Shown: piece by piece, positions 1 to 64,000 of the stretch | How the letters are laid out: every line of letters begins with the position of its first letter | Position numbering within the stretch: position 1 is the first letter of the stretch | Origin: a bacterium | Lineage (GTDB): Bacteria; Patescibacteriota; Minisyncoccia; Phycocordibacterales; UBA918 | Direction of reading: 5' to 3' | Assembly: GCA_043719295.1 (NCBI GenBank) | Contig: JAYSUD010000005.1 | Coordinates: 31,651-95,650 of the forward strand | Length of the DNA: 64,000 nt | Notes under the pieces: generated by a model | What the model was told of the DNA's origin: nothing | The model's database searches: none | What the model saw: only the letters and a program-made list of their open reading frames with translations | Position numbers and translations under genes: made by a program

Positions 1-165
1 CCGCATAAACCTGTATACAATGGTCTCACACTAAAAGAAAGCGTCAATAGAATTTGAATATCGTTATTTAGAGCCACCTCTGTGCATAACCTGTGTAAAA
101 GCACGTGTATAAGTATGGGTATACAAACAGGTATAACCGTATGGATAGCAAGACTTTTACAATCT

Positions 166-618
166 TTAAATAGTACGTGACGCTCGGGGATCGTTTTCCA
201 TTTGACTGAAATAGTTTCCATCTCTCATAGCATCTACAACTTTTGGAATATGTACAATTGTATCTTCCGGTAACTCTGTAAGCTTAACCCATGCAACTTC
301 GCTATACTTTTCTGGTTCTGCTAAGTATGGTTCACCTTCCCACTTTTCTGCAGTGAAGTACAAATTAATGTAGACATCATCAACCGCATGTACATGTACA
401 AATTTTAAATCATGAGCTTGTATAGTAACTCCCGCTTCTTCTTTAGCTTCTTTGATTGCAGCCTCAATTGGAGTCTCTCCTTTCTCCACGTGACCTGAAG
501 GGACAGTCCACATGCCATCTGCCCATCCAGTATTAGCACGTCGTAAAATAAAAGTCTTATCACCGCGGTGTAGAAGAACAAATGCAGCAACATGAAATGG
601 ATGGCGTGTATTAGTCAT
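166..618 (-). CDS. NUDIX hydrolase
   Basis: Nudix box GHVEKGETPIEAAIKEAKEEAGV in the 150-aa ORF. Confidence 0.7.
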   Translation of the reverse strand: MTNTRHPFHVAAFVLLHRGDKTFILRRANTGWADGMWTVPSGHVEKGETPIEAAIKEAKEEAGVTIQAHDLKFVHVHAVDDVYINLYFTAEKWEGEPYLAEPEKYSEVAWVKLTELPEDTIVHIPKVVDAMRDGNYFSQMENDPRASRTI

Positions 619-913
619 AATTATATTTGCGACGAAGTGATAAAACTAATAATCCATATTTCTCAATATCTTCTTTGGGCCAAAACTTTTCAGCTTCTTT
701 AGTATTAATGTGTTGCAAGATTTCAGTCTCAAGTTCCCGACCTGTTAATTCTGATGTGCCATCTTTTTGCTCTTTAAGTACCAGAGTATCTCCTGCCTCA
801 TAGTCAAAGTCAGCAAGTCGAATCTCGTATCGTTTTTGACCGTTAAGTATTGACTCAAAGTATTTTGATTGCACTTTCTTTTCTATACGTTTCATATCAA
901 CGTACGATATCAC
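611..913 (-). CDS. small ASCH/PUA-like domain protein (hypothetical)
   Basis: 100-aa ORF overlapping the downstream NUDIX gene by 8 bp; weak resemblance to the ASCH-like fold; the true start may be an internal Met. Confidence 0.35.
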   Translation of the reverse strand: MISYVDMKRIEKKVQSKYFESILNGQKRYEIRLADFDYEAGDTLVLKEQKDGTSELTGRELETEILQHINTKEAEKFWPKEDIEKYGLLVLSLRRKYNYD

Positions 914-949
914 AAAAAAGTTTTATAGAAAATGACTATGCGTTACTCC

Positions 950-1711
950 CTAAATCGTAAAAAACGAACCGATGAAAAAAGCGATAAACGCTGCAGCACC
1001 ACCTACTACCAGTACTTCAAATAATGAAGAGCGAAGACTTGATCCTACAACTCTCCACTTAAGTATTCCAAGCAGAATCAAAGCAAGAAATGTCCCACAT
1101 ACCGAATACACAAAAACAGTAGAAGATGATGCTGTTGACGCAACTAAAAATGGCAATAGAGGGATTGAACCGAAGATAAGAAATGATGTAAATGTTGCAA
1201 GTCCAGTGAGCATTGGGTTGTCACCTCTTGGGTCAGACATCTCTAGTTCATGCGTCATCATAAAATCAACCCAATACGTTTCATTTTTCTTGTAGAGTGT
1301 TGCAAGTGTATGTGCATCTTCTTCACTGTATCCTTTGCCAACTAAAATTGTTATCGTCTCTTGGAACTCCATATCAGTATGATTTTGAACTTCTTGGATT
1401 TCCTTCTCTCGTGCTGAAGCGTATAAGTCTTGCTCGGATTTTACTGATAAGAAATTACCAAGCCCCATTGATACTCCGTCTGCAAACAAGTTTGCTAAAC
1501 CAAAAAGAAGTACAACTAAAAACGATAGTTGCGTTGTTGCTTCATTTGAAAATGCTGCACCTGAGAAACCGGCAACTACTGCAAACGTGGTAATGATGCC
1601 ATCAATGCCCCCGTAGATTACTTCTTTAAAGTAATTTTCAAACGGTGAATGGTAGTGCTCATGGTGCAGATGATTTTTAAGATCTTTTTCGCGTTCTAGT
1701 TGGTTTTTCAT
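950..1711 (-). CDS. VIT1/CCC1-family iron/manganese transporter
   Basis: N-terminal His/Glu-rich cytosolic segment, GGIDGIITTFAVVAG motif and C-terminal TM helices typical of the VIT family. Confidence 0.65.
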   Translation of the reverse strand: MKNQLEREKDLKNHLHHEHYHSPFENYFKEVIYGGIDGIITTFAVVAGFSGAAFSNEATTQLSFLVVLLFGLANLFADGVSMGLGNFLSVKSEQDLYASAREKEIQEVQNHTDMEFQETITILVGKGYSEEDAHTLATLYKKNETYWVDFMMTHELEMSDPRGDNPMLTGLATFTSFLIFGSIPLLPFLVASTASSSTVFVYSVCGTFLALILLGILKWRVVGSSLRSSLFEVLVVGGAAAFIAFFIGSFFTI

Positions 1712-1951
1712 GAAAGTATCGTAACATGCTGTTACTTGTTGTTCAGCATAAATTCACCTATAAAACATCATTTATGACTCATATCCACTCGAGATACTGA
1801 TACATACTAATCTATTCGGACTAGAAAACTGACTCATTTATGTTTATACTAGTTCTTGCCAGAGGTCTTACTACTCACTTCGAGGTATCGACATACCGGC
1901 AGTATCACTACAAATGAAGCGTAAATATTAATTTTTAATTTTGAGAACCAT

Positions 1952-2668
1952 ATGGAACCAGAACAAAAAAAAGCTGAAGACCAAGTGACTGAAGTTATTC
2001 ATGATGTTGAAGCTACAGTACCCGCTGTTGAGCCAGAAGTTAAAACAGTACCAGTAGCGCCTGCATATGTAAAAATCCCTGTAGCGACTATGAAGCGATA
2101 CGCGGTTGCGTTTTGTCTAGGTCTCTTGTTAGTTGTGCTGGCGTTTCTTTTTTCAAAAGGATACTTTATTGCAGCAACAGTAAATGGATCACCGGTGAGT
2201 CGCTTTGCAATAATTAGTGCACTTGAAAAACAAGGAGGTAAAGAAACACTCCAAGCAATCATCAACGAGCGCTTAGTTAAAGCTGAAATTAAAAAAAGTA
2301 ACGTCACACTTGAAGCAGGTGCTGTTGATGCACGTGTTGCACTCATTGAAGAACAAGTTAAGGGCCAAGGAGGAACACTTGCTGAAGCCCTAACTGCTGA
2401 AGGAATGACACTTACACAACTTACTGAACAAATTGAAACTCAATTGTTACTTGAAAAGGTACTTGAGGAGAAACTCAAAGTTACCGATGAAGAAGTTGCA
2501 ACATTTGTAACAGAAAACAGTATCCCTACACCTACTGAAGCTGAGAAAGAAGCGTTCGATGCAAAAGTACGAGAACAACTCAAACAACAAAAGTTTCAAG
2601 AAGAATCCCAAAAATGGATTGCTGAAGTAACTGCAGCTGCAAAGATTAAGTACTACGTGACATATTAG
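1952..2668 (+). CDS. SurA N-terminal-domain-like periplasmic chaperone (PpiD/PrsA-like, no obvious PPIase domain)
   Basis: N-terminal TM anchor after an acidic leader, then a helical SurA_N-like segment (INERLVKAEIKK...). Confidence 0.45.
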   Translation: MEPEQKKAEDQVTEVIHDVEATVPAVEPEVKTVPVAPAYVKIPVATMKRYAVAFCLGLLLVVLAFLFSKGYFIAATVNGSPVSRFAIISALEKQGGKETLQAIINERLVKAEIKKSNVTLEAGAVDARVALIEEQVKGQGGTLAEALTAEGMTLTQLTEQIETQLLLEKVLEEKLKVTDEEVATFVTENSIPTPTEAEKEAFDAKVREQLKQQKFQEESQKWIAEVTAAAKIKYYVTY

Positions 2669-2829
2669 GTGAACAGAATATATACAACAAACCCTACAAG
2701 TAACATTGTCGGGTTTTTGTTTTAAAGTCATAAAAAAACATGTTTCCAGACTACTTGCTCGTTGGATTTTTATTGAAAAGATATTGCGATATCTTTGGAT
2801 ATATTCCTCTGTGGTCACGAGTTACTAAC

Positions 2830-3006
2830 TATAATTGTTCGCTCCGCTCCAATTCTAGTAAGTACTCTCGACCCCGACTCGACTGTTTTCTCCTCTGGGG
2901 AGCAGGAGAAAACATGTCTCCGTCCATCACATCGACCCGTAAGTGACGCAGGTCACTTACTAGAACAGAAAGCACCCCTTCTTAAGAAGGGGTGCTTTCT
3001 GTTCTG
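2830..3006 (+). ncRNA. candidate small RNA (paralog A): TATAAT promoter, conserved 5' leader, covarying hairpin, terminator
   Basis: TATAAT at 2830-2835; GTTCGCTCCGCTCCAATTC leader; hairpin GTTTTCTCCT/AGGAGAAAAC masks an SD followed by ATG at 2914; second hairpin gtaagtgac/gtcacttac; long palindromic terminator 2963-3006; paralog at 32805-32975. Confidence 0.5.
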
Positions 3007-3121
3007 TCGATGTGAGCCTTCAGCTGATAGAACTCATCAAGTTTATTGTCCCGCAACGTTATTTTTTACTAAGTAACGAGAAATATTGACGACCCTTCTC
3101 GTGCCTCTGTTGCTAAATAAA

Positions 3122-3601
3122 TTAGCTGATTTCTTTAATACTAATACATATACCAAACTCGTCAGTGGTTCCTTCAATTGAGACGTCATATGATTCAGTG
3201 TAATCAATTCTTATGGGTGTATGTGACCAAATATCAATAAGAATTTCGTTTATTTTTTTCTGTATCCTTTCATCTAAAGGATAAAAGTTAGAAATACCTT
3301 CATCTCCCAGCAGAGTCTTAAGTTGGTTATGAAAGTCTGTGAATGAACCGTTAAACATGACGGTATTTCCAAAACCTGCATGAAACTTTTTTAATTCATC
3401 AGTAATAATTTTTGGTGCCTTTGAAATTTTTGTATGTAAAGTTAAATTACAGTAGAAGTTTAAGATACTATATTTTTCGGGATGGTTTCTTAATTCAAGG
3501 ATTTTCCTGACCCTTGAAAGTATATAAACAATATCTTCTTCAGTTACAGGAATGGACTTAAGTTTTTCGAGTAATTTATCTTTTATTTCTTTTTCACCCA
3601 T
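3122..3601 (-). CDS. hypothetical protein
   Basis: 159-aa ORF; its promoter region carries the GTGACA-N4-GTGACA direct repeat (3622-3638). Confidence 0.5.
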   Translation of the reverse strand: MGEKEIKDKLLEKLKSIPVTEEDIVYILSRVRKILELRNHPEKYSILNFYCNLTLHTKISKAPKIITDELKKFHAGFGNTVMFNGSFTDFHNQLKTLLGDEGISNFYPLDERIQKKINEILIDIWSHTPIRIDYTESYDVSIEGTTDEFGICISIKEIS

Positions 3602-3684
3602 AATGCTATTTTACAGCAAAAAGTGACAAAAGTGACACTTCTTCAAAAACTGGCAATTTTTCAAAAAAAGAGTAGATTTCCATT

Positions 3685-3999
3685 ATGTCAGGAGGACTCA
3701 AGGCGTTGGGAGTTGTTGGAGCAGGAGCATTACTAGCCCTTGGTATTTCAGCGTCTGAGCCTTCGCCTTCAATAACTAATACGCCCACTTCTGCAGTGAC
3801 TACAAGACCAGATATAAGCAAAACCAAGCCTGCGTCCACCTGTCACCCCAGTTATTCAGGCTGTCTTAAAATGAATGCCGGAGATTATGATTGTGCAAGT
3901 GGTTCAGGAAATGGACCTAACTATACAGGCTCAGTACAAGTCAAAGGTTCTGATCCTTTTGACCTAGATCGTGATAATGATGGATGGGGGTGCGAATAG
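3685..3999 (+). CDS. secreted Excalibur calcium-binding domain protein
   Basis: signal-peptide-like N-terminus; C-terminal DLDRDNDGWGCE matches the Excalibur DxDxDGxxCE signature. Confidence 0.7.
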   Translation: MSGGLKALGVVGAGALLALGISASEPSPSITNTPTSAVTTRPDISKTKPASTCHPSYSGCLKMNAGDYDCASGSGNGPNYTGSVQVKGSDPFDLDRDNDGWGCE

Positions 4000-4070
4000 G
4001 TCAAAATATCTCATGTTATAATGAGGAAAATAAGTATTTAACAAAAAGAGTCGATTTATAAATTTTATAT

Positions 4071-5042
4071 ATGACTAAAGATAGCTACATAAAAATTGGT
4101 CTAGTCCTGATAATTTTGATTGGTGTTCTATTTATCTACTTTTCTAAAGATAAAATTGAACACCTTGAACCACCACTATTGAAAGCAAGTTCTGTTTACG
4201 TAGGTAAAGAAGTCACTCTTTCTGGTGTTGCGTACCCAAATTCTCGAATAGCTGTTTATGTAAATGATTCTTTTGTTGATGAGTTTCAAGTATCTGATAA
4301 GGGACAATTTGAAAATAAGATTCAGTTAAGTACCGAAGGTGAAGTAAAAATAAAAGCTAAACAGCTATTCAAAAATTTAACAAGCGATTTTAGCGATTTA
4401 CTTTCTGTTCAAGTTGATTTAACTCCTCCTGATAAAAATTCACTTAAACTTACATCTGGTATTGCCGAAAAAACTCAGGAACAATTCCTCGAAATTAAGG
4501 GAAGCGTAAACCCTGGTGAGATACTTCAAGTTGGGACGAGTAATATCAACGTCAATCCCGATGGTTCATTTGAAGATAAAATTAAATTAGTTGAAGGATT
4601 AAATACGCTCGAATTTATTATTAAAGATAAAGTAGGAAATTCAGTGGTATCAAAAAATCAACAAATTTATGTAGATTCAATAGCTCCAAAAATTGTTACA
4701 AGTAGTTTTGAGTGTAGGTATAAAGATACTGACACGCTATCAACGCAAGAGAAAGTGTGTATAGAAATAGGTGATTGGTCAGGTTACTTAGACTCTTACA
4801 ACTCGTTACCAATCGTAGGTTCTGTAACAGGACAGATTAAATCTATTAGTGTGAATGAAAAAAGTGTGGAGTGGGATGAAAATAACGAGATATACCAAAG
4901 ACTTAATTTATATCTAAGCGGTGGTATTAATAAGTATAAAGTCATAGTCGAGGATATTTCAGGAAATGTATCTTCAGCATATATTGAAACAAGTGCTGAG
5001 CGGACTCAAGACACTATAAATCTAAACATTGATGATTATTAG
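4071..5042 (+). CDS. membrane-anchored protein with Ig-like beta repeats
   Basis: N-terminal TM helix followed by repeated beta-rich ~90-aa segments. Confidence 0.45.
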   Translation: MTKDSYIKIGLVLIILIGVLFIYFSKDKIEHLEPPLLKASSVYVGKEVTLSGVAYPNSRIAVYVNDSFVDEFQVSDKGQFENKIQLSTEGEVKIKAKQLFKNLTSDFSDLLSVQVDLTPPDKNSLKLTSGIAEKTQEQFLEIKGSVNPGEILQVGTSNINVNPDGSFEDKIKLVEGLNTLEFIIKDKVGNSVVSKNQQIYVDSIAPKIVTSSFECRYKDTDTLSTQEKVCIEIGDWSGYLDSYNSLPIVGSVTGQIKSISVNEKSVEWDENNEIYQRLNLYLSGGINKYKVIVEDISGNVSSAYIETSAERTQDTINLNIDDY

Positions 5043-5165
5043 TCTTTTTACAGAGCAAGGAAGGAAATGTGACAAAAGTGACACTTTTTAGCAGTAATAG
5101 TTACACGGGTCTGTAACTATTAAAACAAAATATCTCCTATATTGATAGGTTATAATATAGGGTAT

Positions 5166-5714
5166 ATGGTGGTCAAATCTACAAAAAACAACCTCCTCAC
5201 TATAAGCTCAAAAAACTTGAGTGATTTTTTGCACATTAGAGACGAAGTTGAATCGTATCTTAAACAAACACTGAAATTCTTTCCGCTTGATGAATTGATT
5301 GATAGCTATAAAAAAGCTGTTGCAAGTGCAGAGCTAATTAATAGACCAACATTTTATATTGAACCAATGTCCTTAGTTCAGACATTTGGTCCAAATGTGG
5401 TGGTGTCTCTATGTCTAGATATTAAACATCATGAACTTTATGAGTATGACAATCACAAGCACAGTCACTGTTTCAGTATAAAGGCTGACCAACAATTTAA
5501 ACTCCTCTACAAAATTTGTGAATCGAATGATGTTTATATACCTACTTCTGAACTAATGAAAGTTGCGGGTTATCGTAGTGTCGCATCTACTTACAAAGCA
5601 ATTGAGAAAATTAATAGTGTCGGGTATCAAATTGGTCTACCAGAGAGGTTATTGATTGGTTCTGAAGGTCAAGGTTATCGAATAAATCAAAATTACACTG
5701 TTACGGTCATCTAA
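5166..5714 (+). CDS. hypothetical protein, possible winged-helix DNA-binding C-terminus
   Basis: C-terminal ...SVGYQIGLPERLLIGSEGQGYRI resembles an OmpR-type wing; GTGACA direct repeat about 80 bp upstream; track start 5142 sits inside a promoter-like AT box, so the Met at 5166 is preferred. Confidence 0.4.
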   Translation: MVVKSTKNNLLTISSKNLSDFLHIRDEVESYLKQTLKFFPLDELIDSYKKAVASAELINRPTFYIEPMSLVQTFGPNVVVSLCLDIKHHELYEYDNHKHSHCFSIKADQQFKLLYKICESNDVYIPTSELMKVAGYRSVASTYKAIEKINSVGYQIGLPERLLIGSEGQGYRINQNYTVTVI

Positions 5715-5847
5715 ACTCTAGCTGGAGTGGAAAACCTCGCAAAAAGCGAGGTTTTCTTTTGCGTGTTCATAGCTGGACTCCAGCTGGAGTTGTTTAAATT
5801 AAGGTGTCTTAACCAGACAATATAGATATACCAGTAAAAATATATCT

Positions 5848-7113
5848 ATGGAAAAACTAGCTTGGACTACAGAAAAACGAAGTGTAATTGAACTCATACC
5901 ATACGAGAAAAACCCTCGAAAAATTAGTGAATACCAACTCAATAATCTAAAGAGGAGTTTTGAGAAATTTAATTTGGTAGAAATACCAGCTGTAGATTTA
6001 GATGGGAAAATAATCGCTGGGCACCAACGCTTAAAGGTAATGAAGTTACTTGGTCGTGAGAACGAAATTATTGACGTACGTGTTCCTAATCGTATATTGA
6101 CTGATGAAGAATACGAACAGTATTTACTCACCTCAAATGCAGTTACTGGTGAGTGGGATTTTGAACTACTGAAAGAATTTGAATTTGAGTTGTTGCAAGA
6201 TATAGGTTTTGACCAAAAAGTACTCGATGACATATGGGACACAACAGAAATAACTGAAAAAGAAAAAGTTACTGATGGTGGTGATATTAGTGTAGAAATA
6301 CAGACCAAGGTTGGTGACCTTATACAGCTCGGCAACCATAGACTGATATGTGGTGACTGTACTAACCTTGGTGTACTAAAAATACTTTGTGGCGATGAGC
6401 GATTGGATATGATTGCTAGTGACCCACCATATAATATTGACCTAGATTATAACGCTGGCATTGGTGGGAATCAGTCGTACGGTGGCAATGTAATTGATAA
6501 ACGAACCGATGAAGAGTATATAGATTTCCTACGCTCTAGTATGAAAGCGGCATTGTCAGTTGCAAAGCCAGATACACATGTTTTCTATTGGAATACTGAA
6601 CAGCACATCTGGATTTTACAGACACTATACCGAGAGCTTGGTATTGAAAACAAGAGGGTTTGTCTATGGATTAAAAATGGACACAATCCAACACCAGGTG
6701 TTGCTTTTAACAAATGCTATGAACCGTGTGTATATGGTACTAGGGGTAAGCCATTCCTGTCAGAGCATAATGAATATACTGAGATATTAAATACTGATAT
6801 AGAGAATGGAAATAAAGGCTTTAGCACCATAAATGTATGGCTTGAAAAACGTCTACCCTCAGCTGAGTATGAACACGCCACTGCCAAACCTGCTTCACTG
6901 CACGAAAGAGCAATTAAACGCTGTACACGAGCAAATGACATCATACTAGATTCATTTGGTGGATCTGGTAGCACACTCATTGCCGCTGAACAACTACATC
7001 GAAGAGCATTTCTGGTAGAGCTTGAACCTAGATTTTGTGACCTTATTTGCCAAAACTTTGAATCACTCACAGGCAAGAAACGTAAGTTAATCGGTAATTA
7101 TGCGAAAGTCTAA
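5848..7113 (+). CDS. ParB-like nuclease domain fused to an N6-adenine/N4-cytosine DNA methyltransferase (phage-type orphan MTase)
   Basis: N-terminal ParB/Srx-like region; DPPY motif (IASDPPYNIDLD); C-terminal FGGSGST AdoMet motif (beta-class order). Confidence 0.75.
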   Translation: MEKLAWTTEKRSVIELIPYEKNPRKISEYQLNNLKRSFEKFNLVEIPAVDLDGKIIAGHQRLKVMKLLGRENEIIDVRVPNRILTDEEYEQYLLTSNAVTGEWDFELLKEFEFELLQDIGFDQKVLDDIWDTTEITEKEKVTDGGDISVEIQTKVGDLIQLGNHRLICGDCTNLGVLKILCGDERLDMIASDPPYNIDLDYNAGIGGNQSYGGNVIDKRTDEEYIDFLRSSMKAALSVAKPDTHVFYWNTEQHIWILQTLYRELGIENKRVCLWIKNGHNPTPGVAFNKCYEPCVYGTRGKPFLSEHNEYTEILNTDIENGNKGFSTINVWLEKRLPSAEYEHATAKPASLHERAIKRCTRANDIILDSFGGSGSTLIAAEQLHRRAFLVELEPRFCDLICQNFESLTGKKRKLIGNYAKV

Positions 7114-7498
7114 AAAATTACTTAAGCAAATTATTGCTGAGCTTGAAAAAATGCCAAACAAGTCATATGTCTGTCAGAAGTTGGGTATCTCACGTCAAAC
7201 TCTTTACCGTTGGATAGAGGATGACCTTGATTTTTCTGATGGGGTTGAATTGGCTATTCGTATAGGCAACGAATCAATGAGTGACTTAGCTGAAAGTAAA
7301 CTTGTTGAAATGGTTAAAGAAGGTGATTTTAGGGCAGTCAGATATTTGCTTGATAACAAACACAAAGACTATAAACGACCTAGACTTCCAAATTGGCATC
7401 AGCAGGAAGACAAAAGACCGTCAGACAACAAAATTATGTTTGTAGATTTTGGGGGCGGTTCAGATCTAGAAGATGATCCTGGTTTTTCTATTTCATAG
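7100..7498 (+). CDS. phage terminase small-subunit-like HTH protein
   Basis: KLGISRQTLYRWIEDD HTH, then ...LVEMVKEGDFRAVRYLLDNKHKDYK as in the TerS family; overlaps the MTase stop. Confidence 0.55.
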   Translation: MRKSKKLLKQIIAELEKMPNKSYVCQKLGISRQTLYRWIEDDLDFSDGVELAIRIGNESMSDLAESKLVEMVKEGDFRAVRYLLDNKHKDYKRPRLPNWHQQEDKRPSDNKIMFVDFGGGSDLEDDPGFSIS

Positions 7499-7538
7499 AA
7501 AATTGAGGGATCTATCTTGATTGCAAAACTAAATTTGA

Positions 7539-8114
7539 CTAACGGACAATGTCTATAATAACCTCGCCACCAGTCCAAAGACCTCCATTAAACTGAAATT
7601 GTAGTCCAGTCGAATCTTTTGGAATCTCAAATCCTACCCACCCCGTCCGCTTACTATTAGCAATGATGGCTCCGTCAAGACGATTACTCATATTTTCCAT
7701 TGATTTTCCTGTAACTGCTACTTGATAGCTGTTACCTTCAGCGTCTCTGATAAACATCTGACCCAGAGTGGTGACATACTGTTGTGATGAATCTTTATTC
7801 TCAATAGTAATATTTAAATCAATCCATTCATTACCTTCACTTGGCTTATTATATTGACCAGCTTTTGAAAATGTAACTTCATTTACTGTAATAACTGATT
7901 TACCCAACTGAACACTTTCTCCAACTTTATAAGTAGTTCGTTTTTCTTCTTTAGTTTCACTTTCACTTATTTCACTAGTACCGTTTGTATTAACTGCTTG
8001 TGGTTTAGGTGTACTGTCTCCTGATCCGATAATGATAAGTACGATAATTGTGACCGCCCACACCCACTTTCTTTTATAAAACGGCTTCTTAGCTACTGGT
8101 ATATTTGTTTCCAT
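7539..8114 (-). CDS. DUF4352-family membrane-anchored protein
   Basis: TM helix then a beta domain with YKVGESVQLGKSVITVNEV... typical of DUF4352; track ORF (to 8219) runs upstream into a repeat region, internal Met at 8114 preferred. Confidence 0.55.
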   Translation of the reverse strand: METNIPVAKKPFYKRKWVWAVTIIVLIIIGSGDSTPKPQAVNTNGTSEISESETKEEKRTTYKVGESVQLGKSVITVNEVTFSKAGQYNKPSEGNEWIDLNITIENKDSSQQYVTTLGQMFIRDAEGNSYQVAVTGKSMENMSNRLDGAIIANSKRTGWVGFEIPKDSTGLQFQFNGGLWTGGEVIIDIVR

Positions 8115-8453
8115 AATTAATGCTTGATAGGACTTAATAATTCGTGGCGGATATACAAAAAGCCCGCCACGGGTAGAGGGCGAACCCTCTCGTACCAGTT
8201 TCCCGATACGGCCTATCAAGCAACCCCATGACGGGTTTTTTATGCTTGATAGGACTTTTCACCATGCTCCAGATATTCTCTGAAGTTTAGGCTACTTCTA
8301 AATATTCGATTCTACGAGAACAATAATAGCAGATTTTACTGCCTATTTCACTCTATCGCATGTTTGTTCTTTTGCTAAGGCTCAAACACGAGTATGTGAT
8401 GAATATGAAGTTCTGCATAGACTATGCATCATAAATGGTTCTGTCATTAATTA

Positions 8454-9776
8454 ATGATGGAAACGAACGCAATTGGGCGTATACCCAGCAATATCTCAAT
8501 CACCGAGACCCGTATCAGATATTGCCTATATGCTCGAAAATCGACTGAATCAGACGAACAGCAAGCATTATCTATAGATTCTCAAGTAAAGGAAATGGGT
8601 GCTATTGCAGAGCGTTTAAACCTCAATGTTGTCAGTATTAAAAGAGAGTCTCATTCAGCAAAGGAATCGGGACAACGTCCTGTTTTCAAAGAACTACTTG
8701 AAGAAGTCAGAAAAGGAACGTATGACGGTATTCTCACATGGGCGGCAGACCGACTGAGTAGAAATGCTGGGGATCTAGGTTCGCTCGTAGATTTAATGGA
8801 TCAGAAGCGGCTTATCCATATTCAGACCTATGGACAGACCTTTTCTAATTCGCCAAACGAAAAGTTTCTCTTGATGATTCTGTGTTCACAAGCAAAACTT
8901 GAGAACGACAACAAAAGTCAAAACGTGAAGCGAGGGTTACGGGCGAGAGTAGAAATGGGTTTATGGCCGTGTAGACCGCCAACTGGGTACAGTAAGTATA
9001 AACGAATGGATCAAAAGTGTGAGTCAGTTATAGATATCGAACGTGCACCGATCATTAAACAAATGTTTGAGAAAGTTGGTAACGACGGCTGGAGTGGAAG
9101 AAAGCTCTATCATTGGCTAAAAGACGATATTAATTTCAAAACTGAGAATAATATGCACTTAAGTCTTGGTAACTTATATCGAATACTTTCAAACCATTTC
9201 TACTATGGGAGGTTTGAATTCCCAAAACAATCTGGACTTTGGTACAACGGAGCGCATGAACCTCTTATTTCCAAAGAGCTTTTTGATTTAGTTCAGTCCC
9301 GTATTAAAAGTCAGATACTTGAGCCACGTTCTGCTCATAAAGAATTTGCGTTTACAAAAATCATGTCCTGTGGACTGTGTGGTTCTGGTATTACCGCAGA
9401 CGAAAAATTTAAGCATCAAATGAACGGTAATACTCACCGTTATGTCTACTATAAATGTACCCGTACCAAAGACAGTAACTGCTCATGTGGTTTTATCAAT
9501 GAAGATGATCTAATTATTCAACTTCAAGACCTAATGAATGACCTTGATATACAAATAGTTCCGATGAGAGAGCAGATCGCTAACGATTTGAGGAAATTCA
9601 AGAAGTTTGAACAAATGATACTCGGTACTAAAACACCAGTAGTAGTGAAAGATATTGATATTCGTAATTACGCCAAATTTATTCTTCAAGAGGGTGATAT
9701 TGAAGAAAAACGTGTTTTTCTAGGGTGCTTAAAAAATAAAATAATCTTAGAAAATAAAAGAATATGTCTAGCATAG
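8454..9776 (+). mobile_element. large serine recombinase (integrase)
   Basis: N-terminal resolvase catalytic domain (YARKSTESDEQ...DSQ...RLSRN), recombinase domain and C-terminal Cys-rich zinc ribbon (CGLCGS...YYKC). Confidence 0.8.
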
Positions 9777-9814
9777 GGTTCTACTTTTACTCTTCGTAAT
9801 AAATTTTGTCGTAT

Positions 9815-11695
9815 TCATATGTCGAGTACATGAATATCATTCGAAGGGAAGAAACCTTTTGTTTCAATTGCAGATCGCATCATTTCAGTATCTTCTGTAA
9901 ATATTACGACAGCCAAATCTTGGACGGCGCGCGAACAGCAAACATAGAATAATCTACGAGTCCTGTCCACCACAGAATCTCTGCCATTTTGAATATTATC
10001 AATATCCGTTTCAGAAAGCGGGACCATATCGAAATATTTACCATAGGAAAAAGATGTCGTCGTACTTTCTTCATCATCGACTACTACCAAAACTCTATCA
10101 AACTCCGCCCCCTTAATCCCTTGTTGTGTTGCAAAGGGTGATTGTTCTTCAATATAAGTCCTATAGCTAAGCACTTGATTTGCACTACAGTTAAGAAATC
10201 TAAGCACTGAGTTTTCAGGGGCGTTTTCGGTAAACGATTCCCTAGAAATAAATTGTGAAAGTGGTTCAAAAAAACGTTCATCTAAAGCTAGAAGATTGTT
10301 CTTTTGAACAAAGTTAATCACATCACCAATTAGGATTTGACTTCTATCTGCAAACATTTCTCCTAGAGCAGTAAGGTCATCATTTAATGAAGCTAACTCA
10401 GTTGCAAGATTATTTGAAAAAATATAATCAGGATCAAGCCGAGGACAACTATTTCTCAGTATAGACATTACCTTGAAATCATCATTATCCGTTCTAGCTT
10501 GTAATAGCGGAATTATATACTGAATGAATGGTCTAACGACCCAAGCTGTCCCATCAATAAGTCCGCTCTTTAAGCTTTCTGGAGATTTGTCATTCAATGC
10601 ACTATAGATGTCAGGGAAACCAAGTCTGGAAGCTGCGATTCTGTGAACTACTACGAGCATTCTGACATCTCCTTCCTTTGTGTCACTCAACCAGAGTGGG
10701 TCATTATTCTGTTGAGCTAACCATGCTCTAACGCTCGTCAATCCCTCGGTTCGTTTATCTGAAGGTAAAATGAACGCTCTTGCCGTGCCTTGGATGGATG
10801 TTTGTACGCCATCAATCTCAATGGTTTTACCGCGAATTTGATGCAATCCATCACCCTCAGCTCTGATATTATTTATAACATTAAGCACATTGACTGGACA
10901 TCTAAAGTTTTCTGGTTTTTGAATTGTTAGCCACCCAACCTCTTCTGGTATCTCACCAATTCCATCCATATAAATCTTTTGCATTGGATCTCCAAAAAAA
11001 CCTAAGCAAAACCCAGTAGACGCACTTGAGGTTATTTTTTTTAAGGCTTTGATAAAATCAGGTATAGTGTCCTGACTTTCATCTACAAAGATGACAGGGA
11101 AGCGTTGCGCTATAACTTTTTGCAAAATGCCATGACTTGATATCAAGTCGGTGCCAATTTTCAGTATGTCACTATGCCCCAAGATTCCGTTTGCATAATC
11201 ACTGCCAGTACCATACCTAAAGCTTTTAACTATTTTAACAAGTTCAACTTGTTCTCTGTACCTCTCAATATTTAAACGCTCCTTTAATTTTGTGGCTTCG
11301 TGTGTCCTTGGTTTGATAATTTTTTCTTCAGATTCCAATATTTTTTCATCTATCCTTTGAAGAACCCAAGTCCTCAAGTCATCCTGAAACGGTCTAATAA
11401 CAATCCATAAGAAACTGTGAATTGTTGATACGTGAAAAAGTGTATCATGACTTACGTCACCATAAATTTCTTTCACAGCAACATCTGTATATGTGATACA
11501 AGCTATTTGCTGTGCTTGTCTACGCAGATGATCACCTCTCATTTCTGATAAATAATTTAAAGCCTTAACCAACGATGTTGTTTTACCAGAACCTGCCCCA
11601 GCTGTCATGAGAAAATGACACAACCCATCGTCATTTAAACGGGAGTGAAGTTCTATATCGGCAGGAGTGTCGGGGTTATCAATACGGCTTGTCAT
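9815..11695 (-). CDS. UvrD/Rep-like superfamily-1 helicase (GajB-like)
   Basis: Walker A TAGAGSGKTTSL, DE/Q motifs; start overlaps the stop of the upstream OLD-family gene (operon). Confidence 0.7.
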   Translation of the reverse strand: MTSRIDNPDTPADIELHSRLNDDGLCHFLMTAGAGSGKTTSLVKALNYLSEMRGDHLRRQAQQIACITYTDVAVKEIYGDVSHDTLFHVSTIHSFLWIVIRPFQDDLRTWVLQRIDEKILESEEKIIKPRTHEATKLKERLNIERYREQVELVKIVKSFRYGTGSDYANGILGHSDILKIGTDLISSHGILQKVIAQRFPVIFVDESQDTIPDFIKALKKITSSASTGFCLGFFGDPMQKIYMDGIGEIPEEVGWLTIQKPENFRCPVNVLNVINNIRAEGDGLHQIRGKTIEIDGVQTSIQGTARAFILPSDKRTEGLTSVRAWLAQQNNDPLWLSDTKEGDVRMLVVVHRIAASRLGFPDIYSALNDKSPESLKSGLIDGTAWVVRPFIQYIIPLLQARTDNDDFKVMSILRNSCPRLDPDYIFSNNLATELASLNDDLTALGEMFADRSQILIGDVINFVQKNNLLALDERFFEPLSQFISRESFTENAPENSVLRFLNCSANQVLSYRTYIEEQSPFATQQGIKGAEFDRVLVVVDDEESTTTSFSYGKYFDMVPLSETDIDNIQNGRDSVVDRTRRLFYVCCSRAVQDLAVVIFTEDTEMMRSAIETKGFFPSNDIHVLDI

Positions 11696-11699
11696 GTCG

Positions 11700-13961
11700 C
11701 TAAGTTACTTGCACACTTATAATAGTCTCACTCAGTACTTCAGTATCTCCGGTGCCTGAGGAGTTCTCTGTGGTAGGGGTAATTTGCATTTCCAACCACT
11801 TCAAACCTTCTGAAATATAATCTGGAACAATCCAGGCATCCTTATCTTTTGTTAGAAGTGCTAAAGCGAAATCGGTTTTTTTGAAGTTCTTGCCGCTGAT
11901 TCGTTTATATAAGCGATCCGTTATAACTTCGAGTGTTGGTGAATCGCTAGACTTTACTCTTAACTTAAGTTCTTTATTAGCCATTTCTTGACTCCAAGAT
12001 AAATTTTGATATGCAAAGGCTTCTTCTAGTGTGCGTCCAGTGCGTTCAATATTCTTAGTATCACGAATGATATTTATTTGCGTTTGATAACATACACGTA
12101 CTGGAGCACATCCTGTGTCACGAACTTGCTCTTTTTCTTCAGAAGTTGACTGCATAAGGTCAATGATATTTCTTTTTTTAGGCAACCACTGAATTAAAGT
12201 CTGATTTGAAGTGACAGCATTTTTTGTTTCGACAGAGCAGCTGCTACCTCTTTTTTTCTCACCCTCCTCGACCTCGTCAATATCTTCAAATTCATCTAAG
12301 TCAGTGTCTTCGTCTGTTACATTTTGTTCTACATCAGGGTCAGATCCAATGACACTATCAAGGTCAGTGATAACAAGAGTCGTTATCCCTAAAAAATCTA
12401 TGAGTGACTGAAAACGGAAACTAAAAGCTCCGCCAATTTCTAATACACTTAAATAAGTTTGTTTAAGAAGCGGTGCACTTTTCTCGATCATCAGTGGCGT
12501 TAATAATCTCTCAACATTTCCCTCAACCAGGACTGCTGCATCAGCAAAGAAGAGATCGCAGTGAGTTAACTTTAGATATCTTTCCAAAAAATCTCGCGTT
12601 GTCTCTGGTGTCTTCGTATAGTATTCAGACAGATTAAGTACAGAAGTATACTGAGAGGCTCCGCTATCTTCTCGCCGGAAATATCTAATAGGTTGAAAAC
12701 CTCTCTCGTAAAGAATGTGAGATGAATGGGTAGTTATAACTATTTGACTAGAATAAGCATCTGAGTCAGGCCCGTTAATGGACAATATGTCCAATATTTT
12801 GTTTACAAAAACCTGTTGCAACTGGTTATGTAAGTGTGCCTCTGGTTCCTCGATAAAAACAAGGTGTAAAGGCGGTCGTTTCACTTCAATATCCATCCAC
12901 TGGTTATGTAAGTCCAGTAATTCCACAACCATATAAATTAAGTTTTTAAAACCTAAGCCATTGTATTTGTCTGGAAGCGTCACGTCGTCACCTAAAGCGT
13001 AATGGACTTGTGTGCCGTCCTGAACATTCATTAATGTTGCTGGATTAAGATCTGAAAGTATCTTGATACTTGGGTTTTTCAACCCAGGATATCCTAGCTT
13101 AGAGAGCTTTTTCATTGTCGACGAGAACACATCTTGTAAATGAACGTTCATCAATCTCTCAGATTCAAAAAGAGCTTTCATGGCCTCATAATCATGACCT
13201 CGTTTCTCTAGATTGCGCTTATAAAATCTACTTAAGTGTCGAGAAAGCTCTTCTGATCTATTGCCGCTAGAAGTGTCTGATAGATGACGTTGTGCTTGCA
13301 GAAAGTCAATTTTGATGAGGGAAGAGAGGATATCTCTACCTGATCTGTTTTTACCAGCAGAGCCTTTGTCTGAAGTGATCTCTAATGGTTCATAAGTACC
13401 AATTTCGGATAGACTTATATCAAACTTTGATCTGTCGAGGACATAATACCTAAATTCGTATTCCCGCTTTAGCTCTTTAGTAAGGAAATCTTTTAGTGTC
13501 TTTGGAAACAAAACTACGGAATCTTCTTCAGCAGTTTGTTGTCCATTTTGAGCTATAGATTGTGCTTCTCTGAACCTAGATAGAGTTAACTGTGAGTCCG
13601 TCGGTGAGAAAGATACTCTTATCCCAACCTGATTTTCTCTCCAAGCAAGACTTGGTAACAAATCAATTACTCGATGTAAGTCAGAATCAGTAACACCAAA
13701 CCAGAAATCTATTGAGATTTCGGGAAGTTCAGAGTCAGCAATACCATTGGCAAAGGCCTCAATATTCGCCCAAGTAGATGCATTAAAATCATGTAGACTA
13801 AGTTTTTCACGAGATGCAGAAGCAAAGAGTTGCAAAGCCTGAACCACAGATGTCTTACCGCTATTGTTTGACCCGACGAAGATAGATATATCTTTTTCCA
13901 AATCTATAACGACGTCTTTTAGGCGTCTGAAGTTCTTTATGTGTAAGGAGTCTAATTTCAT
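11700..13961 (-). CDS. OLD-family ATP-dependent endonuclease, AAA_15/21 ATPase + Toprim (GajA-like)
   Basis: N-terminal MKLDSLHIKNFRRLKD...GSNNSGKTS; Walker B/D-loop LHLVFIEEPEAHLH; Toprim LVEGNVE and ITDLDS motifs. Confidence 0.75.
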   Translation of the reverse strand: MKLDSLHIKNFRRLKDVVIDLEKDISIFVGSNNSGKTSVVQALQLFASASREKLSLHDFNASTWANIEAFANGIADSELPEISIDFWFGVTDSDLHRVIDLLPSLAWRENQVGIRVSFSPTDSQLTLSRFREAQSIAQNGQQTAEEDSVVLFPKTLKDFLTKELKREYEFRYYVLDRSKFDISLSEIGTYEPLEITSDKGSAGKNRSGRDILSSLIKIDFLQAQRHLSDTSSGNRSEELSRHLSRFYKRNLEKRGHDYEAMKALFESERLMNVHLQDVFSSTMKKLSKLGYPGLKNPSIKILSDLNPATLMNVQDGTQVHYALGDDVTLPDKYNGLGFKNLIYMVVELLDLHNQWMDIEVKRPPLHLVFIEEPEAHLHNQLQQVFVNKILDILSINGPDSDAYSSQIVITTHSSHILYERGFQPIRYFRREDSGASQYTSVLNLSEYYTKTPETTRDFLERYLKLTHCDLFFADAAVLVEGNVERLLTPLMIEKSAPLLKQTYLSVLEIGGAFSFRFQSLIDFLGITTLVITDLDSVIGSDPDVEQNVTDEDTDLDEFEDIDEVEEGEKKRGSSCSVETKNAVTSNQTLIQWLPKKRNIIDLMQSTSEEKEQVRDTGCAPVRVCYQTQINIIRDTKNIERTGRTLEEAFAYQNLSWSQEMANKELKLRVKSSDSPTLEVITDRLYKRISGKNFKKTDFALALLTKDKDAWIVPDYISEGLKWLEMQITPTTENSSGTGDTEVLSETIISVQVT

Positions 13962-14069
13962 GCAGTTAAGCTAAGAGTATCACTAATTCAAATAGGTTGA
14001 AATACATACCTAATACAAAAATAACCTCAAATGAGGCTATTTTTGTATGCTTCTCGTGCTAGCACGAAT

Positions 14070-14143
14070 TGGTGATCCCACGGAGAATCGAACTCCGATT
14101 TCCAGGATGAAAACCTGATGTCCTAACCGTTAGACGATGGGAC
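14070..14143 (-). tRNA. tRNA-Glu (UUC), CCA encoded
   Basis: cloverleaf GGTCCCA...anticodon loop TTTTCAT...TGGGATCACCA read on the minus strand. Confidence 0.85.
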
Positions 14144-14256
14144 CAAACGTTATGTATAACGCGAGCAAAATCATACCAAAAAACACAGAAAAAGCTAGTC
14201 TTGTACACAAAAGGGCAATCTCGGAAGATTGCCCCCTATCACCGTTTTACTTGCTC

Positions 14257-14706
14257 TCACCGCTGATGCAAAGGAATTACCTGATGATGCCCTGAAGTGT
14301 AATCCTTTTGAAATAAATCATTTCTCTTTGCCGCTAACTCCACCTGGTCTAGCAACAAATTATTACTGATAATCGATGCCCCGAGCATCAGATCTTCAAA
14401 CGTGAGCCCAAGCAATTCTGCAAGACACTCAACTGCGCTCCTCTTGATGTTATTTGTGACATACGAACGTGACTCACCGAGCGAATAGTAAATGTTTGAG
14501 CGCTCTTTATTGCACGGCCGCTGGATCAAATCAACACCAAGTTTAAACTTTTCTAAAAGCGCTTTAACCGCTAGATAGGCAAGATCTTTTTCTTCTTGGG
14601 TTAAAAGAGGTGATGTTGTCTTTTTCCCTTCAGGAACAGACTTTGGCTCATCTACCAAAGGTGCACCAAACGCAGGCGCGAGCGATATACGTACTTTCCT
14701 AGCCAT
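14257..14706 (-). CDS. hypothetical protein, possible HTH
   Basis: 149-aa ORF; segment SAVECLAELLGLTFEDL is HTH-like; overlaps the upstream 79-aa ORF by 8 bp. Confidence 0.4.
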   Translation of the reverse strand: MARKVRISLAPAFGAPLVDEPKSVPEGKKTTSPLLTQEEKDLAYLAVKALLEKFKLGVDLIQRPCNKERSNIYYSLGESRSYVTNNIKRSAVECLAELLGLTFEDLMLGASIISNNLLLDQVELAAKRNDLFQKDYTSGHHQVIPLHQR

Positions 14707-14938
14707 GTACTTTCCTTTTCATTTTTGGAGCACCTACATTTTTTCGAGCTTCTGTTCGCATAAGGCGTAAGTCTTCCTGAGGGAAGTTATGCACTCTTTC
14801 AAGTGAATGAACTATATCCCAAAGACGTTGATATTCATCAGAATCTTCAGGGGCAAGATACAATTCCCCCCAGCACTTAATATAGAACTCTTTTGCTTTC
14901 TCTGGAGAAAGCACGTGGATATCAATTACGACATACAT
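14699..14938 (-). CDS. hypothetical small protein
   Basis: 79-aa ORF translationally coupled to the downstream 149-aa ORF. Confidence 0.35.
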   Translation of the reverse strand: MYVVIDIHVLSPEKAKEFYIKCWGELYLAPEDSDEYQRLWDIVHSLERVHNFPQEDLRLMRTEARKNVGAPKMKRKVHG

Positions 14939-15005
14939 CTGTTCCCTCCTTAGACTGCACTAAATGATAGACTAACGCATCTTTTAAATCTCTGCAAGAT
15001 TATAC

Positions 15006-16820
15006 CTATTCCACAGTCACACTCTTCGCAAGATTTCGTGGTCTGTCAACATTAAGGCCTTTTGCGAGGCCAACATAATACGAAAAGAGGTGTAGGTATA
15101 CGGTAGTGACAATTGGTTGCACAATTCTGTGCACTTTTGGCATGTAGACCACATCTTGTGCAAGTTCTTTGATATGCATATCGCCTTCTGTAGCAAAAGC
15201 TAAAATAGGTGCCTTACGCGCTTTTACTTCCTCAATATTTGAAATCATTTTCTCATAGACATCATCCTGAGGACAGAGTGCTATAATTGGAAACTCTGTA
15301 TCGAGCATGGCAATTGGACCGTGTTTAAGTTCACCTCCTGCATACGCTTCTGCATGGATGTATGCTACTTCTTTTAGTTTAAGTGACCCCTCGTGTGCAA
15401 TTGGAGTGTGGAATTTTCTCCCGATGAAAATTGCATCACGATGATGGGCAAACTTTTCTGCAATTGCTTTTATTTCATCTGCTTGCGTAAGTACTTTTTT
15501 TAGAACTGAAGGCAGTCCTTCAAGAGCTTTTGCTATTTCAATTCCCTCTTCTTGTTTCATTCCTCGTTCACGCCCAATTAAAAGTGTGAGTAATACAAAG
15601 ACGGTTAACTGTGAAATGAACGCTTTAGTTGATGCAACCGCAATCTCAGGGCCTGCATGGTTATGAACGCCAGCAGTTGTTTCTCTGGCGATTGTTGAAC
15701 CCACCGTATTGATAATTCCAAGCGTTAAGAGACCCATTTCTTTTGCAGAACGAATTGACGCCAACGTATCTGCTGTTTCTCCTGACTGTGATACTGCAAG
15801 TACGGCACTTTTTGGATCGGGAATATTTCGCTTGTATCGATACTCACTTGCAAGCTCAACTTCAGTAGGCAATCCTGCATACTCCTCAAGTAAGTACCGT
15901 CCAACGCAACCTGCATAGTACGCTGAACCACACCCGACAATTTGTAATCGATTGAGTGCTGCAATGTGCGTTAATACATTTTCAAGACCTCCAAGCTTTG
16001 CTCTACCCTTCTCTACCTGTAGACGCCCTCTTATTGTATTTAAAATAACTTCAGGTGCCTCATTGATTTCCTTAAGCATGAAGTGTTCGTACCCTTGTTT
16101 CTGTACTGATTCAAAATCCCACGCTACTTTTTCAGGCACTTTTTCTTTCTTTTCTCCAGACATCGAGAGGACACTGTAGCTACGAGCTGTAATAACGGCA
16201 ATTTCACCATCATCAAGGTACACAACGTCTTTGGTGTGCGCTAAGAGTGCCGACGGGTCGGACGAAACGAAATGGCCATCTTTACCAAGTCCGAGCACAA
16301 TAGGACTTCCCATCCGGGCTACTACAATTTCCCCAGGATTATGTTCACTCTGTACTGCAATACCATAAGTACCGCGAACCATACGTAACGCATCTAAAAC
16401 TGCTTGTTTGAGATTCCCTTTGTTTAAGGTACCGATAAGTTTTGCAAGGACTTCCGTGTCTGTTTGTGAAGTAAAGGTGATGCCTTGGGCTATGAGTCCT
16501 TCTTTAATTTCTCGATAATTTTCAATAATGCCGTTGTGTACGAGCCAAACTCCTCCTGACATATCACAGTGTGGATGTGCATTTTTTTCAGTTGGCTCAC
16601 CGTGAGTTGCCCAGCGGGTGTGTGCAATTCCTGAAGTCCCTCCAATGGTAGTAGTGATTTTTGCTGCAAGATTATCGATGGGACCAACGGCCTTCAGCGC
16701 TCCATAGCCGGGAACAAAAATCCCTGCAGAATCATAGCCTCGGTACTCAAGGGTTCGAAGTCCTTCAATTAAAAGCGGCTCAGCTGTCCGCGTCCCTACA
16801 TATCCAAAAATTCCACACAT
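15006..16820 (-). CDS. glmS: glutamine--fructose-6-phosphate aminotransferase
   Basis: MCGIFGYVG N-terminal nucleophile, two SIS domains, 604 aa. Confidence 0.9.
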   Translation of the reverse strand: MCGIFGYVGTRTAEPLLIEGLRTLEYRGYDSAGIFVPGYGALKAVGPIDNLAAKITTTIGGTSGIAHTRWATHGEPTEKNAHPHCDMSGGVWLVHNGIIENYREIKEGLIAQGITFTSQTDTEVLAKLIGTLNKGNLKQAVLDALRMVRGTYGIAVQSEHNPGEIVVARMGSPIVLGLGKDGHFVSSDPSALLAHTKDVVYLDDGEIAVITARSYSVLSMSGEKKEKVPEKVAWDFESVQKQGYEHFMLKEINEAPEVILNTIRGRLQVEKGRAKLGGLENVLTHIAALNRLQIVGCGSAYYAGCVGRYLLEEYAGLPTEVELASEYRYKRNIPDPKSAVLAVSQSGETADTLASIRSAKEMGLLTLGIINTVGSTIARETTAGVHNHAGPEIAVASTKAFISQLTVFVLLTLLIGRERGMKQEEGIEIAKALEGLPSVLKKVLTQADEIKAIAEKFAHHRDAIFIGRKFHTPIAHEGSLKLKEVAYIHAEAYAGGELKHGPIAMLDTEFPIIALCPQDDVYEKMISNIEEVKARKAPILAFATEGDMHIKELAQDVVYMPKVHRIVQPIVTTVYLHLFSYYVGLAKGLNVDRPRNLAKSVTVE

Positions 16821-16909
16821 AGTAGTAAAGAAAAATAATAATGAAGAAAGAAATAAGTCTTTCTACTATATAATACAATGAATAATCATTAATAGTTATA
16901 TCAATTTTT

Positions 16910-17380
16910 ATGGCTCACATTCATGAATTAATTGACTGGACCACCGGTGTGTATATCGTCCACGACAATAAAGTACTTATTCGTCTTCATGACAAAATTA
17001 AGAAATGGATTCACGTTGGGGGGCATGTTGAACTTGATGAAGACCCAGTTAGAGCTGCAATCCGAGAATGTAAAGAAGAAGTTGGACTTGATATCACCAT
17101 TTATGACAGTGGTATACGACCCTTAGAAATAGAAGCAGAATCTTTCATGAGATATCTACCCCCTCCAGCACATATGAATATTCATCATGTCGGAGGAACA
17201 CAGCATCAGCATATCGACCTTATTTACTACGCATCAAGTTTGACAAATGTCCTTGTCTTAGAAAAAGAAGACGACGAATGCATATGGTTAACAAAAGCAG
17301 AACTAGAAGCTCACCCTGATATTCACCCTCAAATTAAATTTTATGCATTAGGTGCACTTGATACACTCTCTATAAAATAG
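16910..17380 (+). CDS. NUDIX hydrolase
   Basis: Nudix box GGHVELDEDPVRAAIRECKEEVGL. Confidence 0.7.
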   Translation: MAHIHELIDWTTGVYIVHDNKVLIRLHDKIKKWIHVGGHVELDEDPVRAAIRECKEEVGLDITIYDSGIRPLEIEAESFMRYLPPPAHMNIHHVGGTQHQHIDLIYYASSLTNVLVLEKEDDECIWLTKAELEAHPDIHPQIKFYALGALDTLSIK

Positions 17381-17384
17381 AAAT

Positions 17385-17440
17385 AGCTAAAGGCCGGCGG
17401 GAGTTTCAAAAATGAAACGTATCCCCCGCCGGCCTTTGTG
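17385..17440. terminator. bidirectional GC-rich hairpin terminator
   Basis: aaaggccggcggg...cccgccggccttt with flanking A/T runs between convergent genes. Confidence 0.6.
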
Positions 17441-17453
17441 GTAGTGTTGATTG

Positions 17454-18446
17454 TTATTTAATGGCAGCAATCAGTTCTGCCAGGGTCATGTCCTTCAAAA
17501 GTTCCCATTGCGACATCTCTTGAAGTTTCCTAATCATTCTCGCAACATCCGGATCTTGTTGGTGAATCAACTGATACACCAGAAGGTCAAAATATCGAGG
17601 AGGCAAATCGTTAAGTGTCCGCGAAGCAAGGCGCAGAGAAACGAGTTCCTGCAACTCCCCCTTACTATCAATCTGCGTCAAGAGAAATTTCGCCACCTGT
17701 TCCACGTCTGCTTCGGCTGGTGCTTCGGCTGGTGCTTCGGCTGGGAGGCTAGTCAATTTTGGTACATTGTCAACTTGTTCATAACCGAGCAATTCCGGAA
17801 CAGAAATGCCAAGGTTCCTCGCCCACCTTTCCCCACGCTCTTGATTGAGATATGTTTTTTCAGCTTTGAAGTTATTGAGCGTTGACATACCTTCTGGCAA
17901 CACTGCAGCAAGTTCAGAGAGCGTCATACCCCGCTTTGTCCTGATGTAATCGAGTTTTTCATACACACGAGTTCTGATGGCTTTTAATGGCCAAACGCTG
18001 CGTTGGCGAAGTTCGTATGTTTCACCGTAGAGAGTCACTGTATCAAATGTCCAAATAACACTTGGTTCAGCTCGAGGTTCCGAGACAACATGTGTAGCTT
18101 CCGTCGCCAAATCAGTGACAATAGAAGGTGAGGAAACCTGAAAATCATAACGGAATTCCTGAATCGCTGTAGCATGCTTTTCTCCCTTATCCAAAAGCCC
18201 TTTGACCTCATCAAGCTCCAGGAAAAAAGAAATCTCTGACAAAGCTGGAGACTTCCTCCCATCGTAAAATAAATCGAGGGATCCTTTTGTCCAGTTAATT
18301 CTTTTTTGTAAGACCAATTCTTGAAAACTGTAGTTTTCAATAAGATCTCCAAGTTGCATCCCCAACATATCACTATGTCCGATGAATGCCTCTTCAAATG
18401 AAAGTGACATGGTGTTCTCCTGTTCTAGCTCACAAGTGGTTTGCAA
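17454..18446 (-). CDS. hypothetical protein with central XRE-like HTH and an (AEAP)n acidic repeat
   Basis: MTLSELAAVLPEGMSTLNNF...ERWARNLGISVPEL HTH; PAEAPAEAPAEA from a 12-bp x3 DNA repeat; locally elevated GC. Confidence 0.5.
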   Translation of the reverse strand: MQTTCELEQENTMSLSFEEAFIGHSDMLGMQLGDLIENYSFQELVLQKRINWTKGSLDLFYDGRKSPALSEISFFLELDEVKGLLDKGEKHATAIQEFRYDFQVSSPSIVTDLATEATHVVSEPRAEPSVIWTFDTVTLYGETYELRQRSVWPLKAIRTRVYEKLDYIRTKRGMTLSELAAVLPEGMSTLNNFKAEKTYLNQERGERWARNLGISVPELLGYEQVDNVPKLTSLPAEAPAEAPAEADVEQVAKFLLTQIDSKGELQELVSLRLASRTLNDLPPRYFDLLVYQLIHQQDPDVARMIRKLQEMSQWELLKDMTLAELIAAIK

Positions 18447-19359
18447 ACCATTCCTTGCAAGGGGTTTCTGTTGAACGAGCTAACACATAGCTAGCTGGTA
18501 TTACTTCATACAGTTTTAACAGACGCTCATACGAACGTGGGATTGGTGGATCGTCAATAGTCGCCAGTCGTTCTTTAACCTTTTGCATAAGCAGCAAATG
18601 TACTGGAATTGGAACACCAACTACACCAGAAGAAATCTTCTCAATAAGCTTATCAGTGAGTTTATATTCAGATCTGAACCATCGATCTATTGAACGGTAG
18701 TTAGAAAGAAGACTCCCCCACATATAGCTCGCTCGTCTGTCTCCTGATACAAAAGGTCCACTCGGCGACTGCCAAGAATTTCCATTTGATACAGGAGTTA
18801 GTTCCCGATTAAAATTACGAGAACCAAGTAAGACTGCTTGTGGTAGACCTATCCTCTCAGCTAATCTCGAAACAATTTCATGAGAGAGTCTGGTGATCGT
18901 ACTTTCTCCTGACAACACCTTGCGTTGATTAGTTTGCAAAAACACACCAGACGCATAACATATAGTCAGAATCCTTAATCCATGTTCTTGAACTAAGTAG
19001 TCAGAAACAACTGGTACAGCAGAGCTGATACCTTTTTTCTGTCTTAGTTTAGTACCTCGCCACGTTCCATCAACAATTGACTTCAAAAGCAGATACTCAG
19101 ACGCACCATCTCTGACACGCTTGGGATATGCTGCATAAAAATCTAACAGCAATTGAGCAATTGCTTCAACTGCTACCGGCTTATTACCTGCAGCAATTTC
19201 AGTCAAAGCAGAATCACTAAACCCACGGTTTTTACGCCATATCGGTTTATCCACCACTGTTTCAAGCAAAGCAGCAAAGATGCTGCCTGCATATGCATCA
19301 CCACTCACAAGGAGCGGGTGCACAAAGAGCATACTAGGTTGCTCGAGCATTGATCTCAC
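18430..19359 (-). CDS. hypothetical protein (no recognisable domain), operonic with 17454-18446
   Basis: 309-aa ORF overlapping the downstream gene by 17 bp; elevated GC. Confidence 0.5.
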   Translation of the reverse strand: MRSMLEQPSMLFVHPLLVSGDAYAGSIFAALLETVVDKPIWRKNRGFSDSALTEIAAGNKPVAVEAIAQLLLDFYAAYPKRVRDGASEYLLLKSIVDGTWRGTKLRQKKGISSAVPVVSDYLVQEHGLRILTICYASGVFLQTNQRKVLSGESTITRLSHEIVSRLAERIGLPQAVLLGSRNFNRELTPVSNGNSWQSPSGPFVSGDRRASYMWGSLLSNYRSIDRWFRSEYKLTDKLIEKISSGVVGVPIPVHLLLMQKVKERLATIDDPPIPRSYERLLKLYEVIPASYVLARSTETPCKEWFANHL

Positions 19360-19493
19360 TCCTTGATTACATAGGTTTGATCATATTGTTAAAGAACTGC
19401 TTTTGTTCAAGAACAATAGGATTACTAGTGAGATACAATACACGAATCAAGTCCGTTTTGCACGCTGGTTGACAGCTGAAAAGTAAATTATTT

Positions 19494-19805
19494 TTAGATA
19501 GATTTTGGAGCATGCTCCATAAACTGTTCTGGTGACACATCCTCTGCTGAAGTAACAAGATCAATATCTGATCCAAGTACTTCTACAAATCTTTTAGCTT
19601 CGCTACTTTTTCGAGAAATAAAAACCTCAAGTGGTGCTCCGTAACCAATAAATTCATTACTCTCTGCTACCATTGCTAATGCATCATTAAAACGCTTTGA
19701 GCTTTGGTTCTTAAGTAATACAATCCTATCTCGTACTTTCGTAAGATGGACTTCATTTCTCCATTCTAATGGACTCTGTGGACCTTTATCGAATGATTCT
19801 GTCAT
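19494..19805 (-). CDS. hypothetical protein
   Basis: 103-aa ORF upstream of the unknown cassette. Confidence 0.4.
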   Translation of the reverse strand: MTESFDKGPQSPLEWRNEVHLTKVRDRIVLLKNQSSKRFNDALAMVAESNEFIGYGAPLEVFISRKSSEAKRFVEVLGSDIDLVTSAEDVSPEQFMEHAPKSI

Positions 19806-19857
19806 ATCCGTCTAGTATACCAAAAAAGTGACTCTTTCTAGAGTCACTTTTTTGGTA

Positions 19858-21657
19858 TTACTCCTGCAAGAATCCTCCCGCCTGATGCTCCCAAAGTCGT
19901 TGATAGGTACCACCTGCTTCAGCCAGAGTTTTATGACTTCCATCTTCAACAATTTTTCCTCCTTCGAGAACCAAGATTCTATCCATTTCTCGAAGTGTTG
20001 AAAGTCGGTGTGCAATAGCAACAACAGTCTTCCCTTCCATAAGTTCATGCAGTGCCTTCTGAATTGCAACTTCACTTTCACTATCAAGTGCTGAAGTAGC
20101 TTCGTCAAGAATAAGTATTGGTGCGTCTTTAAGCATGGCTCTCGCTATTGCTACTCGTTGCTTTTGTCCACCCGAGAGCTTTACTCCACGTTCACCAACA
20201 AGCGTGTCGTACTTATCTTCAAGTGCACTAATAAACTCATGCGCCTGAGCTTTTTTTGCAACAGCTTCAATCTCTTCATTTATTGCATCCGGTTTCCCAT
20301 ACGCAATATTTTCACGAATTGACCGATGAAACAGCATTGGTTCTTGCGGCACGATAGCTATGGCCTCGCGCAACGAGTCTTGTGTTACTTTTGCAATGTT
20401 TTGTCCATCAATGGAAATGTCCCCTGCTTGCAAATCATGCTGTCTTAGCATTAAAGATACAAAAGTAGTTTTACCTGCTCCTGAAGGTCCAACTAACCCA
20501 ACTCGTTCTCCGGATTTTATAGTCAGATTAAAGTCATCAAATACTTTGTTTTTACCGTATTCAAACAATACGTTATTCCAAGTAATTCCAGCATTATTTA
20601 CTTTCAAATTTTTAGCCTTTACAGCATCATTAATTTCATATGGAAGCAAAACAGCTTCAAGACCTTCTTCTACCTCACCGAATTGTCGAGCAAACCCATT
20701 CATAAGCATTCCCATGATATTGAATGTAAAAGAAACACGAGAAAGAAGTATTAATACCAAAACTAAACTACCTGCTGTAGCTTGTCCCGAAGCAAGCAAA
20801 GAAAACACAATAATGAGCATGCAAAGAATAGTTGCATTACCAAGTAATCCATTACCAACCATAGTCCACTCGCCCATATACCACTGTTTAAAATCTTTTG
20901 CAGTTTTTTCATCAATAGCATCTTTTAAGCGGAGTAATTCTTGATCTTTTCTTGAATATTGTCTCACTGCAGAAATGTTTGTCAGCACATCTACTCCCTC
21001 TCCCCGCAATTTTGATGAAGACGCGGAATACGCCACAACAAACGGCCGCCTTTTTTTAACTCTCCAAACGTTGTACACAATTACAGCTCCGACAATTGCA
21101 ATTGTGGCAACCCCTACAGACCAATGCAATTTAAAAAATAAGTACAAAGTTGCTACTAGTCCTATTATTTCTGGCCACAATCTCCACATAAATTGATCAA
21201 GAATACGTGAGCTACCATCACTTGCATTTGATATCTTATTTGAAAGCGAACCGGCAAATCTATCAACAAAGTACCCATGGCTATGCTCTAATACATACCG
21301 ATATAATTCTTTGTATGCAGTTGCATTCTCCTTAATCATCCAAGCAATACCGGAAAAGCCACTAACTCGCCAGCATGCAGTACGTAAGACTAACAATACA
21401 AAAAATACAGAGCCCCAGTAATACAGCACACTTAATTGCGTCTCTAGATTTTCTGCAATACTAAAATTATCTATAAGTCGAGAAATTGCGTATACTTCAA
21501 GGACTTCGAGGATGGCAGCAAGTGTTACTGAAACCATAGCAATAGTTGCTAATAAACGATGTGGCGAAGTGACATACCACAAAAATGCCAAAGGTGTCTT
21601 AGGAATTGCGCCGCTGTACGTTCCACTTTTTGTAAGTTTTTGGGTTGTTTTTATCAT
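19858..21657 (-). CDS. ABC exporter, fused permease/ATPase (MsbA-like)
   Basis: 6-TM N-terminal domain, Walker A GPSGAGKTT, signature LSGGQKQRVAIARAML. Confidence 0.85.
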   Translation of the reverse strand: MIKTTQKLTKSGTYSGAIPKTPLAFLWYVTSPHRLLATIAMVSVTLAAILEVLEVYAISRLIDNFSIAENLETQLSVLYYWGSVFFVLLVLRTACWRVSGFSGIAWMIKENATAYKELYRYVLEHSHGYFVDRFAGSLSNKISNASDGSSRILDQFMWRLWPEIIGLVATLYLFFKLHWSVGVATIAIVGAVIVYNVWRVKKRRPFVVAYSASSSKLRGEGVDVLTNISAVRQYSRKDQELLRLKDAIDEKTAKDFKQWYMGEWTMVGNGLLGNATILCMLIIVFSLLASGQATAGSLVLVLILLSRVSFTFNIMGMLMNGFARQFGEVEEGLEAVLLPYEINDAVKAKNLKVNNAGITWNNVLFEYGKNKVFDDFNLTIKSGERVGLVGPSGAGKTTFVSLMLRQHDLQAGDISIDGQNIAKVTQDSLREAIAIVPQEPMLFHRSIRENIAYGKPDAINEEIEAVAKKAQAHEFISALEDKYDTLVGERGVKLSGGQKQRVAIARAMLKDAPILILDEATSALDSESEVAIQKALHELMEGKTVVAIAHRLSTLREMDRILVLEGGKIVEDGSHKTLAEAGGTYQRLWEHQAGGFLQE

Positions 21658-21761
21658 AGGTATCTACATTAAAAAGCTTTGTGCCAAAGCTGACACAAGC
21701 AAAGATCAGTGTACGTAGTATAAGTATAGACGCTAGAAGACAATAAATCTTTCTATGGTTG

Positions 21762-22331
21762 TTATAATACGAGGACAGCCTGATTAATCTCCGCTTCGGT
21801 TATATCCCCTTCGCGTACCACGGTGATTTTATCGCCGTTTACTCGTACGATAGTCGAAGCCAAGCCTTTACGAGGACCATCGTCCACTACTGTTGTTATC
21901 ATATGTGCATTCTTGCCAAATTGTTGCAGAATCTCCCCAACAGTTCCGAGCGTTGAAGAACCGCTGATGTTGGCACTAGTACACGTAAGGGGCACATCAA
22001 ATTCTGCCATAAAATCTTCAACTACCTTCTGTGCAAGAGGGTCAGAGGAGATTCGGAAGCCTATAGTTCTGTCACTTGAAATAATGTTTTTTTGAATATG
22101 TGGTAATGCAGGTAATATGAGTGTGAGTTTGCCTGGTAAAAATTGCTCCGCTATTTTTAACGCGACATCTGAAACTTTTGCATACTTTTTTATATCTTCC
22201 ACATTTCGAACCAACCAAGAATAGTGTTTAGAAGTATCCCGCTCTTTAAGCAGATAGATTTTTGCAAGCTCACTTGCATCAAGCGCATTGACTCCAAGTG
22301 CATAGAGCGTTTCTGTTGGATAGAGAATCAT
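21762..22331 (-). CDS. tsaC: L-threonylcarbamoyladenylate synthase (YrdC/Sua5 family)
   Basis: N-terminal YPTETLYALGVNA, K..RD..KHYSWLV motifs of YrdC. Confidence 0.75.
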   Translation of the reverse strand: MILYPTETLYALGVNALDASELAKIYLLKERDTSKHYSWLVRNVEDIKKYAKVSDVALKIAEQFLPGKLTLILPALPHIQKNIISSDRTIGFRISSDPLAQKVVEDFMAEFDVPLTCTSANISGSSTLGTVGEILQQFGKNAHMITTVVDDGPRKGLASTIVRVNGDKITVVREGDITEAEINQAVLVL

Positions 22332-22368
22332 AGAGATACTGTAGTACAGTACTGTACAAAAGCAACAC

Positions 22369-22722
22369 CTAATTCATCTGTTCGTTTCCTTCTTGAATTA
22401 TTACAGACAAACTCACAATCAACGCTGCTTGTTCTTCTGCATCAAGTTGCGGTGGCATAAACTTAGTTAAAAATGGCGTATTGTGTAACATTGTTTTAGC
22501 CATACTCAATTGCTTTTCTGAATCTTTGTTGTGAGCTATGAATGGGACCGATTCTTCTCCTTTTAACACTGAGACAATTCTACTGTGCTGTACCATTTCA
22601 GATGCAAGTCGGCGTTGAGTTTCTATCAAAGATTCAGAAGTCCTTCCTCTGCTTTCTTTATGTATTAAATCTGTTTCTGCTCCTCGATGAATCAATCGCC
22701 CTCCTTCTAATCCATGTGCCAT
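22369..22722 (-). CDS. hypothetical protein
   Basis: 117-aa ORF. Confidence 0.35.
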   Translation of the reverse strand: MAHGLEGGRLIHRGAETDLIHKESRGRTSESLIETQRRLASEMVQHSRIVSVLKGEESVPFIAHNKDSEKQLSMAKTMLHNTPFLTKFMPPQLDAEEQAALIVSLSVIIQEGNEQMN

Positions 22723-22806
22723 AAATGATGATTTAAAAATTCTTAATAATTATGCTACCATCATACTACTTTTTGAGACGGACTATGTACCTCAATATAA
22801 GTAAAC

Positions 22807-22879
22807 GCGCGATTAGCTCAGCTGGTAGAGCGCCCGCATGACATGCGGTAGGTCACAGGTTCAAGTCCTGTATCGCGCA
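22807..22879 (+). tRNA. tRNA-Val (GAC)
   Basis: GCGCGAT acceptor, GCTCAGCTGGTAGAGC D-arm, anticodon loop ATGACAT, TTCAAGT T-loop. Confidence 0.85.
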
Positions 22880-23126
22880 CTTAGAAAATAAATAACTCAG
22901 TGTGTATACACTGAGTTATTTATTTTCTGCGCGATACAGGACTTGAAAGGCGGAGTCGGGGACCCTTTGGGCCGACGAGCCGGGGTCGAGAACACTTAGT
23001 AGATTTGGAGTCGAAGACGAACAAATATACTTAATGATTCGTGACCGAGCCCTGTATCAAATGCCTTAACTCGTACAGCACGCAAAAAAAAGATGACCAT
23101 GCTTTGTTTACTGTATACTATCTTCA

Positions 23127-23981
23127 ATGGAAAACCTTAAAAAAATTGTTGTTATTTACCATGATCAATGTCGTGACGGATTTGGGGCAGCCTACGCTGC
23201 ATGGAAAAAGTTTGGTGACGATGCGTCATATATCCCTCGCAAGACTCAGGACCCTGTTCCCCTAGGACTTATAGATAAAGAGTTATACATCGTTGATTAC
23301 AGCTACAAAATGCCAGAGCTTACGGAATTAGTTAACAACAATAAATTGGTGGTCGTTATTGACCATCATGCAACGTCAAAAGAAACTGTCGAATCATTTA
23401 AGGATAATGTCTTTGATCAAAATCATTCTGGTGCTGTTTTATCTTGGATGTACTTCCATCCAAATACCGAAGTGCCAAAGCTTCTTTTGTATGTTGAAGA
23501 TCATGATTTATGGCGATTTAAAATGGAATTCAATCGAGAGTTTGGTTCTGCCCTTGGCGAATACAATCAAGACTTTGAAACCTGGGATAAACTCAACTTA
23601 AACCTAGAAGACCGTGACGACTTTAGCAAGTTTATATCTATTGGAGGCGCCATTGCGGACTTTGAAGACAAGCACGTTCAAAAACTTCTTACCTTCAAAG
23701 AAAAAGTATTGTTTGAAGGAAATGTAATTTACGCAGTTAATTGTTCACGGCTGTATCGTTCGATTGTGGCCCACGAACTTTCAACGTTAAATGGAAAAGA
23801 AGGAGGAATTGAAATGGCAATTGTCTACTACCGCTATGATGGAAAAGTACACTGTGGACTTAGAAGTAACGGCGACGTTGACGTAAGCAAAATGGCTGAA
23901 AAGTATGGAGGAGGAGGTCATAAAAACGCTTCATCTATCCGAGTAAATTCATTTAACGAGCTCCCATTTACATTCTTATAG
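23127..23981 (+). CDS. DHH/DHHA1 phosphoesterase (NrnA-like)
   Basis: DHH motif (IDHHAT), C-terminal DHHA1 GGGGHKNA. Confidence 0.7.
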   Translation: MENLKKIVVIYHDQCRDGFGAAYAAWKKFGDDASYIPRKTQDPVPLGLIDKELYIVDYSYKMPELTELVNNNKLVVVIDHHATSKETVESFKDNVFDQNHSGAVLSWMYFHPNTEVPKLLLYVEDHDLWRFKMEFNREFGSALGEYNQDFETWDKLNLNLEDRDDFSKFISIGGAIADFEDKHVQKLLTFKEKVLFEGNVIYAVNCSRLYRSIVAHELSTLNGKEGGIEMAIVYYRYDGKVHCGLRSNGDVDVSKMAEKYGGGGHKNASSIRVNSFNELPFTFL

Positions 23982-24054
23982 CAAGGAATGGTATCTCTTA
24001 CTATAATTATTGCAAGGTTGGTAATTTATTCTTTTTTTATATATAGTTTCAATT

Positions 24055-24190
24055 GAGAAGTGGCGGAATAGGTAAACGCACGAATAAGGGTTAACAGTAG
24101 TGTCGTGAAAAGAGTAACCCCGAAAAACCCGGGTAAACAGTCCAGCTCATAATCACGACTTGTGAGGTGCAAATCCTCACCTTCTCATAA
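24055..24190 (+). ncRNA. tRNA-like structured element (possible class-II tRNA with an insertion); unresolved
   Basis: 5' GAGAAGT + GCGGAATAGGTAAACGC (Leu-type D-arm) and 3' TGAGG-TGCAAAT-CCTCA T-arm + CCTTCTCA acceptor, but no clean anticodon arm in about 60 intervening nt. Confidence 0.25.
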
Positions 24191-24198
24191 CTATATAC

Positions 24199-25374
24199 AT
24201 GAAAATCCTTTCAATTGAAACTTCTGCAGATGAGACAGCAGTAAGTATTGTAGAAGCTACAGGCGACTTTCCTTTAGCTACTTACGAGATTCTCGGCAAT
24301 GCGCTTCACTCACAAATTGAACTCCATACCCAATACGGAGGGATTTTTCCAATGATGGCTAAACGTGAACATGCAAAAGCCATTGTTCCTCTGCTACAAA
24401 ATGCACTTGAAGAAGCCGACATGCTCTCAAGTTCGAGGTCTAACCTCGAACAAGGGCTAGTTGAGAAATTACATGAGTTACTTTTGCAGGAACCTGAACT
24501 TGCTCAAACTTTTATTTCTTTTTTAGAATCACACGACATTAAAGATGGAATTGACTGTATTGCAGTTACGTCAGGACCTGGACTAGAGCCGGCGTTATGG
24601 GTAGGGGTTAATTTTGCTAAAGCTTTGAGTCTTGTCCTTAACGTCCCCGTTGTTCCTATTAACCATATGGAGGGACACATGCTTGCGTCACTTTATGACG
24701 TAGTACAAGACGACGCTATTGCGGAAGTTCACTTCCCTGCTTTGGCACTTCTTATCTCGGGCGGACACACAGAACTAGTTCTCATCAAAAAATGGGGTAT
24801 GTATGAAAAAGTTGGACAAACAAAAGACGACGCGGTTGGAGAAGCATTTGATAAAGTTGCACGTATGATGGGACTTCCCTATCCCGGAGGTCCTGAAATT
24901 GGCAAACGTGCAAAGATTGCTCGAGAACAAAAGCTACCTTTATTTAAAAACGAACTACCTCGACCAATGCTTCACTCTAAGGATTTAGATTTTTCTTTTT
25001 CTGGACTTAAAACTGCTGTACGCTATGCAATTGACGGAAGAGAATTATCAGAAAATGAAAAGAATGCACTTTCACGAGATTTTGAAGATGCGGTAACCGA
25101 AGTACTTTTAAAGAAAACACAAACTGCTCTGTCAGAGTTTGGTGCACAAACACTTATTGTTGGAGGTGGCGTTAGCGCGAGTGCGCGTATCCGTGAAGTG
25201 TTCCAAACAGAACTCCTCCACTCACACCCCGATATTGAAGTCTATTTCCCGCAACCAAAACTTTCAACTGACAACAGCATCATGATTGCACTCGCGGGCC
25301 ATGCTCATGTCACGGAAGGCAGAACAGCAGGAGCAGTGAGCTTGATTAAAGCCGATGGGAATCGATCGTTGTAA
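24199..25374 (+). CDS. tsaD: tRNA N6-adenosine threonylcarbamoyltransferase
   Basis: MKILSIETSADETAVSIV N-terminus, Kae1/Gcp family His motifs, 391 aa with an insertion. Confidence 0.85.
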   Translation: MKILSIETSADETAVSIVEATGDFPLATYEILGNALHSQIELHTQYGGIFPMMAKREHAKAIVPLLQNALEEADMLSSSRSNLEQGLVEKLHELLLQEPELAQTFISFLESHDIKDGIDCIAVTSGPGLEPALWVGVNFAKALSLVLNVPVVPINHMEGHMLASLYDVVQDDAIAEVHFPALALLISGGHTELVLIKKWGMYEKVGQTKDDAVGEAFDKVARMMGLPYPGGPEIGKRAKIAREQKLPLFKNELPRPMLHSKDLDFSFSGLKTAVRYAIDGRELSENEKNALSRDFEDAVTEVLLKKTQTALSEFGAQTLIVGGGVSASARIREVFQTELLHSHPDIEVYFPQPKLSTDNSIMIALAGHAHVTEGRTAGAVSLIKADGNRSL

Positions 25375-25431
25375 AACTATTTAAAATACTGAGTAGGTGT
25401 TATATACTACAAATATCGAAAGGAGGTAGAA

Positions 25432-25566
25432 ATGGCAATACGATATTGTGAATGCGGTCGTGAAATTCGTGTTTATATCCATGGTAACTGGGGACCTGCT
25501 CCAGATGAAAATCATGATTTATGCCAAAAGTGTTGGCAGTCGCAATTGGACTCAGATCGCACATGA
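25432..25566 (+). CDS. small zinc-ribbon protein (44 aa, not in ORF track)
   Basis: strong SD (gaaaggaggtagaaATG); MAIRYCECGREIRVYIHGNWGPAPDENHDLCQKCWQSQLDSDRT with CxC...CxxC. Confidence 0.45.
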   Translation: MAIRYCECGREIRVYIHGNWGPAPDENHDLCQKCWQSQLDSDRT

Positions 25567-25711
25567 CCCACGGATTGGCTTACAATCTAGTGGGTCAATT
25601 CGTGTTTATGAATTTATTATTTTACCCCAGAGATTCTTCACCAACGTCATTTTTCATGATACTATCGCTTTATTACGTGCCCCGTTAGAAGCACTGCACA
25701 AATACAATAAT

Positions 25712-27931
25712 ATGTCAGAAATCAATAATAAAATACAAAATAAGGTTGCTTCTGATGGGGTGAACGAAGAAAAAAGCATGATCCCGGAAGTATTTTTGAC
25801 ACCATACGACCCAAATAAACACGAGAAGGCAATATACGAGCTTTGGGAAAAAACAGGGTTTTTTAATCCAGACAACCTCCCTCCCCATCAGGATGGAATG
25901 CCTCGTACAGAGCCTTTTTCTATAGTCATGCCTCCTCCAAACGCCAATGGTTCGCTTCATGCGGGACATGCGTTGTTTGTAACCATCCAAGACATCATGA
26001 TTCGCTACAAGCGAATGCAGGGATTTAAAACAGTTTGGATACCGGGTGCTGACCATGCAGGGTTTGAGACACAAACGGTGTACGAAAAGAAACTTGAAAA
26101 GGAAGGGCGTTCCCGTTTTGGGATGGATCCTAAAGAACTGTACGCGGAAATCATGGCCTTTACTATGGCGAGTAAATCGTTCATGGAAAACCAAATCAAA
26201 GAACTTGGTGCATCGTGTGACTGGAGTCGACTCCTCTTTACACTCGATGACAGGGTTATCAAAACCGTTTACGACACTTTTAAGCAACTCGAAACCGACA
26301 AACTCCTCTATCGCGGTGCACGTATTGTGAACTGGTGTTCAAAACATCAAACTTCCCTTTCAAATCTTGAAACTAACCACGAAGAACGAGTAAGTAAATT
26401 TTACTATTTTCAATACGGACCATTTGTTATTGGGACAGCCCGTCCTGAAACGAAATTCGGTGACAAGTACGTGGTAGTACACCCAAACGACGCAAAGTAT
26501 GCAGAATTCACCCATGGACAACAAATTGAACTTGAGTGGATTAATGGACCGATTACTGCAACGGTGATTAAAGACGAAGCAAGTGATCCTGAAATGGGAT
26601 CAGGTGCCATGACTATCACTCCCTGGCACTCGGGAGTTGACTTTGACATTGCAAAACGACATAACCTACCCTACGAGCAGATAATTTCCTGGCAAGGAAA
26701 ACTTCTCCCTATTGCAGGAGAGTTTGAAGGAATGACTATTAAAGATGCACGCGAGAAGATTGTTGAAAAACTTAAGGAGAAAGGATTGCTGGTAAAGATT
26801 GATGAAGCGTACGCACACGCAGTTCCTTGTTGCTATAAGTGTGACCGCGAGATTGAACCACAAATTCGTGAACAGTGGTTTGTAAAGACAAAACCGCTTG
26901 CAGAGAAAGCACTTGAAGCAGTAGACGCACAGAAGATATCATTCTCAACCGACCGCGATGAACGAGTTTTCCGCGACTGGATGGAAAAGATTGAAGATTG
27001 GAATATCTCACGCCAAATTATTTGGGGAATCCCTATTCCTGCAAAAGTTTGTACGCAGTGCGGGAGTGGAATGGTTGATATTGAAAATACGGTCACTACA
27101 TGTACCGCATGTGGGGGCACAGCACTCATACAAGATCCTGATACCTTTGATACGTGGTTTAGTAGTGGTCAGTGGCCGCTAGCAACCACAGGGTATCCGG
27201 ACAACGAGGATTTCAAAACCTACTACCCTACTTCAGTCATGGAAACAGGAAAAGATATTATTTTTTTCTGGGTATCGCGCATGATTATGCTCGGGCTCTA
27301 TAGAACTGGCGAAGTACCATTTAAAAAAGTCTATTTGCACGGCATGGTGCGCGACAAACACGGCAAGAAGATGAGTAAGAGCAAAGGTAACGTTATTGCA
27401 CCAAGTGAGATACAAGAAAAGTATGGCACTGATGCACTTCGCATGGGACTTATGGTCAACAACGCACCCGGAACTGACATGAATCTCGACCCTGACAAGG
27501 TTAATGCGTACAAAAAATTTGCAAACAAACTTTGGAATATTACACGGTTTGTTCTTGATAATACGCAAGACTATGTGCCACCAGTAGAGCACACCGAAGC
27601 TGACACTGCTTTCGAAAATGAATTTCTGCATCCAATGGTTGCCGAGATTAACAAATTTATGGAAGCTGACCGATACGACTTGGCTTCAGAAAAAATTTAT
27701 CATTTCGTATGGGATCATTTTGCGAGTCAGGTGATTGAGGAATCAAAACCACTTTTAGCTGAAGGTGGAAGCGTTCGAGCTTCACGACAAAGAATGCTTG
27801 TGCACTATTTAGTGACGTCTGTTAAGCTCCTCCACCCATTCATGCCGTTTATCACCGAAACCATCTGGCAGGAACTTCCAAAGCAAATGAAGGATGCAGA
27901 TATATTAATTGTCGCAACGTGGCCAAAATAG
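25712..27931 (+). CDS. valS: valine--tRNA ligase
   Basis: HAGHALF (HIGH) and KMSKS motifs and editing domain; the track ORF start at 25448 is an upstream over-extension in frame, real Met near 25712. Confidence 0.85.
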   Translation: MSEINNKIQNKVASDGVNEEKSMIPEVFLTPYDPNKHEKAIYELWEKTGFFNPDNLPPHQDGMPRTEPFSIVMPPPNANGSLHAGHALFVTIQDIMIRYKRMQGFKTVWIPGADHAGFETQTVYEKKLEKEGRSRFGMDPKELYAEIMAFTMASKSFMENQIKELGASCDWSRLLFTLDDRVIKTVYDTFKQLETDKLLYRGARIVNWCSKHQTSLSNLETNHEERVSKFYYFQYGPFVIGTARPETKFGDKYVVVHPNDAKYAEFTHGQQIELEWINGPITATVIKDEASDPEMGSGAMTITPWHSGVDFDIAKRHNLPYEQIISWQGKLLPIAGEFEGMTIKDAREKIVEKLKEKGLLVKIDEAYAHAVPCCYKCDREIEPQIREQWFVKTKPLAEKALEAVDAQKISFSTDRDERVFRDWMEKIEDWNISRQIIWGIPIPAKVCTQCGSGMVDIENTVTTCTACGGTALIQDPDTFDTWFSSGQWPLATTGYPDNEDFKTYYPTSVMETGKDIIFFWVSRMIMLGLYRTGEVPFKKVYLHGMVRDKHGKKMSKSKGNVIAPSEIQEKYGTDALRMGLMVNNAPGTDMNLDPDKVNAYKKFANKLWNITRFVLDNTQDYVPPVEHTEADTAFENEFLHPMVAEINKFMEADRYDLASEKIYHFVWDHFASQVIEESKPLLAEGGSVRASRQRMLVHYLVTSVKLLHPFMPFITETIWQELPKQMKDADILIVATWPK

Positions 27932-28000
27932 TTAGTATTGTTATTCAGACTAAGACTTGATATAGTCTTTTGTTAGAAACAGCGCTCGGAAGGAATACGC

Positions 28001-28255
28001 ATGAGCTTAGTATTTGCACAGAGAAAATCCCTCAACGGAGAACCCGGAGCACACCTGGTGGATGTTGACATCTTCAAGCCGAACGGAAAAACAAAAATAC
28101 TCCGTGCACAACTTTTCATTGCCTTTGATGAGGCTAAAATAGAAGGGATTGTCCTTGGAGGATGCACAAACGGCTTGGAGTTATTCTCAGATGGAACAGA
28201 AGTTACAATGAGGCCTATTGAACGAGATGGCTACACGCACATGCTGTGTGCCTGA
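28001..28255 (+). CDS. hypothetical small protein
   Basis: 84-aa ORF with a GGAAGGA SD 7 nt upstream. Confidence 0.35.
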   Translation: MSLVFAQRKSLNGEPGAHLVDVDIFKPNGKTKILRAQLFIAFDEAKIEGIVLGGCTNGLELFSDGTEVTMRPIERDGYTHMLCA

Positions 28256-28480
28256 AGTTCTGCATCATGCACAAATCCACCCTTGGACACCACCCGGTGT
28301 CCATTTGCTTTTATACGCAACAACATATAATTCTAAACACATCCTCTGCTACAATAGGACTGATAGAAATGAACATAATTCGAGGCGAACAAGGAAATTT
28401 TTAAGAGCCCTACTTGCTGTAGGGTGAAGAAAAATTTTTGCAGTTCAACAAAGAAGTATGCCATTTCTATCAGTCCTATT

Positions 28481-29188
28481 ATGGAGTCGACATACTTTGC
28501 TATCGCATTCCTAGGCGGCCTCATCCCCGCGCTTTTTTGGTTGTGGTTTTGGCTTCGTGAAGACAAAGAACGTCCAGAACCCTATCTTCTCATTGCGCTC
28601 GCATTCATTGGCGGAATGATGGTAGTCCCCCTTGCACTTCCCTTACAAAAACTTGCTATTGATACCTATACGGGAGACAACCTCGTTGCTATTTGGGTCA
28701 TCATTGAAGAAGTACTCAAATATGCAATTGCACTTATTATGATCTTATGGAATAGAGCAGTTGATGAACCTATTGATGTAATCATCTACATGGTCACCAT
28801 TGCGCTCGGGTTTGCTGCACTTGAAAATACGTTATACATCTTTAATCCAATTACCAACGGAGATTTTGCAAATGCTGGAGTAACTGGTTTCTTCCGATTT
28901 TTAGGATCGACATTGCTTCACGTACTTGCGTCGGGTACTGTGGGAGCGTTCTTGGCACTGGCATTTTTTAAGTCTTCGCTTCAAAAACTAATTTGGGGAA
29001 GCATTGGGTTGTTCGTTGCTATTGTATTGCATGCATTGTTTAACTTTTTTATAATGGATGGAAGTGGAGAGACAATTGTTGGCGTGTTTCTCTTCGTCTG
29101 GATGGGCATTATCGTCTTGTTTCTTATCTTTGAAAAAGTTAAAATTCTTGAAGCCCGTCATAACGCACCTTTACAAAAAACATCATGA
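28481..29188 (+). CDS. PrsW-family intramembrane metalloprotease
   Basis: multi-TM; EEVLKYA, FAALEN and HALFN motifs of the PrsW/YhfC family. Confidence 0.65.
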   Translation: MESTYFAIAFLGGLIPALFWLWFWLREDKERPEPYLLIALAFIGGMMVVPLALPLQKLAIDTYTGDNLVAIWVIIEEVLKYAIALIMILWNRAVDEPIDVIIYMVTIALGFAALENTLYIFNPITNGDFANAGVTGFFRFLGSTLLHVLASGTVGAFLALAFFKSSLQKLIWGSIGLFVAIVLHALFNFFIMDGSGETIVGVFLFVWMGIIVLFLIFEKVKILEARHNAPLQKTS

Positions 29189-29706
29189 AAAAACCATCAT
29201 TTTTAGAACGACTCACTGGATCAGTTGCCACCTCTAAGTACGACGACGTTCTTGATGGTGATCACGAATTTGGTGCAGACGATAAAACAGAACAAGACGA
29301 CAACTATCAAGACGAATCAGCATGGCACGGCCAAGGCGGGATGGATGATGACGAACCTCAAGAAGGTGAACTTCCTGTAGACATGTATCAAACTGGAGAT
29401 GCGGTTATTATTCGTGCGCTTGTTGCTGGAGTGTCTCCTGACGATTTAGACATTGCTATTACTCGTGACATGGTTACTATTCGTGGTTCACGAGAGGAAT
29501 ACAAAGAGGCATCAAATGAGGACTATTATCATAGAGAACTGTTCTGGGGTTCTTTCTCACGAACACTTGTACTCCCTGAAGAAGTAGTCATTGATGAAGC
29601 CGAGGCTCAAGAAAAACACGGTATGCTCGAGATACGTTTACCTAAAGTTGATAAAGGACGAAGTGCCCGCTTAAAAGTAAAGCCACATCACTTGAACGCT
29701 AAATAG
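29185..29706 (+). CDS. Hsp20/alpha-crystallin small heat-shock protein
   Basis: alpha-crystallin domain with an acidic N-terminal extension; start overlaps the prsW stop. Confidence 0.7.
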   Translation: MKKPSFLERLTGSVATSKYDDVLDGDHEFGADDKTEQDDNYQDESAWHGQGGMDDDEPQEGELPVDMYQTGDAVIIRALVAGVSPDDLDIAITRDMVTIRGSREEYKEASNEDYYHRELFWGSFSRTLVLPEEVVIDEAEAQEKHGMLEIRLPKVDKGRSARLKVKPHHLNAK

Positions 29707-29776
29707 TGCCTATAGATAGACATTGAAAAATCGCCAGTCCCTGTTGGGGCTGGCGATTTTGAATTGTGCAGCTTTA

Positions 29777-30037
29777 TCATTCCGCTGCCATTTTGGCGTT
29801 AGTAGCAAGGAGGAATCTGCGACTATAGAGCGCGTCACTCCCCCACCCTGTTACACTGCCAATTCGAACTTCAAAGTAATCTCCTTCTTGTTCATATGAA
29901 TCAATCTGTCTACCCATTTGTCTTGCAAGTGAACGAACTGATTCTTTAACTGATATAAACTCAGATACTTCTTGAAGCCCTTCAAACAAAGCGTCCAAGC
30001 TTACTCTTTGTTGTCTCACTTCCATTTCACTCTCCAC
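29777..30037 (-). CDS. hypothetical small protein
   Basis: 86-aa ORF. Confidence 0.35.
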   Translation of the reverse strand: MESEMEVRQQRVSLDALFEGLQEVSEFISVKESVRSLARQMGRQIDSYEQEGDYFEVRIGSVTGWGSDALYSRRFLLATNAKMAAE

Positions 30038-30263
30038 CTTTGCTGTTGAACAATTCTGAGTTCATCGAATTAACGAAAAATCCGCCTCAGAGAGCGGATT
30101 TCCTGTCTATACACAAAAACTGCTCTCTAATACGGATCCTTGAGAGATGAGGAGCAAAAGCTACTCCACGTGCAGATTGTATTTGTGTGCTTCATAGTGG
30201 GTTTAGTATAGCGGATTGGATGGGGTTGTCTAGGCGGGGTGTGGAAAGAGTCCAGGTCTAATT

Positions 30264-30860
30264 TTACGTATTTTTATTCCTGCCTACCCACCACGCATCA
30301 TCTTTTTCGCCGAACCACCATGCATCAGAATCAGTTTTGGTTACAATATCTCCAAGCAGTTTTCCTTCTTCAGTTTTCAATCTCTTCACTGCTGGCTCAA
30401 TCCAAGTATTCGCACGCTCATTCCCTATGTCGTACTGTTCCTTTAGCGAAATAATAAATTCAAGATTATCAGCATCTTTAACTAACATTGATTCAAGCGA
30501 TTCTCGCAACTCATACTCATCGAGCATTGCTTTTATATCTGTACCAAACGGTAACGAATTTGTCATGTCAGTATGTGCCTTTTCTTCAAACCGTTCCGTA
30601 TATTTTTGATGTACGTAATTTAAATCAGAAATACGAGATTCAGACACATCATGAAAGAGACACATCTGTACCACTTTCCCCGAGTCTACCTTCCCATTCA
30701 TTTTTGCAAGACAGTAGCCAATATAGCAAACACGGTTAATGTGTTCAGCGACACTCTGTTCACCTGACCCAAGGAAATAAAATCCACTTCGTGGGGTCTT
30801 TGCCAAAATTCCCATTTCATAGAGGAAATTTGCGATGTTTGCAAGGTCTTTTTGTTCCAT
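30264..30860 (-). CDS. HD-domain phosphohydrolase (YfbR-like)
   Basis: H...HD...D motifs (AEHINRV, LFHDVSE) of the HD_3 family. Confidence 0.65.
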   Translation of the reverse strand: MEQKDLANIANFLYEMGILAKTPRSGFYFLGSGEQSVAEHINRVCYIGYCLAKMNGKVDSGKVVQMCLFHDVSESRISDLNYVHQKYTERFEEKAHTDMTNSLPFGTDIKAMLDEYELRESLESMLVKDADNLEFIISLKEQYDIGNERANTWIEPAVKRLKTEEGKLLGDIVTKTDSDAWWFGEKDDAWWVGRNKNT

Positions 30861-30863
30861 ACA

Positions 30864-31046
30864 TTAAGTGTAGCAGATTTCGAAAGATTGACTCATTTCA
30901 CCTTCAAAATGGAGGGATACCGCTTCTTCGATATTTTTAACTAATTGGTCAAGAGTTGAAGCTTCAGATACAATTGCTAAATCAACACCTTCTGCAATAT
31001 AGGTGCCTTCTGATTCTGATATTTTAAACTGAATGCTACTTTTCAT
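30864..31046 (-). CDS. HicB-like/UPF0150-fold small protein
   Basis: 60-aa IQFKISESEGTYIAEGVDLAIVSEASTLDQLVKNIEEAVSLHFEG resembles the HicB N-domain; no HicA partner seen. Confidence 0.4.
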   Translation of the reverse strand: MKSSIQFKISESEGTYIAEGVDLAIVSEASTLDQLVKNIEEAVSLHFEGEMSQSFEICYT

Positions 31047-31432
31047 GTATGTATATTATGTCATATTTATTGATTTTGAATATGCTTCACAACCTGACAT
31101 GAAAACGAGGATGTCTTGCTTTCTAAACGAAAAATACTCCAATCGATTGGAGTATTTTTGCTGACGTATTGCGTGATAAGAGTCGGACTTGGTCGCTAGT
31201 TGTGACAACGAACATTAATTCAGGAGCCAGACTTGCACACGAATCACTAAGTATATTATTTCGCTACGCTCATAATCTACTAAGTGTTCGCGACCCCGTC
31301 TCACTCGTCTTGGCATTAGGAAAAGCCAAGACATCGTTGCGACCTTCAAGTCTGGACGCAAGGTGCGCAGGCACCTTACTCTCTGAGCACCACATATACA
31401 AAAACCGCTCCTGAGAGCGGTTTTTGTATATG

Positions 31433-31509
31433 TGGTGCTCAGAGCCAGACTTGAACCGGCGACCCTTCCCTCTTCAGGGGAATGCTCTACCAACTGAGCT
31501 ATCTGAGCA
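31433..31509 (-). tRNA. tRNA-Phe (GAA), CCA encoded
   Basis: GCTCAGATAGCTCAGTTGGTAGAGC...anticodon loop CTGAAGA...TTCAAGT...TCTGAGCACCA on the minus strand; track ORFs 31215-31535 and 31169-31414 are artefacts of this tRNA. Confidence 0.85.
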
Positions 31510-31739
31510 TATGGTATGACTCTCCGCTTATTCAAAAAAGCTAAGTGAGCTGTGACATTGTACCTGTTTTTATCTTTTTTTCAACACACTCTATAAGGCT
31601 TATGAAAATGAGTGAGAAGTGATAGGGAATCACTTCGCAAGAGGTTACCTGCTCTTTTGAAAAAAAGAGCGATAACCTGAACAGTTTCTGTAAGAAACAA
31701 AAGAGGAAACGAAGAAGTGTGCCATTTTCATAAGCCTTA

Positions 31740-32069
31740 CTACTGTCCTCGCGAAGCCTTGATTGCTTCAAGAGTCTGTGAAAACTGCTTCCAACCAGGG
31801 ATTTCTTGCATACCGACACTAAACACCTCGTATGAAGAGCCTAGAGCCTCAAAATACGGTTCTAGGATGTAGAAGTAGAGTGCAAACGGTAGACCAATGA
31901 GGAATAAGTACCAAACAATTCTGAACCAAAAACCCCATACTGCGTTGCGGTGCAGTTTTTTTAACAATAGATTATTTTCCTTAAGAAGCTCCGTATTCTT
32001 CTCAAGAAGGTATTTTATTTCAATAGTTGTATCATCCCCTTGCATGATAGTAAGTATAGCAGACAACAT
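31740..32069 (-). CDS. small 2-TM membrane protein (hypothetical)
   Basis: 109 aa with hydrophobic stretch WGFWFRIVWYLFLIGLPFALYFYIL. Confidence 0.45.
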   Translation of the reverse strand: MLSAILTIMQGDDTTIEIKYLLEKNTELLKENNLLLKKLHRNAVWGFWFRIVWYLFLIGLPFALYFYILEPYFEALGSSYEVFSVGMQEIPGWKQFSQTLEAIKASRGQ

Positions 32070-32115
32070 GGTTTGATTGTCTATCTTTTAATCCTAATTT
32101 AGATATACTTTCAGT

Positions 32116-32781
32116 ATGAAAAAAGATGCAAAACAAATTATTGTCGACTTTCTTGAGCTTCAGAAAAACTACCAGTTTACGCGACGATCGACAATGACCA
32201 AAGAGCGTTTTTGCGATATAGGATTAAAAAATAAAGAATTTGGATTGGATACTACTGACGATAGACTAAAAGAAACATTACTTGAACATGTGGGACATTT
32301 ACCAGTACTTGCAACCTCCCTCTATGAGTATGCCGAAAATGCAGAGAAAATTAATCTTGGCCGAGTTCTCATTATGCTTTCTATCCATGATATTGGAGAA
32401 ACAAAATTAGGTGACGTATTTGCATACACAAAAACACAAAGAGAGGAATCAGACGAGCTCGACACTGCAAAGAAAATGCTTTCCCCACAGCTCATTACTT
32501 ATCTAGAAGAGTACGAAGCAAACGAAACATTCGATGCAAAGTATGCAAAATCAATAGACATTCTTGCACCTTTAATGCATGCAGTTGATTTTATTGGATA
32601 TACCCACGCTCGCTTTTTAAAGTTTGGTGGTACTAACGAAAAAATAATCACAAGAAACCGTCCTCTATTGCTCTGGGATAGTACGTTATTAGAAATATTT
32701 GATTTGATTCTAGAGCAATCAGCCCGATATGAAAAATGCGAACCGTTATTATTCCCCACTGTTGATTATGATTTGAAGTAA
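32116..32781 (+). CDS. HD-domain phosphohydrolase (YfbR-like paralog)
   Basis: HVGHLP...SIHDIGE HD motifs. Confidence 0.65.
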   Translation: MKKDAKQIIVDFLELQKNYQFTRRSTMTKERFCDIGLKNKEFGLDTTDDRLKETLLEHVGHLPVLATSLYEYAENAEKINLGRVLIMLSIHDIGETKLGDVFAYTKTQREESDELDTAKKMLSPQLITYLEEYEANETFDAKYAKSIDILAPLMHAVDFIGYTHARFLKFGGTNEKIITRNRPLLLWDSTLLEIFDLILEQSARYEKCEPLLFPTVDYDLK

Positions 32782-32804
32782 CTGGTTGGGGTCAAGTTTC
32801 TAGC

Positions 32805-32975
32805 TATAATTGTTCGCTTCGCTCCAATTCAAGCAACAACTTCCTCCCCGGACTCACCTGTTTCTGCACTAGGAAGAGCAGAAACATGGCTCCGTCTCAC
32901 ATACAGGCACGAAAGCAAAGCAGTTTGCTTTCTAAACGAAAAATCCACCATTCTTAAGAATGGTGGATTTTTCTT
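32805..32975 (+). ncRNA. candidate small RNA (paralog B of 2830-3006)
   Basis: TATAAT 32805-32810; GTTCGCTTCGCTCCAATTC leader; covarying hairpin GTTTCTGC/GCAGAAAC; CATGGCTCCGTC; hairpin gaaagca/tgctttc; terminator aaaaatccaccattcttaagaatggtggattttt. Confidence 0.5.
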
Positions 32976-32985
32976 TACCTATATG

Positions 32986-33057
32986 TGCCCTCGCTAGGAG
33001 TCGAACCTAGATCCCCTCGTTAGGAGTGAGGAGTTCTATCCATTGAACTACGAAGGC
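32986..33057 (-). tRNA. tRNA-Arg (CCU)
   Basis: GCCTTCG acceptor (one G.U), anticodon loop CTCCTAA, T-arm CTAGG-TTCGACT-CCTAG, minus strand. Confidence 0.75.
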
Positions 33058-33120
33058 AAAGTGGTTCTAGGGTAGCATATATAGTTAAGATAAAATATAG
33101 CTCATACTGCCACCTCGTAC

Positions 33121-33996
33121 CTATTTTAATAATACTAAGACAGCCACGGAAAGAACTATGGCTAATAATTTACGGAAATTCCAATGTTCTTGGTATATAA
33201 ACAAAGACAGTGCTATAGGAACAATAATGTAGAGTGAACTTATGACATACACAAGACTCAGTGTTCCCCCAGCAACAAATGCGAAAATCATTGTGCTTGC
33301 ACTAATAATTTGAGCGATACCCATGATACATACAAGAAGTATCGTTTTAGAAGTGACAATCTGTGTAGCGTACGAAATTGTAGTAGTTTTATGTTTCTTA
33401 AAAAGCACCCCAACTGACGCAGTAGCTAGAAATAAATCACTTACCAAAAGAAAGAGCCACGGATTTAGTGAAATATCAATTCCATATTTGAAAAGTGCAA
33501 TTGATACTGATCCGATAGATGCGGCAAGTAGTACATAAATGATCCCCTTTTTTAAATTCTGCTGGCGTTTATTTTCTGAAGCACTAATGAGTAATAATGG
33601 TATACAAAAACTCATAATGAGACCAACCCACTGTGTTACGGTAAATGATTCTGCAAAGACTAAAACTCCAATTAGAAGAACGAGTACTGGCCCTGCAACT
33701 TTGTATAATGGAAAAAATATTGTTGCATCAAGAACGGATAATGCTTCAATTTTAAAAACCAGAGTAAGCAAATACGTGACTGACCCTATAAGGGCAAAAA
33801 GTGTCGCAAGATGCCAAAATGAAGAAAAGTCTGCAAAATACCATGTACAAAAAAATAAACCTGAAGCTGAGATAATTGAAGATACAACATTTAATACGTT
33901 AATATCATACCCACGTACTGCAACTACTTTATGAGTAAACGCTCCAACTCCACCTGAAAGTGCTGATGCTAATGCGAGAAGAAACCAAGATTCCAT
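33121..33996 (-). CDS. DMT/EamA-like 10-TM transporter
   Basis: two 5-TM repeats, 291 aa. Confidence 0.5.
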   Translation of the reverse strand: MESWFLLALASALSGGVGAFTHKVVAVRGYDINVLNVVSSIISASGLFFCTWYFADFSSFWHLATLFALIGSVTYLLTLVFKIEALSVLDATIFFPLYKVAGPVLVLLIGVLVFAESFTVTQWVGLIMSFCIPLLLISASENKRQQNLKKGIIYVLLAASIGSVSIALFKYGIDISLNPWLFLLVSDLFLATASVGVLFKKHKTTTISYATQIVTSKTILLVCIMGIAQIISASTMIFAFVAGGTLSLVYVISSLYIIVPIALSLFIYQEHWNFRKLLAIVLSVAVLVLLK

Positions 33997-34070
33997 ATAG
34001 GTATTAAGTATATACTACAAAATCCTGTCAATCATATCGACAGGATTTTATATACTCTGAAAGATATAAG

Positions 34071-34310
34071 CTATGCAATCGCTAACAGTTCTTTGATCTT
34101 TGCTTCGTCGAAGCCTACAATCACATCGTTTTCGATACGAATAACGGGGACGCCCATTTGTCCGGTCATGTCTATCATCTCTTGTCGTTTTTCTTGGTCA
34201 GAAGCTACGTTAATCTCTGTGTACTTAATATTGTTTTCACTAAAAAATTCTTTTGCAGCATGGCAATAATGGCACACTGGGGTACTGTAAATTGTTACTG
34301 TTTTATCCAT
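34071..34310 (-). CDS. glutaredoxin-like protein (NrdH/YruB type)
   Basis: CHYC redox motif in a thioredoxin-fold 79-aa protein. Confidence 0.7.
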   Translation of the reverse strand: MDKTVTIYSTPVCHYCHAAKEFFSENNIKYTEINVASDQEKRQEMIDMTGQMGVPVIRIENDVIVGFDEAKIKELLAIA

Positions 34311-34328
34311 AGGAAACTAGTATATCAT

Positions 34329-34742
34329 CTACCAAAATTTGTACCAAGGTTTAGTTTCAATCGGTGAAGTTGTTGTCGCTTCCACCTTCTTCTTCTCGCC
34401 TACAAGAATAATTACTTTTTCATCTTGTTTAGCAACGTCAAAGTTTGAACGAATTTCTTCCTCAATTCCCCGCTCACCTTCAAGATACTCCACACGCTCT
34501 TTAAGCGCAGCCTTACGCTCTATCAATTCTTGTTTCTCTCTATTTGTCTCTATACGCCGCGCATACATCTGCCGCTCAACCACATACCGTTCGTATACTG
34601 AAAACGCAAGAAACAAGACTACAATGAGGAGTCCAATAACAACCACCTTTGAATAGAGGTACTCAGTTATCGATTTCTTTTTTCCGAAACCTGCCATATA
34701 TGCTAGTATACTATCATTAATCAGATGATGTATTTCAAACAT
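34329..34742 (-). CDS. septum-formation initiator (FtsB/DivIC-like)
   Basis: TM helix followed by a coiled-coil (ERQMYARRIETNREKQELIERKAALKERVEYLEGE). Confidence 0.5.
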   Translation of the reverse strand: MFEIHHLINDSILAYMAGFGKKKSITEYLYSKVVVIGLLIVVLFLAFSVYERYVVERQMYARRIETNREKQELIERKAALKERVEYLEGERGIEEEIRSNFDVAKQDEKVIILVGEKKKVEATTTSPIETKPWYKFW

Positions 34743-34966
34743 GAGCTTTCTATTTCACAAACGAACAAAATCAACAATTAAATGGGTTTGGATTGTAGTT
34801 GCATCAATTATTATTTTGAGTATGGTTTTTGCGTACTCAGGTGGTAGTGGAGGATTGTTTTAAGGTAGCACTTACTACTCTAAACAAAACGGCGAGCATT
34901 GTATGCTCGCCGTTTTGTTTGTTTGGGTTTTTGGAGAGAAGACATCTATTCCTTACAGGAACTGTA

Positions 34967-35038
34967 CAGGTTGTCAGTTTTTTATAAACTAAAAAACTAG
35001 ACAACCTCATTAAGAGTGACATTTAGTCACTCTTAATC
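34967..35038 (+). repeat. double-hairpin repeat R1, copy 1 (downstream of lepA)
   Basis: CAGGTTG...CAACCT hairpin followed by palindromic ttaagagtgacatttagtcactcttaa. Confidence 0.7.
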
Positions 35039-36817
35039 CTCTTTTATCATTTTCATGAAGACCTCTGGGGGGATGCTTACTTTTCCGTAGGCGAGCATTT
35101 TCTTTTTTCCTTTCTTTTGCTTATCGCGAAGCTTCATCTTTCTGGTTATGTCTCCCCCATACATATGTGCGGTTACATCTTTTTTCATTGCAGAAAGTGA
35201 ACGAGTTGCGACAATTTTGCCCATTGTTTTTGCTTGGATCTTCGTCACAAACATTTGCCGAGGCAGAGTATTGTAGAGTTTTTCAACAATTGCTTTGGCA
35301 TCTATATCGGCTCGTCGCATACCAATTACCCGCGAGAAGGCAGGAACGAGTTCTTCAGCAACTAAAACGTCAAGGCGTGTAACTGACGCGGGACGCATCT
35401 CTGCAATCTCGTATGATAGTGACGCGTAGCCACTTGACGCATTTTTAAGCTTATCAAAAAAGCCACGCATGAGTTCTCGAAGTGGAATCTCAACCGTGAG
35501 GAGCGTTCTTCCATCACCAAATACTTCTGTATCAATCACACTCGCCTCATGGTCGTACAAAAGGTTCATGATATTCCCCATGTAGGTCGGCGGCATGATA
35601 ATTTGCGCCAATACCCACGGTTCACGAATAGTTACTTTATCCCCCGCGTCAGGGAAACGAGAAGCAGCATAGATGTGTTCAATTGAACCATCTGCGCTCG
35701 TTATCTCATACGCAATAGATGGTGAGGTGATGATGAGTTCCACATTAAACTCACGACGCAAGCGTTCGGTAATAATCTCAAGGTGAAGCATTCCTAAGAA
35801 ACCACAACGAAAGCCTCGTCCAAGTACACCCGAGGATTCTTCTTCATACGATAGCGATGAGTCAGAAAGCTTAAGTCTATCAAGTGCCTGGCGCAAGATA
35901 GTAAAGTCGTCTTGGCTTTCAGGAAATACCGACGCCCATACAACAGGACGTGCCTCTTTGTACCCGGGGAGGGCCAGAGCCGTACTCTTATCAAAAATGA
36001 GTGTATCTCCAACCGACGCAACTCCCGGTTCTTTAATCCCCGTGACAATGTAGCCAATTTCTCCAGCACTTAATAGTGCTACCGGCACTTCACCTGGAGC
36101 AAGCATCCCAACTTCTAGTGCAGTAAAAGTTTTCCCCGAAATAGCAAACTTGAGCTGATCACCTTTTTTAATTTTTCCATCAAATACACGCAAGTACACA
36201 ATAATTCCTCTGTGGTTTGAATATTGAAAGTCAAAGATAAGTCCTCTAAATGTTTTATCTTCATTACTTGCTGGTTCTGGTATCCGTTCACAAATTTCTC
36301 CGAGCAATTCTTTCACACCGACACCGGTCTTTCCTGAAACACACAAAATTTCTGATGCCTCACAATTAAGGAGTGTCTGTATCTCTTCTCCCACTTCCAC
36401 TATGCGTGAGTGCGGGACATCAACTTTGGTGAGAACGGGAATGATTTTTAGATTAAGCTCTTTAGCCATCTGCAAAACACTGAGTGTCTGTGCTTGCACC
36501 CCCTGCGTTGAATCAACAAGGAGAAGTACACCCTCAACCGCATTTAACGCTCGCGAAACTTCATATGAAAAGTCGATATGGCCTGGAGTATCAATAAGGT
36601 TCAATTCATAAGTGACACCGTTATGAACGTACGCCATTCGAACTGGCTGCATCTTAATGGTAATCCCCCGCTCACGCTCAAGATCCATAGAGTCAAGAAC
36701 TTGCTCTTTCATATGTCGCGCCTCAACGGTTTTTGTTTCTTCAAGCATGCGGTCAGCCAAGGTACTTTTACCGTGGTCGATGTGAGCTATGATGCTGAAA
36801 TTTCTAATTTGATTCAT
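35033..36817 (-). CDS. lepA: elongation factor 4
   Basis: IIAHIDHGKSTLADR G1, DTPGHIDF G3, full LepA C-terminal domain. Confidence 0.9.
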   Translation of the reverse strand: MNQIRNFSIIAHIDHGKSTLADRMLEETKTVEARHMKEQVLDSMDLERERGITIKMQPVRMAYVHNGVTYELNLIDTPGHIDFSYEVSRALNAVEGVLLLVDSTQGVQAQTLSVLQMAKELNLKIIPVLTKVDVPHSRIVEVGEEIQTLLNCEASEILCVSGKTGVGVKELLGEICERIPEPASNEDKTFRGLIFDFQYSNHRGIIVYLRVFDGKIKKGDQLKFAISGKTFTALEVGMLAPGEVPVALLSAGEIGYIVTGIKEPGVASVGDTLIFDKSTALALPGYKEARPVVWASVFPESQDDFTILRQALDRLKLSDSSLSYEEESSGVLGRGFRCGFLGMLHLEIITERLRREFNVELIITSPSIAYEITSADGSIEHIYAASRFPDAGDKVTIREPWVLAQIIMPPTYMGNIMNLLYDHEASVIDTEVFGDGRTLLTVEIPLRELMRGFFDKLKNASSGYASLSYEIAEMRPASVTRLDVLVAEELVPAFSRVIGMRRADIDAKAIVEKLYNTLPRQMFVTKIQAKTMGKIVATRSLSAMKKDVTAHMYGGDITRKMKLRDKQKKGKKKMLAYGKVSIPPEVFMKMIKED

Positions 36818-36874
36818 AAAGTGTGCTTAAAAACTTCTACTACTTCGTTACTGCACGACTTACAGTCGCCGTTC

Positions 36875-36943
36875 AGGTTGTATGATATTTTTCCAAAATA
36901 TCGACAACCTTTTGAATAGTGACATTAAGTCACTATTCAACCT
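36875..36943 (+). repeat. double-hairpin repeat R1, copy 2 (upstream of lepA)
   Basis: caggttgtatgatatttttccaaaatatcgacaacc + tgaatagtgacattaagtcactattca. Confidence 0.7.
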
Positions 36944-37140
36944 TGTATTAAAAGCTTTTAAACACACTTTATAATTTGGAGATTTACAATTGAACATTAT
37001 GCCGGGGACAAAGTCTCTAAACTGACCTCATAAAGATCAGGCTACGAGGCGTAAGCGAAAAATGGAAGAAGCGGTACATCGGTACCGTGCCTTACATTTT
37101 ATTGCAGAGCTATGAAGTAGCATGGACTTTTGTGGTCAGT

Positions 37141-38817
37141 TTACAGGACATCAACTTCAGAAGCAACTATATCCGTTTTAAATATACGTCGATGAAATGA
37201 CTTGTAGATTTCCTGAAGTTCAGGCGATTGAAGGAAATGATACATAACTACAATAACACCAATACCCACAAAACCTCCTGAAGCACCTTGAATTAAGATA
37301 CCTAAAAACGCAGTGTCGTTTATACCTGTTGCAAAAATATTGAGCGTCAGATAGGCCGCACATCCTCCGATAATTGATGCAAGCAACGCTCTTGAGATAC
37401 TTGGGAAAAACCATGCGCGTGGTATGGAAAAAGTACGCATAACAAGAATGAAGAGTATGCTCGTTTGAATTAGCATGGCAACACTGTATCCAATCCCGAG
37501 CACAACAATTTCTGACCCAGGGACTCCTTCAATACGCAAAAGCGACTCAAACATCCGTACCGTAGCAGGATTTTCTAAATATCCAAGATACAGTAAGTAT
37601 GTTATCCCAACAGTACAAAGTGTACCAATGGTAGTTACGATAAGTGGCACCATCGTTTTCCCACCTGCATAAAATGCACGAACGATAAGCAAGTTAAGTG
37701 CTTGGGCCAAAAGTGATATTGAAAGAAGAGCTAGAACAGCTGAAGTTAAACGTGTATCTGACCAATTAAATGCGCCACTTCCCAAAACCACACGCACCAC
37801 ATGTGCTCGTAACACTATAAGAAGTGCTATAGCAGGAACCGACCAAAAAATGATGTGTCGAAATGCACTAATCATGTGAAGCGAAAAAGCTTCCATTTTT
37901 TTCTGTGCAAATAAGTCAGCTAAAAACGGAAACGCGGCGATTGAATAACTCGCTCCAATAACAGCAAGTGGCACTGACTGTAAGTTGTACGCAAACTGGA
38001 ATACCGATACAGAACCAACGGTCATCACACTTGCAATCCCTATAAGTACTAAGATAGAAATTTGCTGCATTGAAAGAGTCAATGCCCGAGGTATAGAAAT
38101 ACGCAAAATGCTCCACAATAACTTCCACGAAATATCAAAAGTAAACGTAAATGCCAAACTACTCTTACGAACCAGCGGTACCTGCACAAGTAAGTGTCCA
38201 AGTGCCCCGAGGATGACTCCACCGGCAAGACCATTAAGACCCCACAGAGGATACAAAAATGCAATACCAACGATAATCCCCACGTTATATATAAGTGGGC
38301 TTATGGCATACAAGACAAAGCGGTGCCCAAGCTGGGTTACAACACCAAACAAACTTGAAACCCCAAGAAGCATTGGTTGCAAGAGCAAGATACGTGTTAC
38401 AGAAACAAGCTCACTCATACTTGAAGAAAGTCCAGGAAATAAGTATGGAAGAATATATGGAGCGACAACATACATCACTATCGCAAGTAACGTATAAACA
38501 AGTAAAAAACTGCTGAATATCTGTGAAAGTAACCTTCGTGCGTCACTTGAGTCACCACCTACAATTCGTGACGCGACAAACGGAATCAGTACATACACCG
38601 ACAGTGTTGATGCAAACAGTACGTAAAGAAGATCAGGAATACGAAATGCAGCATAGTAGAGATCTAGTTCCATCCCTGCACCGAATTGATGCGCTAAAAG
38701 TCTGTCACGTACCAATGCCAACAGTTGTGATCCAAACGCAAAGAGACCTAGTATGTATGCGGCCTGATGGAGTCCACGCACCTCCTTATATACCACCTGT
38801 AACATGCGTTTGACCAT
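37141..38817 (-). CDS. murJ: lipid II flippase MurJ
   Basis: 14-TM MviN/MurJ family with a conserved N-terminus (RDRLLAHQFGAG...DLYYAAFRIPDLL). Confidence 0.85.
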   Translation of the reverse strand: MVKRMLQVVYKEVRGLHQAAYILGLFAFGSQLLALVRDRLLAHQFGAGMELDLYYAAFRIPDLLYVLFASTLSVYVLIPFVASRIVGGDSSDARRLLSQIFSSFLLVYTLLAIVMYVVAPYILPYLFPGLSSSMSELVSVTRILLLQPMLLGVSSLFGVVTQLGHRFVLYAISPLIYNVGIIVGIAFLYPLWGLNGLAGGVILGALGHLLVQVPLVRKSSLAFTFTFDISWKLLWSILRISIPRALTLSMQQISILVLIGIASVMTVGSVSVFQFAYNLQSVPLAVIGASYSIAAFPFLADLFAQKKMEAFSLHMISAFRHIIFWSVPAIALLIVLRAHVVRVVLGSGAFNWSDTRLTSAVLALLSISLLAQALNLLIVRAFYAGGKTMVPLIVTTIGTLCTVGITYLLYLGYLENPATVRMFESLLRIEGVPGSEIVVLGIGYSVAMLIQTSILFILVMRTFSIPRAWFFPSISRALLASIIGGCAAYLTLNIFATGINDTAFLGILIQGASGGFVGIGVIVVMYHFLQSPELQEIYKSFHRRIFKTDIVASEVDVL

Positions 38818-38831
38818 ACAAAATCAAATTT

Positions 38832-41318
38832 TTATTCAGCTTCAGTATTAGCAGTGTCTGTATCACCCACAGTATTAACTGGAGTCACCAAAGATGTATC
38901 AGGCACCTTGGTTGTTGTTACTACATCATCTTCTGCAGTTACTGTTTTAGGCTCGACAATCTGTCCACTTGTTTGTTCTACTTGCGTAAACGGTACACCC
39001 GATTTAATTTGTGCAATCAAGTCAATGACTGTTTGATTTCCAGGATTAAGTTCAAGCACCACTTCCAATTGTTCAACTGCCTTCTGTATATCTCCTTTTT
39101 GTGCGTATACCAACGCGAGATTATAGCGGGCATTTGCGTAGCCTGTGTTTAAAGCAATTGCACGTTCAAATGCTGCAATAGCTCCGTCATTATTTTTTTC
39201 TACCGACAACAAAACTCCGAGTTGGTAATATCGTGCAGGATTATTGGGCTCAAGTGAAATAATTGCTTGTGTTGTTTTAATTGCATTAGCAGTTTTACCT
39301 TGTGCGATATCAATTTGTGAAAGAAATAAGAGTGCTTCCGTGTAGTTAGATTTCAATGCAATTGCTTCTTCAGTACTTTTACGCGCCCCCTCTAAGTCAC
39401 CTGATCGTGATGCAAGTTGTGCTTCTAAGAGTGCGTAGAGTGGATTAGTAGGGTCAAGTGCACGTGCTTTTTTAAATACCTCAGCTGACCTTTCCTTTGA
39501 ACCTTCAATATTAGCGCCGGTAAGTAAACTTAGGATACTTCCAAGTGTTGACCAAGAGAGTGCATCAGTTGGATCTTTATCAGCAACAATTTGAGCTGCA
39601 GTAATTGCGTTATAGATACTAGATTGCAATTCTTGTTCTTGCTGTGGAGTCAATTTTTCAATACCAATAAGTGCATTTACTTTTGAAAATTGATAGAGCG
39701 CAAGTTGTTGTGCATATGACTCATTTTTTGATGTAGTGTATATTGCTGCAACCGTAGTTTCAAATTGATCAATAGCTATTCCACTTTGTAGTTGTGACAC
39801 CGCCTTTCCAAAAGAATACGCCGATGAATAATGCTGACCAATATAATAGAGCGCACTTGTTGAACCAACGATGATAACCATCACAATACCTACAAGTACA
39901 AAACCAGCGCGTTTATTTGAGACGATTGAAAATGCAATTGGTTTAAACCCAACAAGTGCTCCGTACGCGGTAAATGAGATGCTTGTAAAAAGTGCTGCAA
40001 GCAACAAAATTGTTGCTCCAGGAACATATACAAAAGACATACCCCATAAATATAAAGCACCAACAAAAGATGATGAGCCTATAAAGTACCAAAATCTATC
40101 CACACGAGTTGAGGTAAAGAGCATGCGGAAGCCACTTTGTAGAAACAGGCCAATGAACGCAACCCATGCAAGTACACCTAAAATACCTGTAGTTACAAAA
40201 AGAGTGGTGAGATAGCCACTTGCCCCGGGAAAATCAGTAGCCCAGAACACCGTTTGGTTAATGGAAGGATCTTTATAGAGTCTCCATGCATCAACAAATT
40301 TATTTGGACCAACACCCAAGAGCGCATTCTCACTATAGACATTTTGAGCTATGTCGGTAGTTGCTTCAAAAGATGGTCGTACTTCAACATACGAGATACC
40401 TGTAAACTTTGAAATATATCCCCCAACTGCACCGCCTCCAATAATAAATACAACTGATACTACAAAAACACACATTGAAAGAATCAACGACTGCAGTGAC
40501 ACTGTACTTTTTTTCCCTTCTAACGTGAGTGTTTTCTCAGCAAACCTATCCTTTGTAAGACTGTACATAAGTACAATCAAACTTACTAAACCAAGTACTA
40601 TCCAAACACCGAAGAAATTAACTACTCCAAGCATGCAGAGCGATACCAAGACTACAATGGAAAACAACCACTTCCCTGGACGGGTTAATGGAAGTTGTTC
40701 AAGCGCAACAAGTGATAACAAAATTGAAAGGCCAAAAAATAGCGCAAGGTCATTCCAACCTCCTACAGGTGTCTGTACGATATTTGTAAACACCCCAAAT
40801 GAGAGAAAGGAAGAGTCTACAATTATCCGTGAGAGATGAAACAATCCAAGTGCAAGTGAACTTCCGGTAAGGAGAATATAAAGACGCATGATTGTCGACT
40901 TTGAGTGACCTAAGAGCGGTGATATTGAAGCGACAAGCGCTAATACGACTACAAAAAGTCCTGTATGTACACCAAAGTCATCTCCAAAAAAAGAATCCCT
41001 CATGTCACCTGAAAGAAGAGATGAAATGACGGTTACTAACGCCACCAACCAGAAAGCACCAAGTGCCCAGGGTACACTCATGTATATTTTTCCCGAACGC
41101 AATACTGTAAGACTAAAGAAAACAACGGCAATAAGTATCCCAATAATAACAAGGACTGTTTTAATGTACCCAAGCGATAAAAATGAAATCGGTAAAAAAA
41201 ACAACGGAAGGAGACCAAATACAAACACAATAGTATTTTGAGAAATACTCCGTAACGATGACTCAATTGGATCACTCTGAACATCTTCTTCTCTTGACAA
41301 CATTGATTCCTGCATAGT
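38832..41318 (-). CDS. polytopic membrane protein with O-antigen-ligase-like core and C-terminal TPR repeats
   Basis: about 12 TM segments then about 6 TPR repeats; track start 41531 runs through the R2 palindrome, Met at 41318 (MQESMLSREE) preferred. Confidence 0.55.
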   Translation of the reverse strand, partial: TMQESMLSREEDVQSDPIESSLRSISQNTIVFVFGLLPLFFLPISFLSLGYIKTVLVIIGILIAVVFFSLTVLRSGKIYMSVPWALGAFWLVALVTVISSLLSGDMRDSFFGDDFGVHTGLFVVVLALVASISPLLGHSKSTIMRLYILLTGSSLALGLFHLSRIIVDSSFLSFGVFTNIVQTPVGGWNDLALFFGLSILLSLVALEQLPLTRPGKWLFSIVVLVSLCMLGVVNFFGVWIVLGLVSLIVLMYSLTKDRFAEKTLTLEGKKSTVSLQSLILSMCVFVVSVVFIIGGGAVGGYISKFTGISYVEVRPSFEATTDIAQNVYSENALLGVGPNKFVDAWRLYKDPSINQTVFWATDFPGASGYLTTLFVTTGILGVLAWVAFIGLFLQSGFRMLFTSTRVDRFWYFIGSSSFVGALYLWGMSFVYVPGATILLLAALFTSISFTAYGALVGFKPIAFSIVSNKRAGFVLVGIVMVIIVGSTSALYYIGQHYSSAYSFGKAVSQLQSGIAIDQFETTVAAIYTTSKNESYAQQLALYQFSKVNALIGIEKLTPQQEQELQSSIYNAITAAQIVADKDPTDALSWSTLGSILSLLTGANIEGSKERSAEVFKKARALDPTNPLYALLEAQLASRSGDLEGARKSTEEAIALKSNYTEALLFLSQIDIAQGKTANAIKTTQAIISLEPNNPARYYQLGVLLSVEKNNDGAIAAFERAIALNTGYANARYNLALVYAQKGDIQKAVEQLEVVLELNPGNQTVIDLIAQIKSGVPFTQVEQTSGQIVEPKTVTAEDDVVTTTKVPDTSLVTPVNTVGDTDTANTEAE

Positions 41319-41470
41319 AAAAAACAACACGGTTACCCCTCTTATAATGTATCTATAGGATACCATGAAGCGAGTCTGCACTATATGCAAAATCAAGTAA
41401 AAGTGGGAGTACAAAACAACAAAAAAACCCCAAAAGGGATTTTTTGTACGCGATAAGCCGGGTTCTGTCC

Positions 41471-41523
41471 CAGTGAAATACAAAGGCAAAGCCTTTGTCT
41501 GCGCAAAGCGCATTTCACCGGGG
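41471..41523 (+). repeat. R2 compound palindrome, copy a
   Basis: cagtgaaat-ACAAAGGCaaaGCCTTTGT-cTGCGCaaaGCGCA-atttcaccgg. Confidence 0.6.
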
Positions 41524-41774
41524 ATGATCATATATCTGTGAACTACATTACTGTAGAACTATAGCGGCTCTCCAAGTGAAGTATAAAAAACAAAGTTTTT
41601 TATCAAGCGCAAGCGCACTTCACCCGGCACGGCCTTGCACGCAAGTAAGGATTTAGCCGTTTCACCTTGTACGTTGCCGTACAAGCTCATCAACACTTTC
41701 ATAGTCCCTACGCATATGGCACACTTCTTCGTTGTAGTGGAAACAAATAATTTGTCTTCATTACATGAACGGTT

Positions 41775-41843
41775 CAGGTTGTAAGATATTTTTACAAAAT
41801 ATCGACAACCTTTTGAATAATGACATCGAGTCATTATTCAACC
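41775..41843 (+). repeat. double-hairpin repeat R1, copy 3
   Basis: caggttgtaagatatttttacaaaatatcgacaacc + tgaataatgacatcgagtcattattca (compensatory changes relative to copy 2). Confidence 0.7.
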
Positions 41844-42056
41844 TCGAATTGCACTCATCTGCGTAGGGACTATTTCATGTTGATGTCTCTTTCTTTCGAT
41901 TAAGACGTCTCTGCTCGCACCTCTTGGAATGAAATATAGAAGCGAAGCTTTTATATTTCATTCCACGATGGGAATTACCCACTACCTTTTTTGATTCTCT
42001 ACGCACCTTTCATGAAGAAAAATGAGTTTCAAAAAAACGTGCCCGGACTTTCCTCC

Positions 42057-42108
42057 CGGTGAAATATAAAGGCAAAGCCTTTATTAGCGCAAAGCGCATT
42101 TCACTGGG
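42057..42108 (+). repeat. R2 compound palindrome, copy b
   Basis: cggtgaaat-ATAAAGGCaaaGCCTTTAT-tAGCGCaaaGCGCA-tttcactgg; covaries with copy a. Confidence 0.6.
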
Positions 42109-42146
42109 CGATCATCTGCGTTTTAATATTATACAACAAAAACTCG

Positions 42147-42659
42147 CTATTGCAAACTCTTTTCGATATCTTTTGGCAAGATCCCCGGTGGCAACACAAG
42201 TCTGTCACCTATAGCCACTTTTGTTGTTGATACAAAAAATGCATTTACTTCAAGCACAAACCGAGCAGGTTCTTTGGATGCGTACACCCTTGGGTATGTA
42301 GAAGGATCAACATTTTCTGCAATATCTATCACGGTTAGATTTTTATCAATCCAAATAATATCAATGGGAAACAACATGTCCTTCATCCAAATGCCATGTT
42401 TATCATCGGTATCAAAAATAAACAATTTTCCATTAAAATCTCCAAGTGAAGTGACAGAGCTTAACCCCTGTATTCTTTCACTTTGTTCATCTGCAACGGT
42501 AACATTAAGTGCCTTCGAACCAAGGTAAATTGTGTATTCAACATCAGTACCGAAAATTGCATGCATGAGCGTATCCCAATACTGGGTATATAAAAAGAGA
42601 CCTGTAAAAAACAGTACTATGATAATAAATATATCGAGCAATATTTTCATGAGTGACAC
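42147..42659 (-). CDS. DUF192 (COG1430) secreted protein
   Basis: signal/TM then GLS...LFIFD...GIWMKDMLFPIDIIWID... DUF192 core. Confidence 0.6.
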   Translation of the reverse strand: MSLMKILLDIFIIIVLFFTGLFLYTQYWDTLMHAIFGTDVEYTIYLGSKALNVTVADEQSERIQGLSSVTSLGDFNGKLFIFDTDDKHGIWMKDMLFPIDIIWIDKNLTVIDIAENVDPSTYPRVYASKEPARFVLEVNAFFVSTTKVAIGDRLVLPPGILPKDIEKSLQ

Positions 42660-43064
42660 TTACACTATTAGAGAGCGTATAAAAACTGCGACACTTGCCA
42701 CAAATGCTCCGAGGAATGTCCCCCACATAATATCAACAATAGACAATGATAGTGGCCACGATTTGAGTGTTGCAAGATTAGTTAGATCGTAAGTGACATA
42801 CGTAAAAAAACCAAATAGACCTCCGAGGATAACAGCAGTTGCAAGAGTGCCTTTAGTTGCAGCGGGATATGTTGCAAAAAAAGTTAACCCAAGAAGAAAG
42901 AGTGCATAAAACAGAAGTGCCGCAACCCATACAATGTCCCCCATTAAGTGACCAACTTGAGCTCGATAAAATCCTTTTGCAATAAATCCAAGCCACAGTA
43001 AGTCACAGAGTAAAAACAGCGGAAATGAAATTGCGTATAGTGTTAAAAAAGTTTGAAGTTGCAT
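42660..43064 (-). CDS. DUF2177-like 4-TM membrane protein
   Basis: 134 aa, four TM helices; start overlaps the DUF192 stop. Confidence 0.45.
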   Translation of the reverse strand: MQLQTFLTLYAISFPLFLLCDLLWLGFIAKGFYRAQVGHLMGDIVWVAALLFYALFLLGLTFFATYPAATKGTLATAVILGGLFGFFTYVTYDLTNLATLKSWPLSLSIVDIMWGTFLGAFVASVAVFIRSLIV

Positions 43065-43128
43065 TACTCTAGTATACCCTAGCTTTGGTATTTAAAAGTT
43101 ACATTACGGGATACGTACTGTGCTGGTA

Positions 43129-43884
43129 CTACAGAGCATTAGGATGCTGTATTGACCACGCATAAAAAACTACTGATGCTGAAGCTGAAGCATTAAGTGA
43201 TTCGCAACGTTTGTGCATAGGGATAGAAATAATACTGTCGCAGTGCTCCTTAGTCTTTTCTCGTATTCCCTCTCCTTCATTGCCAAGTACAAAAACTGAC
43301 GGTTTTGTAAACTGTTCTTGCGGTAGCGATACGTCGCTGTCTTCCCCATCAAGACCATAGACCCAAAAACCATCTTTTTTGAGATCTTCAATTGCACGGT
43401 TGACGTTTGGTACTTCAACAAGGGGTATCTTAAACGCCATACCTACTGAGACTTTCACAACAGTACCCGTTACCCCAGCCTGTCGATGTTTTGGAATCAA
43501 AACTGCTGTAATTCCTAAACCAGCAGCAGAACGAATCACCGCTCCAACATTATGTGGGTCTTGAACTTCACCCAAGAGTGCAAGCGCGGTATCAGTATTC
43601 ACTGTAAGTGTTTGTCTAAAATCATCAAAAGAGAGAACAAGTTTTTCCTTATCAATTTTTGCAATAAAACCCTGATGTACCGCATGTCTATCTACTTCAC
43701 GTGGAATATAATCTCCTTGAAAAAGGCTTACTTTTTTAATTGACTGTAGCAGTGTCGGTTTCACCTCAGATTGTACATCCTCACGTAAAAAAACTTCAAA
43801 GACAACATCCGGTCGAAATGTTAAGGCTTCTGATACAGCATGTTTACCATAAATCCAAATGTATTTATCTTCTTCTTGTTGCAT
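43129..43884 (-). CDS. SpoU/TrmH-family rRNA 2'-O-methyltransferase (RlmB-like)
   Basis: N-terminal substrate-binding domain plus SPOUT motifs (VFVLGNEGEGI, ISIPM). Confidence 0.75.
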   Translation of the reverse strand: MQQEEDKYIWIYGKHAVSEALTFRPDVVFEVFLREDVQSEVKPTLLQSIKKVSLFQGDYIPREVDRHAVHQGFIAKIDKEKLVLSFDDFRQTLTVNTDTALALLGEVQDPHNVGAVIRSAAGLGITAVLIPKHRQAGVTGTVVKVSVGMAFKIPLVEVPNVNRAIEDLKKDGFWVYGLDGEDSDVSLPQEQFTKPSVFVLGNEGEGIREKTKEHCDSIISIPMHKRCESLNASASASVVFYAWSIQHPNAL

Positions 43885-43935
43885 AGTGAGAGAACAATAC
43901 CGAGCATTTGCAATTATAGCAAGTTCTGTGTTCTA

Positions 43936-44685
43936 ATGCAGACATTCACACATATGGCACGACATGTTAAAAACCACAAACGAAGCCGTCACGGAACAGC
44001 CTTCTGGGACCAAGAGTATGCCAAGCCTGAGCACTTGGCTCTTTCAACGGAGGTTAGTGAGGACTTAGAAAAGTTTACGCGGTGGCTTGAACGTCAGACA
44101 AAACGTACATTGTTAAACCCAGCATGCTCTGCAATTGACTTTGGCTGTGGAAATGGAAGAAACCTCATATACCTTGCGCAACAATTCGGGATGCACGGTA
44201 TTGGATACGACTCTTCATCTGCTGCTATTGCTGAAGCAAACCGACTCTCAACAGAATTACAATTAAAGTACCAAACCCGTTCTATTGCAGGAGTGTTTAA
44301 TGACATTAAAGACGATTCACAAACACTCGCACTAGATATGATGAGCTCACACTTTCTTAAGAAGGATGAACGTACCCTCTTACGTGATGAAATCCATCGC
44401 ACACTTAAACCAGGAGGTTACTTGTTTATGAAAACGTTTGTAAGTGACGGAGACTTACACACCAAACGGCTTATTGCAGAACAGCCTGGAAAAGAAGAAG
44501 GTTCATATATACACCCTGTTATAGGTGTCCAAGAATTTGTCTACAGCGAAGAAGGACTCTATGCATTTTTAAGTGAAAAATTCATTGTGCACAAAATCTA
44601 CCTTTCGCATAAACATGCATTACGAAGGAAGGCACGTAAACGACGAACTATCTCTGTGTATGCCGAAAAAGACCCCTACCTTTAG
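43936..44685 (+). CDS. class I SAM-dependent methyltransferase
   Basis: motif I DFGCGNGRN; track start 43840 overlaps rlmB, internal Met preferred. Confidence 0.65.
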   Translation: MQTFTHMARHVKNHKRSRHGTAFWDQEYAKPEHLALSTEVSEDLEKFTRWLERQTKRTLLNPACSAIDFGCGNGRNLIYLAQQFGMHGIGYDSSSAAIAEANRLSTELQLKYQTRSIAGVFNDIKDDSQTLALDMMSSHFLKKDERTLLRDEIHRTLKPGGYLFMKTFVSDGDLHTKRLIAEQPGKEEGSYIHPVIGVQEFVYSEEGLYAFLSEKFIVHKIYLSHKHALRRKARKRRTISVYAEKDPYL

Positions 44686-44901
44686 AACATGCCCGAAATT
44701 CTCATCAACTGCGTTACTTCATAAAAAATATCAGTCACCGTACTCCACGTACGGCTTCTTCTATTTTTTACTTGCGCCTTGTTGCTAAAAATTTCTGACA
44801 CGTTCTAATCATCTCGAGCATCTTGGAAATACTAAGAGTCACTTGCAAGTAGACATAGAAAAAGCCGGTGCTTTCGCACCGGCTTTTTCTATTCACAAAG
44901 C

Positions 44902-45099
44902 TTACGCTCGTGAAACATTTCCTGCAGCTGGTCCCTTAGGGCCATCTACAATATCAAATGTTACAGCATCTCCCTCTCGTAGGTCGTTGAATTCAACGCC
45001 GTTAAGATCTTTAGCGTGGAAGAAAACATCTTTCTGTCCATCGTCTGGAGTAATAAAACCGAAACCTCGGTCTGTAACACGTGCAATTTTACCTGTCAT
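44902..45099 (-). CDS. cspA: cold-shock protein
   Basis: GKIARVTDRGFGFI RNP1 and VFFH RNP2; hairpin terminator 44860-44895. Confidence 0.85.
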   Translation of the reverse strand: MTGKIARVTDRGFGFITPDDGQKDVFFHAKDLNGVEFNDLREGDAVTFDIVDGPKGPAAGNVSRA

Positions 45100-45271
45100 C
45101 TTGTTTTTTGTTTATTTACTTATATACAAAGTGCTGCTGAGCCTGATCTACTTTTTGAGCGATTCTCAAGTGGAGCTTTGCTTTGTTGCCAAGAATTATA
45201 GCATACCTATACCAAAAAAGCAACAAATTATTTCACTAAATGGGCCCTTAAACAAGGCTCTGCTCCTTGTT

Positions 45272-46372
45272 CTAAAATATCCATTTTTGCAACTTCCATC
45301 CATTCCCATGTGAAAGTAAACCGAGATACGATTGGACCACAGCATCTTTGTATTCTGATTCTTTGAGCTTTCGTTCCATCCGGTTCCTGCTTGTTGTACG
45401 AAGCACTCTATGGTGCGGAAAATGTACCCACCCAAGAAAATCAACTCCTGAGGCGTGGGTAGAAATGGAAACTTTGTGTGGATGCAACTCAAGTCTTAAT
45501 GTAACCTCCAGAAATAGTACGATATATCGTACTATTTCTGCAAGGTATTTTTTATCCTGTGAGAGAAAAACAAAGTCATCGGCATAACGGATGTACTGTT
45601 TTACACTTAGTGTATGTTTTACAAACTGGTCAAATTCGTTCATGTATATATTTACGAGTAATTGTGACGTGAGATTGCCTAAAGGTAACCCTTTAGACGT
45701 TGAGCAAGGACTAACTTTGTTCACGACATCTTCATCAGTATTTGTTTTAAAGCTTTTAATTACATCTCCAAGAAGGGATAGGATATCAGTGTCAACGATA
45801 TGTCGTTTTAAAATCTCCATCAAAATTTCCTGATCAATACTTGCGAAAAACTTTCTGATGTCACATTTCAATACCCAACAAGTTTTAGTATAGTTCTTTG
45901 ACACTTTGTGTGCAAAGTTTCTAAACTGATTAATTGCTTTATGGGTTCCCTTTCCATTTCTGCACGAGTAAGAATCGTGAATAAATGTTGTGTCAAAATA
46001 TGGATACAGTTTACGGTAGAGTGCATGGTGAAGTAGTCGGTCACGTACACTTGCTTTATGAATATCACGTGGTTTTGGGTCGTTGATTTTAAATGCTTCG
46101 TATCCACCATGGCCGTACGTCTTTGCTTTTAAGTCGTTGTGAAGCGAAAGAATATTGCTCATCAGATTATATTGAAACTCTTGTACATCAGCTTTCTTTC
46201 GTTTACCTCGTACAAACTCCCTCCATGCAAGAAGTAAATTTTCTACAGAAATGATATCCTCATAGGTATGAGTGAAAAGAGTTTTGACAGTAAAGTCACC
46301 CCCCCCCGACGCAATCTCCTTCCCATTTTGGAGCGTATCAAAGAGTCCTATTTGTTTTGGCATAATTGCCAT
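45272..46372 (-). CDS. diversity-generating retroelement reverse transcriptase
   Basis: RT motifs 0-7 including YADD (YIRYADDFVFL) and the DGR-specific [L/I]GxxxSQ motif (LPLGNLTSQLLVNIYMNEF) in place of QGxxxSP; 366 aa without a maturase domain. Confidence 0.8.
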   Translation of the reverse strand: MAIMPKQIGLFDTLQNGKEIASGGGDFTVKTLFTHTYEDIISVENLLLAWREFVRGKRKKADVQEFQYNLMSNILSLHNDLKAKTYGHGGYEAFKINDPKPRDIHKASVRDRLLHHALYRKLYPYFDTTFIHDSYSCRNGKGTHKAINQFRNFAHKVSKNYTKTCWVLKCDIRKFFASIDQEILMEILKRHIVDTDILSLLGDVIKSFKTNTDEDVVNKVSPCSTSKGLPLGNLTSQLLVNIYMNEFDQFVKHTLSVKQYIRYADDFVFLSQDKKYLAEIVRYIVLFLEVTLRLELHPHKVSISTHASGVDFLGWVHFPHHRVLRTTSRNRMERKLKESEYKDAVVQSYLGLLSHGNGWKLQKWIF

Positions 46373-46666
46373 TCTACCTTACCGAAGACACACAGACATA
46401 CCCTTGGGAACAGAATTGATACTTTATATATTGAACTTATCGAAGCCGTCTCTGCTGCAGCCTTTCTTTCTAAGACAGAAAAACTTCCGTTCTTGCGTCT
46501 TGCGATACGCAAGCGTGACACGCTGACATTGTTACTTGTGATTCTTTTTGAAACAAAGTCGCTTGATATGAAGAAATTCATAAGCATATCAACTCAACTT
46601 GAAGACATTGGCAAGATGTTAGGAGGATGGATTGGGCAAGTAGAAAAACAAACACTTCCCCATTAG
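46268..46666 (+). CDS. avd: Avd-like DGR accessory protein (four-helix bundle), opposite strand to the RT
   Basis: ERIKESYLFW...LPKTHRHTLGNRI...EDIGKMLGGWIGQV parallels Bordetella-phage Avd (ERYERVISYLYP...IPRKHG...EVGRILGSWIARV); overlaps the RT N-terminus by about 100 bp, antisense. Confidence 0.6.
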   Translation: MSEKSFDSKVTPPRRNLLPILERIKESYLFWHNCHSTLPKTHRHTLGNRIDTLYIELIEAVSAAAFLSKTEKLPFLRLAIRKRDTLTLLLVILFETKSLDMKKFISISTQLEDIGKMLGGWIGQVEKQTLPH

Positions 46667-46692
46667 TGAAGAAGTGTTTGAAATGAAGCAAG

Positions 46693-46821
46693 TTGCCAGA
46701 AGCGGTGAGACGTTGTTCGCATTGCGATCATTGTCCAGCCAGTTGTAGTTCCAGGTCCATGAGCCGTCGTCGTTCCGATATAGATACAGGAAGTAGGAAT
46801 TGCCATCAGGGTTCCGCAGAA
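46693..46821 (-). repeat. DGR template repeat (TR), 129 bp
   Basis: aligns over 129 bp with VR 47150-47278; 19 mismatches, 18 of them TR-adenine (coding strand) to any base; N/AAC-rich reading frame; the track ORF 46619-46867 is this non-coding TR. Confidence 0.85.
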
Positions 46822-47126
46822 ATGTGTGCAGTGCCATCCATGCCACCACCCATAGTTTGCAGAACAAATTTAGTGTTGAATTTTATGCGGTATTAAAATA
46901 CCAAGGTATCGCACACCAAGTAACTTCATTTTTTGAAGTGTCTTCATACACCATACTATTCCAAACCGTAATCAGAAATATTCAAAATGTATGGATACTG
47001 GATTCGGTTGCAAGAAACCTTAATCGCTCGCATATGCACCTAATACCACTTTAGAGTATATCGTATAAAAAGTTTGACCGCCTCAATTTCTTGAAGCGGT
47101 CAGGGCAAAGTGCCCAAGGGCTAGAG

Positions 47127-47816
47127 CTAAATTGCAGAAGTCAAAGGACTTGCCAGAAGCGGTGAGACGCTGCGCGCACCGCGACCATAGTCCAGCCAGT
47201 AGTAGTCCCAGGCCCACGAGCCGTCGTCGTCCCGACATAGATACAGGAAGCCGGAATAGCCACCAGGGCGCCGCAGAACACTTCCTGCGAATTCCATCCA
47301 TGAAATCCTGTAAGTGTCATACAGGAAACGAAGTGTCGCCTGCCCTTTCTCTTCATGGAGCGCCTGGCCGGTCTTGGCGTCAGGGCGGATCAATCCGCCT
47401 TGCGTCAGACGTGCCAGTTTTTCGACGCCGGTGATAGTCGATTCGCCATCTCTCAGCCCGCTTTCGAAGCGAACGTTCGAGAAGTCGATTTCGGTCAAGA
47501 AGAGCGCACGCTCGTCCTGCTCACCCATTGTCCATCCCGACCCGATAAACTTCTCCGGGTCAAACGGCTTGGTGCGGTCGATCATCAGGGCGCTCGGTCC
47601 TTTGATTTGGAGCCGACAATCGTTCTTGAGGAAGGCGGTCATACGCTTACCGAGTTCGGCAGGCGACAAGTCGACCACTCCACTTTGAAGCACGTCAGGG
47701 TCAAACTGGCCCCAGTCGATGTTCGCTCCAAGTCGAAGTGACAACGCAACTGCCAGGTCACGAGAAACTGCTTTCGTCATGATAGTGTCCTCCACGCGCT
47801 GTGCCATATTCCGCAA
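47127..47816 (-). CDS. DGR target (variable) protein; VR at 47150-47278 encodes the C-terminal about 43 residues
   Basis: C-terminus ...GGYSGFLYLCRDDDGSWAWDYYWLDYGRGARSVSPLLAS corresponds to TR NPDGNSYFLYLYRNDDGSWTWNYNWLDNDRNANNVSPLLA; VR ends 21 nt before the stop, followed by GC hairpin GGGCAaagTGCCC (47104-47117) and terminator 47076-47103; GC-rich relative to neighbours. Confidence 0.8.
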   Translation of the reverse strand: MRNMAQRVEDTIMTKAVSRDLAVALSLRLGANIDWGQFDPDVLQSGVVDLSPAELGKRMTAFLKNDCRLQIKGPSALMIDRTKPFDPEKFIGSGWTMGEQDERALFLTEIDFSNVRFESGLRDGESTITGVEKLARLTQGGLIRPDAKTGQALHEEKGQATLRFLYDTYRISWMEFAGSVLRRPGGYSGFLYLCRDDDGSWAWDYYWLDYGRGARSVSPLLASPLTSAI

Positions 47817-47966
47817 CTTTGCAGAACAGGCTATAACACAATGAAAATGAGCTGTCCTAAAACGTGAAAATCACGTTTCATCAGCCCACCGATACTATAA
47901 CACATTTCTAGCAATTTTGCAACTTCGCTCAAATTAGTTTCTATTCGTAGAATCAAGGGCGTTTGT

Positions 47967-48737
47967 CTATTTTGGTATTGCTGGGAAAAAGACTGACGTT
48001 TTCTTTTTATAGACCTCCCACTCTTTGTTCCCTTCCCACCGTTTTTCTAACATCGGAACCCCTGACACCTTTAAGAGTAAAAATGTAATTAAGATAGGAC
48101 TTACAATCGCTCCAAGCGCAACAGGAGTGAACGAAATAGCAATGATACAAATACCAAACCACATCATACTTTCACCAAAGTAGTTTGGATGACGTGTGTA
48201 TTTCCATAATCCGTACATCATAATCTTTCCTTTGTTTAAAGGGTTGCCAATAAATGTATCAAGTTGGTAATCGCCAACACTCTCAAAGAAAAAACTGATA
48301 CACCACAAAAGTAACCCTCCGAGGAAAAGTGGTGTATACAAAACAGTATCACCGTATATAAGTGCGAGTACTATTGGCGACGCTACAATAAAAATTATGA
48401 GTCCTTGAAGCATATAGATTTGAAAAAAACTTCGGACCACAAACGAACTCCCCCACGCATCGCGCCACGCTTTATACCGAAAGTCTTCGGGTTTATTTTT
48501 ATTCTTCAGATAAATACGTGACACCAAACGAACTCCCCAGATAAAAGGAAGCGTTACAAAAAGTGCCTGCCCGAGTGATATCGGTGCTGTTACCATCACT
48601 GCAACTGCAGTTATAACAATAAATCCTCCGCCATAGCCAATATCTGCAATTCCATTATTTTTCCGCCATAACGCTACAAAAAATAACGAGCTCATGTATA
48701 AAAACAATGCACCCAAAGATATAAGAATTGTTGACAT
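47967..48737 (-). CDS. DUF1295/ICMT/steroid-reductase-like membrane methyltransferase or reductase family protein
   Basis: multi-TM with a C-terminal RHPNYFGE motif. Confidence 0.55.
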   Translation of the reverse strand: MSTILISLGALFLYMSSLFFVALWRKNNGIADIGYGGGFIVITAVAVMVTAPISLGQALFVTLPFIWGVRLVSRIYLKNKNKPEDFRYKAWRDAWGSSFVVRSFFQIYMLQGLIIFIVASPIVLALIYGDTVLYTPLFLGGLLLWCISFFFESVGDYQLDTFIGNPLNKGKIMMYGLWKYTRHPNYFGESMMWFGICIIAISFTPVALGAIVSPILITFLLLKVSGVPMLEKRWEGNKEWEVYKKKTSVFFPAIPK

Positions 48738-48738
48738 C

Positions 48739-50175
48739 TTAATAGAGTACCCGAAGAAGCCTTTTTGTGAAAGGCGTTAGTTTTGATGCAAAGTAACCTG
48801 ACACAGTACGCTTATTGATGCGAGATGCCGATGGGTAGGCATACGTTTTATTAAAGAGTTCTTGTACGTTGAGCTTAGCTGTTTGTGCCAACACTAACTC
48901 TTGAATAAGTTCACCTGCGTTTGGTGCAACCATGGTACCTCCGAGGACTCCTCCTTTTGGTGTTATAAAAATTTTTGACTTACCGTACTGATAGCTATCG
49001 GTGATTGCTCTATCATCTTCGGTAAAATTTGTAGCAAGCACCTGGTACATGACTTTTTTCTTTTTAAGCTCATGTTCTTGTAACCCAAACGTTGCAATCT
49101 CAGGGGTTGTGTAGGTAGTCCATGAAATACCATCTCCAGTAAACTTCTTTTTAAAAGGAGAAAAGAAGTTTTTTAGTATGACGCTCGCATGCATTTCAGC
49201 CGCATGAGTAAATTGATAATTGCCAGCAATATCTCCACACAGATAGACATTTTTGTTTGTAGTACGTAGAAACGAATCAACAACAATTTTTCCACTTTCT
49301 TTTTGCTTGATACCCGCTTTTTCTAATGATAAATCTTCCGTGTTTAAGACACGTCCAATGCCAACAAATACTGCATCGAAGTCAATCGTAGTTGTAGTTC
49401 CATCATTTTTTGAAAAGATTGCTTGGTTTGAAGAGATAAATTCTATTAGTGTATGTTGAAGTAAGAATCGAACTCCTTCTTTTTCCATTTCCGTACGCAA
49501 CACCAGAGCGATTTCAGGATCTTCTTTATTCAGGATCTGTGAAGCTGGATCAGCAATAGTAACGCATGACCCTAGATACGAAAGTGATTGCGCGAGCTCA
49601 ATACCAATAGGACCCCCCCCGAGAAAAAGAATGCGTTTCGGTAGTTCCTCCATAGTAAAAACATTCTCATTATTAAGTACTGTTGTTACTTTTTCAATTC
49701 CCTGCCCCACAAGTTCTCGTGGACGAGAGCCAGTAGCTAATACAATTTTTTTTGCAGAGTATGTAGTCCCATTAACGGATACTGAGTTTTTGGATATAAA
49801 TGAGGCAGCACCTAAGACAACAGTCATTCCTTTTCCTTCAAACCATTTTGCATTTTCATGTTCCCGAATGCTCTCTTGTTTTTCTTTAATATACGTACGA
49901 ACTTTTTTCCAGTTAACATCACCAGTAGCGACAACACCAAACGCCTCTGCATTTTTAGCGTCATGCACCATACGTGCTACATGAATAAGTGCTTTAGAGG
50001 GTATACATCCAAAGTTTAAACAGTCTCCTCCGATATGGGAATCGCTTTTATCAATGAGCAACACTTTAAAACCAACACGGTTCATAAATCCTGCAATATT
50101 AAGACCACCCGATCCGGCGCCTATGACAATGATGTCAAATACATTTTTTTCTTTCATAGTTGTTATATTATCCAT
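48739..50175 (-). CDS. FAD-dependent pyridine nucleotide-disulfide oxidoreductase (class I)
   Basis: GAGSGG FAD motif, redox-active GGDCLNFGCIPSK, NAD motif, C-terminal dimerisation domain. Confidence 0.75.
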   Translation of the reverse strand: MDNITTMKEKNVFDIIVIGAGSGGLNIAGFMNRVGFKVLLIDKSDSHIGGDCLNFGCIPSKALIHVARMVHDAKNAEAFGVVATGDVNWKKVRTYIKEKQESIREHENAKWFEGKGMTVVLGAASFISKNSVSVNGTTYSAKKIVLATGSRPRELVGQGIEKVTTVLNNENVFTMEELPKRILFLGGGPIGIELAQSLSYLGSCVTIADPASQILNKEDPEIALVLRTEMEKEGVRFLLQHTLIEFISSNQAIFSKNDGTTTTIDFDAVFVGIGRVLNTEDLSLEKAGIKQKESGKIVVDSFLRTTNKNVYLCGDIAGNYQFTHAAEMHASVILKNFFSPFKKKFTGDGISWTTYTTPEIATFGLQEHELKKKKVMYQVLATNFTEDDRAITDSYQYGKSKIFITPKGGVLGGTMVAPNAGELIQELVLAQTAKLNVQELFNKTYAYPSASRINKRTVSGYFASKLTPFTKRLLRVLY

Positions 50176-50866
50176 GATACTTTTTCATAACAATTTTTCC
50201 AACTAACGACAATACAACCACTATCAGGATTGCCAATACTATCTTTGTGATATTAAGTGACGCAAGTGAGTCACCAAAATAAACATATGCAAATGTGCCC
50301 GGAATAATCCCAAGAAACGTACCAAGAAAATAGTCTCTAAATGAGACCTTGGTGACACCAAGTCCAAAGTTAAGTCCATTAAACGGAAACAGTGGGACAA
50401 AGCGCAAGAACAATACCGTCACAAAACCATGTGATGCAATTTTTTCATCATATCTCTCTAGTTTCTTAGCTACACTCCCTTCACCATACTGCAAAAAGTG
50501 CTGCTTGAAATATCGTGATAGGCTGAAGGCTAAAACTGCTCCTAGCGTTGCTCCAATAACTGTGTATAGAGTTCCATAAAGCGGACCAAAAATTGCACCA
50601 CCAGCTAAGGTTAAAGGGCTCCCTGGAATAAAAAGCACTGAGGCTAAAGCGTATAAACCCATGTACACCAATGGCGCCCATATCCCATATCCGAGGATGG
50701 TGTCGCGTATACGCTCTGGTTCGAACAGATCAACAATACCTGTCTGTTTAAGTGCAACTACACAGGCAATAAGAGCACTCACAACTATTACAAATACAAT
50801 GAGTTTGCGACTCATGTATTTAGATTTGTGAGAGGAGGTACCCGTATCCTTCTTTCTCCATATCAA
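50168..50866 (-). CDS. DedA/TVP38/TMEM64-family membrane protein
   Basis: conserved F..R..P.....N...G core; overlaps the oxidoreductase start. Confidence 0.65.
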
Positions 50867-52076
50867 CTTTTGCGATAAAACGCATTGCAGCAGAATTCAT
50901 GCAGTATCGTTTCCCTCCTCTGTCTGTGGGGCCATCATCAAACACGTGCCCCACATGTGAATCTGCATGTTTTGAACGAACTTCAGTCCGTGTAGAAAAC
51001 AATTTTTTATCCACTTTGAGCGTTACCACTTCCTCACTAATCGGCTTTACAAACGATGGCCAACCGGTACCAGAATCAAATTTATCTTTCGAGAAATAAA
51101 GTGGCTCACCTGATACGATATCAACATATATTCCCTCTTGGTAATTTTTGTCGTACTCATTTGAGAATGGGGATTCTGTTCCTTCTTCTTGAGTTACTTT
51201 GAACTGTGTTGGTGTAAGGCGAGCTTTTAATTCTGCCTCTGTTGGTTTTGCAAAGTTATTCCATGACATAGCGTTAAATTGTGTTACTTGATTTTTAATT
51301 GGCAAGGTCGAACTTGCTGTTGTTACTGTTACTTCAAATTGGGTAGCACGAGCACCCCATGTCTTTTCTATAAATGCACTTCTTCCTGATCCTGTTCTAT
51401 AGTATCCATACTTGAGTGGATTCTTTTTTGCATAGTCTTGATGGTATTCTTCAGCAGGCCAAAACTTGACTGTAGGAATAACAATAAGAGGTAGAGATTT
51501 TGTAAATACCTTAAGCCCATCAACTTCCATAATAACCCGTTTTGCCTCGTTTCTCTCAGTATCATTTTCATAATATATTGCTGGGGCATATTGTGGACCT
51601 CTGTCGTTGAAAGAACCCAAGGCATCAGTTGGATTGCCGTGCTTGATGATGTGCTCAACCAAATTTGCATACGTCACTTTTGAAGCGTCATAGGTTACTA
51701 GCACAACTTCCCTGTGTCCTCCCACTGTCGCGTTTTCATAGGTTGGGTTTTCTGTTGTACCTCCCGCGTAACCTGACACTACATCAATGACTCCCGTAAC
51801 TTTTACTAAATCGTTTTCAACGCACCAGAAGCAACCGTTAGCCAAGAGTGCAAGTTTTTTGTTTTCGTTGGTAGTATTCTCTGCACTTACATTTGCTGGA
51901 GTTGATGAAGATAAAATCACTGGAGCTATAATCGGAGTTTGATTCTGCGAAATTGGTTGCGTCTGCACTTCTTGGACGAATTTAGTACCATTTAAAAATA
52001 TAAATGCAGTACTTACCACAAGTACTAGACCTAAAAAGGTGAAAAGTAATGAATTATTCATAAATACAGTATACAC
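50820..52076 (-). CDS. msrAB: secreted bifunctional methionine sulfoxide reductase A/B
   Basis: N-terminal TM/signal, MsrA GCFWC motif, MsrB SelR domain with CxxC...RYCMNS. Confidence 0.8.
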
Positions 52077-52221
52077 TAAATGTAAAGTTAAGTTAACATC
52101 TTGCTATACCTGGTTTACTTGATTAATAACGATGGGTTCCTCAAGATAGTAAGAATATGGCATTTCTGACGTCATATACTCATAATCAGATTAATGTAAC
52201 AAACACTAGATTGACTAAACT

Positions 52222-52770
52222 ATGAAAAAAACACTTATTTTAAGTTTCGGACTTGCAATTATTTTAAGCGTTGCTACAGCGCCAACAGCTTCGGCACTGA
52301 GTTGCTTACCAACTGATGAATACCTCAAAGAGGTTGTGGGAGACGAGAATGTCGTTATGTTTACAGGGACTGCTGTTGAACAAATGAGTGAAAAGAACTA
52401 CACCGCTGAGGTGGTTACTGTTGACACAGTCAAGCAGGGATATGTCGAAGGAAAAGTTTTTGTGTATCACCAAAAGGATGAGACGTGGGGATACTTGTGT
52501 AATGCAGGCCCAGGGAAAAAGGGTGACAAAGGATTCTATGTTGCAGTGCGAGATGAGGCTGGAAAGTATAACGTCACACAGCGCCTCATATTTTCTGAAA
52601 TGTTTGTAGGTATAGTCGAAAAAGAACTGAAGGAAGCCGAAATAGTTGGTGAAAAAATTGAACTTACTACTACAGATAAGATGGAGCAGATTATCACAAC
52701 GATTCAAGATCTGTACGAAGAAATAAAAATCTTATTTAAAGAATATAAGTATTGGATGGGAAGTAAATAA
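52222..52770 (+). CDS. secreted hypothetical protein
   Basis: signal peptide; 182 aa; hairpin terminator 52782-52812. Confidence 0.45.
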   Translation: MKKTLILSFGLAIILSVATAPTASALSCLPTDEYLKEVVGDENVVMFTGTAVEQMSEKNYTAEVVTVDTVKQGYVEGKVFVYHQKDETWGYLCNAGPGKKGDKGFYVAVRDEAGKYNVTQRLIFSEMFVGIVEKELKEAEIVGEKIELTTTDKMEQIITTIQDLYEEIKILFKEYKYWMGSK

Positions 52771-52871
52771 AACTTTTCTAAGAAAGACATACCCTATGGT
52801 ATGTCTTTTTTACTGTCTAATATAATTCTGAAATAACAGATAGACACCGTTATCTAAATAACTAATAAAAA

Positions 52872-53861
52872 TTATATTTTAACAAAATATTCTTTAATTT
52901 CTGACCTGATTTGTGTCCGTAATTCTACTAAGTTTGGATACTGATAAAAGAAAAGCACTTTTTGATCTTTGATGAGCGTACCTGTAGGTTTTTCATACAA
53001 AATAAACTGTGTAAAAGATTCAGCCATGTCTTCTTCAGGGTTTTTAGCTGCATACTCTGTAACAAACTGATTTTTGTTTGCAGCATAGCGCTTAGTGAAG
53101 TTTGAATGTACAAACCACTTAGGGTCGGTCCAAAACTTTGTTGCAAATGACTGAATGTACGACTTCTTCTCTGAGCATCCTTGACTACCTAAAAATCGTT
53201 TACAAGAAAAACTCTTTATTTTTTTATGGTCTACTTGTGTATTGTTGAGAGTAAGAATATGCGCATATTCATGAAGTAAAACGGTGACAAGATCACGTGT
53301 CCATTTTTTACTTCCAAAGTCTGAAGCATTGGCGTTAATCGCCAAGCCCCACTCCTGTCCACTAGTATCAGTTGCTTTTACAAATGCGAGCGTTCCACTG
53401 TCCTTGTTTTTGTACGTGACATAATAACGCATATACTTTGTCACAAAGTCGTCCCCTGCAATACTTGCAAAAATATTCCAAATCTTATAATTATCTACTC
53501 GGTCATCCTTTTGCCATTTTTCATCACCATACAATCTGTTGTTGCGAACTTTATATCGATTCAAAAGTTCACTATCTTCATACGAAGCCTCTTCTTTATG
53601 CAACCCAAGACGGATAGTAGATGCACTATAGTTAAATTTCCATTCTGCTGTTGAGGTAGCTTGGTGTTGGGGTGCTACAGTTTTTGAAATGCCTTGCAAC
53701 TGTAACAGCAAGGATTGTAATTGTTCATACTGCTCCTTTTTTGAAGTTGTCGCACCAAGCGTTGTCTGAGTTTCAACAGCAACAAAAATTACCATAGAGA
53801 AGACCGCTACAAAACTTTTATACAACAATGATGTATTGTTCATTGTAGATATAAATACCAC
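52872..53861 (-). CDS. secreted putative zinc metallopeptidase (HExxH)
   Basis: signal peptide; LLHEYAHIL HExxH motif. Confidence 0.45.
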   Translation of the reverse strand: MVFISTMNNTSLLYKSFVAVFSMVIFVAVETQTTLGATTSKKEQYEQLQSLLLQLQGISKTVAPQHQATSTAEWKFNYSASTIRLGLHKEEASYEDSELLNRYKVRNNRLYGDEKWQKDDRVDNYKIWNIFASIAGDDFVTKYMRYYVTYKNKDSGTLAFVKATDTSGQEWGLAINANASDFGSKKWTRDLVTVLLHEYAHILTLNNTQVDHKKIKSFSCKRFLGSQGCSEKKSYIQSFATKFWTDPKWFVHSNFTKRYAANKNQFVTEYAAKNPEEDMAESFTQFILYEKPTGTLIKDQKVLFFYQYPNLVELRTQIRSEIKEYFVKI

Positions 53862-53913
53862 ACCAGATGATATGACACAAGATTACAAAAAAACATGTAA
53901 TACATCCTATGAC

Positions 53914-54336
53914 CTAGCGTGTTGCTGATAAATCTACATAGTTAAACAGGACACTAAATTGTTTACACCACACCAGCACGTAGCGATACTCATCGATATT
54001 GGTTCCTTTAGGAATCTCATAGTTCACATTACCTTCAGTTGCTTTTAGGGTTCCAAGATTTACAAACTCTTTAGCATCTAGATCTTTTGCAAGATAGACA
54101 TATAAATCAGGTCCATTAATTGTTTTGAAATTTTCATATCGCACAACGTCACCACTTTCAGTTTTAATAATTCGTACTGCCCCACTTCCTTTGTGGCCTG
54201 CCGTGCCAATTACAGAGGCGGATTTTTCTTTCTGCACCTCAACTACTTTAGGTGCTGGCTTTATTTCAACGGGGATATCATTTGCTGATGACGCAACGAC
54301 AACATCAGGAACTGTAGGCACAACTACATTTGACAC
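53914..54336 (-). CDS. DM13-domain protein
   Basis: GPDLYVYL...KATEGNVNYEIP...YRYVLVWC DM13 hallmarks. Confidence 0.6.
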   Translation of the reverse strand: MSNVVVPTVPDVVVASSANDIPVEIKPAPKVVEVQKEKSASVIGTAGHKGSGAVRIIKTESGDVVRYENFKTINGPDLYVYLAKDLDAKEFVNLGTLKATEGNVNYEIPKGTNIDEYRYVLVWCKQFSVLFNYVDLSATR

Positions 54337-54746
54337 AGGAGCTTTCTCATCAATACGTACGTTTATAAAAAAGGAGAAATAAAGTTATAAGCAACTACAA
54401 GCACAACAAGAAAAATCACTCCAATGCATATTTTTTTAATCATACCTATATGGTAACTGAAGTAAGTCTGGATATCTAGCTAACAAACAAGCAATCGTTC
54501 TTGATTGTCCCTGTGTACCGAACTGTGCGTATCTACAGCTTGTAACTGAAGAAGCACCCCTAAGTGTGTTTTTTCTCGAGCTGGGATACAGGGAATTTCT
54601 CTTGTTACACAAGCAGTATAGGTTGTCGCTCTTTTTCCAAAAGAGCTGGCAACCTTTCCGAATCCGCGCGACGCTTTTTTAAAAAAGCTGCGCCTGTATC
54701 CCAGCTCACAGCAAAAAACACCCTCATGGGTGTTTTTTGTTGTGAG

Positions 54747-54817
54747 CTGGGATACAGGGATTCGGACCCCGATTAATGGCTTCAAAGGCCACTGTCCTAC
54801 CATTAGACGATATCCCA
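54747..54817 (-). tRNA. tRNA-Gln (UUG)
   Basis: TGGGATA acceptor, anticodon loop CTTTGAA, TCCGAAT T-loop, TATCCCA-G; aligns with E. coli tRNA-Gln; track ORFs 54480-54818 and 54564-54776 are artefacts. Confidence 0.8.
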
Positions 54818-54896
54818 ATATATGAAAGCGCTCTTTTGAGCGCCCGCATAATGTAGCATATTACCGAGAAAATTACAGCTTTTTATTTCTGGTATT

Positions 54897-55187
54897 CTAG
54901 CTACCTTTTGATTTTTTATAGCACTCCAAACACTTCAAATTACTCGTATCTCTTGGCGTAAAGGGCAAGCTCGTAATTGCGGTTCCACATCCGCTACAGG
55001 TCCAATTTCCTTCTACTTTAGGGCGCTCTCCTTGAGGTGTACTCGCGTCGCTACTTGCATTTGTACTACCAGATACTTTCTTTGAGTGACAGTCTCTGCA
55101 GGTTAGTCCTGCTGTTCCTCTTGGTTCAAATGGAAGTTCTGTTATCTCTCCTCCACATCCACTACAGGTCCAATTTCCTTGAAACAT
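54897..55187 (-). CDS. tandem zinc-ribbon protein
   Basis: two repeats of GNWTCSGCG...ITxLPFxPR...LxCxxCxxK. Confidence 0.45.
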   Translation of the reverse strand: MFQGNWTCSGCGGEITELPFEPRGTAGLTCRDCHSKKVSGSTNASSDASTPQGERPKVEGNWTCSGCGTAITSLPFTPRDTSNLKCLECYKKSKGS

Positions 55188-55226
55188 ATGTTAGTTTTTA
55201 GTTGTTAGTAATTAGTTCTTAGTATA

Positions 55227-56906
55227 CTACTTACTTTCATAACTCGCTTTAATGAATGCAGTAAATATAGGATGCGGATCTAACGGTCGTGCTTTAAACT
55301 CTGGATGGAACTGTACACCAATGAAAAATGGGTGTGCGTCTTTAGGAAGTTCTATAATCTCCATAAGTTTTTTATCAGGAGAGGTTCCCGAGAAAATCAT
55401 ACCAGCGTCTTCGATGAGTCGGATGTACTCAGAATTAACTTCATATCGATGACGGTGGCGCTCAGAAATGATTTCTTTGCCATACGCCTTAATTGCGATA
55501 GTTCCCTTCTTTAGGTGGGCAATTTGTTCACCTAAACGCATCGTACCTCCCATGTTGTTTGTTGCTAGTTTTTCTTTTTGATCGGGCATGATGTCAATTA
55601 CCAAATGCTCAGCTTTAGGGTCAATCTCCGCAGTACTCACACTTTTGAACTTAAGAACGTTTTTAGTAAATTCTAAAACTGCAAGTTGCATACCATAACA
55701 AATTCCAAAATACGGAATCTTATTCTTTCGTACGTATTCAATAACATTGAGCATTCCGTCAACTCCTGTAGTACCAAAGCCACCAGGTACAAGTACCCCA
55801 TCATAGGCTTTTAGATCTTTAAGATTCTTAACATCACTAAAGTGCTGTGCGCCCAGATAGGTAATTTCTGGCGTGAGACCAAGTTTGTAGGTAGAGTACT
55901 TAATTGCTTCTAAGACTGAAATATATACATCTGAGAGGATAAAGTCTCCTGAAGAGAAATACTTTCCAACAACGGCGATTTTAACGGGAGCTTTTCCATT
56001 TTTTGATTTTGCTACAAACTTTTTCCATTCAGATAAGTCTGACTTTTTCTTTGGAAGTCCGAGCAAGTCACAAATTCTTTCTGAGAGATCATCTTTTTCA
56101 AAATTTACAGGTACGTCATACACACTTTTTACATCGGGAGCTGAAATAACGTGCTCTGCTTTTACGTTACAAAACTGAGCTATTTTATCTTTTCGTTTTT
56201 GGTCAAGTGGTACCGGACCCCGCGCTAGAATAAAGTCTGCAAAGACACCCGTACTGTTGAGCATTCGTGCTGCGGTTTGTGTTGGCTTTGTCTTCATTTC
56301 GCCAATTGAGCCAGGTACCGGCAAGTAACTCACCATCACCACACAGACATCATTTGGTGTTTCCATTTTCATCATACGGACAGCTTCAAGGAAAAGGATA
56401 TTCTGGTATTCACCGACTGTTCCCCCAATTTCAATAATAACAACGTCTGCTTTTGCACTTTCTCCTGCTTTTTTGATTCGTGAAATTACTTCGAGCGGAA
56501 TGTGTGGCACCACCTCGACATTGTGTCCTTTGTATTCTAAATTCCGTTCTTTGCGAATAACATCTTGATATACACTTCCAGTAGTCATGTAGTTGATATC
56601 GGGAATGTTGATATTCAAAAAACGCTCATAGTTTCCCATGTCTTGATCAGTCTCAAGTCCTCCTTCAAGCACAAACACCTCTCCATGCTCTGTTGGGTTC
56701 ATGGTACCCGCGTCCACGTTAATGTACGGATCAATTTTAATTGCGGTAAGTGAAAGACCTCGTGCTTGAAGAATTTTTGCTATTGATGATGAGGCAACTC
56801 CTTTCCCTACTCCCGACATTACTCCCCCGACGACAAAGATGTATTTAGTACTTGTGGTAACTGATTTCTGCGTTGCTGATTTTTTCTGATTGTTTTTGAT
56901 TGCCAT
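55227..56906 (-). CDS. pyrG: CTP synthase
   Basis: N-terminal synthetase domain (GGVMSGVGKG) and C-terminal glutamine amidotransferase domain, 559 aa. Confidence 0.9.
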   Translation of the reverse strand: MAIKNNQKKSATQKSVTTSTKYIFVVGGVMSGVGKGVASSSIAKILQARGLSLTAIKIDPYINVDAGTMNPTEHGEVFVLEGGLETDQDMGNYERFLNINIPDINYMTTGSVYQDVIRKERNLEYKGHNVEVVPHIPLEVISRIKKAGESAKADVVIIEIGGTVGEYQNILFLEAVRMMKMETPNDVCVVMVSYLPVPGSIGEMKTKPTQTAARMLNSTGVFADFILARGPVPLDQKRKDKIAQFCNVKAEHVISAPDVKSVYDVPVNFEKDDLSERICDLLGLPKKKSDLSEWKKFVAKSKNGKAPVKIAVVGKYFSSGDFILSDVYISVLEAIKYSTYKLGLTPEITYLGAQHFSDVKNLKDLKAYDGVLVPGGFGTTGVDGMLNVIEYVRKNKIPYFGICYGMQLAVLEFTKNVLKFKSVSTAEIDPKAEHLVIDIMPDQKEKLATNNMGGTMRLGEQIAHLKKGTIAIKAYGKEIISERHRHRYEVNSEYIRLIEDAGMIFSGTSPDKKLMEIIELPKDAHPFFIGVQFHPEFKARPLDPHPIFTAFIKASYESK

Positions 56907-56925
56907 TATGAGGTGCTTACTTTTC

Positions 56926-57846
56926 TTAAACGTTGAGGTAACGTGCTACTGCTAACATACTTGATACCATCCCAAGTGCGATGCCCGAGCCAACTAAGAT
57001 GGCAAAGATACGCATGAAGTCTGATACAAAGTAGGTAAATAAATTAAACTGGAAGAATTCTTCTGTTTCTGGTCCAAGCCAGAGAACTATTGGATACAAG
57101 ATTAATAATGCAAGAACCCCGGCTGCAACGCCATACATAATCCCTTGGAGCATGAATGGACCACGAATGAACGTGTTACTAGCACCAACCAAACGCATGA
57201 CAGAGATTTCTTCACGTGTAGTATATATTGCAAGACGAACAGTATTAAAGGTAATCAAAATTGACGCTGCTACCAATACAATCATTGCAATAAAAGTTGA
57301 ACGCTCTACTGCGTTGATGATGTTGGTAAGCTTATCAATCGCTTCTTTGTTTTTGACGAAATTAACCTGATCAATCAGTGGTTTCTGAGGATCTTCTCCT
57401 GCTTGTTTGTCATTTAAAAATTGAGAAATGCCTTCGTACTGAGAAGTTTCTTTTGCACGAATTGAAAGTGATGCACCAAGTGGATTGTCTCCTAACTCTT
57501 CAAGCCCTTGCATGATTGTTTCGTCATTTTTATGTCGCTCAGAAAAAAGAGCAAGTGCTTCTTCACGTGAGGTAAAAGTTACCTCTTCAACGTCAGGAAG
57601 TGCTTTAAGTGACGACGCAAGAGCGTCAATTGCATCTTGTTCTGCATCAACAACAAAATAAACATTGATGTCAACTTTATCTTGTATATTTTCAAGTGAC
57701 ACAGACAATAGCTTATCTATCATCATAGTAGACCCAACAACAAACAAGGCAACCGTCATAACAAAAATCGCAGCGATAGACACAAACGCGTTACGCCAAA
57801 ATCCTACAAAACCTGATCTGATAACTCGCTTAGTTGCTGTCCACAT
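56926..57846 (-). CDS. ftsX: cell-division permease FtsX
   Basis: N-terminal TM, periplasmic loop, C-terminal 3-TM FtsX domain; downstream of ftsE. Confidence 0.8.
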   Translation of the reverse strand: MWTATKRVIRSGFVGFWRNAFVSIAAIFVMTVALFVVGSTMMIDKLLSVSLENIQDKVDINVYFVVDAEQDAIDALASSLKALPDVEEVTFTSREEALALFSERHKNDETIMQGLEELGDNPLGASLSIRAKETSQYEGISQFLNDKQAGEDPQKPLIDQVNFVKNKEAIDKLTNIINAVERSTFIAMIVLVAASILITFNTVRLAIYTTREEISVMRLVGASNTFIRGPFMLQGIMYGVAAGVLALLILYPIVLWLGPETEEFFQFNLFTYFVSDFMRIFAILVGSGIALGMVSSMLAVARYLNV

Positions 57847-57875
57847 AGAATAAAATAAAAGTTACCTCACACTTC

Positions 57876-58559
57876 TTACAAAACGTACTTACCTTCTTGA
57901 TCATCTCGAACAATACGACCTTCGTCCATAGTGATAACACGTCGCCCAAGTTCATCAATCACACCTTTATTGTGTGTAGTCATAATCACTGTTGTACCAA
58001 GATCATTGATCTTCTTAAGTATCTGCACAACCTCATAAGTAGCTATCGGGTCGAGGTTTCCTGTTGGCTCATCAGCAATAATGATGTCGGGTTGATTTAC
58101 AATCGCACGCGCAATAGCAACACGTTGTTTTTCCCCACCTGAAAGTTCACCAGGGAAATTCCAAATCTTATCTTCAAGATCAACAAGTGCTAAAGCTTGT
58201 GGTACGTTCTCGCGAATCTCTTCATCTGAACGTCCACTTGCTTCCATTGCAAATGCAATATTTTCATACGCAGTCATGTGAGGCAAGAGTTTAAAGTCCT
58301 GAAAAACAGTACCAATTTTTCTTCGGTACTTTGGCAATTTTGAACGAGGGATTTTATGGATATCAAGAGACTCAAAAAAGACTTGACCTTCTGTTGGTCT
58401 GTCTTCTGCAATGAGCATTTTAAGTAAGGTAGTTTTCCCTGCTCCTGAGTGGCCTACAATAGAAACGAATTCTTTAGGTGCAACTTGAAAAGAAATGCCT
58501 TCAAGTGCACTTGAACGTCCATCGTTATACAGCTTCGAGACGTTATCGAAATAAATCAT
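57876..58559 (-). CDS. ftsE: cell-division ATP-binding protein FtsE
   Basis: Walker A GHSGAGKTT, LSGGEKQR signature, 227 aa. Confidence 0.85.
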   Translation of the reverse strand: MIYFDNVSKLYNDGRSSALEGISFQVAPKEFVSIVGHSGAGKTTLLKMLIAEDRPTEGQVFFESLDIHKIPRSKLPKYRRKIGTVFQDFKLLPHMTAYENIAFAMEASGRSDEEIRENVPQALALVDLEDKIWNFPGELSGGEKQRVAIARAIVNQPDIIIADEPTGNLDPIATYEVVQILKKINDLGTTVIMTTHNKGVIDELGRRVITMDEGRIVRDDQEGKYVL

Positions 58560-58779
58560 AATATATTAGTATTTTACTGTACTTGTTAGAGAAAGTCACC
58601 CGTTAAGGCGGGGACTGGAGCTAACAATGAAAACTGGACTGCTGGAGTGAGTCGCGATAGTATCGCGTCGCAAGACTTTACAAGATATTTTAAGCCCATA
58701 GGCGCAAAATATCCGTAAAGTAGACAGTCTCTGTAAGAGGCAGTACTTCTACAGAAAAACCTTTCCTACAGAAACTGTT

Positions 58780-58817
58780 CAGGTTGATGGTATTTTTTGC
58801 AAAATACCTATCAACCT
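58780..58817 (+). repeat. R1 repeat, partial copy 4 (hairpin 1 only)
   Basis: caggttgatggtattttttgcaaaatacctatcaacct. Confidence 0.5.
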
Positions 58818-59021
58818 CTTGCAAAAGTACACAGTACTTTCTCACCTAGTTCGTCTTTTTTGATGAAATGCTTTACTGTAGTTTAGAGCTTGCGTCTAGC
58901 AAATACCTGTATATTGAGCTGTGTACCATGATTAATACTAACAGTGTTAATTCTATACAAAAAAACACCCTCACAGGTGTTTTCTTGTATACTTTATTGT
59001 TTAATTCTCTCTTCTAGTATG

Positions 59022-62000
59022 TTACCCTCCAGCCTTAGTCAACTCAGCAAGCAATGCCTGAAGTTGAGCTAATTGTTGAAGAAGACTATTAATTTGAGCC
59101 TGCATGTCTGTTGGTGCAACAGAACTCGTAGTGACATATGTAGCTACTACATAGCCATCTACTCCAGAGTCGAAGTTAACTTGTACCCATGAGTAGCCTC
59201 CTGCAGTTACTGCGGGTGTAGTTGCTTGGGTTCCTTGAGCTCCTTTGTATTGGGTTCCGAGTCTTGTGCCGTTTGGTGTTGCACGGACGTTGACGTTGTC
59301 GGTGACACTTACCTTTGTTCCGACTGGAACAGGTGTTGGGGTGGGAGTTGGTGTTGGTGTTGGTGTTGGGGTGGGAGTTGGTGTTGGTGTTGGGGTGGGA
59401 GCAGTAACTGATCCGATACGCGCACCATAGCCTATACCACTTGGTGCAGTTGACTTAAGTCGGAGATCTTGATTCTGCCAATCCAAAAAATGACTTCCAT
59501 ACTGAGCATAGGCTACTATTTTATTGTCTGTAACAGTAACCCCTGCATTGGTTTTAACAGTATTTGCGAGATTTTTTTCAATTCGTGAGTTAACTGGTGC
59601 AGTACCATTTTTATGAGCAACAATTTGTATCCATGATGGGCCAGGTGTAGTTTCATTTGGGTCAATAACAGTATTGTTACGGACAGTTACGTTCTTTGCT
59701 CCATACACTGAAATGCCGTGCCAGTGGTCAACGATAACTACGTTGTCCTCAATTAGAAAGTCTTCATACATACCGTCAAACAGACCAATGCCTTGCATTT
59801 CACCTGCAAGTGGTGCTCCTGGGGTTTCGGTATTTATAAAGGTATTACCCTTAAGGGTAATACCCTTCACCACACCAGTACCAACTGATCCATTAGAGTA
59901 TGACCAAGACTGGAAGCCATCTTGATGAGTTTCATCAACTGCAAAAGCATTTTTTACTATGTTTCCTTTAAAGGTCATATTGTTGGCAAGACCCCGCATA
60001 CCATCTGCTCTAAAACCATCGATAGTATTGTTTTCAACTAAACCATTTGTAGCTGAATATCCTCCAACAATTCCATGTGCAACGTTTTTTACTGTGTTGC
60101 CACTAACTACTACGTTTGTTCCATCAAACGTAATTCCGTCAGCTGTTTTACTTAACCACAAACTTGCTGTCCAACCTGAACGATTACCATAGGTAACTGT
60201 GCTATTACTGAAAGTGACGTAGTCTCCGTTAATCTCTACAGCGTCTACTGCACTGGTTGGGTTTACTTGGACTCCACTAACTGTCCACTGATCACTATTA
60301 ATGGTGAGCTTGGTAAATACAGGCTTTGCTCCTGAGGCTGGGACAATAAATGTTTTCTTTGATTTGTCAGCGCCTGAAATTGTTACAGAACCGTAATTTC
60401 CTGACGCTAGAACTATATACCCTCCGGCTGTTACTGTTTTTACAGCAACAAGAAGCTCAGCTGCATTTGAAACATTGATGGTTGTGCCACTTACAGGAGG
60501 TATTGGAGTTGGTGTTGGTGTTGGTGTTGGTGTTGGTGTTGGTGTTGGTGTTGGTGTTGGAGCGATTAACGTGTAGTTATCTGCTCCTACCCAACCGTCG
60601 AAGCCTGAGTCGAAGTTTACGTTAAACCAAACTACTTTCCCAAATGATTCTGTTGATTCTGTTGGACCTGCAATAAGTTTTCCAGCACTTGCAAGAGGAT
60701 TAATCCCTATTAGAGTAGCTGCTGAAACTTGACCTATTGTCCGAACATTGACGTTATTCTTCATACTCACTCTGTCACCAACTTTGAAACCTGAGACGAC
60801 TGGTGGAATTGGTGTAGGTGTAGGTGTAGGTGTTGGAGTAGGTGTAGGTGTTGGAGTAGGTGTAGTAGTAACTGACCATGAAGCAGGTGGATTTACCGGA
60901 TCAATACGAGCACCGGTGTAAAATGAACCGCCTGAAAAAGTATTACCCGATAGTGACACATTTTTTGAATCAGTACTTATTGAAAGTTTAGGCACCATAA
61001 TGCCTGAAGTTGCTCCAAACTGTGCTACGTATGCAGCATTTTCTTTATCACCTAAGTTAAGACTGGCAGCATTTATAGTATTGTTTCTTACTACTAAGCC
61101 ATCAACTTCACCCATGGTGATACCGTGGGTATGTGCATTGGAAATAGAATTGCCTTCAATCAAGAAGTTTTTGTAAAACATTCCTGAACCTGCTTGTCCT
61201 TGGTCTACAACTTCATTTCGCATAAACAGTGACTGTGTCCAAGAACCCTGTTCAACATGTAAGCGATTGTTTCGAATTACTACATCTGTACTTGGAACAT
61301 TTGTCCCTGTAGTCCAAAACTGAATCATGTCTGCATGGTCACCAGAGTTTACTGCACCACGAAAATTATTAAAATAATTACCTTCGATAAGCACTTTTTG
61401 AACCTGTATGAAATCAAATCCATCAGACCTAATAGCATTAATATTATTATTTAATACCTTTAAGTTAGATGACCCAGAGAAGATTGCTCCACGACCAAAT
61501 TTACGAATTTCACTATTTTGTAACGTTAGACCGTTGACACCATCGACGTAGAGACCTCGGCCAGTTGCGTAGCCATTCATGACTGAATTGACACCTGATG
61601 CCATATCTCCATCAATAGTTATGCCACTAAGAACTATGTCATTACTATTTGTGATCTCAAATGCATTAAAGTGATCCGGATCGCCTGAAGAAAAAACGTA
61701 ATCAAAATTTACGTTTTCAATTGTTACTTTAGAAGATCCCGATAGACTTAATTCAGAAAATACAGCTTTACTACTAGTGTTAGCCGATTTGATTGTTACC
61801 ATAGCAGTGTATGTTTTGTTTCGGATTGAAACTGTTCCATAATTCCCCGCATTGAGTAAAATTGTTTCACCTCCTGTAGCATTAGCAATTGCTGCATTGA
61901 GTTCAGCTGTAGTTGAAACTGTGGTAACAGTTGCCGCCAATACTGTTGGCTTCTGCCCACCCTTCATTCCATTAACTACTAACTGTAGTTGATTAAGTGC

Positions 62001-62126
62001 TTTTGCAAGGTCGTTGAGTGTTGCTGCTTGTGCGGGAACACTACTTACAAACAACATACTGAAAGTGAGTATTGCCACAAGGAATAACTTTATTGATTTT
62101 GTGATGCCACGTGTTGGTGCTGTCAT
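59022..62126 (-). CDS. large secreted right-handed beta-helix (pectate-lyase-fold) repeat protein with three (PT)n linkers
   Basis: signal peptide; NNTI/GNxI parallel-beta-helix repeats; TPTPTPTPTP linkers from (GGTGTT)n tracts at about 59330-59400, 60505-60560 and 60815-60870. Confidence 0.65.
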   Translation of the reverse strand: MTAPTRGITKSIKLFLVAILTFSMLFVSSVPAQAATLNDLAKALNQLQLVVNGMKGGQKPTVLAATVTTVSTTAELNAAIANATGGETILLNAGNYGTVSIRNKTYTAMVTIKSANTSSKAVFSELSLSGSSKVTIENVNFDYVFSSGDPDHFNAFEITNSNDIVLSGITIDGDMASGVNSVMNGYATGRGLYVDGVNGLTLQNSEIRKFGRGAIFSGSSNLKVLNNNINAIRSDGFDFIQVQKVLIEGNYFNNFRGAVNSGDHADMIQFWTTGTNVPSTDVVIRNNRLHVEQGSWTQSLFMRNEVVDQGQAGSGMFYKNFLIEGNSISNAHTHGITMGEVDGLVVRNNTINAASLNLGDKENAAYVAQFGATSGIMVPKLSISTDSKNVSLSGNTFSGGSFYTGARIDPVNPPASWSVTTTPTPTPTPTPTPTPTPTPIPPVVSGFKVGDRVSMKNNVNVRTIGQVSAATLIGINPLASAGKLIAGPTESTESFGKVVWFNVNFDSGFDGWVGADNYTLIAPTPTPTPTPTPTPTPTPTPIPPVSGTTINVSNAAELLVAVKTVTAGGYIVLASGNYGSVTISGADKSKKTFIVPASGAKPVFTKLTINSDQWTVSGVQVNPTSAVDAVEINGDYVTFSNSTVTYGNRSGWTASLWLSKTADGITFDGTNVVVSGNTVKNVAHGIVGGYSATNGLVENNTIDGFRADGMRGLANNMTFKGNIVKNAFAVDETHQDGFQSWSYSNGSVGTGVVKGITLKGNTFINTETPGAPLAGEMQGIGLFDGMYEDFLIEDNVVIVDHWHGISVYGAKNVTVRNNTVIDPNETTPGPSWIQIVAHKNGTAPVNSRIEKNLANTVKTNAGVTVTDNKIVAYAQYGSHFLDWQNQDLRLKSTAPSGIGYGARIGSVTAPTPTPTPTPTPTPTPTPTPTPTPVPVGTKVSVTDNVNVRATPNGTRLGTQYKGAQGTQATTPAVTAGGYSWVQVNFDSGVDGYVVATYVTTSSVAPTDMQAQINSLLQQLAQLQALLAELTKAGG

Positions 62127-62278
62127 ACTGTATATAATAAAAGTTTATAATAAATTTATATAAAGGAACAAACCTTAATACTTACAGTCTAGCTTATTTT
62201 TGAGGACAGTAAAAAGAGATACCTATATTGTGGGGACAAGTAAAACTGACCAATAAATCCTCCATTTACTAAATTAAG

Positions 62279-63139
62279 TTAATTTTGAATAAAAAAAGAC
62301 AAATCACCTTCTAACACCGCTTCTACTTTACTTGTTTCCGCTCCCGAACGATGATCTTTAACCATTTGATAGGGATGAAGAACATATGAACGTATCTGAC
62401 TTCCCCACTCAATTTTGAGCGTTTTTTCTACTGACAGCCCTTGAAGCTCTCGTTTACGCTGTACTTCCCTAAAGGCAAACACGCGTCCAGCAAGGAGTGT
62501 AAGTGCGCGCTCACGGTTTTGCTGTTGACTTCGTTCAGTTGAAACATGGACCGAAATATTGGTAGGGACATGAGTCATGCGCACGGCAGTCTCTCGCTTG
62601 TTCACATTCTGACCACCTGCACCCCCTGAACGGGCAAACGACACTTCAATATCGTCTTCACTAATAACCACGTCCGCAACCACCTCAATCTGGGGCGATA
62701 CTTCAACAAGTACAAAAGAAGTCTGTCGCTTACCATTGCTGTTAAAAGGAGAGATACGCACCAGACGATGTACACCTGATTCTGTTTGTAAGATGCCATA
62801 TGCGTTTTTACCACCTATTTCAAAGGTGATACTTCGGTAGCCATTTTCGTCGTTTGTGTTTGAATCGAGTACCGTAACACTCCAGTTTTTTGTTATTGCA
62901 AACTTTTGATACATTTCTACAAGCATCCGCGCAAAGTCTTCAGCGTCATCACCCCCTGCGCCTGCAACAATAGAAATTATTGCATTATTACGATCATACT
63001 TCCCTTTTCCTTCTGCTTCAGTTTTAAGGTCTTCAAGTTCTTTATACATCGCCTGTGCCTTTTTAGGGTCATTCCAAAAATCTGGACGAATCATCGCCTC
63101 CTCAATCTCAGTTATACGGTTTTGAATATCAGGTGACAT
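62279..63139 (-). CDS. prfB: peptide chain release factor 2 (short N-terminus, no frameshift site seen)
   Basis: GGQ motif ([11 protein letters not shown]), SPF tripeptide (RISPFNS), RF-1 domain. Confidence 0.8.
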
Positions 63140-63141
63140 AG

Positions 63142-63594
63142 CTACTTTGTATGGAGCGTATAGAATTTTGTCTTACGTTCTACATACCCCCTTTTTTCAT
63201 ACAATGGTTGCACCACTGTACGTGAGCAGGTGAGGTTAACTTTTCCACACCCCCATTCATGTGCTTTTGTTTCAAGCGCATTCATTATGAGTGAAAAAAT
63301 ACCCCGACCTCGGAAGTCTTCATGAACAACGATATTGTTAATATACCCAACGACGCGTACCGGGTGAACAATTTTTGTAATTTCACCCATTCCTACAATA
63401 TGCCCGTTTTCAAGCACCCCTATAAAATAATTATTCAAATCAGAGACAGCTGCAATAAAGCGTTCTGGCTCAATAGTCTCTTCAGACGTAACAAGGTACT
63501 TTTGTACCGCTACACAGTCGTATAAATACAGCTCAATATTTGTTGCGGTAAGTCTAATGATTTCCATGTCGCAACAGTATACCAAAACAAACAA
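63142..63594 (-). CDS. GNAT-family N-acetyltransferase
   Basis: acetyl-CoA motif [13 protein letters not shown]; ends 2 nt before prfB. Confidence 0.6.
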
Positions 63595-63679
63595 CCAAAT
63601 GCTGTGCGTCTTGCTCTTTGCTTAGACTCTTAATCTCTATACAAAAACCTTTCGGTTAACCGAAAAGTTTTTGTTATTG

Positions 63680-63955
63680 AGCCAATGTCCGGAATCGAAC
63701 CGGAGACCTACGCCTTCGTTTGCACCTCAGTTTCTTAAAAGTGATATCTGAGGACTAGACTGTATCTTACACTTATCATTTTTGATGGAGTGTCCCTTGT
63801 CAGTCGTTCGGGCCCTTGAGTTACAAGTGCCACGGTCTTGGCCATCACTTTGGCTATTAACCGTTATTCGGGGTTCATGTAAAGTATTTCTACTCTACCG
63901 GGCAAGAGTCACACGACTCACCATGGCGTTGCTCTACCAGCTGAGCTACATTGGC
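63680..63955 (-). tRNA. intron-containing tRNA (about 202-nt group-I-like intron in the anticodon loop); Thr(GGU) favoured, Arg(ACG) possible
   Basis: 5' exon GCCAATGTAGCTCAGCTGGTAGAGCAACGCC+AUGGU (63920-63955), 3' exon AA+GGCGTAGGTCTCCGGTTCGATTCCGGACATTGGCT (63680-63717); exon ends in U and intron ends in G; intron contains AGTCTAGTCC (group-I S/P7-like). Confidence 0.55.
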
Positions 63956-64000
63956 ATTTTCTTTCGCAAGTCTTCAATTGCGCCAATGATAGTATCACGA

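Follow-up and report, generated by a model that had tools for sequence, protein, structure and literature searches.

The window, by which we mean the whole 64,000-nucleotide stretch of patescibacterial DNA analyzed here, encodes six tRNAs, four of which (tRNA-Val, tRNA-Phe, tRNA-Gln, and tRNA-Arg) are followed by an element built around copies of the gene's own 3' end (table 1). The original prediction had reported inverted 3'-end copies behind tRNA-Val, tRNA-Phe, and tRNA-Gln, and all three are present where it had placed them, with perfect copies of 19-24 nt. At tRNA-Phe, two 30-nt arms (31381-31410 and 31415-31444; repeat I5) are 100% complementary, the encoded CCA included, and the inverted copy resumes beyond a 25-nt hairpin, as had been noticed before. 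At tRNA-Gln, the 31-nt arms (54693-54723 and 54728-54758; repeat I7) are 97% complementary, and the further direct copy with a terminator of its own was likewise recovered. These hairpins are the left arms of small, protein-less, structured insertion elements located at gene 3' ends in CPR/Patescibacteria. The earlier description did not include the structured core downstream of the inverted copy, the direct copy beyond that core, the membership of the spacer in the element, or the hosts other than tRNAs, among them tmRNA, rplB, and other genes.

The elements share one order, namely the gene end X, a hairpin h, the inverted copy X', a core, a second direct copy of X, and the ancestral trailer; among the loci compared they measure about 170-260 nt, and the insert, of 150-260 nt, holds no ORF. 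X comprises the final 10-30 nt of the host gene, and in the full version at tRNA hosts it extends from the T-loop to the discriminator, or to CCA plus a few trailer bases. The terminator-type hairpin h belongs to the element and lies between X and X'. X' is an exact antisense copy of X and is often split by a small CUGC-loop hairpin, m, at the T-stem/acceptor border. In the core1 family, a P2 helix of 3 bp and an internal loop of the form G[C/G]AG / YGAG are combined with a variable hairpin and with P3, a long irregular hairpin with the apex GA-[stem-GAA]-GAA, and core2 and core3 are alternative cores occupying the same position in the architecture. The insertion point is T-loop position 55/56 in the full version and approximately position 71/72 in the short version, and duplication restores the interrupted end, which leaves the tRNA whole and with a terminator of its own.

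Table 1. Host genes and element parts in the 64-kb window; X(up) and X(down) are the two direct copies of X, and X'a and X't are the two parts of an X' split by m.
Feature	Position	Strand	Evidence
tRNA-Val(GAC)	22807..22880	+	ARAGORN; Rfam tRNA 65.8 bits
Val X(up), ttcaagtcctgtatcgcgca, last 20 nt, T-loop to discriminator	22860-22879	+	sequence
Val h, terminator-type A/T-flanked palindrome, 49 nt, A/T-rich	22880..22928	+	sequence
Val X', gcgcgatacaggacttgaa, perfect inverted copy of tRNA-Val positions 54-72	22929..22947	+	repeat I11
Val core	22948..23046	+	CM R1 84.5 bits, E = 8e-19; fold; alignment A2
Val P2 + hairpin 1	22948-22981	+	fold, alignment A2
Val P3 hairpin	22982-23046	+	fold, alignment A2
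Val X(down), decayed direct copy cgagccctgtatc	23046..23058	+	11/13 positions match tRNA caagtcctgtatc
tRNA-Phe(GAA), CCA encoded	31433..31508	-	ARAGORN; Rfam tRNA
Phe X(up)	31433-31455	-	sequence coordinates
Phe left arm, whole	31345..31432	-	repeat I5; MFE fold
Phe h	31393-31432	-	
Phe X'a, tggtgctcagag	31381-31392	-	
Phe m, CUGC loop, 25 nt	31356-31380	-	
Phe X't, ccagacttgaa	31345-31355	-	
Phe core	31236..31344	-	CM R1 84.2 bits; fold z = -4.5
Phe P2 + hairpin 1	31298-31344	-	
Phe P3	31236-31297	-	
Phe X(down), truncated direct copy caagtctggctc	31224..31235	-	12/12 identity to tRNA positions 56-67
tRNA-Gln(TTG), T-loop TCCGAAT	54746..54817	-	ARAGORN
Gln X(up)	54746-54766	-	sequence coordinates
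Gln left arm, whole	54656..54745	-	repeat I7; L191 comparison
Gln h	54706-54745	-	
Gln X'a, gctgggatacagg	54693-54705	-	
Gln m	54667-54692	-	
Gln X't, cggattcggaa	54656-54666	-	
Gln core2	54594..54655	-	repeats I8, D4; L191, L198, L206, L215 and others
Gln core2, GGTTG...CGACAACC hairpin	54620-54655	-	
Gln core2, UGUAA-loop hairpin	54594-54619	-	
Gln X(down), direct copy ccctgtatcccagc	54580-54593	-	
Gln ancestral trailer TCGAG + terminator-like hairpin, after X(down)	54549-54579	-	
tRNA-Arg(CCT)	32985-33057	-	
Arg element, medium class	32788..32988	-	CM R1 69.0 bits
Arg X(up)	32978-32988	-	
Arg h	32933-32977	-	
Arg m	32911-32932	-	
Arg X'	32898-32907	-	
Arg P2 + hairpin 1	32851-32897	-	
Arg P3	32788-32850	-	
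Orphan core1 element, no tRNA	2813..3015	-	CM R1 97.9 bits; repeat I24
Orphan X(up)	3006-3015	-	
Orphan h, 22-bp perfect palindrome	2962-3005	-	
Orphan m	2939-2961	-	
Orphan X'	2927-2936	-	
Orphan P2 + hairpin 1	2876-2925	-	
Orphan P3	2813-2875	-	

In total, the window holds four core1 copies plus the core2-type element at tRNA-Gln, which represents a different core family within the same architecture. The X't of the latter mirrors the T55C T-loop variant of its own host tRNA, and the trailer found after its X(down) is the same in the syntenic locus L075 and in L191. The decayed X(down) of tRNA-Val still shares an exact 8-mer with the tRNA (23051-23058), while X(up) and X' at tRNA-Arg form a 10-nt version with nine Watson-Crick pairs and one G.U. 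The orphan copy is positioned about 110 nt downstream of an ORF at 3122-3601. The remaining two tRNAs, tRNA-Glu and tRNA-Thr(GGT), the sixth tRNA and one with a 203-nt intron, are followed by plain hairpins only. The window also encodes a DGR reverse transcriptase, and a strain-level comparison through the flanking DHH gene recovered the same allele on only one 1.7-kb contig.

Outside the window, the core pattern was detected at 115 loci at least, nearly all of them in Patescibacteria MAGs, so that the systematic character claimed for the hairpins extends to many CPR genomes; a single MAG, CAYGLK01, holds at least seven loci. A same-strand tRNA precedes 76 of the 101 evaluable copies, and an opposite-strand tRNA within 600 nt precedes none of these 101. 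The host tRNAs cover at least 18 isoacceptor families, and tmRNA, rplB, and further genes also serve as hosts. We then considered 147 tRNAs from the CPR loci and the window, a sample in which each locus had been picked for holding at least one element; an exact inverted copy of at least 10 nt of the tRNA 3' end was present within 200 nt downstream of 77 of these tRNAs and in none of 145 upstream flanks, and the longest inverted match averaged 11.2 nt versus 5.6 nt for shuffled tails. Both comparisons exclude chance.

Read by eye, the h hairpins comprise an A run, a stem, and a T run, the stem being GC-rich in most and A/T-rich at the tRNA-Val of the window, and a consensus terminator scan did not call them because the T run was counted into the extended stem. 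A GC-rich stem between A and T runs in each hairpin would speak for nothing more than long intrinsic terminators, or palindromes arising by chance. However, the arms reach 20 nt into the tRNA, a conserved and covarying core is always attached, and the inverted copies occur downstream (77/147) versus never upstream (0/145). These observations rule out such a reading, whose probability we place close to nil, and they uphold the view that the pattern is not that of a standard terminator.

Comparison of orthologous sites demonstrates that the element is an insertion. At one tRNA-Gln site, the empty locus L136 differs from the filled loci L215 and L171 by 152 nt, including one 20-nt copy of X that begins in the T-loop. 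Serial insertions adjoin the tRNA (L131 vs. L165; L206 vs. L048), tandem units were found in L018, L078, L085, L097, and L090, and at a syntenic CTP-synthase/tRNA-Gln locus the core differs between genomes, being core2 in the window, core1 in L075, and a core3-like module in L056. The hairpins had been proposed as scars of a tRNA-targeting element that duplicates in inverted orientation; the inserted element is borne out by the empty and filled sites, and the ordinary attachment-site scar was rejected. The two other suggestions of the original prediction, that the hairpins might act as a processing or stability signal or as a recombination substrate, may still apply. The elements do resemble tyrosine-integrase elements of tRNA and tmRNA genes in the direct repeat of the tRNA 3' segment around the insert (20 nt in L215 vs. 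L136), which spans the T-loop through the 3' end, like classical att sites in the T-loop, in leaving the gene intact, in having tmRNA among the targets, and in accumulating in tandem beside the tRNA. They differ in the small insert, of only about 200 nt, in the occurrence of one core family at protein genes as well as at nearly all tRNA identities, in repeats that originate from the gene at hand instead of being carried along, and in having both an extra inverted copy and a conserved RNA-like structure. Across the 115 loci, no recombinase gene or cargo was found in or beside the repeats. Nor is an att segment carried by the element, with one lineage per tRNA target. In the relatives, which we compared for intact mobile elements, the insert of 150-260 nt between the repeats lacks any ORF, and no integrase-bearing element was found there.

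ORF clustering over the 115 loci (8 kb each) returned housekeeping families only, none of them enriched, and no trans-acting enzyme. The core pattern also had zero matches in 2.9 million viral contigs, and carriage of the element by phages was rejected on that ground. Ordinary attL/attR remnants of integrase-mediated integration are therefore very improbable, as no recombinase is enriched nearby, the core is the same at most tRNA identities with repeats that match locally, and the inverted copy, the covarying core, and the copies after rplB and other protein genes would be left unexplained.

Each X' comes from the gene beside which it lies; it does not travel with the element from site to site. 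One hairpin-1 subtype occurs at tRNA-Phe (L029), tRNA-Glu (L054), and tRNA-Leu (L077) with its own X' at each, the nearest neighbor is of the same isotype in just 19 of 69 cases, and, in four genomes, changes at the end of the rplB ORF are matched by changes in X'. Inheritance of X' from a donor tRNA was rejected, as 8-mer matches stood at chance level, with the Ser-like X' of L215 as the single suggestive case. We also discarded an origin of X' in a second, degenerate tRNA copy whose 5' half it would be, given that X' is an exact complement over the T-loop, discriminator, CCA, and trailer and that T-stem G.U pairs are turned into Watson-Crick pairs in X', and copying by the DGR reverse transcriptase of the window, whose adenine-specific mismatch signature appears neither in X' nor in X(down).

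The direct repeats are 4-25 nt long, except in L088, where X, trailer, and h are duplicated over about 65 nt; an exact X(up)/X(down) repeat of 12-25 nt is present in approximately 27 of 69 elements. On average, X(down) has 3.2 mismatches in 18 nt versus 1.35 in 20 nt for X', and the X:X' mismatches exhibit no RNA-strand bias (G.U 15 vs. A.C 8, and 1 vs. 6). A plausible route to this arrangement is fold-back copying, in which a core would land at a new site and DNA or cDNA synthesis would fold back at the strong hairpins of h and core, copying the neighboring strand and yielding the order S-h-S'-core-S, with repeats of the process giving tandem arrays. The tandem units, the duplication in L088, and the core2 modules found elsewhere (one of them inside RNase P RNA), each of which is closed by a different local inverted repeat, fit such a route. 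Such copying would not by itself account for the location of m exactly at the 65/66 border in many different tRNAs, for the frequency with which X' ends at T54, or for an h that is sometimes new and not a copy of the local terminator (L215 vs. L136). The same alternating-segment pattern is produced by fold-back priming in rolling-hairpin replicons such as the T-shaped terminal hairpins of parvovirus/AAV, which also share the S-h-S'-core-S order and the branched hairpins (h and m; P2 and P3). This analogy is one of pattern only, as the elements reside in the chromosome, 10-30 nt of host gene take the place of a "genome" between the hairpins, and neither flip/flop of the core nor a Rep protein is present.

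Derivation from a single-stranded-DNA transposon of the IS200/IS605 or REP-RAYT kind, mobilized by a Y1 HUH transposase encoded elsewhere, would be another way to account for the strand-specific structure, the conserved mismatches, the BIME-like mosaic of modules, and the conserved GTAG in which one h type ends. The transposase would recognize hairpins on one strand, with X' as an extended internal guide whose pairing with the left flank would define where cleavage or insertion takes place. In elements of the short class, the ...CACA of the left flank is paired with a TGTG inside the element, beside the P2 foot, and the right end is GTGAC|CACA, which is the topology of the IS608 guide/cleavage-site pairing. 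Indeed, IS200/IS605 elements and their PATE derivatives have strand-specific hairpins and an internal sequence at the hairpin foot that pairs with the left flank. Their pairing is nevertheless fixed and spans 4-5 nt, whereas that of the elements is gene-specific and spans 10-30 nt. The guides would need rewriting at each new gene. IS200/IS605 elements insert without duplication 3' of a short fixed target, but here the insert lies between direct duplications that measure 4 to about 65 nt; short-class copies do follow ...CACA. Additionally, no transposase was found among the clustered ORFs of 116 loci (8 kb each), TnpA, TnpB, and RAYT included. We consider this derivation improbable.

Among other short repeats, MITEs and REP/BIME mosaics (Correia elements, E. 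coli BIMEs) are likewise short, non-coding, hairpin-forming, multicopy within a genome (as are the copies of the window and of CAYGLK01), composed of interchangeable modules, and found at gene 3' ends near terminators and in tandem arrays. The present elements differ from them in lacking conserved terminal inverted repeats and a target-site duplication of fixed length, since their inverted repeats are locus-specific copies of the host gene and their duplications range from 4 to about 65 nt, in keeping a strict orientation relative to that gene, and in a core sequence conserved across the superphylum. The exact complement to the 3'-terminal 18-23 nt of a tRNA, which at the tRNA-Phe of the window includes CCA, recalls the primer-binding sites of LTR retroelements and T-box leaders. 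Here, however, the complementarity runs into the unprocessed trailer and is found at rplB and other non-tRNA genes, which indicates that the partner is the adjoining gene or its primary transcript and not mature tRNA. Pairing of either kind with mature tRNA was thus rejected, as X holds trailer bases (the repeat unit of L018 is GACAGCGTAAA) and the same design follows rplB.

The core itself folds into two hairpins over about 110 nt. In the P3 helix, 98.2% of cells are paired and 11 of 19 pairs display compensatory changes, values that none of 500 shuffles reached, and the slid controls collapse. The P2 triplets covary (GCC/GGC 15, GGC/GCC 13, AGC/GCT 11, GAC/GTC 9, ACC/GGT 8, GTC/GAC 5). One G.U pair is kept in 114 of 116 sequences, with changes from GC to GU and almost never to A.C, which places the structure on the gene-sense strand. 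Of the Rfam 15 families, only tRNA and LOOT exceeded the gathering threshold; over the elements no family did so, and at E <= 5 only spurious sub-threshold microRNA-type hairpin matches were returned. A class C group II intron was rejected in view of the two-hairpin core and the lack of any Rfam intron match at E <= 5 over the elements. No description of the element was found in the literature that we searched on CPR, tRNA, repeats, and ncRNA, including the TIGR-Tas paper and the 224-motif paper. P2, P3, and X(up):X' have been preserved where diverged genomes share an orthologous site (L012/L098; the rplB set), which suggests purifying selection and would suit a host function as well as a selfish element.

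This conservation brings forward the main rival of a mobile element, an RNA domain that would serve the host as part of primary transcripts and whose closing helix would depend on pairing with the upstream gene's end. The role of such a domain could be 3'-end processing, termination or insulation, stabilization, or the production of a tRNA-scaffolded non-coding RNA, and the copies would have arisen by rare duplication and then been kept by selection. In addition to the deeply conserved and covarying P2 and P3 with their sense-strand G.U pair, the strict co-orientation with the host gene, the presence at no fewer than 77 of 147 sampled tRNAs and four of six in the window, the compensatory changes of X(up):X' at orthologous sites (the rplB set; window vs. 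L191), the preservation of X' at least as well as X(down), and border positions that track tRNA architecture all point in this direction.

Transcripts stopping at h would give a normal pre-tRNA; in read-through transcripts, X' would zip up X(up) and the tRNA body would pair with X(down), producing a tRNA-like scaffold with the modules carried in its T-loop. For all 15 elements that have a full X(down), the predicted minimum-free-energy structure has this copy paired with the 5' acceptor strand of the tRNA, and the Gln element of the window folds likewise. This scaffold cannot be general, because X(down) is often decayed. A co-oriented structured RNA directly downstream is also known from plant dicistronic tRNA-snoRNA genes, 3'ETS-derived sRNAs, and engineered tRNA scaffolds, and the predicted read-through fold would offer a tRNA-like frame that processing enzymes could handle. 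Here, however, the RNA of the element is predicted, the frame consists of a duplicated tRNA 3' half plus its antisense copy, and a terminator-type hairpin stands between tRNA and core. Given this hairpin and the absence of any promoter-like site inside the elements, the core would be transcribed only by read-through. Also against a host domain, the tandem arrays, the orphans, the decayed copies, and the interchange of cores at a single syntenic site look selfish, and the element is absent from two of six tRNAs in the window and many elsewhere. Furthermore, perfect complementarity of 20-30 nt at dozens of genes cannot come from point mutation. On balance, we regard a host-functional domain as rather unlikely.

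The reading we prefer, with a probability of roughly 0.5, is that of a mobile element, non-autonomous and composed of hairpin modules, which restores the gene end it interrupts and would make X' by fold-back copying. More tentatively, the elements might constitute an unrecognised class of target-templated mobile RNA-structured elements or else a CPR-wide RNA system at most tRNA 3' ends with a role in tRNA biogenesis. As a mobile class, they would home, throughout the Patescibacteria radiation, to the most conserved context on offer, namely the T-loop and 3' end of genes for tRNA and tmRNA, rebuilding the gene end and writing its antisense copy into themselves, and the tRNA body with its displaced 3' half could serve as a scaffold for the element's own RNA.

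CPR/Patescibacteria genomes are tiny and have little room for junk, and in the sampled loci, each chosen for at least one element, a conserved structured element of about 200 nt follows over half of the tRNA genes. Such elements will disturb tRNA 3'-end annotation, terminator prediction, and MAG assembly, and the core model provides a specific marker for CPR contigs. If selfish, they would represent a lifestyle inside essential genes that is new for a mobile element, with neither splicing nor an att site and with the displaced gene end copied both ways, which could also explain further hairpin modules with local closure in CPR stable RNAs, for example the one inside RNase P RNA. If functional, they would point to an unknown step of tRNA expression in a large part of bacterial diversity.

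Five tRNAs of the window were detected by ARAGORN, and the sixth, the intron-bearing tRNA-Thr(GGT), was missed both by its default settings and by Rfam. The inverted repeats that the original prediction had claimed for the 3' ends of tRNA-Val, tRNA-Phe and tRNA-Gln were all present at the sequence level. The inverted copy of tRNA-Phe is interrupted by a 25-nt hairpin, followed by ccagacttgaa (31345-31355), and the 31-nt stem of tRNA-Gln reaches 97% complementarity, with a direct copy of its end at 54580-54593 and then a terminator-like hairpin. A shorter inverted copy (10 nt, including one G.U pair) follows tRNA-Arg, and only plain hairpins, with no element, lie downstream of tRNA-Glu and tRNA-Thr. 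Repeat finding, combined with reading of the minus strand, revealed a conserved stretch of ~110 nt beyond the inverted copies of Val, Phe and Arg, here termed core1, which also occurs at 2813-2925 without a tRNA. The covariance model R1, built for this core, found exactly four copies in the window (98, 84.5, 84 and 69 bits), each predicted to fold into two hairpins, for which Rfam returned no family either at the gathering threshold or at E <= 5.

Features of the window (X(up), end of the host gene)
Feature	Position	Strand	Remarks
N6/N4 DNA methylase	5848-7113		in low-GC stretch
LOOT RNA (RF03000)	8175-8293	-	89.6 bits
Large serine recombinase	8454-9776	+	Resolvase, Recombinase and Zn_ribbon_recom domains
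Gabija-like pair	11700-13961; 9815-11695		AAA_15 + OLD-TOPRIM; UvrD-like helicase; in low-GC stretch
tRNA-Val	X(up) 22860-22879; perfect reverse complement 22929-22947	+	49-nt A/T-flanked palindrome between
tRNA-Phe	31381-31410 / 31415-31444	-	perfect 30-bp stem, encoded CCA within stem
core2-type composite modules	31580-31745; 36850-37000; 58760-58860	+; -; -	none adjoins a tRNA 3' end
RNase P RNA gene	~41440-42110	-	~670 nt; P4 motifs GGAGGAAAGTCCGGGC and ACAGAACCCGGCTTA, ~600 nt apart
Diversity-generating retroelement (DGR)	45272-47278	-	RT 45272-46372; template repeat 46680-46821; variable repeat 47137-47278
Beta-helix (NosD-like) protein	59022-62126	-	1034 aa; several linker tracts, encoded by 12-nt repeats (GGTGTTGGTGTT on plus strand)
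tRNA-Thr(GGT)	63679-63955	-	203-nt intron after position 37 (63717-63919)

Relatives were sought in species-representative genomes with the pattern GGGGTCGNGA-N(22-30)-CGAAMWAWTATA, which yielded at least 115 loci; 2.9 million viral contigs gave zero matches. Among the matches listed, all titled records belong to Patescibacteria except two (L084 and L046), with Paceibacteria, Kaiser-, Nomura-, Yonath- and Wolfebacteria and Saccharibacteria represented and the remainder being unclassified MAGs. L084 is a chance match to the pattern; L046 (JBAWVE010000197.1), a 3.9-kb contig with a typical core1 element, is labelled Parachlamydiaceae but probably comes from CPR and was mis-binned. Proteins of the window share 69-77% identity with those of core1 loci, along with a common gene order, which places the window in a CPR bacterium of Parcubacteria type.

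Among the matches listed, 76 of 101 evaluable core1 copies were situated 77-357 nt downstream of a tRNA on the same strand, and none of the 101 had an opposite-strand tRNA nearby. The host tRNAs of core1 cover at least 18 amino-acid identities. Two elements were confirmed downstream of tmRNA (L024, 1817-2229, minus strand; L093, 8-399, plus strand), their inverted copies being complementary to the tmRNA 3' end, and L015, L034 and L101 are probably further cases. In four loci (L019, 3876-5483, minus strand; L002; L065; L110) core1 directly follows the ribosomal protein L2 gene, and in L019 the element lies between rplB and rpsS, within the ribosomal protein operon, despite its terminator-type hairpin. 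A few copies, including the tRNA-less one of the window, are found downstream of other protein genes. The suspicion that the pattern is systematic held well beyond the window: 77/147 tRNAs from the CPR loci and the window have, downstream, an inverted copy (10 nt or longer) of their own end, a sample biased in that the presence of one or more elements was the reason for including each locus. Upstream flanks, tested likewise, gave 0/145, and plain terminators were rejected on this comparison. Among the tRNAs without core1, 24 of 59 still had an inverted copy, joined to other core variants.

From 5' to 3', the element comprises X(up), meaning the gene end with a few trailer bases; a terminator-type hairpin (h), whose stem, GC-rich in the majority of copies, stands between an A run and a T run; next X', the inverted copy of X; then the core, a second and direct copy of X termed X(down), and finally the ancestral trailer. 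Elements of the long class have an X that begins in the T-loop (T54-C56) and reaches the discriminator or CCA, and their X' is usually split by a small CUGC-loop hairpin (m) exactly at the border between its acceptor and T parts; the short and medium classes involve no more than ~4 tRNA bases plus trailer. The Gln element of the window has this same architecture with a different core, core2, and core2-type, core3-type and divergent P3 variants also occupy other loci.

In core1, P3 comprises 19 pairs, with 98.2% of cells paired in the core alignment (116 sequences). Double compensatory changes in 11 of these pairs amounted to 259 cells vs 95 +/- 11 in shuffles; the observed values were reached by 0/500 shuffles, and the signal was lost when partners were slid. 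One G.U pair is retained in 114/116 sequences, and GC varies to GU whereas changes to A.C hardly ever occur, so the structure resides on the strand with the sense of the upstream gene. Within P2, a 3-bp helix with six fully complementary variants, lie a conserved internal loop (G[C/G]AG / YGAG) and a variable-length hairpin able to host other modules. Such deep conservation, together with the maintenance of X(up):X' by compensatory changes and the high occupancy of tRNA genes, makes an RNA domain serving the host the serious alternative, against which stand the arrays, orphans, decay and interchangeable cores.

Comparison of empty and filled sites, obtained from a metagenome scan for the tRNA-Gln end, identifies the tRNA-end element, at the sequence level, as an insertion. 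The empty L136 and the filled L215 and L171 have the tRNA and downstream trailer in common and differ by 152 nt, a stretch that contains h, X' in degenerate form, a core2 module and a single X copy of 20 nt. Newer elements lie between tRNA and older element in L131/L165 and L206/L048, and the syntenic CTP-synthase/tRNA-Gln locus holds three different cores in three genomes, two of which share the ancestral trailer (TCGAG plus terminator). One distinctive hairpin-1 subtype follows tRNA-Phe, tRNA-Glu and tRNA-Leu in three genomes, and at each site X' and X(down) fit the local tRNA. Likewise, the unusual T-loop of the window tRNA-Gln (TCCGAAT) is mirrored in X't (GGATTCGGA), the related L191 pairs TTCGAAT with GGGATTCGAA, and at the rplB sites of four genomes the last codons differ and X' changes along with them. 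Empty and filled sites, and one subtype at different tRNAs with local X', thus argue that the core is mobile and that the antisense segment derives from the host gene, X' afterwards being kept matched either by selection or by conversion. The proposal of a mobile-element scar therefore stood as regards insertion; classical att scars were rejected, given that no recombinase or other protein family is enriched nearby and that the same core subtype occurs at several tRNAs. The protein families neighbouring core1 loci offered no candidate enzyme.

In composition h resembles a bidirectional intrinsic terminator, so the majority of transcripts would be expected to stop there as normal pre-tRNAs, and since our scan found no promoter-like site inside the elements, the core would be reached by read-through only. 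For read-through RNA, folding predicts an X(up):X' helix of much greater stability than the T and acceptor stems of the tRNA itself; in 15/15 elements with intact X(down) and in the window Gln element, the tRNA body is paired with X(down) in the minimum-energy structure. This modelled fold would be a cloverleaf carrying the whole element as a T-loop insertion, a scaffold that could be trimmed and protected by tRNA-processing enzymes; it cannot be required in general, because X(down) is often decayed, including in the window Val and Phe elements.

The recurring formula S-h-S'-core-S (S, gene-end segment), with tandem units in L018, L078, L085, L090 and L097 and a ~65-nt duplication of X, trailer and h in L088, suggests that the elements probably arise by fold-back priming. 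A nascent strand would copy the hairpin, fold on itself and then copy the preceding segment in reverse; the formula would follow if such snap-back priming recurred at two strong hairpin modules. Local inverted repeats of 13-20 bp close the composite core2 modules (small hairpin, GCAAGA, GGTTG...CAACC hairpin, TGAAC, CUGUAAG-loop hairpin, ACGAAGAAGTGTGCC) elsewhere in the window, a different one for each module. The RNase P RNA gene carries, at 41760-41870, the same composite module as the tRNA-Gln element core, likewise closed by its own local inverted repeat; these separate repeats suggest that core2-type modules are generally marked by an inverted duplication of their flank. This gene scored only 40.6 bits in Rfam against a gathering score of 100 because of insertions, and a Y-shaped repeat marks both its ends (41468-41522, 42054-42108). 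Fold-back leaves unexplained why m falls precisely on the 65/66 border and why copies so often stop at T54, borders that follow tRNA architecture and hint that template or product was folded like a tRNA. A single-stranded-DNA transposon derivative with guide pairing fits the short class, through its CACA with TGTG, but does not account for the duplications. No adenine-specific errors were found in X copies despite the DGR reverse transcriptase in the window. Of the 25 differences between the DGR repeats, 18 have A in the template against G, T or C in its variable counterpart, and a weak Rfam 'cspA' match at 44857-45206 may be a DGR-associated RNA.

Elsewhere, the LOOT RNA lies directly upstream of the serine recombinase gene, and the two may form an RNA-recombinase pairing. 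The recombinase is also contained in a low-GC stretch (0.33-0.38, ~4000-14144) terminating at tRNA-Glu, probably an integrated defence island.

The element was found neither in the literature searched nor in Rfam, and the nearest known kinds are gene-end-targeting mobile elements and mosaic hairpin repeats. Features without precedent are the target-templated copies of the host gene's end in both sense and antisense orientation, a core that is conserved and covaries, and a CPR-wide distribution, and there is a substantial chance that the element constitutes a new class in its own right.

Follow-up and report, generated by a model that had tools for sequence, protein, structure and literature searches.

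The locus described here, located within a 64,000-nucleotide stretch of DNA (the window), is with high confidence a chromosomal Patescibacteria (CPR) diversity-generating retroelement (DGR), organised on the minus strand as a target gene containing the variable repeat (VR), a leader and template repeat (TR) RNA, avd in antisense orientation, a repeat tract and a reverse transcriptase (RT) gene. As a DGR the locus adds little and is ordinary for Patescibacteria, in which DGRs with an antisense avd have been catalogued since 2017. A broader proposition, advanced tentatively and at slightly less than even likelihood, is that a large subclade of Patescibacteria DGRs, to which this element belongs, has a hypermutable repeat inserted in the overlap between avd and RT, such that one slip would toggle both genes and with them targeted hypermutation, and that the TR leader of this clade represents a new family of structured RNA that would scaffold the RT-Avd particle. 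The analysis drew on a comparison set of about 90 related loci, and the tract is found also in about 70 relatives. The features of the element, excluding those of the TR RNA and the tract, are as follows:

47894-47922, minus strand: promoter-like site of the target gene (TTGCAA-17-TATAGT with TG), from a consensus scan and a pattern match only
47127-47780, minus strand: target (variable protein) gene, 217 aa plus stop
47150-47278, minus strand: VR, with 18 of 19 differences from the TR at TR adenines
47137-47169, minus strand: IMH-like VR end, comprising a 20-nt GC-rich stretch identical to the TR (47150-47169) and ending ...GGCAAG, with TR-divergent sequence at 47137-47149
47104-47116, minus strand: small GC hairpin 3' of the VR, GGGCAAAGTGCCC (GGGCA-N3-TGCCC), read from the sequence
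47075-47102, minus strand: intrinsic-terminator-like hairpin and T run, the end of the target transcript, from a terminator scan
46693-46821, minus strand: TR, delimited by alignment with the VR and by adenine-biased differences
46268-46666, plus strand: avd, antisense to the TR and RT, a long ORF of 132 aa with start ATG 46268
45272-46372, minus strand: DGR RT, a 366-aa ORF with start ATG 46372 or 46363 that reads through the tract

Alignment of the TR and VR, which are in register at an offset of 457, agreed with the first-pass annotation in finding 19 mismatches among the 129 positions compared, 18 of them at a plus-strand T, which is an A on the minus coding strand (hypergeometric P=3.9e-12 for at least 18 of 19 mismatches at adenines). 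The single mismatch previously ascribed to a TR thymine was located at 46795, where the plus strand has an A. Of the 33 TR adenines 18 are changed in the VR, with a spectrum of 13 A>G, 3 A>T and 2 A>C, and across the clade 60% of accepted adenine outcomes are A>G. The TR adenines are placed mainly at the first two codon positions of the target frame (11 at position 1, 18 at position 2 and 4 at position 3), the TR frame is rich in Asn as had been reported (9 Asn in 42 codons, 6 of them AAC and 3 AAT), and the TR- and VR-encoded peptides differ at 14 amino acids. No second copy of the TR is present elsewhere in the 64-kb window. The VR lies 21 nt upstream of the target stop codon (47127-47129), in keeping with the earlier description, and so occupies the 3' end of a protein-coding target, with an IMH-like end that differs from the IMH* of the TR; the contrast between ...GCAAG in the VR and ...GCAAC in the TR is kept across the clade. 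The GC hairpin and terminator described as following the VR were also recovered, at minus-strand positions 47104-47116 and 47102-47075, the second being a terminator-like hairpin followed by a T run. A strong hairpin is found at the latter place in related loci, and a subset of these have GGGC-N3-4-GCCC at the same relative place as the former.

The TR-(avd)-RT order is the B3 architecture, to which Wu et al. 2018 (PMC5758913) assign 90% of CPR DGRs, and the window element is a member of the B3 CPR DGRs, or DGR clade 2 (Roux et al. 2021, PMC8144416), with no difference in kind. It shares with these elements (PMC5758913; PMC8144416) the gene order, the reverse-strand avd and the location on a cellular Patescibacteria chromosome, and likewise has a small unannotated target, a C-terminal VR and TR adenines at codon positions 1 and 2. 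Every one of the 80 metagenome relatives with upstream sequence has, like the window, the B3 order with avd on the opposite strand. Among 68 related loci, 58 have a TR just upstream of the avd 3' end together with a VR that lies 366-679 nt further upstream (TR start minus VR start; most 414-509) and differs from it at adenines only. The antisense avd, which had been singled out as unusual, is therefore the published B3 layout, while its overlap with the RT start, given earlier as about 100 bp, is real (105 nt) and clade-wide. No mention of the repeat tract, of the 220-nt structured leader or of the GC3 excess of the target was found in the published descriptions of B3 and clade 2 DGRs that were consulted.

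The overlap between the long Avd and RT ORFs is codon-antiparallel and contains the following feature:

46299-46307, either strand: simple-sequence repeat and candidate slipped-strand switch, C9 on the plus (Avd-sense) strand and G9 on the RT-sense strand, inside the head-to-head Avd/RT ORF overlap

Both ORFs are in frame through this tract in the window. A tract of G6-G16 occupies the same site in about 72 related loci, and four loci that do not have a G tract instead have (GT)7, (GA)9, (GA)12 or (CTGG)9 there, such that the repeat site is conserved in about 76 loci. The site accounts for 71 of the 73 G/C runs of at least 8 in 478 kb. Moreover, tract length is the sole indel between L001 and L002 (compared over 9.2 kb) and between L020 and L021, making two of three near-identical independent contig pairs of related loci that differ in this way, although assembly error is possible, since homopolymer lengths may be wrong in short-read assemblies. 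When changes in length were simulated, Avd shrank to 85 aa with C8 and 32 aa with C10, RT shrank to 42 aa with C8 and 25 aa with C10, and both ORFs were truncated at lengths of 7, 8, 10 and 11. In more distant B3 DGRs the repeat is absent and the avd and RT start codons overlap head to head, which indicates that the repeat is an insertion as opposed to a mechanistic requirement.

These observations bring into view a slipped-strand contingency switch, a reading of the C9/G9 tract that, on the basis of sequence comparisons, is considered about evenly poised. A change of one or two bases would truncate Avd and RT at once, because the ORFs are codon-antiparallel, and would turn hypermutation off in a manner that is heritable yet reversible; the window allele would represent the on/on phase, with Avd translated from ATG 46268 and RT from ATG 46372 or 46363. 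Simple-sequence-repeat contingency loci of Neisseria, Haemophilus, Campylobacter and Bordetella (fim) offer the closest parallel, since they likewise have a homopolymer of 9 at the ORF 5' end with other repeats in orthologues, show length polymorphism between near-identical genomes and lose product to truncation on a change of plus or minus 1. They differ in that the DGR tract lies within two head-to-head codon-antiparallel ORFs, both of which it would toggle, and in that the controlled product is a surface antigen there whereas the putative controlled target here is a mutator. If true, the arrangement would constitute a heritable, reversible second-order bet-hedging switch with which a lineage could lock in a useful variant, and confirmation that a contingency repeat gates RT and Avd would provide a concrete model of DGR control and of how a beneficial variant escapes further mutagenesis. 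In the literature covered, which did not extend to Paul et al. 2017, neither phase variation nor homopolymers or simple-sequence repeats are connected with DGRs, and an earlier description is possible.

The most serious alternative, judged somewhat less probable than the switch, is that the tract is a fixed cis-element, perhaps a G-rich ribosome binding site or 5' leader of RT, a spacer between head-to-head genes, or a site of RNA polymerase or ribosome slippage that keeps RT and Avd low, with both proteins made constitutively from near-side starts. Consistent with this, a canonical RT start lies downstream of the tract in 41 of 72 loci, typically exactly 13 nt after it, with ATT at the same spacing in several others, and a TTG is present between the tract and the Avd core in 51 of 72; taken together these starts suggest that in many loci the tract may be within 5' leaders and not coding sequence, and the TTG would permit a shorter Avd at any tract length. 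In addition, the in-frame (on) states are rarer than chance, Avd being in frame with the upstream ATG in 10 of 53 loci; RT is in frame, where this is needed, in only about 6 of 35. Like the tract itself, each of the four replacement repeats is rich in G on the RT-sense strand. However, the presence of four repeat chemistries at one site points to selection for repetitiveness and not for a particular sequence, and a fixed element sits poorly with tract lengths that vary between near-identical contigs. Conservation of Avd as (R/K)xLLPxLE, with synonymous changes, also reaches to a distance of 2-8 nt from the tract, a segment in which the window lacks a start codon; relatives without a repeat have their Avd start upstream, inside the RT 5' end. 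Nor is there a conserved -35/-10 pair beside the tract, and the related idea that the tract is the -35/-10 spacer of a divergent promoter was rejected for want of conserved flanking hexamers.

In favour of the switch, an upstream ATG ORF is open into the tract in 24 of 29 loci that do not have an RT start downstream of it, as against 2 of 24 loci that do (p=4e-8). Against it, the two subclades are phylogenetically non-independent. Three further ideas were set aside. A conserved ATGCCA, considered as a general RT start, is the reverse complement of the Avd W-H codons and is in frame with an open ORF in just 6 of 72 loci. That the frame offsets of Avd and RT agree (24 of 26) follows from geometry, since the start codon of either gene, when reverse-complemented, is an in-frame His codon of its partner, and is not independent evidence. 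Similarly, the stop-free linker (52 of 53) is not proof of translation, being partly forced by the conserved I-Q-F-x-H of RT on the other strand.

The interval between the VR and the TR, which the first-pass annotation treated as a plain gap, holds a conserved structured leader of the TR RNA with strong covariation. The elements of this putative RNA, together with those that flank the TR on its 3' side, are:

47055-47060, minus strand: -10-like hexamer TATACT, putative TR RNA promoter just past the target terminator, read by eye at a conserved position and not the scan's top match in the window
46822-47042, minus strand: structured 5' leader of the TR RNA, about 220 nt with 7 helices, from nhmmer and covariation
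46922-46931, minus strand: 5' strand of the TR-bracketing duplex, AAAUGAAGUU
46681-46689, minus strand: 3' strand of the TR-bracketing duplex, GCUUCAUUU, inside a conserved motif, CUCUUCAUUUCUC, that lies 3' of the TR in the IMH*-side flank
46649-46680, minus strand: stem-loop and U run directly 3' of the TR, putative Avd-binding stem-loop and TR RNA end, covering the avd stop codon on the other strand

In about 33 of 48 loci a -10-like hexamer precedes the TR 3' end by 340-360 nt. The leader profile matched the window with E=2.5e-46 and 73 of 100 sequences overall; it includes two hairpins with GAUUACGGUUU-like loops, and a 12-bp helix that adjoins the TR 5' end. In the leader alignment 93.9% of cells were paired, compared with 72.4% in shuffles (0 of 500 as high) and 37-45% when partners were slid, and 41 of 47 pairs showed compensatory changes. 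The bracketing duplex behaved similarly (83.6% paired versus 74% in shuffles, 0 of 500 as high, and 41-63% slid; 31 double-change cells versus 9.9 expected), and the hairpin 3' of the TR folds in every related locus, with a stem that covaries. A search of Rfam over 46200-47150, at E up to 10, returned no family, the RT-1 to RT-19 motifs included, and the leader alignment is ready for use as the basis of an RNA family that is absent from Rfam.

The predicted combination of a TR-flanking duplex and a 3' stem-loop corresponds to the elements of BPP-1-type RNA. Handa et al. (bioRxiv 10.1101/2023.10.23.563531) describe stem-loops just downstream of the TR in DGRs and report elements that match those seen here for 207 of 278 Avd-type DGRs; in the BPP-1 RT-Avd-RNA particle (10.1101/2023.10.23.563531; PDB 8ub7) the RNA segments on either side of the TR likewise form a duplex, and a stem-loop lies 3' of the TR. 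More generally, the BPP-1 DGR (mtd-avd-TR-brt) has a homologous RT and Avd, adenine-specific transfer from TR to VR, and a VR that has a GC-rich IMH-like end and is followed by a hairpin. It differs in that the TR RNA of the window element appears to have its own promoter and terminator, in that no match to the Rfam RT-10 (Sp) motif was found here, in that the target here is a protein of 217 aa with no signal peptide and not a phage tail-fibre tip, and in the repeat tract, which BPP-1 does not have. The leader-TR-stem-loop RNA would extend the ribonucleoprotein model based on BPP-1 to a remote lineage that has another gene layout. On the model of the Bordetella phage DGR, transcription from a dedicated promoter just past the target terminator would give a TR RNA of about 400 nt, which would fold around RT-Avd; cDNA would be cis-primed near the TR 3' end, with misincorporation opposite adenines, and would then replace the VR, with the GC-rich ...GCAAG end serving as IMH, so recoding up to about 20 codons of a ligand-binding face.

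The target that would be recoded probably starts at ATG 47780, which has a GGAGGA Shine-Dalgarno sequence upstream and gives a product identical to a database protein (P0001), and the 229-aa ORF originally proposed, from TTG 47816, would accordingly be shortened to 217 aa. No signal peptide was found, as stated before, and the product is apparently small and cytoplasmic. Foldseek searches against PDB and BFVD, a PDB profile search, Pfam and NCBIfam returned nothing significant for the target. The protein appears weakly lectin-like: an N-terminal three-helix bundle seems to be followed by a C-type-lectin-like domain with the VR as its last strands, and the lectin-like part appears to span approximately residues 100-213 and not the last 45 aa alone. 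In the C-type-lectin class of DGR variable proteins (Mtd, 1yu0; TvpA, 2y3c) the VR supplies the strands and loops at the C-terminus of a lectin-like alpha/beta domain with a W/Y-rich scaffold, an arrangement that the target may share, and the Legionella Lcl C-terminal domain (8q4e) provides a further lectin-fold comparator.

The target gene is also markedly GC-rich, as had been observed, with a GC content of 0.566 and GC3 of 0.63, compared with GC3 values of 0.35 for RT and 0.26-0.37 for neighbouring genes. The difference from the neighbours could be taken to indicate recent horizontal acquisition from a GC-rich donor, with the target joined to a resident AT-rich RT and Avd, particularly as most family members reside in genomes of 53-58% GC and a rough amelioration estimate could suit an acquisition that predates the divergence between the window lineage and its closest relative, L005. 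Such an origin is nevertheless unlikely. The excess is systematic, target GC3 exceeding RT GC3 in 45 of 45 loci (means 0.685 versus 0.507) and tracking host composition (rho 0.61), and it is retained in L005, the target of which is 75% identical at the amino acid level; a single recent transfer is improbable on these grounds. Furthermore, the distance to GC-rich relatives is about equal for the three proteins (RT 64%, Avd 55% and target 57% identity). Spill-over of adenine mutagenesis was rejected as a source of the GC richness, third-position A/(A+T) being 0.442 in targets and 0.448 in RTs. The clade-wide excess may report on recombination or repair at retrohoming targets.

Slightly less probable again, and likewise unlikely, is that the element is a relic, in which the TR/VR divergence records past activity and the target is no longer diversified. 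In favour of a relic, the RT in the window has no canonical start downstream of the tract, and in L005 neither of the long ORFs, RT or Avd, is in frame, both being truncated by gene callers. Conversely, in the window the target, RT and Avd ORFs are all unbroken and in frame, the RT retains its catalytic motifs, and the leader, duplex, stem-loop and IMH-like end all agree with the clade consensus. A related locus also shows VR turnover between samples: L020 and L021 are 99.4% identical over 3.15 kb, yet 15 of their 17 SNPs fall within a 95-nt VR, a pattern seen directly in the sequences and pointing to natural DGR activity in this relative. For the window locus itself, exact look-ups of neighbouring proteins as a route to population variants returned only an identical contig, or contigs ending before the junction; the former (L095, 100% identical) is probably from the same source.

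The idea that TR and VR arose by ordinary duplication and that the RT is that of a retron or group II intron, for which it can be said that NCBIfam has no DGR RT model and that the best RT match there is a group II RT/maturase (146 bits, far under the 300-bit cut-off), is refuted by the adenine bias (P=3.9e-12), by a best solved RT relative that is BPP-1 bRT by some 19 orders of magnitude, by an SQ motif in place of SP, by the presence of Avd and by the lack of any match to an intron RNA or msr/msd family. The RT, the conserved core of which begins at about 46267 (T-YEDIISVENLL), matched RVT_1 at 6.8e-27 and bRT of 8ub7 at E=1.9e-37 (residues 38-350), compared with approximately 1e-18 for group II and retron RTs, in line with its initial designation as DGR-type. 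The LGNLTSQ previously noted in place of QGxxxSP was found in the 45272-46372 ORF as LPLGNLTSQ, together with YADD, and the assignment to the DGR clade ((I/L)GxxxSQ plus YxDD) is by motifs and similarity scores; identity to the RTs of related loci is 61-81%. Lastly, the gene between TR and RT, initially described as Avd-like, matched Pfam PF22296 (bAvd) with 41.1 bits, above the cut-off of 40, and NCBIfam NF033474 (DivGenRetAVD) with E=1e-15 and 57.9 bits, below the cut-off of 80, although a PDB sequence search with Avd gave no match. Profile positions 1-103 of NF033474 align with residues 18-122, which places the start of the conserved Avd domain at residue 18 (about 46319), and identity to the Avd proteins of related loci is 53-90%.

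The interpretation of this locus as a diversity-generating retroelement (DGR), made in the first-pass annotation, is supported, and the locus belongs to an already known DGR type. The interest lies in clade-level features behind what had been listed as unusual details, chiefly a simple-sequence repeat tract at the junction of the genes for the accessory protein (Avd) and the reverse transcriptase (RT).

Features of the locus (window coordinates)
45272-46372, minus strand: RT ORF, with LPLGNLTSQ and YADD
46268-46666, plus strand: avd ORF, Avd match, overlapping the RT ORF by 105 nt
46299-46307: simple-sequence repeat, C9 on the plus strand and G9 in the RT sense, within the 105-nt Avd/RT overlap
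46680-46649, minus strand: GC-rich stem-loop with a U run, following the bracketing duplex; the stem covaries
46693-46821, minus strand: template repeat (TR), direct repeat with the VR at an offset of 457
Strands AAAUGAAG/CUUCAUUU: TR-bracketing duplex
47042-46818, minus strand: leader, window copy, profile match E=2.5e-46
47060-47055, minus strand: putative -10 element TATACT, assigned by eye from the conserved position; the top-scoring hexamer of the scan in the window lies elsewhere
47102-47075, minus strand: terminator-like hairpin downstream of the VR
47104-47116: small hairpin GGGCAAAGTGCCC downstream of the VR
47127-47780, minus strand: target gene, 217 aa
47150-47278, minus strand: variable repeat (VR), direct repeat with the TR at an offset of 457

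Pairwise comparison of TR and VR revealed mismatches at 19 of 129 positions, 18 of which fall at a T on the plus strand, that is, at an adenine on the minus, target-coding strand, so that 18 of the 33 TR adenines are affected. The probability of at least 18 of 19 mismatches falling on adenines is 3.9e-12; the adenine bias claimed for the repeat pair was thus borne out on recount, as was the lone difference at a TR thymine (coding-strand T, 46795). Adenines occupy codon positions 1 and 2 of the target frame in 29 of 33 cases, the TR frame is Asn-rich as described (9 Asn per 42 codons), and 14 residues are changed between the TR-encoded and VR-encoded peptides. In related loci mismatches are nearly confined to TR adenines, and the pooled TR-to-VR spectrum (A>G 561, A>T 211, A>C 168) is likewise led by A>G, which makes the A>G share in the window (13/18) typical. 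Two contigs from separate samples, L020 and L021, are 99.4% identical and differ by 17 SNPs over 3.15 kb, 15 of which lie inside the 95-nt VR (L020 829-922); this clustering is direct evidence for diversification in nature by elements of the clade.

The RT ORF carries the LGNLTSQ motif previously reported and has an RVT_1 match in Pfam. Its closest solved structure is the Bordetella phage DGR RT (8ub7, E=1.9e-37, residues 38-350), whereas group II and retron RTs among the solved structures score ~1e-18, a ranking that agrees with the earlier assignment to the DGR rather than the retron or group II type. An Avd-like gene does lie between TR and RT: it passes the Pfam bAvd model (41.1 bits, cut-off 40) and matches NCBIfam DivGenRetAVD at E=1e-15, under that model's cut-off. 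The opposite-strand overlap of about 100 bp with the RT start was also correctly described, but antisense Avd is not unusual, since it matches the published B3 architecture, TR-(avd)-RT with a reverse-strand avd, found in 90% of the CPR set (Wu et al. 2018, PMC5758913). DGRs of Patescibacteria form a separate clade and are nearly all cellular (Roux et al. 2021, PMC8144416). Among related metagenome loci retrieved by RT (61-70% identity, out of >560 matches), Avd is antisense in all 80 that have upstream sequence; the TR is directly upstream of the avd 3' end in 58/68 loci and starts 366-679 nt, mostly 414-509 nt, downstream of the VR start. Because the neighbours of the window DGR are housekeeping genes (cold-shock protein, SpoU methylase, DUF1295, disulphide oxidoreductase) and RT-cold-shock synteny is retained in the closest relative, L005, the window DGR is a chromosomal element.

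Several related loci show other arrangements. One genome (L001) holds two target-leader-TR modules (142-2577 and 6001-7399) with 300 nt in common (95% identical). In the first, Avd and RT are intact; the second lacks an RT and retains only a truncated piece of Avd. Their targets are of different families, that of the first module being 189 aa long. L003/L009 (6001-7113) has a module of target, leader and TR whose 6-kb flanks on both sides contain neither RT nor Avd; it is either a decayed element or an orphan that is supplied in trans. In L004 (1-16630) one TR is common to two tandem targets, and the cassette adjoins genes for a tyrosine integrase, a TrwB-type coupling protein, a relaxase and ArdC, which puts it within or next to an integrative conjugative element.

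The target had been read as 229 aa; the likelier start is the ATG at 47780, which follows a GGAGGA Shine-Dalgarno sequence and yields a 217-aa product identical to database protein P0001. The distance of 21 nt from VR end to target stop codon was reproduced, and both the small hairpin and the terminator said to follow the VR are present, the latter as a terminator-like structure. Sequence searches of Pfam, NCBIfam and PDB with the target gave no match. Its 40 homologues, all unannotated, come from Saccharibacteria, Kaiserbacteria, Adlerbacteria and other Patescibacteria, and in their alignment the body is conserved and the C-terminus hypervariable, over the scaffold LR.S.G.R.FL.L.R..DGSW.W...WL...R....VSPLLAS. 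A confident AlphaFold model computed from this alignment (pLDDT 91.7) predicts an N-terminal three-helix bundle and then an alpha/beta domain, with the VR as the last four strands. As Foldseek with the model found nothing significant, a lectin fold for the C-terminal domain is likely, not established; the lectin-like part appears to be larger than had been assumed. The target probably acts inside the cell, since a signal peptide is absent. Two minor observations concern the TR flank. The target homologue P0004 (264 aa; contig 2189 nt) runs beyond ...VSPLLAT into a peptide, LFISNTSSFRKCLFFHLS..., matching the translation of the window TR 3' flank (ORF 46619-46867), which suggests that P0004 may be a VR-TR recombination product with the leader deleted. 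That 82-aa ORF (minus strand), which spans the TR, has a weak Pfam CotH match (E=0.006); CotH matches were noted for the CLec3 VR class by Wu et al. (PMC5758913).

Judged from its sequence, the apparent spacer between VR and TR is a leader belonging to a structured TR RNA. In about 33/48 loci the target terminator is directly followed by a -10-like hexamer, frequently preceded by a TG, at 340-360 nt from the TR 3' end on its upstream side; from there to the TR, ~220 nt of leader are conserved in sequence. Seven helices make up the fold of the leader, and their covariation is very strong: the share of paired cells is 93.9%, compared with 72.4% in shuffles (0/500 as high) and 37-45% when partners are slid, and 41/47 pairs have compensatory double changes. 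Two hairpins bear GAUUACGGUUU-like loops, and a 12-bp helix directly abuts the TR 5' end. A profile search found one copy per TR, in 73/100 sequences; among more distant B3-type DGRs, L100 and L101 retain a recognisable leader. Just 5' of the 12-bp helix, conserved AAAUGAAGA pairs with UCUUCAUUU in a conserved post-TR motif, which closes the TR into a loop. Cells of this bracketing duplex are paired in 83.6% of cases (74% in shuffles, 41-63% slid), with 31 compensatory cells against 9.9 expected. Handa et al. (bioRxiv 10.1101/2023.10.23.563531), who looked at 40 nt of upstream and 100 nt of downstream TR flank, inferred a 'cPRT Stop duplex' and an 'Avd-binding stem-loop' for 207/278 Avd-type DGRs; the window duplex corresponds to the former, and the 3' stem-loop to the putative latter. 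A search of the TR RNA against Rfam, including the RT-1 to RT-19 motifs of Weinberg et al., gave no family match. With its leader, duplex, stem-loop, putative promoter and terminator, the TR RNA looks like a self-contained transcript of ~400 nt with predicted ends near 47048 (5') and 46645 (3'), convergent with avd and apart from the RT mRNA. Elsewhere in the window, 8175-8293 (minus strand) is a full-length match to Rfam LOOT RNA (RF03000; 89.6 bits, gathering score 46.4).

While the parts and their conservation are seen here, the steps of the mechanism are taken from the Bordetella phage BPP-1 system. By that analogy, the TR RNA would fold round RT-Avd, cDNA would be cis-primed close to the TR 3' end, and adenines would be miscopied during its synthesis. 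The cDNA would then swap into the VR, whose GC-rich ...GCAAG end may serve as the IMH element, while the ...GCAAC of the TR and differing downstream sequence would shield the template; the outcome would be a recoded exposed face on the small lectin-like target.

A G tract occupies the same place as that of the window in 8/8 loci of the junction alignment, and about 72 of the loci whose upstream sequence is long enough have G6-G16 (mode G10). Between 15 and 72 nt separate the tract from the conserved RT core, which lies downstream of it; the gap to the conserved Avd core is 17-35 nt. Four loci without a G tract have (GT)7, (GA)9, (GA)12 or (CTGG)9 at exactly the same place; in a fifth, L036, the sequence at that place is just GCGGGGAGG. 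Long G/C runs are otherwise rare: non-redundant locus sequence totalling 478 kb contains 73 of at least 8, and 71 of these are the junction tract. The only other one in the 64-kb window, C8 at 49613-49620, lies inside a pyridine nucleotide-disulphide oxidoreductase ORF (48739-50175, minus strand) and could be a second slippage-prone site. Tract length differs in two of three independent pairs of near-identical contigs, each time as the sole indel (G12 in L001 and G11 in L002, which differ by 2 SNPs over 9.2 kb; G10 in L020 and G8 in L021). More distant B3-type DGRs from IMG/VR (RT 47-58% identical; L100, L101 and L103-L105, filed as viral contigs) have no junction repeat: their Avd and RT start codons stand head to head with an overlap of ~9-13 nt, and Avd opens with a short non-conserved extension before an LP(I/V)(L/I)..K motif. 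The tract is therefore an insertion into the head-to-head overlap, and is not needed for the retroelement mechanism. Its conservation is firmly established; its role as a switch is a testable proposition that we infer.

Comparative anatomy suggests that production of Avd and RT would depend on tract length. Both long ORFs of the window are in frame through the tract, Avd from ATG 46268 giving MSEKSFDSKVTPPRRNLLPILERIK... and RT from ATG 46372 or 46363 giving ...EIASGGGDFTVKTLFTHTYEDIIS. In either gene an in-frame His codon is the reverse complement of the start codon of its partner, so the two extensions are codon-antiparallel and one tract length sets both in frame; the shared phase is a geometric identity and not independent evidence. 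With simulated lengths of 6, 9 and 12 both proteins are full-length, whereas at 7, 8, 10 and 11 both are truncated, Avd at 31-86 aa and RT at 24-43 aa. Read-through is favoured by conservation of Avd as (R/K)xLLPxLE, with synonymous changes, up to 2-8 nt from the tract, by the lack of a start codon between the tract and the conserved Avd segment in the window, and by the (CTGG)9 and (GT)7 loci, whose repeats are in frame inside the Avd ORF from the equivalent ATG; in the two (GA)n loci the repeat is one unit out of frame. In addition, an upstream ATG ORF is open into the tract in 24/29 loci without a downstream RT start and in 2/24 with one (p=4e-8), although the two designs track subclades and so are not phylogenetically independent. 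Against read-through, Avd is on phase in only 10/53 loci, assembled homopolymer lengths being possibly erroneous, an RT start lies downstream of the tract in 41/72, mostly 13 nt after it, and a TTG stands shortly before the Avd core in 51/72. The main rival to a switch is that the tract may be a fixed leader or ribosome-binding element, or may act through slippage at the RNA level. That the tract is instead a slipped-strand contingency switch gating Avd, and also RT in the subclade of the window, with most sampled populations off and the window on, would seem to have about an even chance of being correct. A literature search outside Paul et al. 2017 returned no paper tying DGRs to homopolymers, simple-sequence repeats or phase variation.

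The target is markedly GC-rich, as first noted (GC 0.566 against 0.40 for the window; GC3 0.63 against 0.26-0.37 in other window genes), and the excess is general in the clade. GC3 of the non-VR part of the target exceeded that of RT in 48/49 loci in an initial pass and, with start codons trimmed, in 45/45 among L001-L094 and the window (means 0.685 and 0.507; Wilcoxon p=6e-14; correlation between the two, rho=0.61). L005 keeps the excess in a target with 75% amino acid identity to that of the window. Adenine-specific depletion was rejected as the cause, A3/(A3+T3) being 0.442 in targets and 0.448 in RTs, and a single horizontal transfer is no explanation, since the offset is clade-wide. Candidate causes are GC-biased repair associated with recombination at the retrohoming target, and selection acting on the mRNA. 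The offset is as large as 40 points where the host is most AT-rich.

Follow-up and report, generated by a model that had tools for sequence, protein, structure and literature searches.

A compact, ORF-less group I intron, predicted to self-splice, interrupts the tRNA-Thr(GGU) gene of a Paceibacterota-like bacterium

The window, meaning the whole 64,000-nt stretch of DNA analysed here, has a G+C content of 40%, and its gene sequences place the host in the Patescibacteria, with a Paceibacterota-like character. Near its right-hand end, on the minus strand, lies a tRNA gene in two halves, followed by a terminator-like hairpin and protein genes on the same strand:

63680..63955, minus strand: whole interrupted tRNA-Thr(GGU) gene; precursor 276 nt, spliced tRNA 73 nt, no encoded CCA (ARAGORN intron mode and sequence reading)
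63920..63955, minus strand: 5' exon, tRNA positions 1–36, ending ...ACGCC-AU-GGU, with U36 as the -1 nucleotide; TGGT invariant in 48/48 copies
63717..63919, minus strand: insert, the putative group I intron, 203 nt, GAGUCG...GCAAACG, no ORF (ARAGORN intron mode, alignment and fold)
63680..63716, minus strand: 3' exon, tRNA positions 37–73, starting AA-GGCGU; AAGG in 46/48 copies
63640..63678, minus strand: terminator-like palindromic hairpin CUUUUCGG-UUAA-CCGAAAGG, then UUUUUGU, directly 3' of the tRNA (sequence reading)
63594..63142, minus strand: GNAT acetyltransferase gene
63139..62279, minus strand: short release factor 2 (RF2) gene
59022-62126, minus strand: gene for a predicted secreted protein of 1034 aa with right-handed beta-helix (NosD-like) repeats

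Read along the minus strand from 63955 to 63680, the tRNA gene is GCCAATG-TA-GCTC-AGCTGGTA-GAGC-A-ACGCC-ATGGT / 203 nt / AA-GGCGT-AGGTC-TCCGG-TTCGATT-CCGGA-CATTGGC-T. In the RNA, the 5' half consists of the acceptor strand GCCAAUG, UA, the D arm GCUC-AGCUGGUA-GAGC, A, the anticodon stem strand ACGCC and AUGGU, and the 3' half of AA, the anticodon stem strand GGCGU, AGGUC, the T arm UCCGG-UUCGAUU-CCGGA, the acceptor strand CAUUGGC and a discriminator U. When the halves were joined, all pairs of the four stems formed (acceptor 7/7, D 4/4, anticodon 5/5 and T 5/5). ARAGORN run in intron mode called a tRNA-Thr(GGT) with a 203-nt intron at position 36/37; it reports a length of 74 nt for the tRNA, which as counted here, to the discriminator, has 73 nt. 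In default mode, ARAGORN and the Rfam tRNA model called five other tRNAs in the window and missed the split Thr gene. A sequence-only reading of the locus had described two perfect tRNA halves on the minus strand separated by an insert and had proposed a tRNA search that allows introns; such a search, made with ARAGORN, bore the description out, together with its coordinates and junction. Only the length given there, about 202 nt, was one base short.

The hairpin immediately 3' of the tRNA may act as a terminator, and a scan lists the same palindrome on the plus strand. Several low-scoring Rfam matches to bacterial small RNAs (SpF41, BTnc231 and others) fell far under their cut-offs and overlap the terminator or the T arm, and were put down to chance. 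The match to the Bacteroides sRNA BTnc231 (63514-63651, minus strand), for instance, takes in the hairpin as well as the beginning of the GNAT gene, and reached 24.6 bits where the cut-off is 80.4 (E = 0.0075). The RF2 ORF has 286 aa, and of the Pfam PCRF profile only positions 94-194 were matched; by this comparison, the N-terminal domain is shortened or missing. The shortening looks like a lineage trait rather than an error, since the orthologue in the closest relative (L047, see below) aligns across the same 284 residues. Between its repeats, the 1034-aa beta-helix protein has several (PT)n linkers, along with domains of about 60 aa that are themselves repeated. Elsewhere in the window, at 8175-8293 on the minus strand, Rfam found a full-length LOOT RNA (89.6 bits against a gathering threshold of 46.4), a structured RNA of unknown function that is unrelated to the intron.

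The insert had been proposed to be group I-like, and an Rfam scan had been suggested as a check. When the region was searched with the Rfam group I model (Intron_gpI, RF00028), no match was obtained, either at the gathering threshold or at E<=10. Taken alone, this result would count against the proposal, and comparative evidence was therefore sought. The negative scan does not refute a group I reading, because the lineage is known to escape RF00028 (PMC13011429, see below).

We scanned one genome per GTDB species for the pattern TAAGATAYAGTC, followed after 41-71 nt by GGTTCRANTCC; this describes a J8/7-P7' element at the proper spacing from a T arm, whatever the tRNA. The window's own species was absent from the representatives scanned. 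The pattern returned 77 loci, and 47 of these carried the same type of insert, as judged by ARAGORN and a sequence filter. A covariance model (R1), built from the family alignment, added three more, giving 50 homologous copies outside the window and 51 with the window copy. In all 51, the intron interrupts tRNA-Thr(GGU) at 36/37. The aligned introns (n = 48, window included) are 185-221 nt long, and the pre-tRNAs of the homologues are 69-81% identical to that of the window over an aligned stretch of up to full length. The closest locus, L047 from Candidatus Paceibacterota AC1.72, has 81% identity in the pre-tRNA and 74% amino acid identity in RF2; the gene order from tRNA-Thr to prfB is the same there as in the window, and this synteny is kept in the nearest relatives.

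Most of the genomes hosting the 50 copies are Patescibacteria MAGs, including Paceibacteria/Parcubacteria, Saccharimonadia, and Doudna-, Andersen-, Yanofsky-, Uhr- and Liptonbacteria. Thr introns of the Patescibacteria type turned up, too, on contigs labelled as non-CPR, namely L044 (NZ_JMIY01000006.1), L015, L022, L001 and L054, and the labels among these include Candidatus Methanoperedens nitroreducens (an archaeon), "uncultured Gammaproteobacteria", Pedobacter and Kapaibacterium. Contigs with such labels are probably mis-binned or contaminating CPR sequences; a similar contamination was suspected for a "Pacearchaeota" match by Williams 2020 (bioRxiv 10.1101/2020.01.27.920355).

The 48 pre-tRNAs were aligned with MAFFT, without reference to structure, and a consensus fold was calculated from this alignment (A1) with RNAalifold. 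The fold contained all four stems of the tRNA, with the anticodon stem bridging the intron, together with P1, P2 and P4-P9. The latter helices had first been assigned by hand, and P3 (CCC/GGG) was added as a pseudoknot before pairs were counted. In the window copy, the elements lie as follows:

63901..63922, minus strand: P1, exon G34 G35 U36 (63922..63920) with the guide G17 C18 C19 (63903..63901), from RNAalifold
63879..63898, minus strand: P2, 8 bp, 63898..63891 with 63886..63879, GAAA tetraloop at 63890..63887; 8/9 pairs compensatory
63870..63872, minus strand: P3 5' strand CCC, pairing with GGG at 63796..63794 and forming a pseudoknot with P7
63832..63864, minus strand: P4 (63864..63859 with 63837..63832) enclosing P5 (63854..63852 with 63843..63841), with A-rich J4/5 and J5/4
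63811..63831, minus strand: P6, 63831..63824 with 63818..63811; 3/3 basal pairs compensatory, also in the window's minimum free energy (MFE) fold
63801..63807, minus strand: P7 5' strand, A113, bulged C114, G115 A116 C117 U118 G119; CGAACGACUG invariant
63794..63796, minus strand: P3 3' strand GGG
63769..63793, minus strand: P8, 63793..63783 with 63778..63769
63757..63768, minus strand: J8/7 AAGAUA (63768..63763), then the P7 3' strand CAGUC-U (63762..63757), the classical "S" element
63725..63753, minus strand: P9, 63753..63748 with 63730..63725, 17-nt loop ending in GAAA; 4/5 pairs compensatory
63717..63717, minus strand: omegaG, the last intron nucleotide; G in 48/48 copies

The order of elements is that of a canonical group I intron: P3, J3/4 (GAAUAA), P4, J4/5, P5, J5/4, P4', P6, J6/7, P7, J7/3, P3', P8, J8/7 (AAGAUA), P7', P9 and a tail ending in G. 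Across the 48 copies, 97.0% of cells formed standard pairs, compared with 32-43% when the 3' partners were slid by 1-3 columns. Compensatory changes on both sides were seen in 39 of the 68 pairs, and none of 500 shuffles reached the observed values. The changes occur in P1 (two pairs beyond the splice site), P2, P3, P5, P6, P8 and P9. P3 was 98.6% paired, with two of its three pairs changing from CG to UA. P4 was 100% paired, and all four family pairs of P5 covary, three of them being formed in the window. P4 and P7 do not vary at all and are therefore silent on covariation. Part of the constancy of the P7 3' strand stems from the scan pattern, which did not include the P7 5' strand. From the window sequence alone, the MFE fold gave the same helices, with a UU bulge in P1 (z = -2.57). 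Modelling of P1-P9, which had been put forward as a check on the proposal, gave a complete group I architecture that covariation supports.

Beyond the splice site, P1 continues into a distal hairpin (63919..63915 with 63910..63906), also formed in the window's own MFE fold, and U15 and U16 (63905..63904) are bulged. The presumed guanosine-binding site is recognizable at the sequence level: A113-[C114]-G115ACUG pairs with CAGUC-U, J8/7 reads (U)AAGAUA, and the G115-C162 pair is, by inference, the one that would bind guanosine. The sequence CGAACGACUG of the P7 5' region aligns to AGAGACUA of RF00028-positive introns. The J8/7-P7' segment aligns to AAGAUAUAGUC of the RF00028 consensus, and the counterpart of P7' in RF00028-positive introns is UAGUC. 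The sequence-only reading had singled out AGTCTAGTCC as the S/P7 element; its left part does lie in P7, whereas the remainder does not, and the P7 3' strand is instead the CAGUC at 63762..63758, after J8/7 AAGAUA.

P2 is capped by a GAAA loop (L2) in 37 of the 48 copies, and P8 carries the motif GCUA(A/C)(G/A)...(U/C)AUG(C/U) in 27. In the Azoarcus intron, L2 docks into an 11-nt GAAA receptor, which the P8 motif of these 27 copies resembles, a hint of a possible L2-P8 contact in the family. The window copy and L047 lack the receptor-like GCUAAG..UAUGC in P8, though both keep the GAAA loop on P2.

A U at position -1 and a terminal G occur together in every aligned copy (n = 48) at the 36/37 junction only. 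The U36.G17 wobble of P1 was UG in all 47 distinct sequences, and the two G-C pairs between exon GG and intron CC were likewise formed in 47/47 each. [quoted passage not shown] For some homologues, ARAGORN placed the boundaries so as to give Arg-ACG/GCG, His-GUG or Pro-GGG, an ambiguity of a type described in PMC13011429; these junctions do not have a U at -1 and a terminal G in all copies, and the intron-less alleles agree with 36/37 alone. The Arg-ACG junction had already been set aside in the sequence-only reading, correctly: with it, the intron would not end in G, and the junction is not conserved. A P10 helix was also considered. U15 and U16 could pair with the AA of the 3' exon, and the 3' exon AAG could form 3 bp with CUU in the window; the latter pairing is not conserved in the family and is not claimed as a feature.

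We also searched metagenomes for tRNA-Thr(GGU) genes that lack the intron and share the anticodon-loop sequence. Among the 48 aligned members, 8 have an intron-less allele there that is identical at 73/73 positions to their predicted ligated exons. The metagenome contigs concerned are L131, L132, L184, L084 and L188, which match the exons of L012/L051/L064/L069, L011/L033, L002 and L071. For the window itself, the best intron-less match was 66/73. The identical alleles fix the junction without recourse to group I rules, and they show that the intron is polymorphic for presence or absence among close relatives. The Thr-GGU reading, with its junction at 36/37, is thus supported by the invariant splice-site nucleotides, the U.G pair in P1, the covarying P1-P9 fold and the intron-less alleles.

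The relationship to accepted group I introns was examined with R1. Its alignment includes the window copy, so the 180.6 bits that it gave this copy are not an independent result, and its E-values are rough; the family copies scored 149-199 bits, most of them having been used to build the model. Beyond the family, R1 produced full-length matches to L074 (48.5 bits), to a second intron in L053 (3571-3773, 45.7 bits), to a tRNA-Asn intron in L018 (38 bits) and to L063 (21.2 bits), as well as to L021 and L073. Among these, L074, the second L053 intron and L063 are RF00028-positive, L018 and L021 are below the gathering threshold, and L073 was outside the RF00028 scan. The R1 alignments to L074 and the second L053 intron bring P2 with its GAAA loop, J3/4-P4, P4', P7, P8, J8/7-P7', P9 and the terminal G into correspondence. 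We therefore conclude that homology, and not a mere likeness in shape, links the insert to the group I tRNA introns of the Patescibacteria type. The remaining tRNA introns in the set of loci, which are not of that type (Arg-UCU, for one), were not matched by R1.

In the retrieved loci, RF00028 itself picked up other tRNA introns (L074, L048, L075 and L063) at 50-60 bits, with 59.9 bits for L074, and gave the second L053 intron 57.1 bits. On 17 family loci, it yielded no match at the gathering threshold. One family copy, in L053, was matched at 21.6 bits against the 50-bit cut-off; this match was mis-threaded and anchored only on J8/7-P7', and was not counted in support of the global fold. L053 is a Doudnabacteria contig that carries its Thr-family intron at 2546-2813 and the second, canonical group I intron at 3571-3786 on the minus strand, about 800 nt apart. 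In intron mode, ARAGORN called no tRNA surrounding the second intron.

The family is already described. Nakagawa et al. 2026 (mSystems, PMC13011429, Table 1) reported introns at 36/37 of tRNA-Thr(GGU) in three complete Patescibacteria genomes (GCA_001029635.1, GCA_016700375.1 and GCA_030583745.1). They are called "divergent group I introns" there, were missed by RF00028 and found by tFind (gpI_bact_tRNA.cm, Williams 2020), and fall on a long branch beside the Patescibacteria Asn and Asp introns in subgroup IA; no Patescibacteria tRNA intron was assigned to IC. In vitro self-splicing was demonstrated for one Asn and one Asp intron, and not for a Thr intron (PMC13011429). Williams 2020 (bioRxiv 10.1101/2020.01.27.920355) had extended the intron-split bacterial tRNA types from 4 to 21 and noted that the RF00028 seed contains no bacterial sequences. 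The window intron agrees with the published Thr introns in host gene, anticodon, 36/37 site and phylum, in being invisible to RF00028, in the ambiguous ARAGORN calls (Arg-GCG, in some copies) and in its typical group I size (185-221 nt here); judged by the published description, there is no difference in kind. The Thr(GGU) 36/37 site, the RF00028 miss and the kinship with Asn and Asp introns were reproduced independently here.

[quoted passage not shown] In common with the Thr family, they have the P2 GAAA loop, AUAACGGU in J3/4-P4, ACCGUGG in P4', GACU/AGUC in P7, AAGAUA in J8/7, the receptor-like P8 and the terminal G. They differ in their host tRNA and their insertion site (35/36), in being RF00028-positive at 50-60 bits, in a longer P3 (CUGG/CCAG, compared with CCC/GGG in Thr introns) and in J6/7-P7, which reads GUAGAGACUA rather than CGAACGACUG. 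Some Asn and Asp introns contain HNH homing endonuclease genes, while none was found in the Thr introns seen here.

The Azoarcus tRNA-Ile(CAU) intron, of about 205 nt, and the cyanobacterial tRNA-Leu(UAA) intron both belong to subgroup IC3. The Thr introns resemble these two in their anticodon-loop site, small size, lack of an ORF, U.G pair and omegaG, in the anticodon stem that bridges the intron, in the P2 GAAA loop and, for the family though not for the window copy, in the receptor-like motif in P8. The two IC3 introns reside in other tRNAs and other phyla. A likeness to the Azoarcus intron had been drawn from the window sequence, and it holds for the small size and compact layout; the nearest relatives according to R1 are the Patescibacteria Asn and Asp introns, not the IC3 intron of Azoarcus. 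As to subgroup, the family has a compact layout, a GAAA loop on P2 and a receptor-like P8, yet R1 cross-matches only introns of the Patescibacteria Asn/Asp type, and the Thr introns were placed with IA (PMC13011429).

Taken together, we consider the window tRNA-Thr(GGU) gene to be interrupted at 36/37 by a compact, ORF-less 203-nt intron that is probably a self-splicing group I intron, with a probability of roughly 90%. Catalysis by this intron is predicted from its sequence and its relatives. Against this stands the view that the insert, though derived from a group I intron, has lost catalysis or needs a protein helper, so that the gene would be a pseudogene or depend on a host factor. Selection on the folded RNA argues otherwise: all core elements are conserved, and compensatory changes have kept the helices across 48 species from several Patescibacteria classes. 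The splice-site U.G pair and omegaG are invariant as well, and the exons still form perfect halves of a cloverleaf. Such a relic would nevertheless fit the failure of RF00028 and the "divergent" sequence, a short P3 with only three G-C pairs, the loss of the receptor-like P8 motif in the window and its nearest relative L047, and the restriction of the published assays to Asn and Asp introns (PMC13011429). On balance, we regard loss of catalysis or dependence on a helper as unlikely.

The position in the anticodon loop and the missing Rfam group I call might also suggest removal by a protein endonuclease and ligase, as for bulge-helix-bulge introns of the archaeal and eukaryal type. The site is, however, 36/37 and not the canonical 37/38; the junctions are about 200 nt apart, and inspection of the sequence and the MFE fold revealed no helix with two 3-nt bulges; the 5' junction lies inside P1 at a U.G wobble, the 3' junction follows a single-stranded tail, and the insert is homologous by R1 to bona fide group I introns. 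Protein splicing is thus very improbable. Equally far-fetched is the view that tRNA-like halves came together by chance or through an assembly error, even though the gene escapes both the Rfam tRNA model and ARAGORN in its default mode: the 50 independent copies exclude this view for practical purposes, the same arrangement recurring in as many assemblies at 69-81% identity, with prfB synteny in the nearest relatives.

If the insert is a self-splicing group I intron, as we favour, the precursor would fold so that G34 G35 U36 of the exon pair with the intron guide GCC in P1, with the splice site at the U.G wobble. An exogenous guanosine held by the P7 pair G115-C162 would then attack the bond after U36. 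In the second step, omegaG (G203) would take the same P7 pocket, and the free 3'-OH of U36 would attack the bond after G203, giving ligated exons whose anticodon loop reads A-U-G-G-U-A-A. Alignment of the exons is probably helped by the 5-bp anticodon stem, which bridges the intron, and by a weak P10 of UU with AA; in the Anabaena pre-tRNA, the anticodon stem holds the exons together (Zaug et al. 1993, as cited in PMC13011429). Cleavage by RNase P and the addition of CCA would then finish the tRNA.

One further idea is that the Thr(GGU) lineage forms a group I subgroup of its own. The rate at which these introns splice, if it depended for instance on GTP, would then adjust how much there is of the sole tRNA for ACC and ACU in cells that have few regulators. 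The traits behind this idea are a near-invariant 17-nt J6/7-P7-J7/3-P3' block, the 3-bp P3, the strict confinement, in several Patescibacteria classes, to a single tRNA and a single site, and the coexistence of intron-less alleles with identical exons. Intron-based tuning has been a matter of speculation for Patescibacteria introns in general (PMC13011429). For the Thr lineage, we would treat it as a long shot.

Biologically, the window intron is one more case of a described phenomenon and by itself raises no new question. Its value lies mainly in annotation: default tRNA finders and Rfam miss the gene, so that the genome would appear to be without a tRNA-Thr(GGU) and completeness scores would suffer, a point also made in PMC13011429. 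For the Thr lineage as a whole, the 51 copies and the covariance model provide much stronger comparative support than the three genomes published before (PMC13011429), and the comparative set shows that in this family the intron can be present or absent between identical exons.
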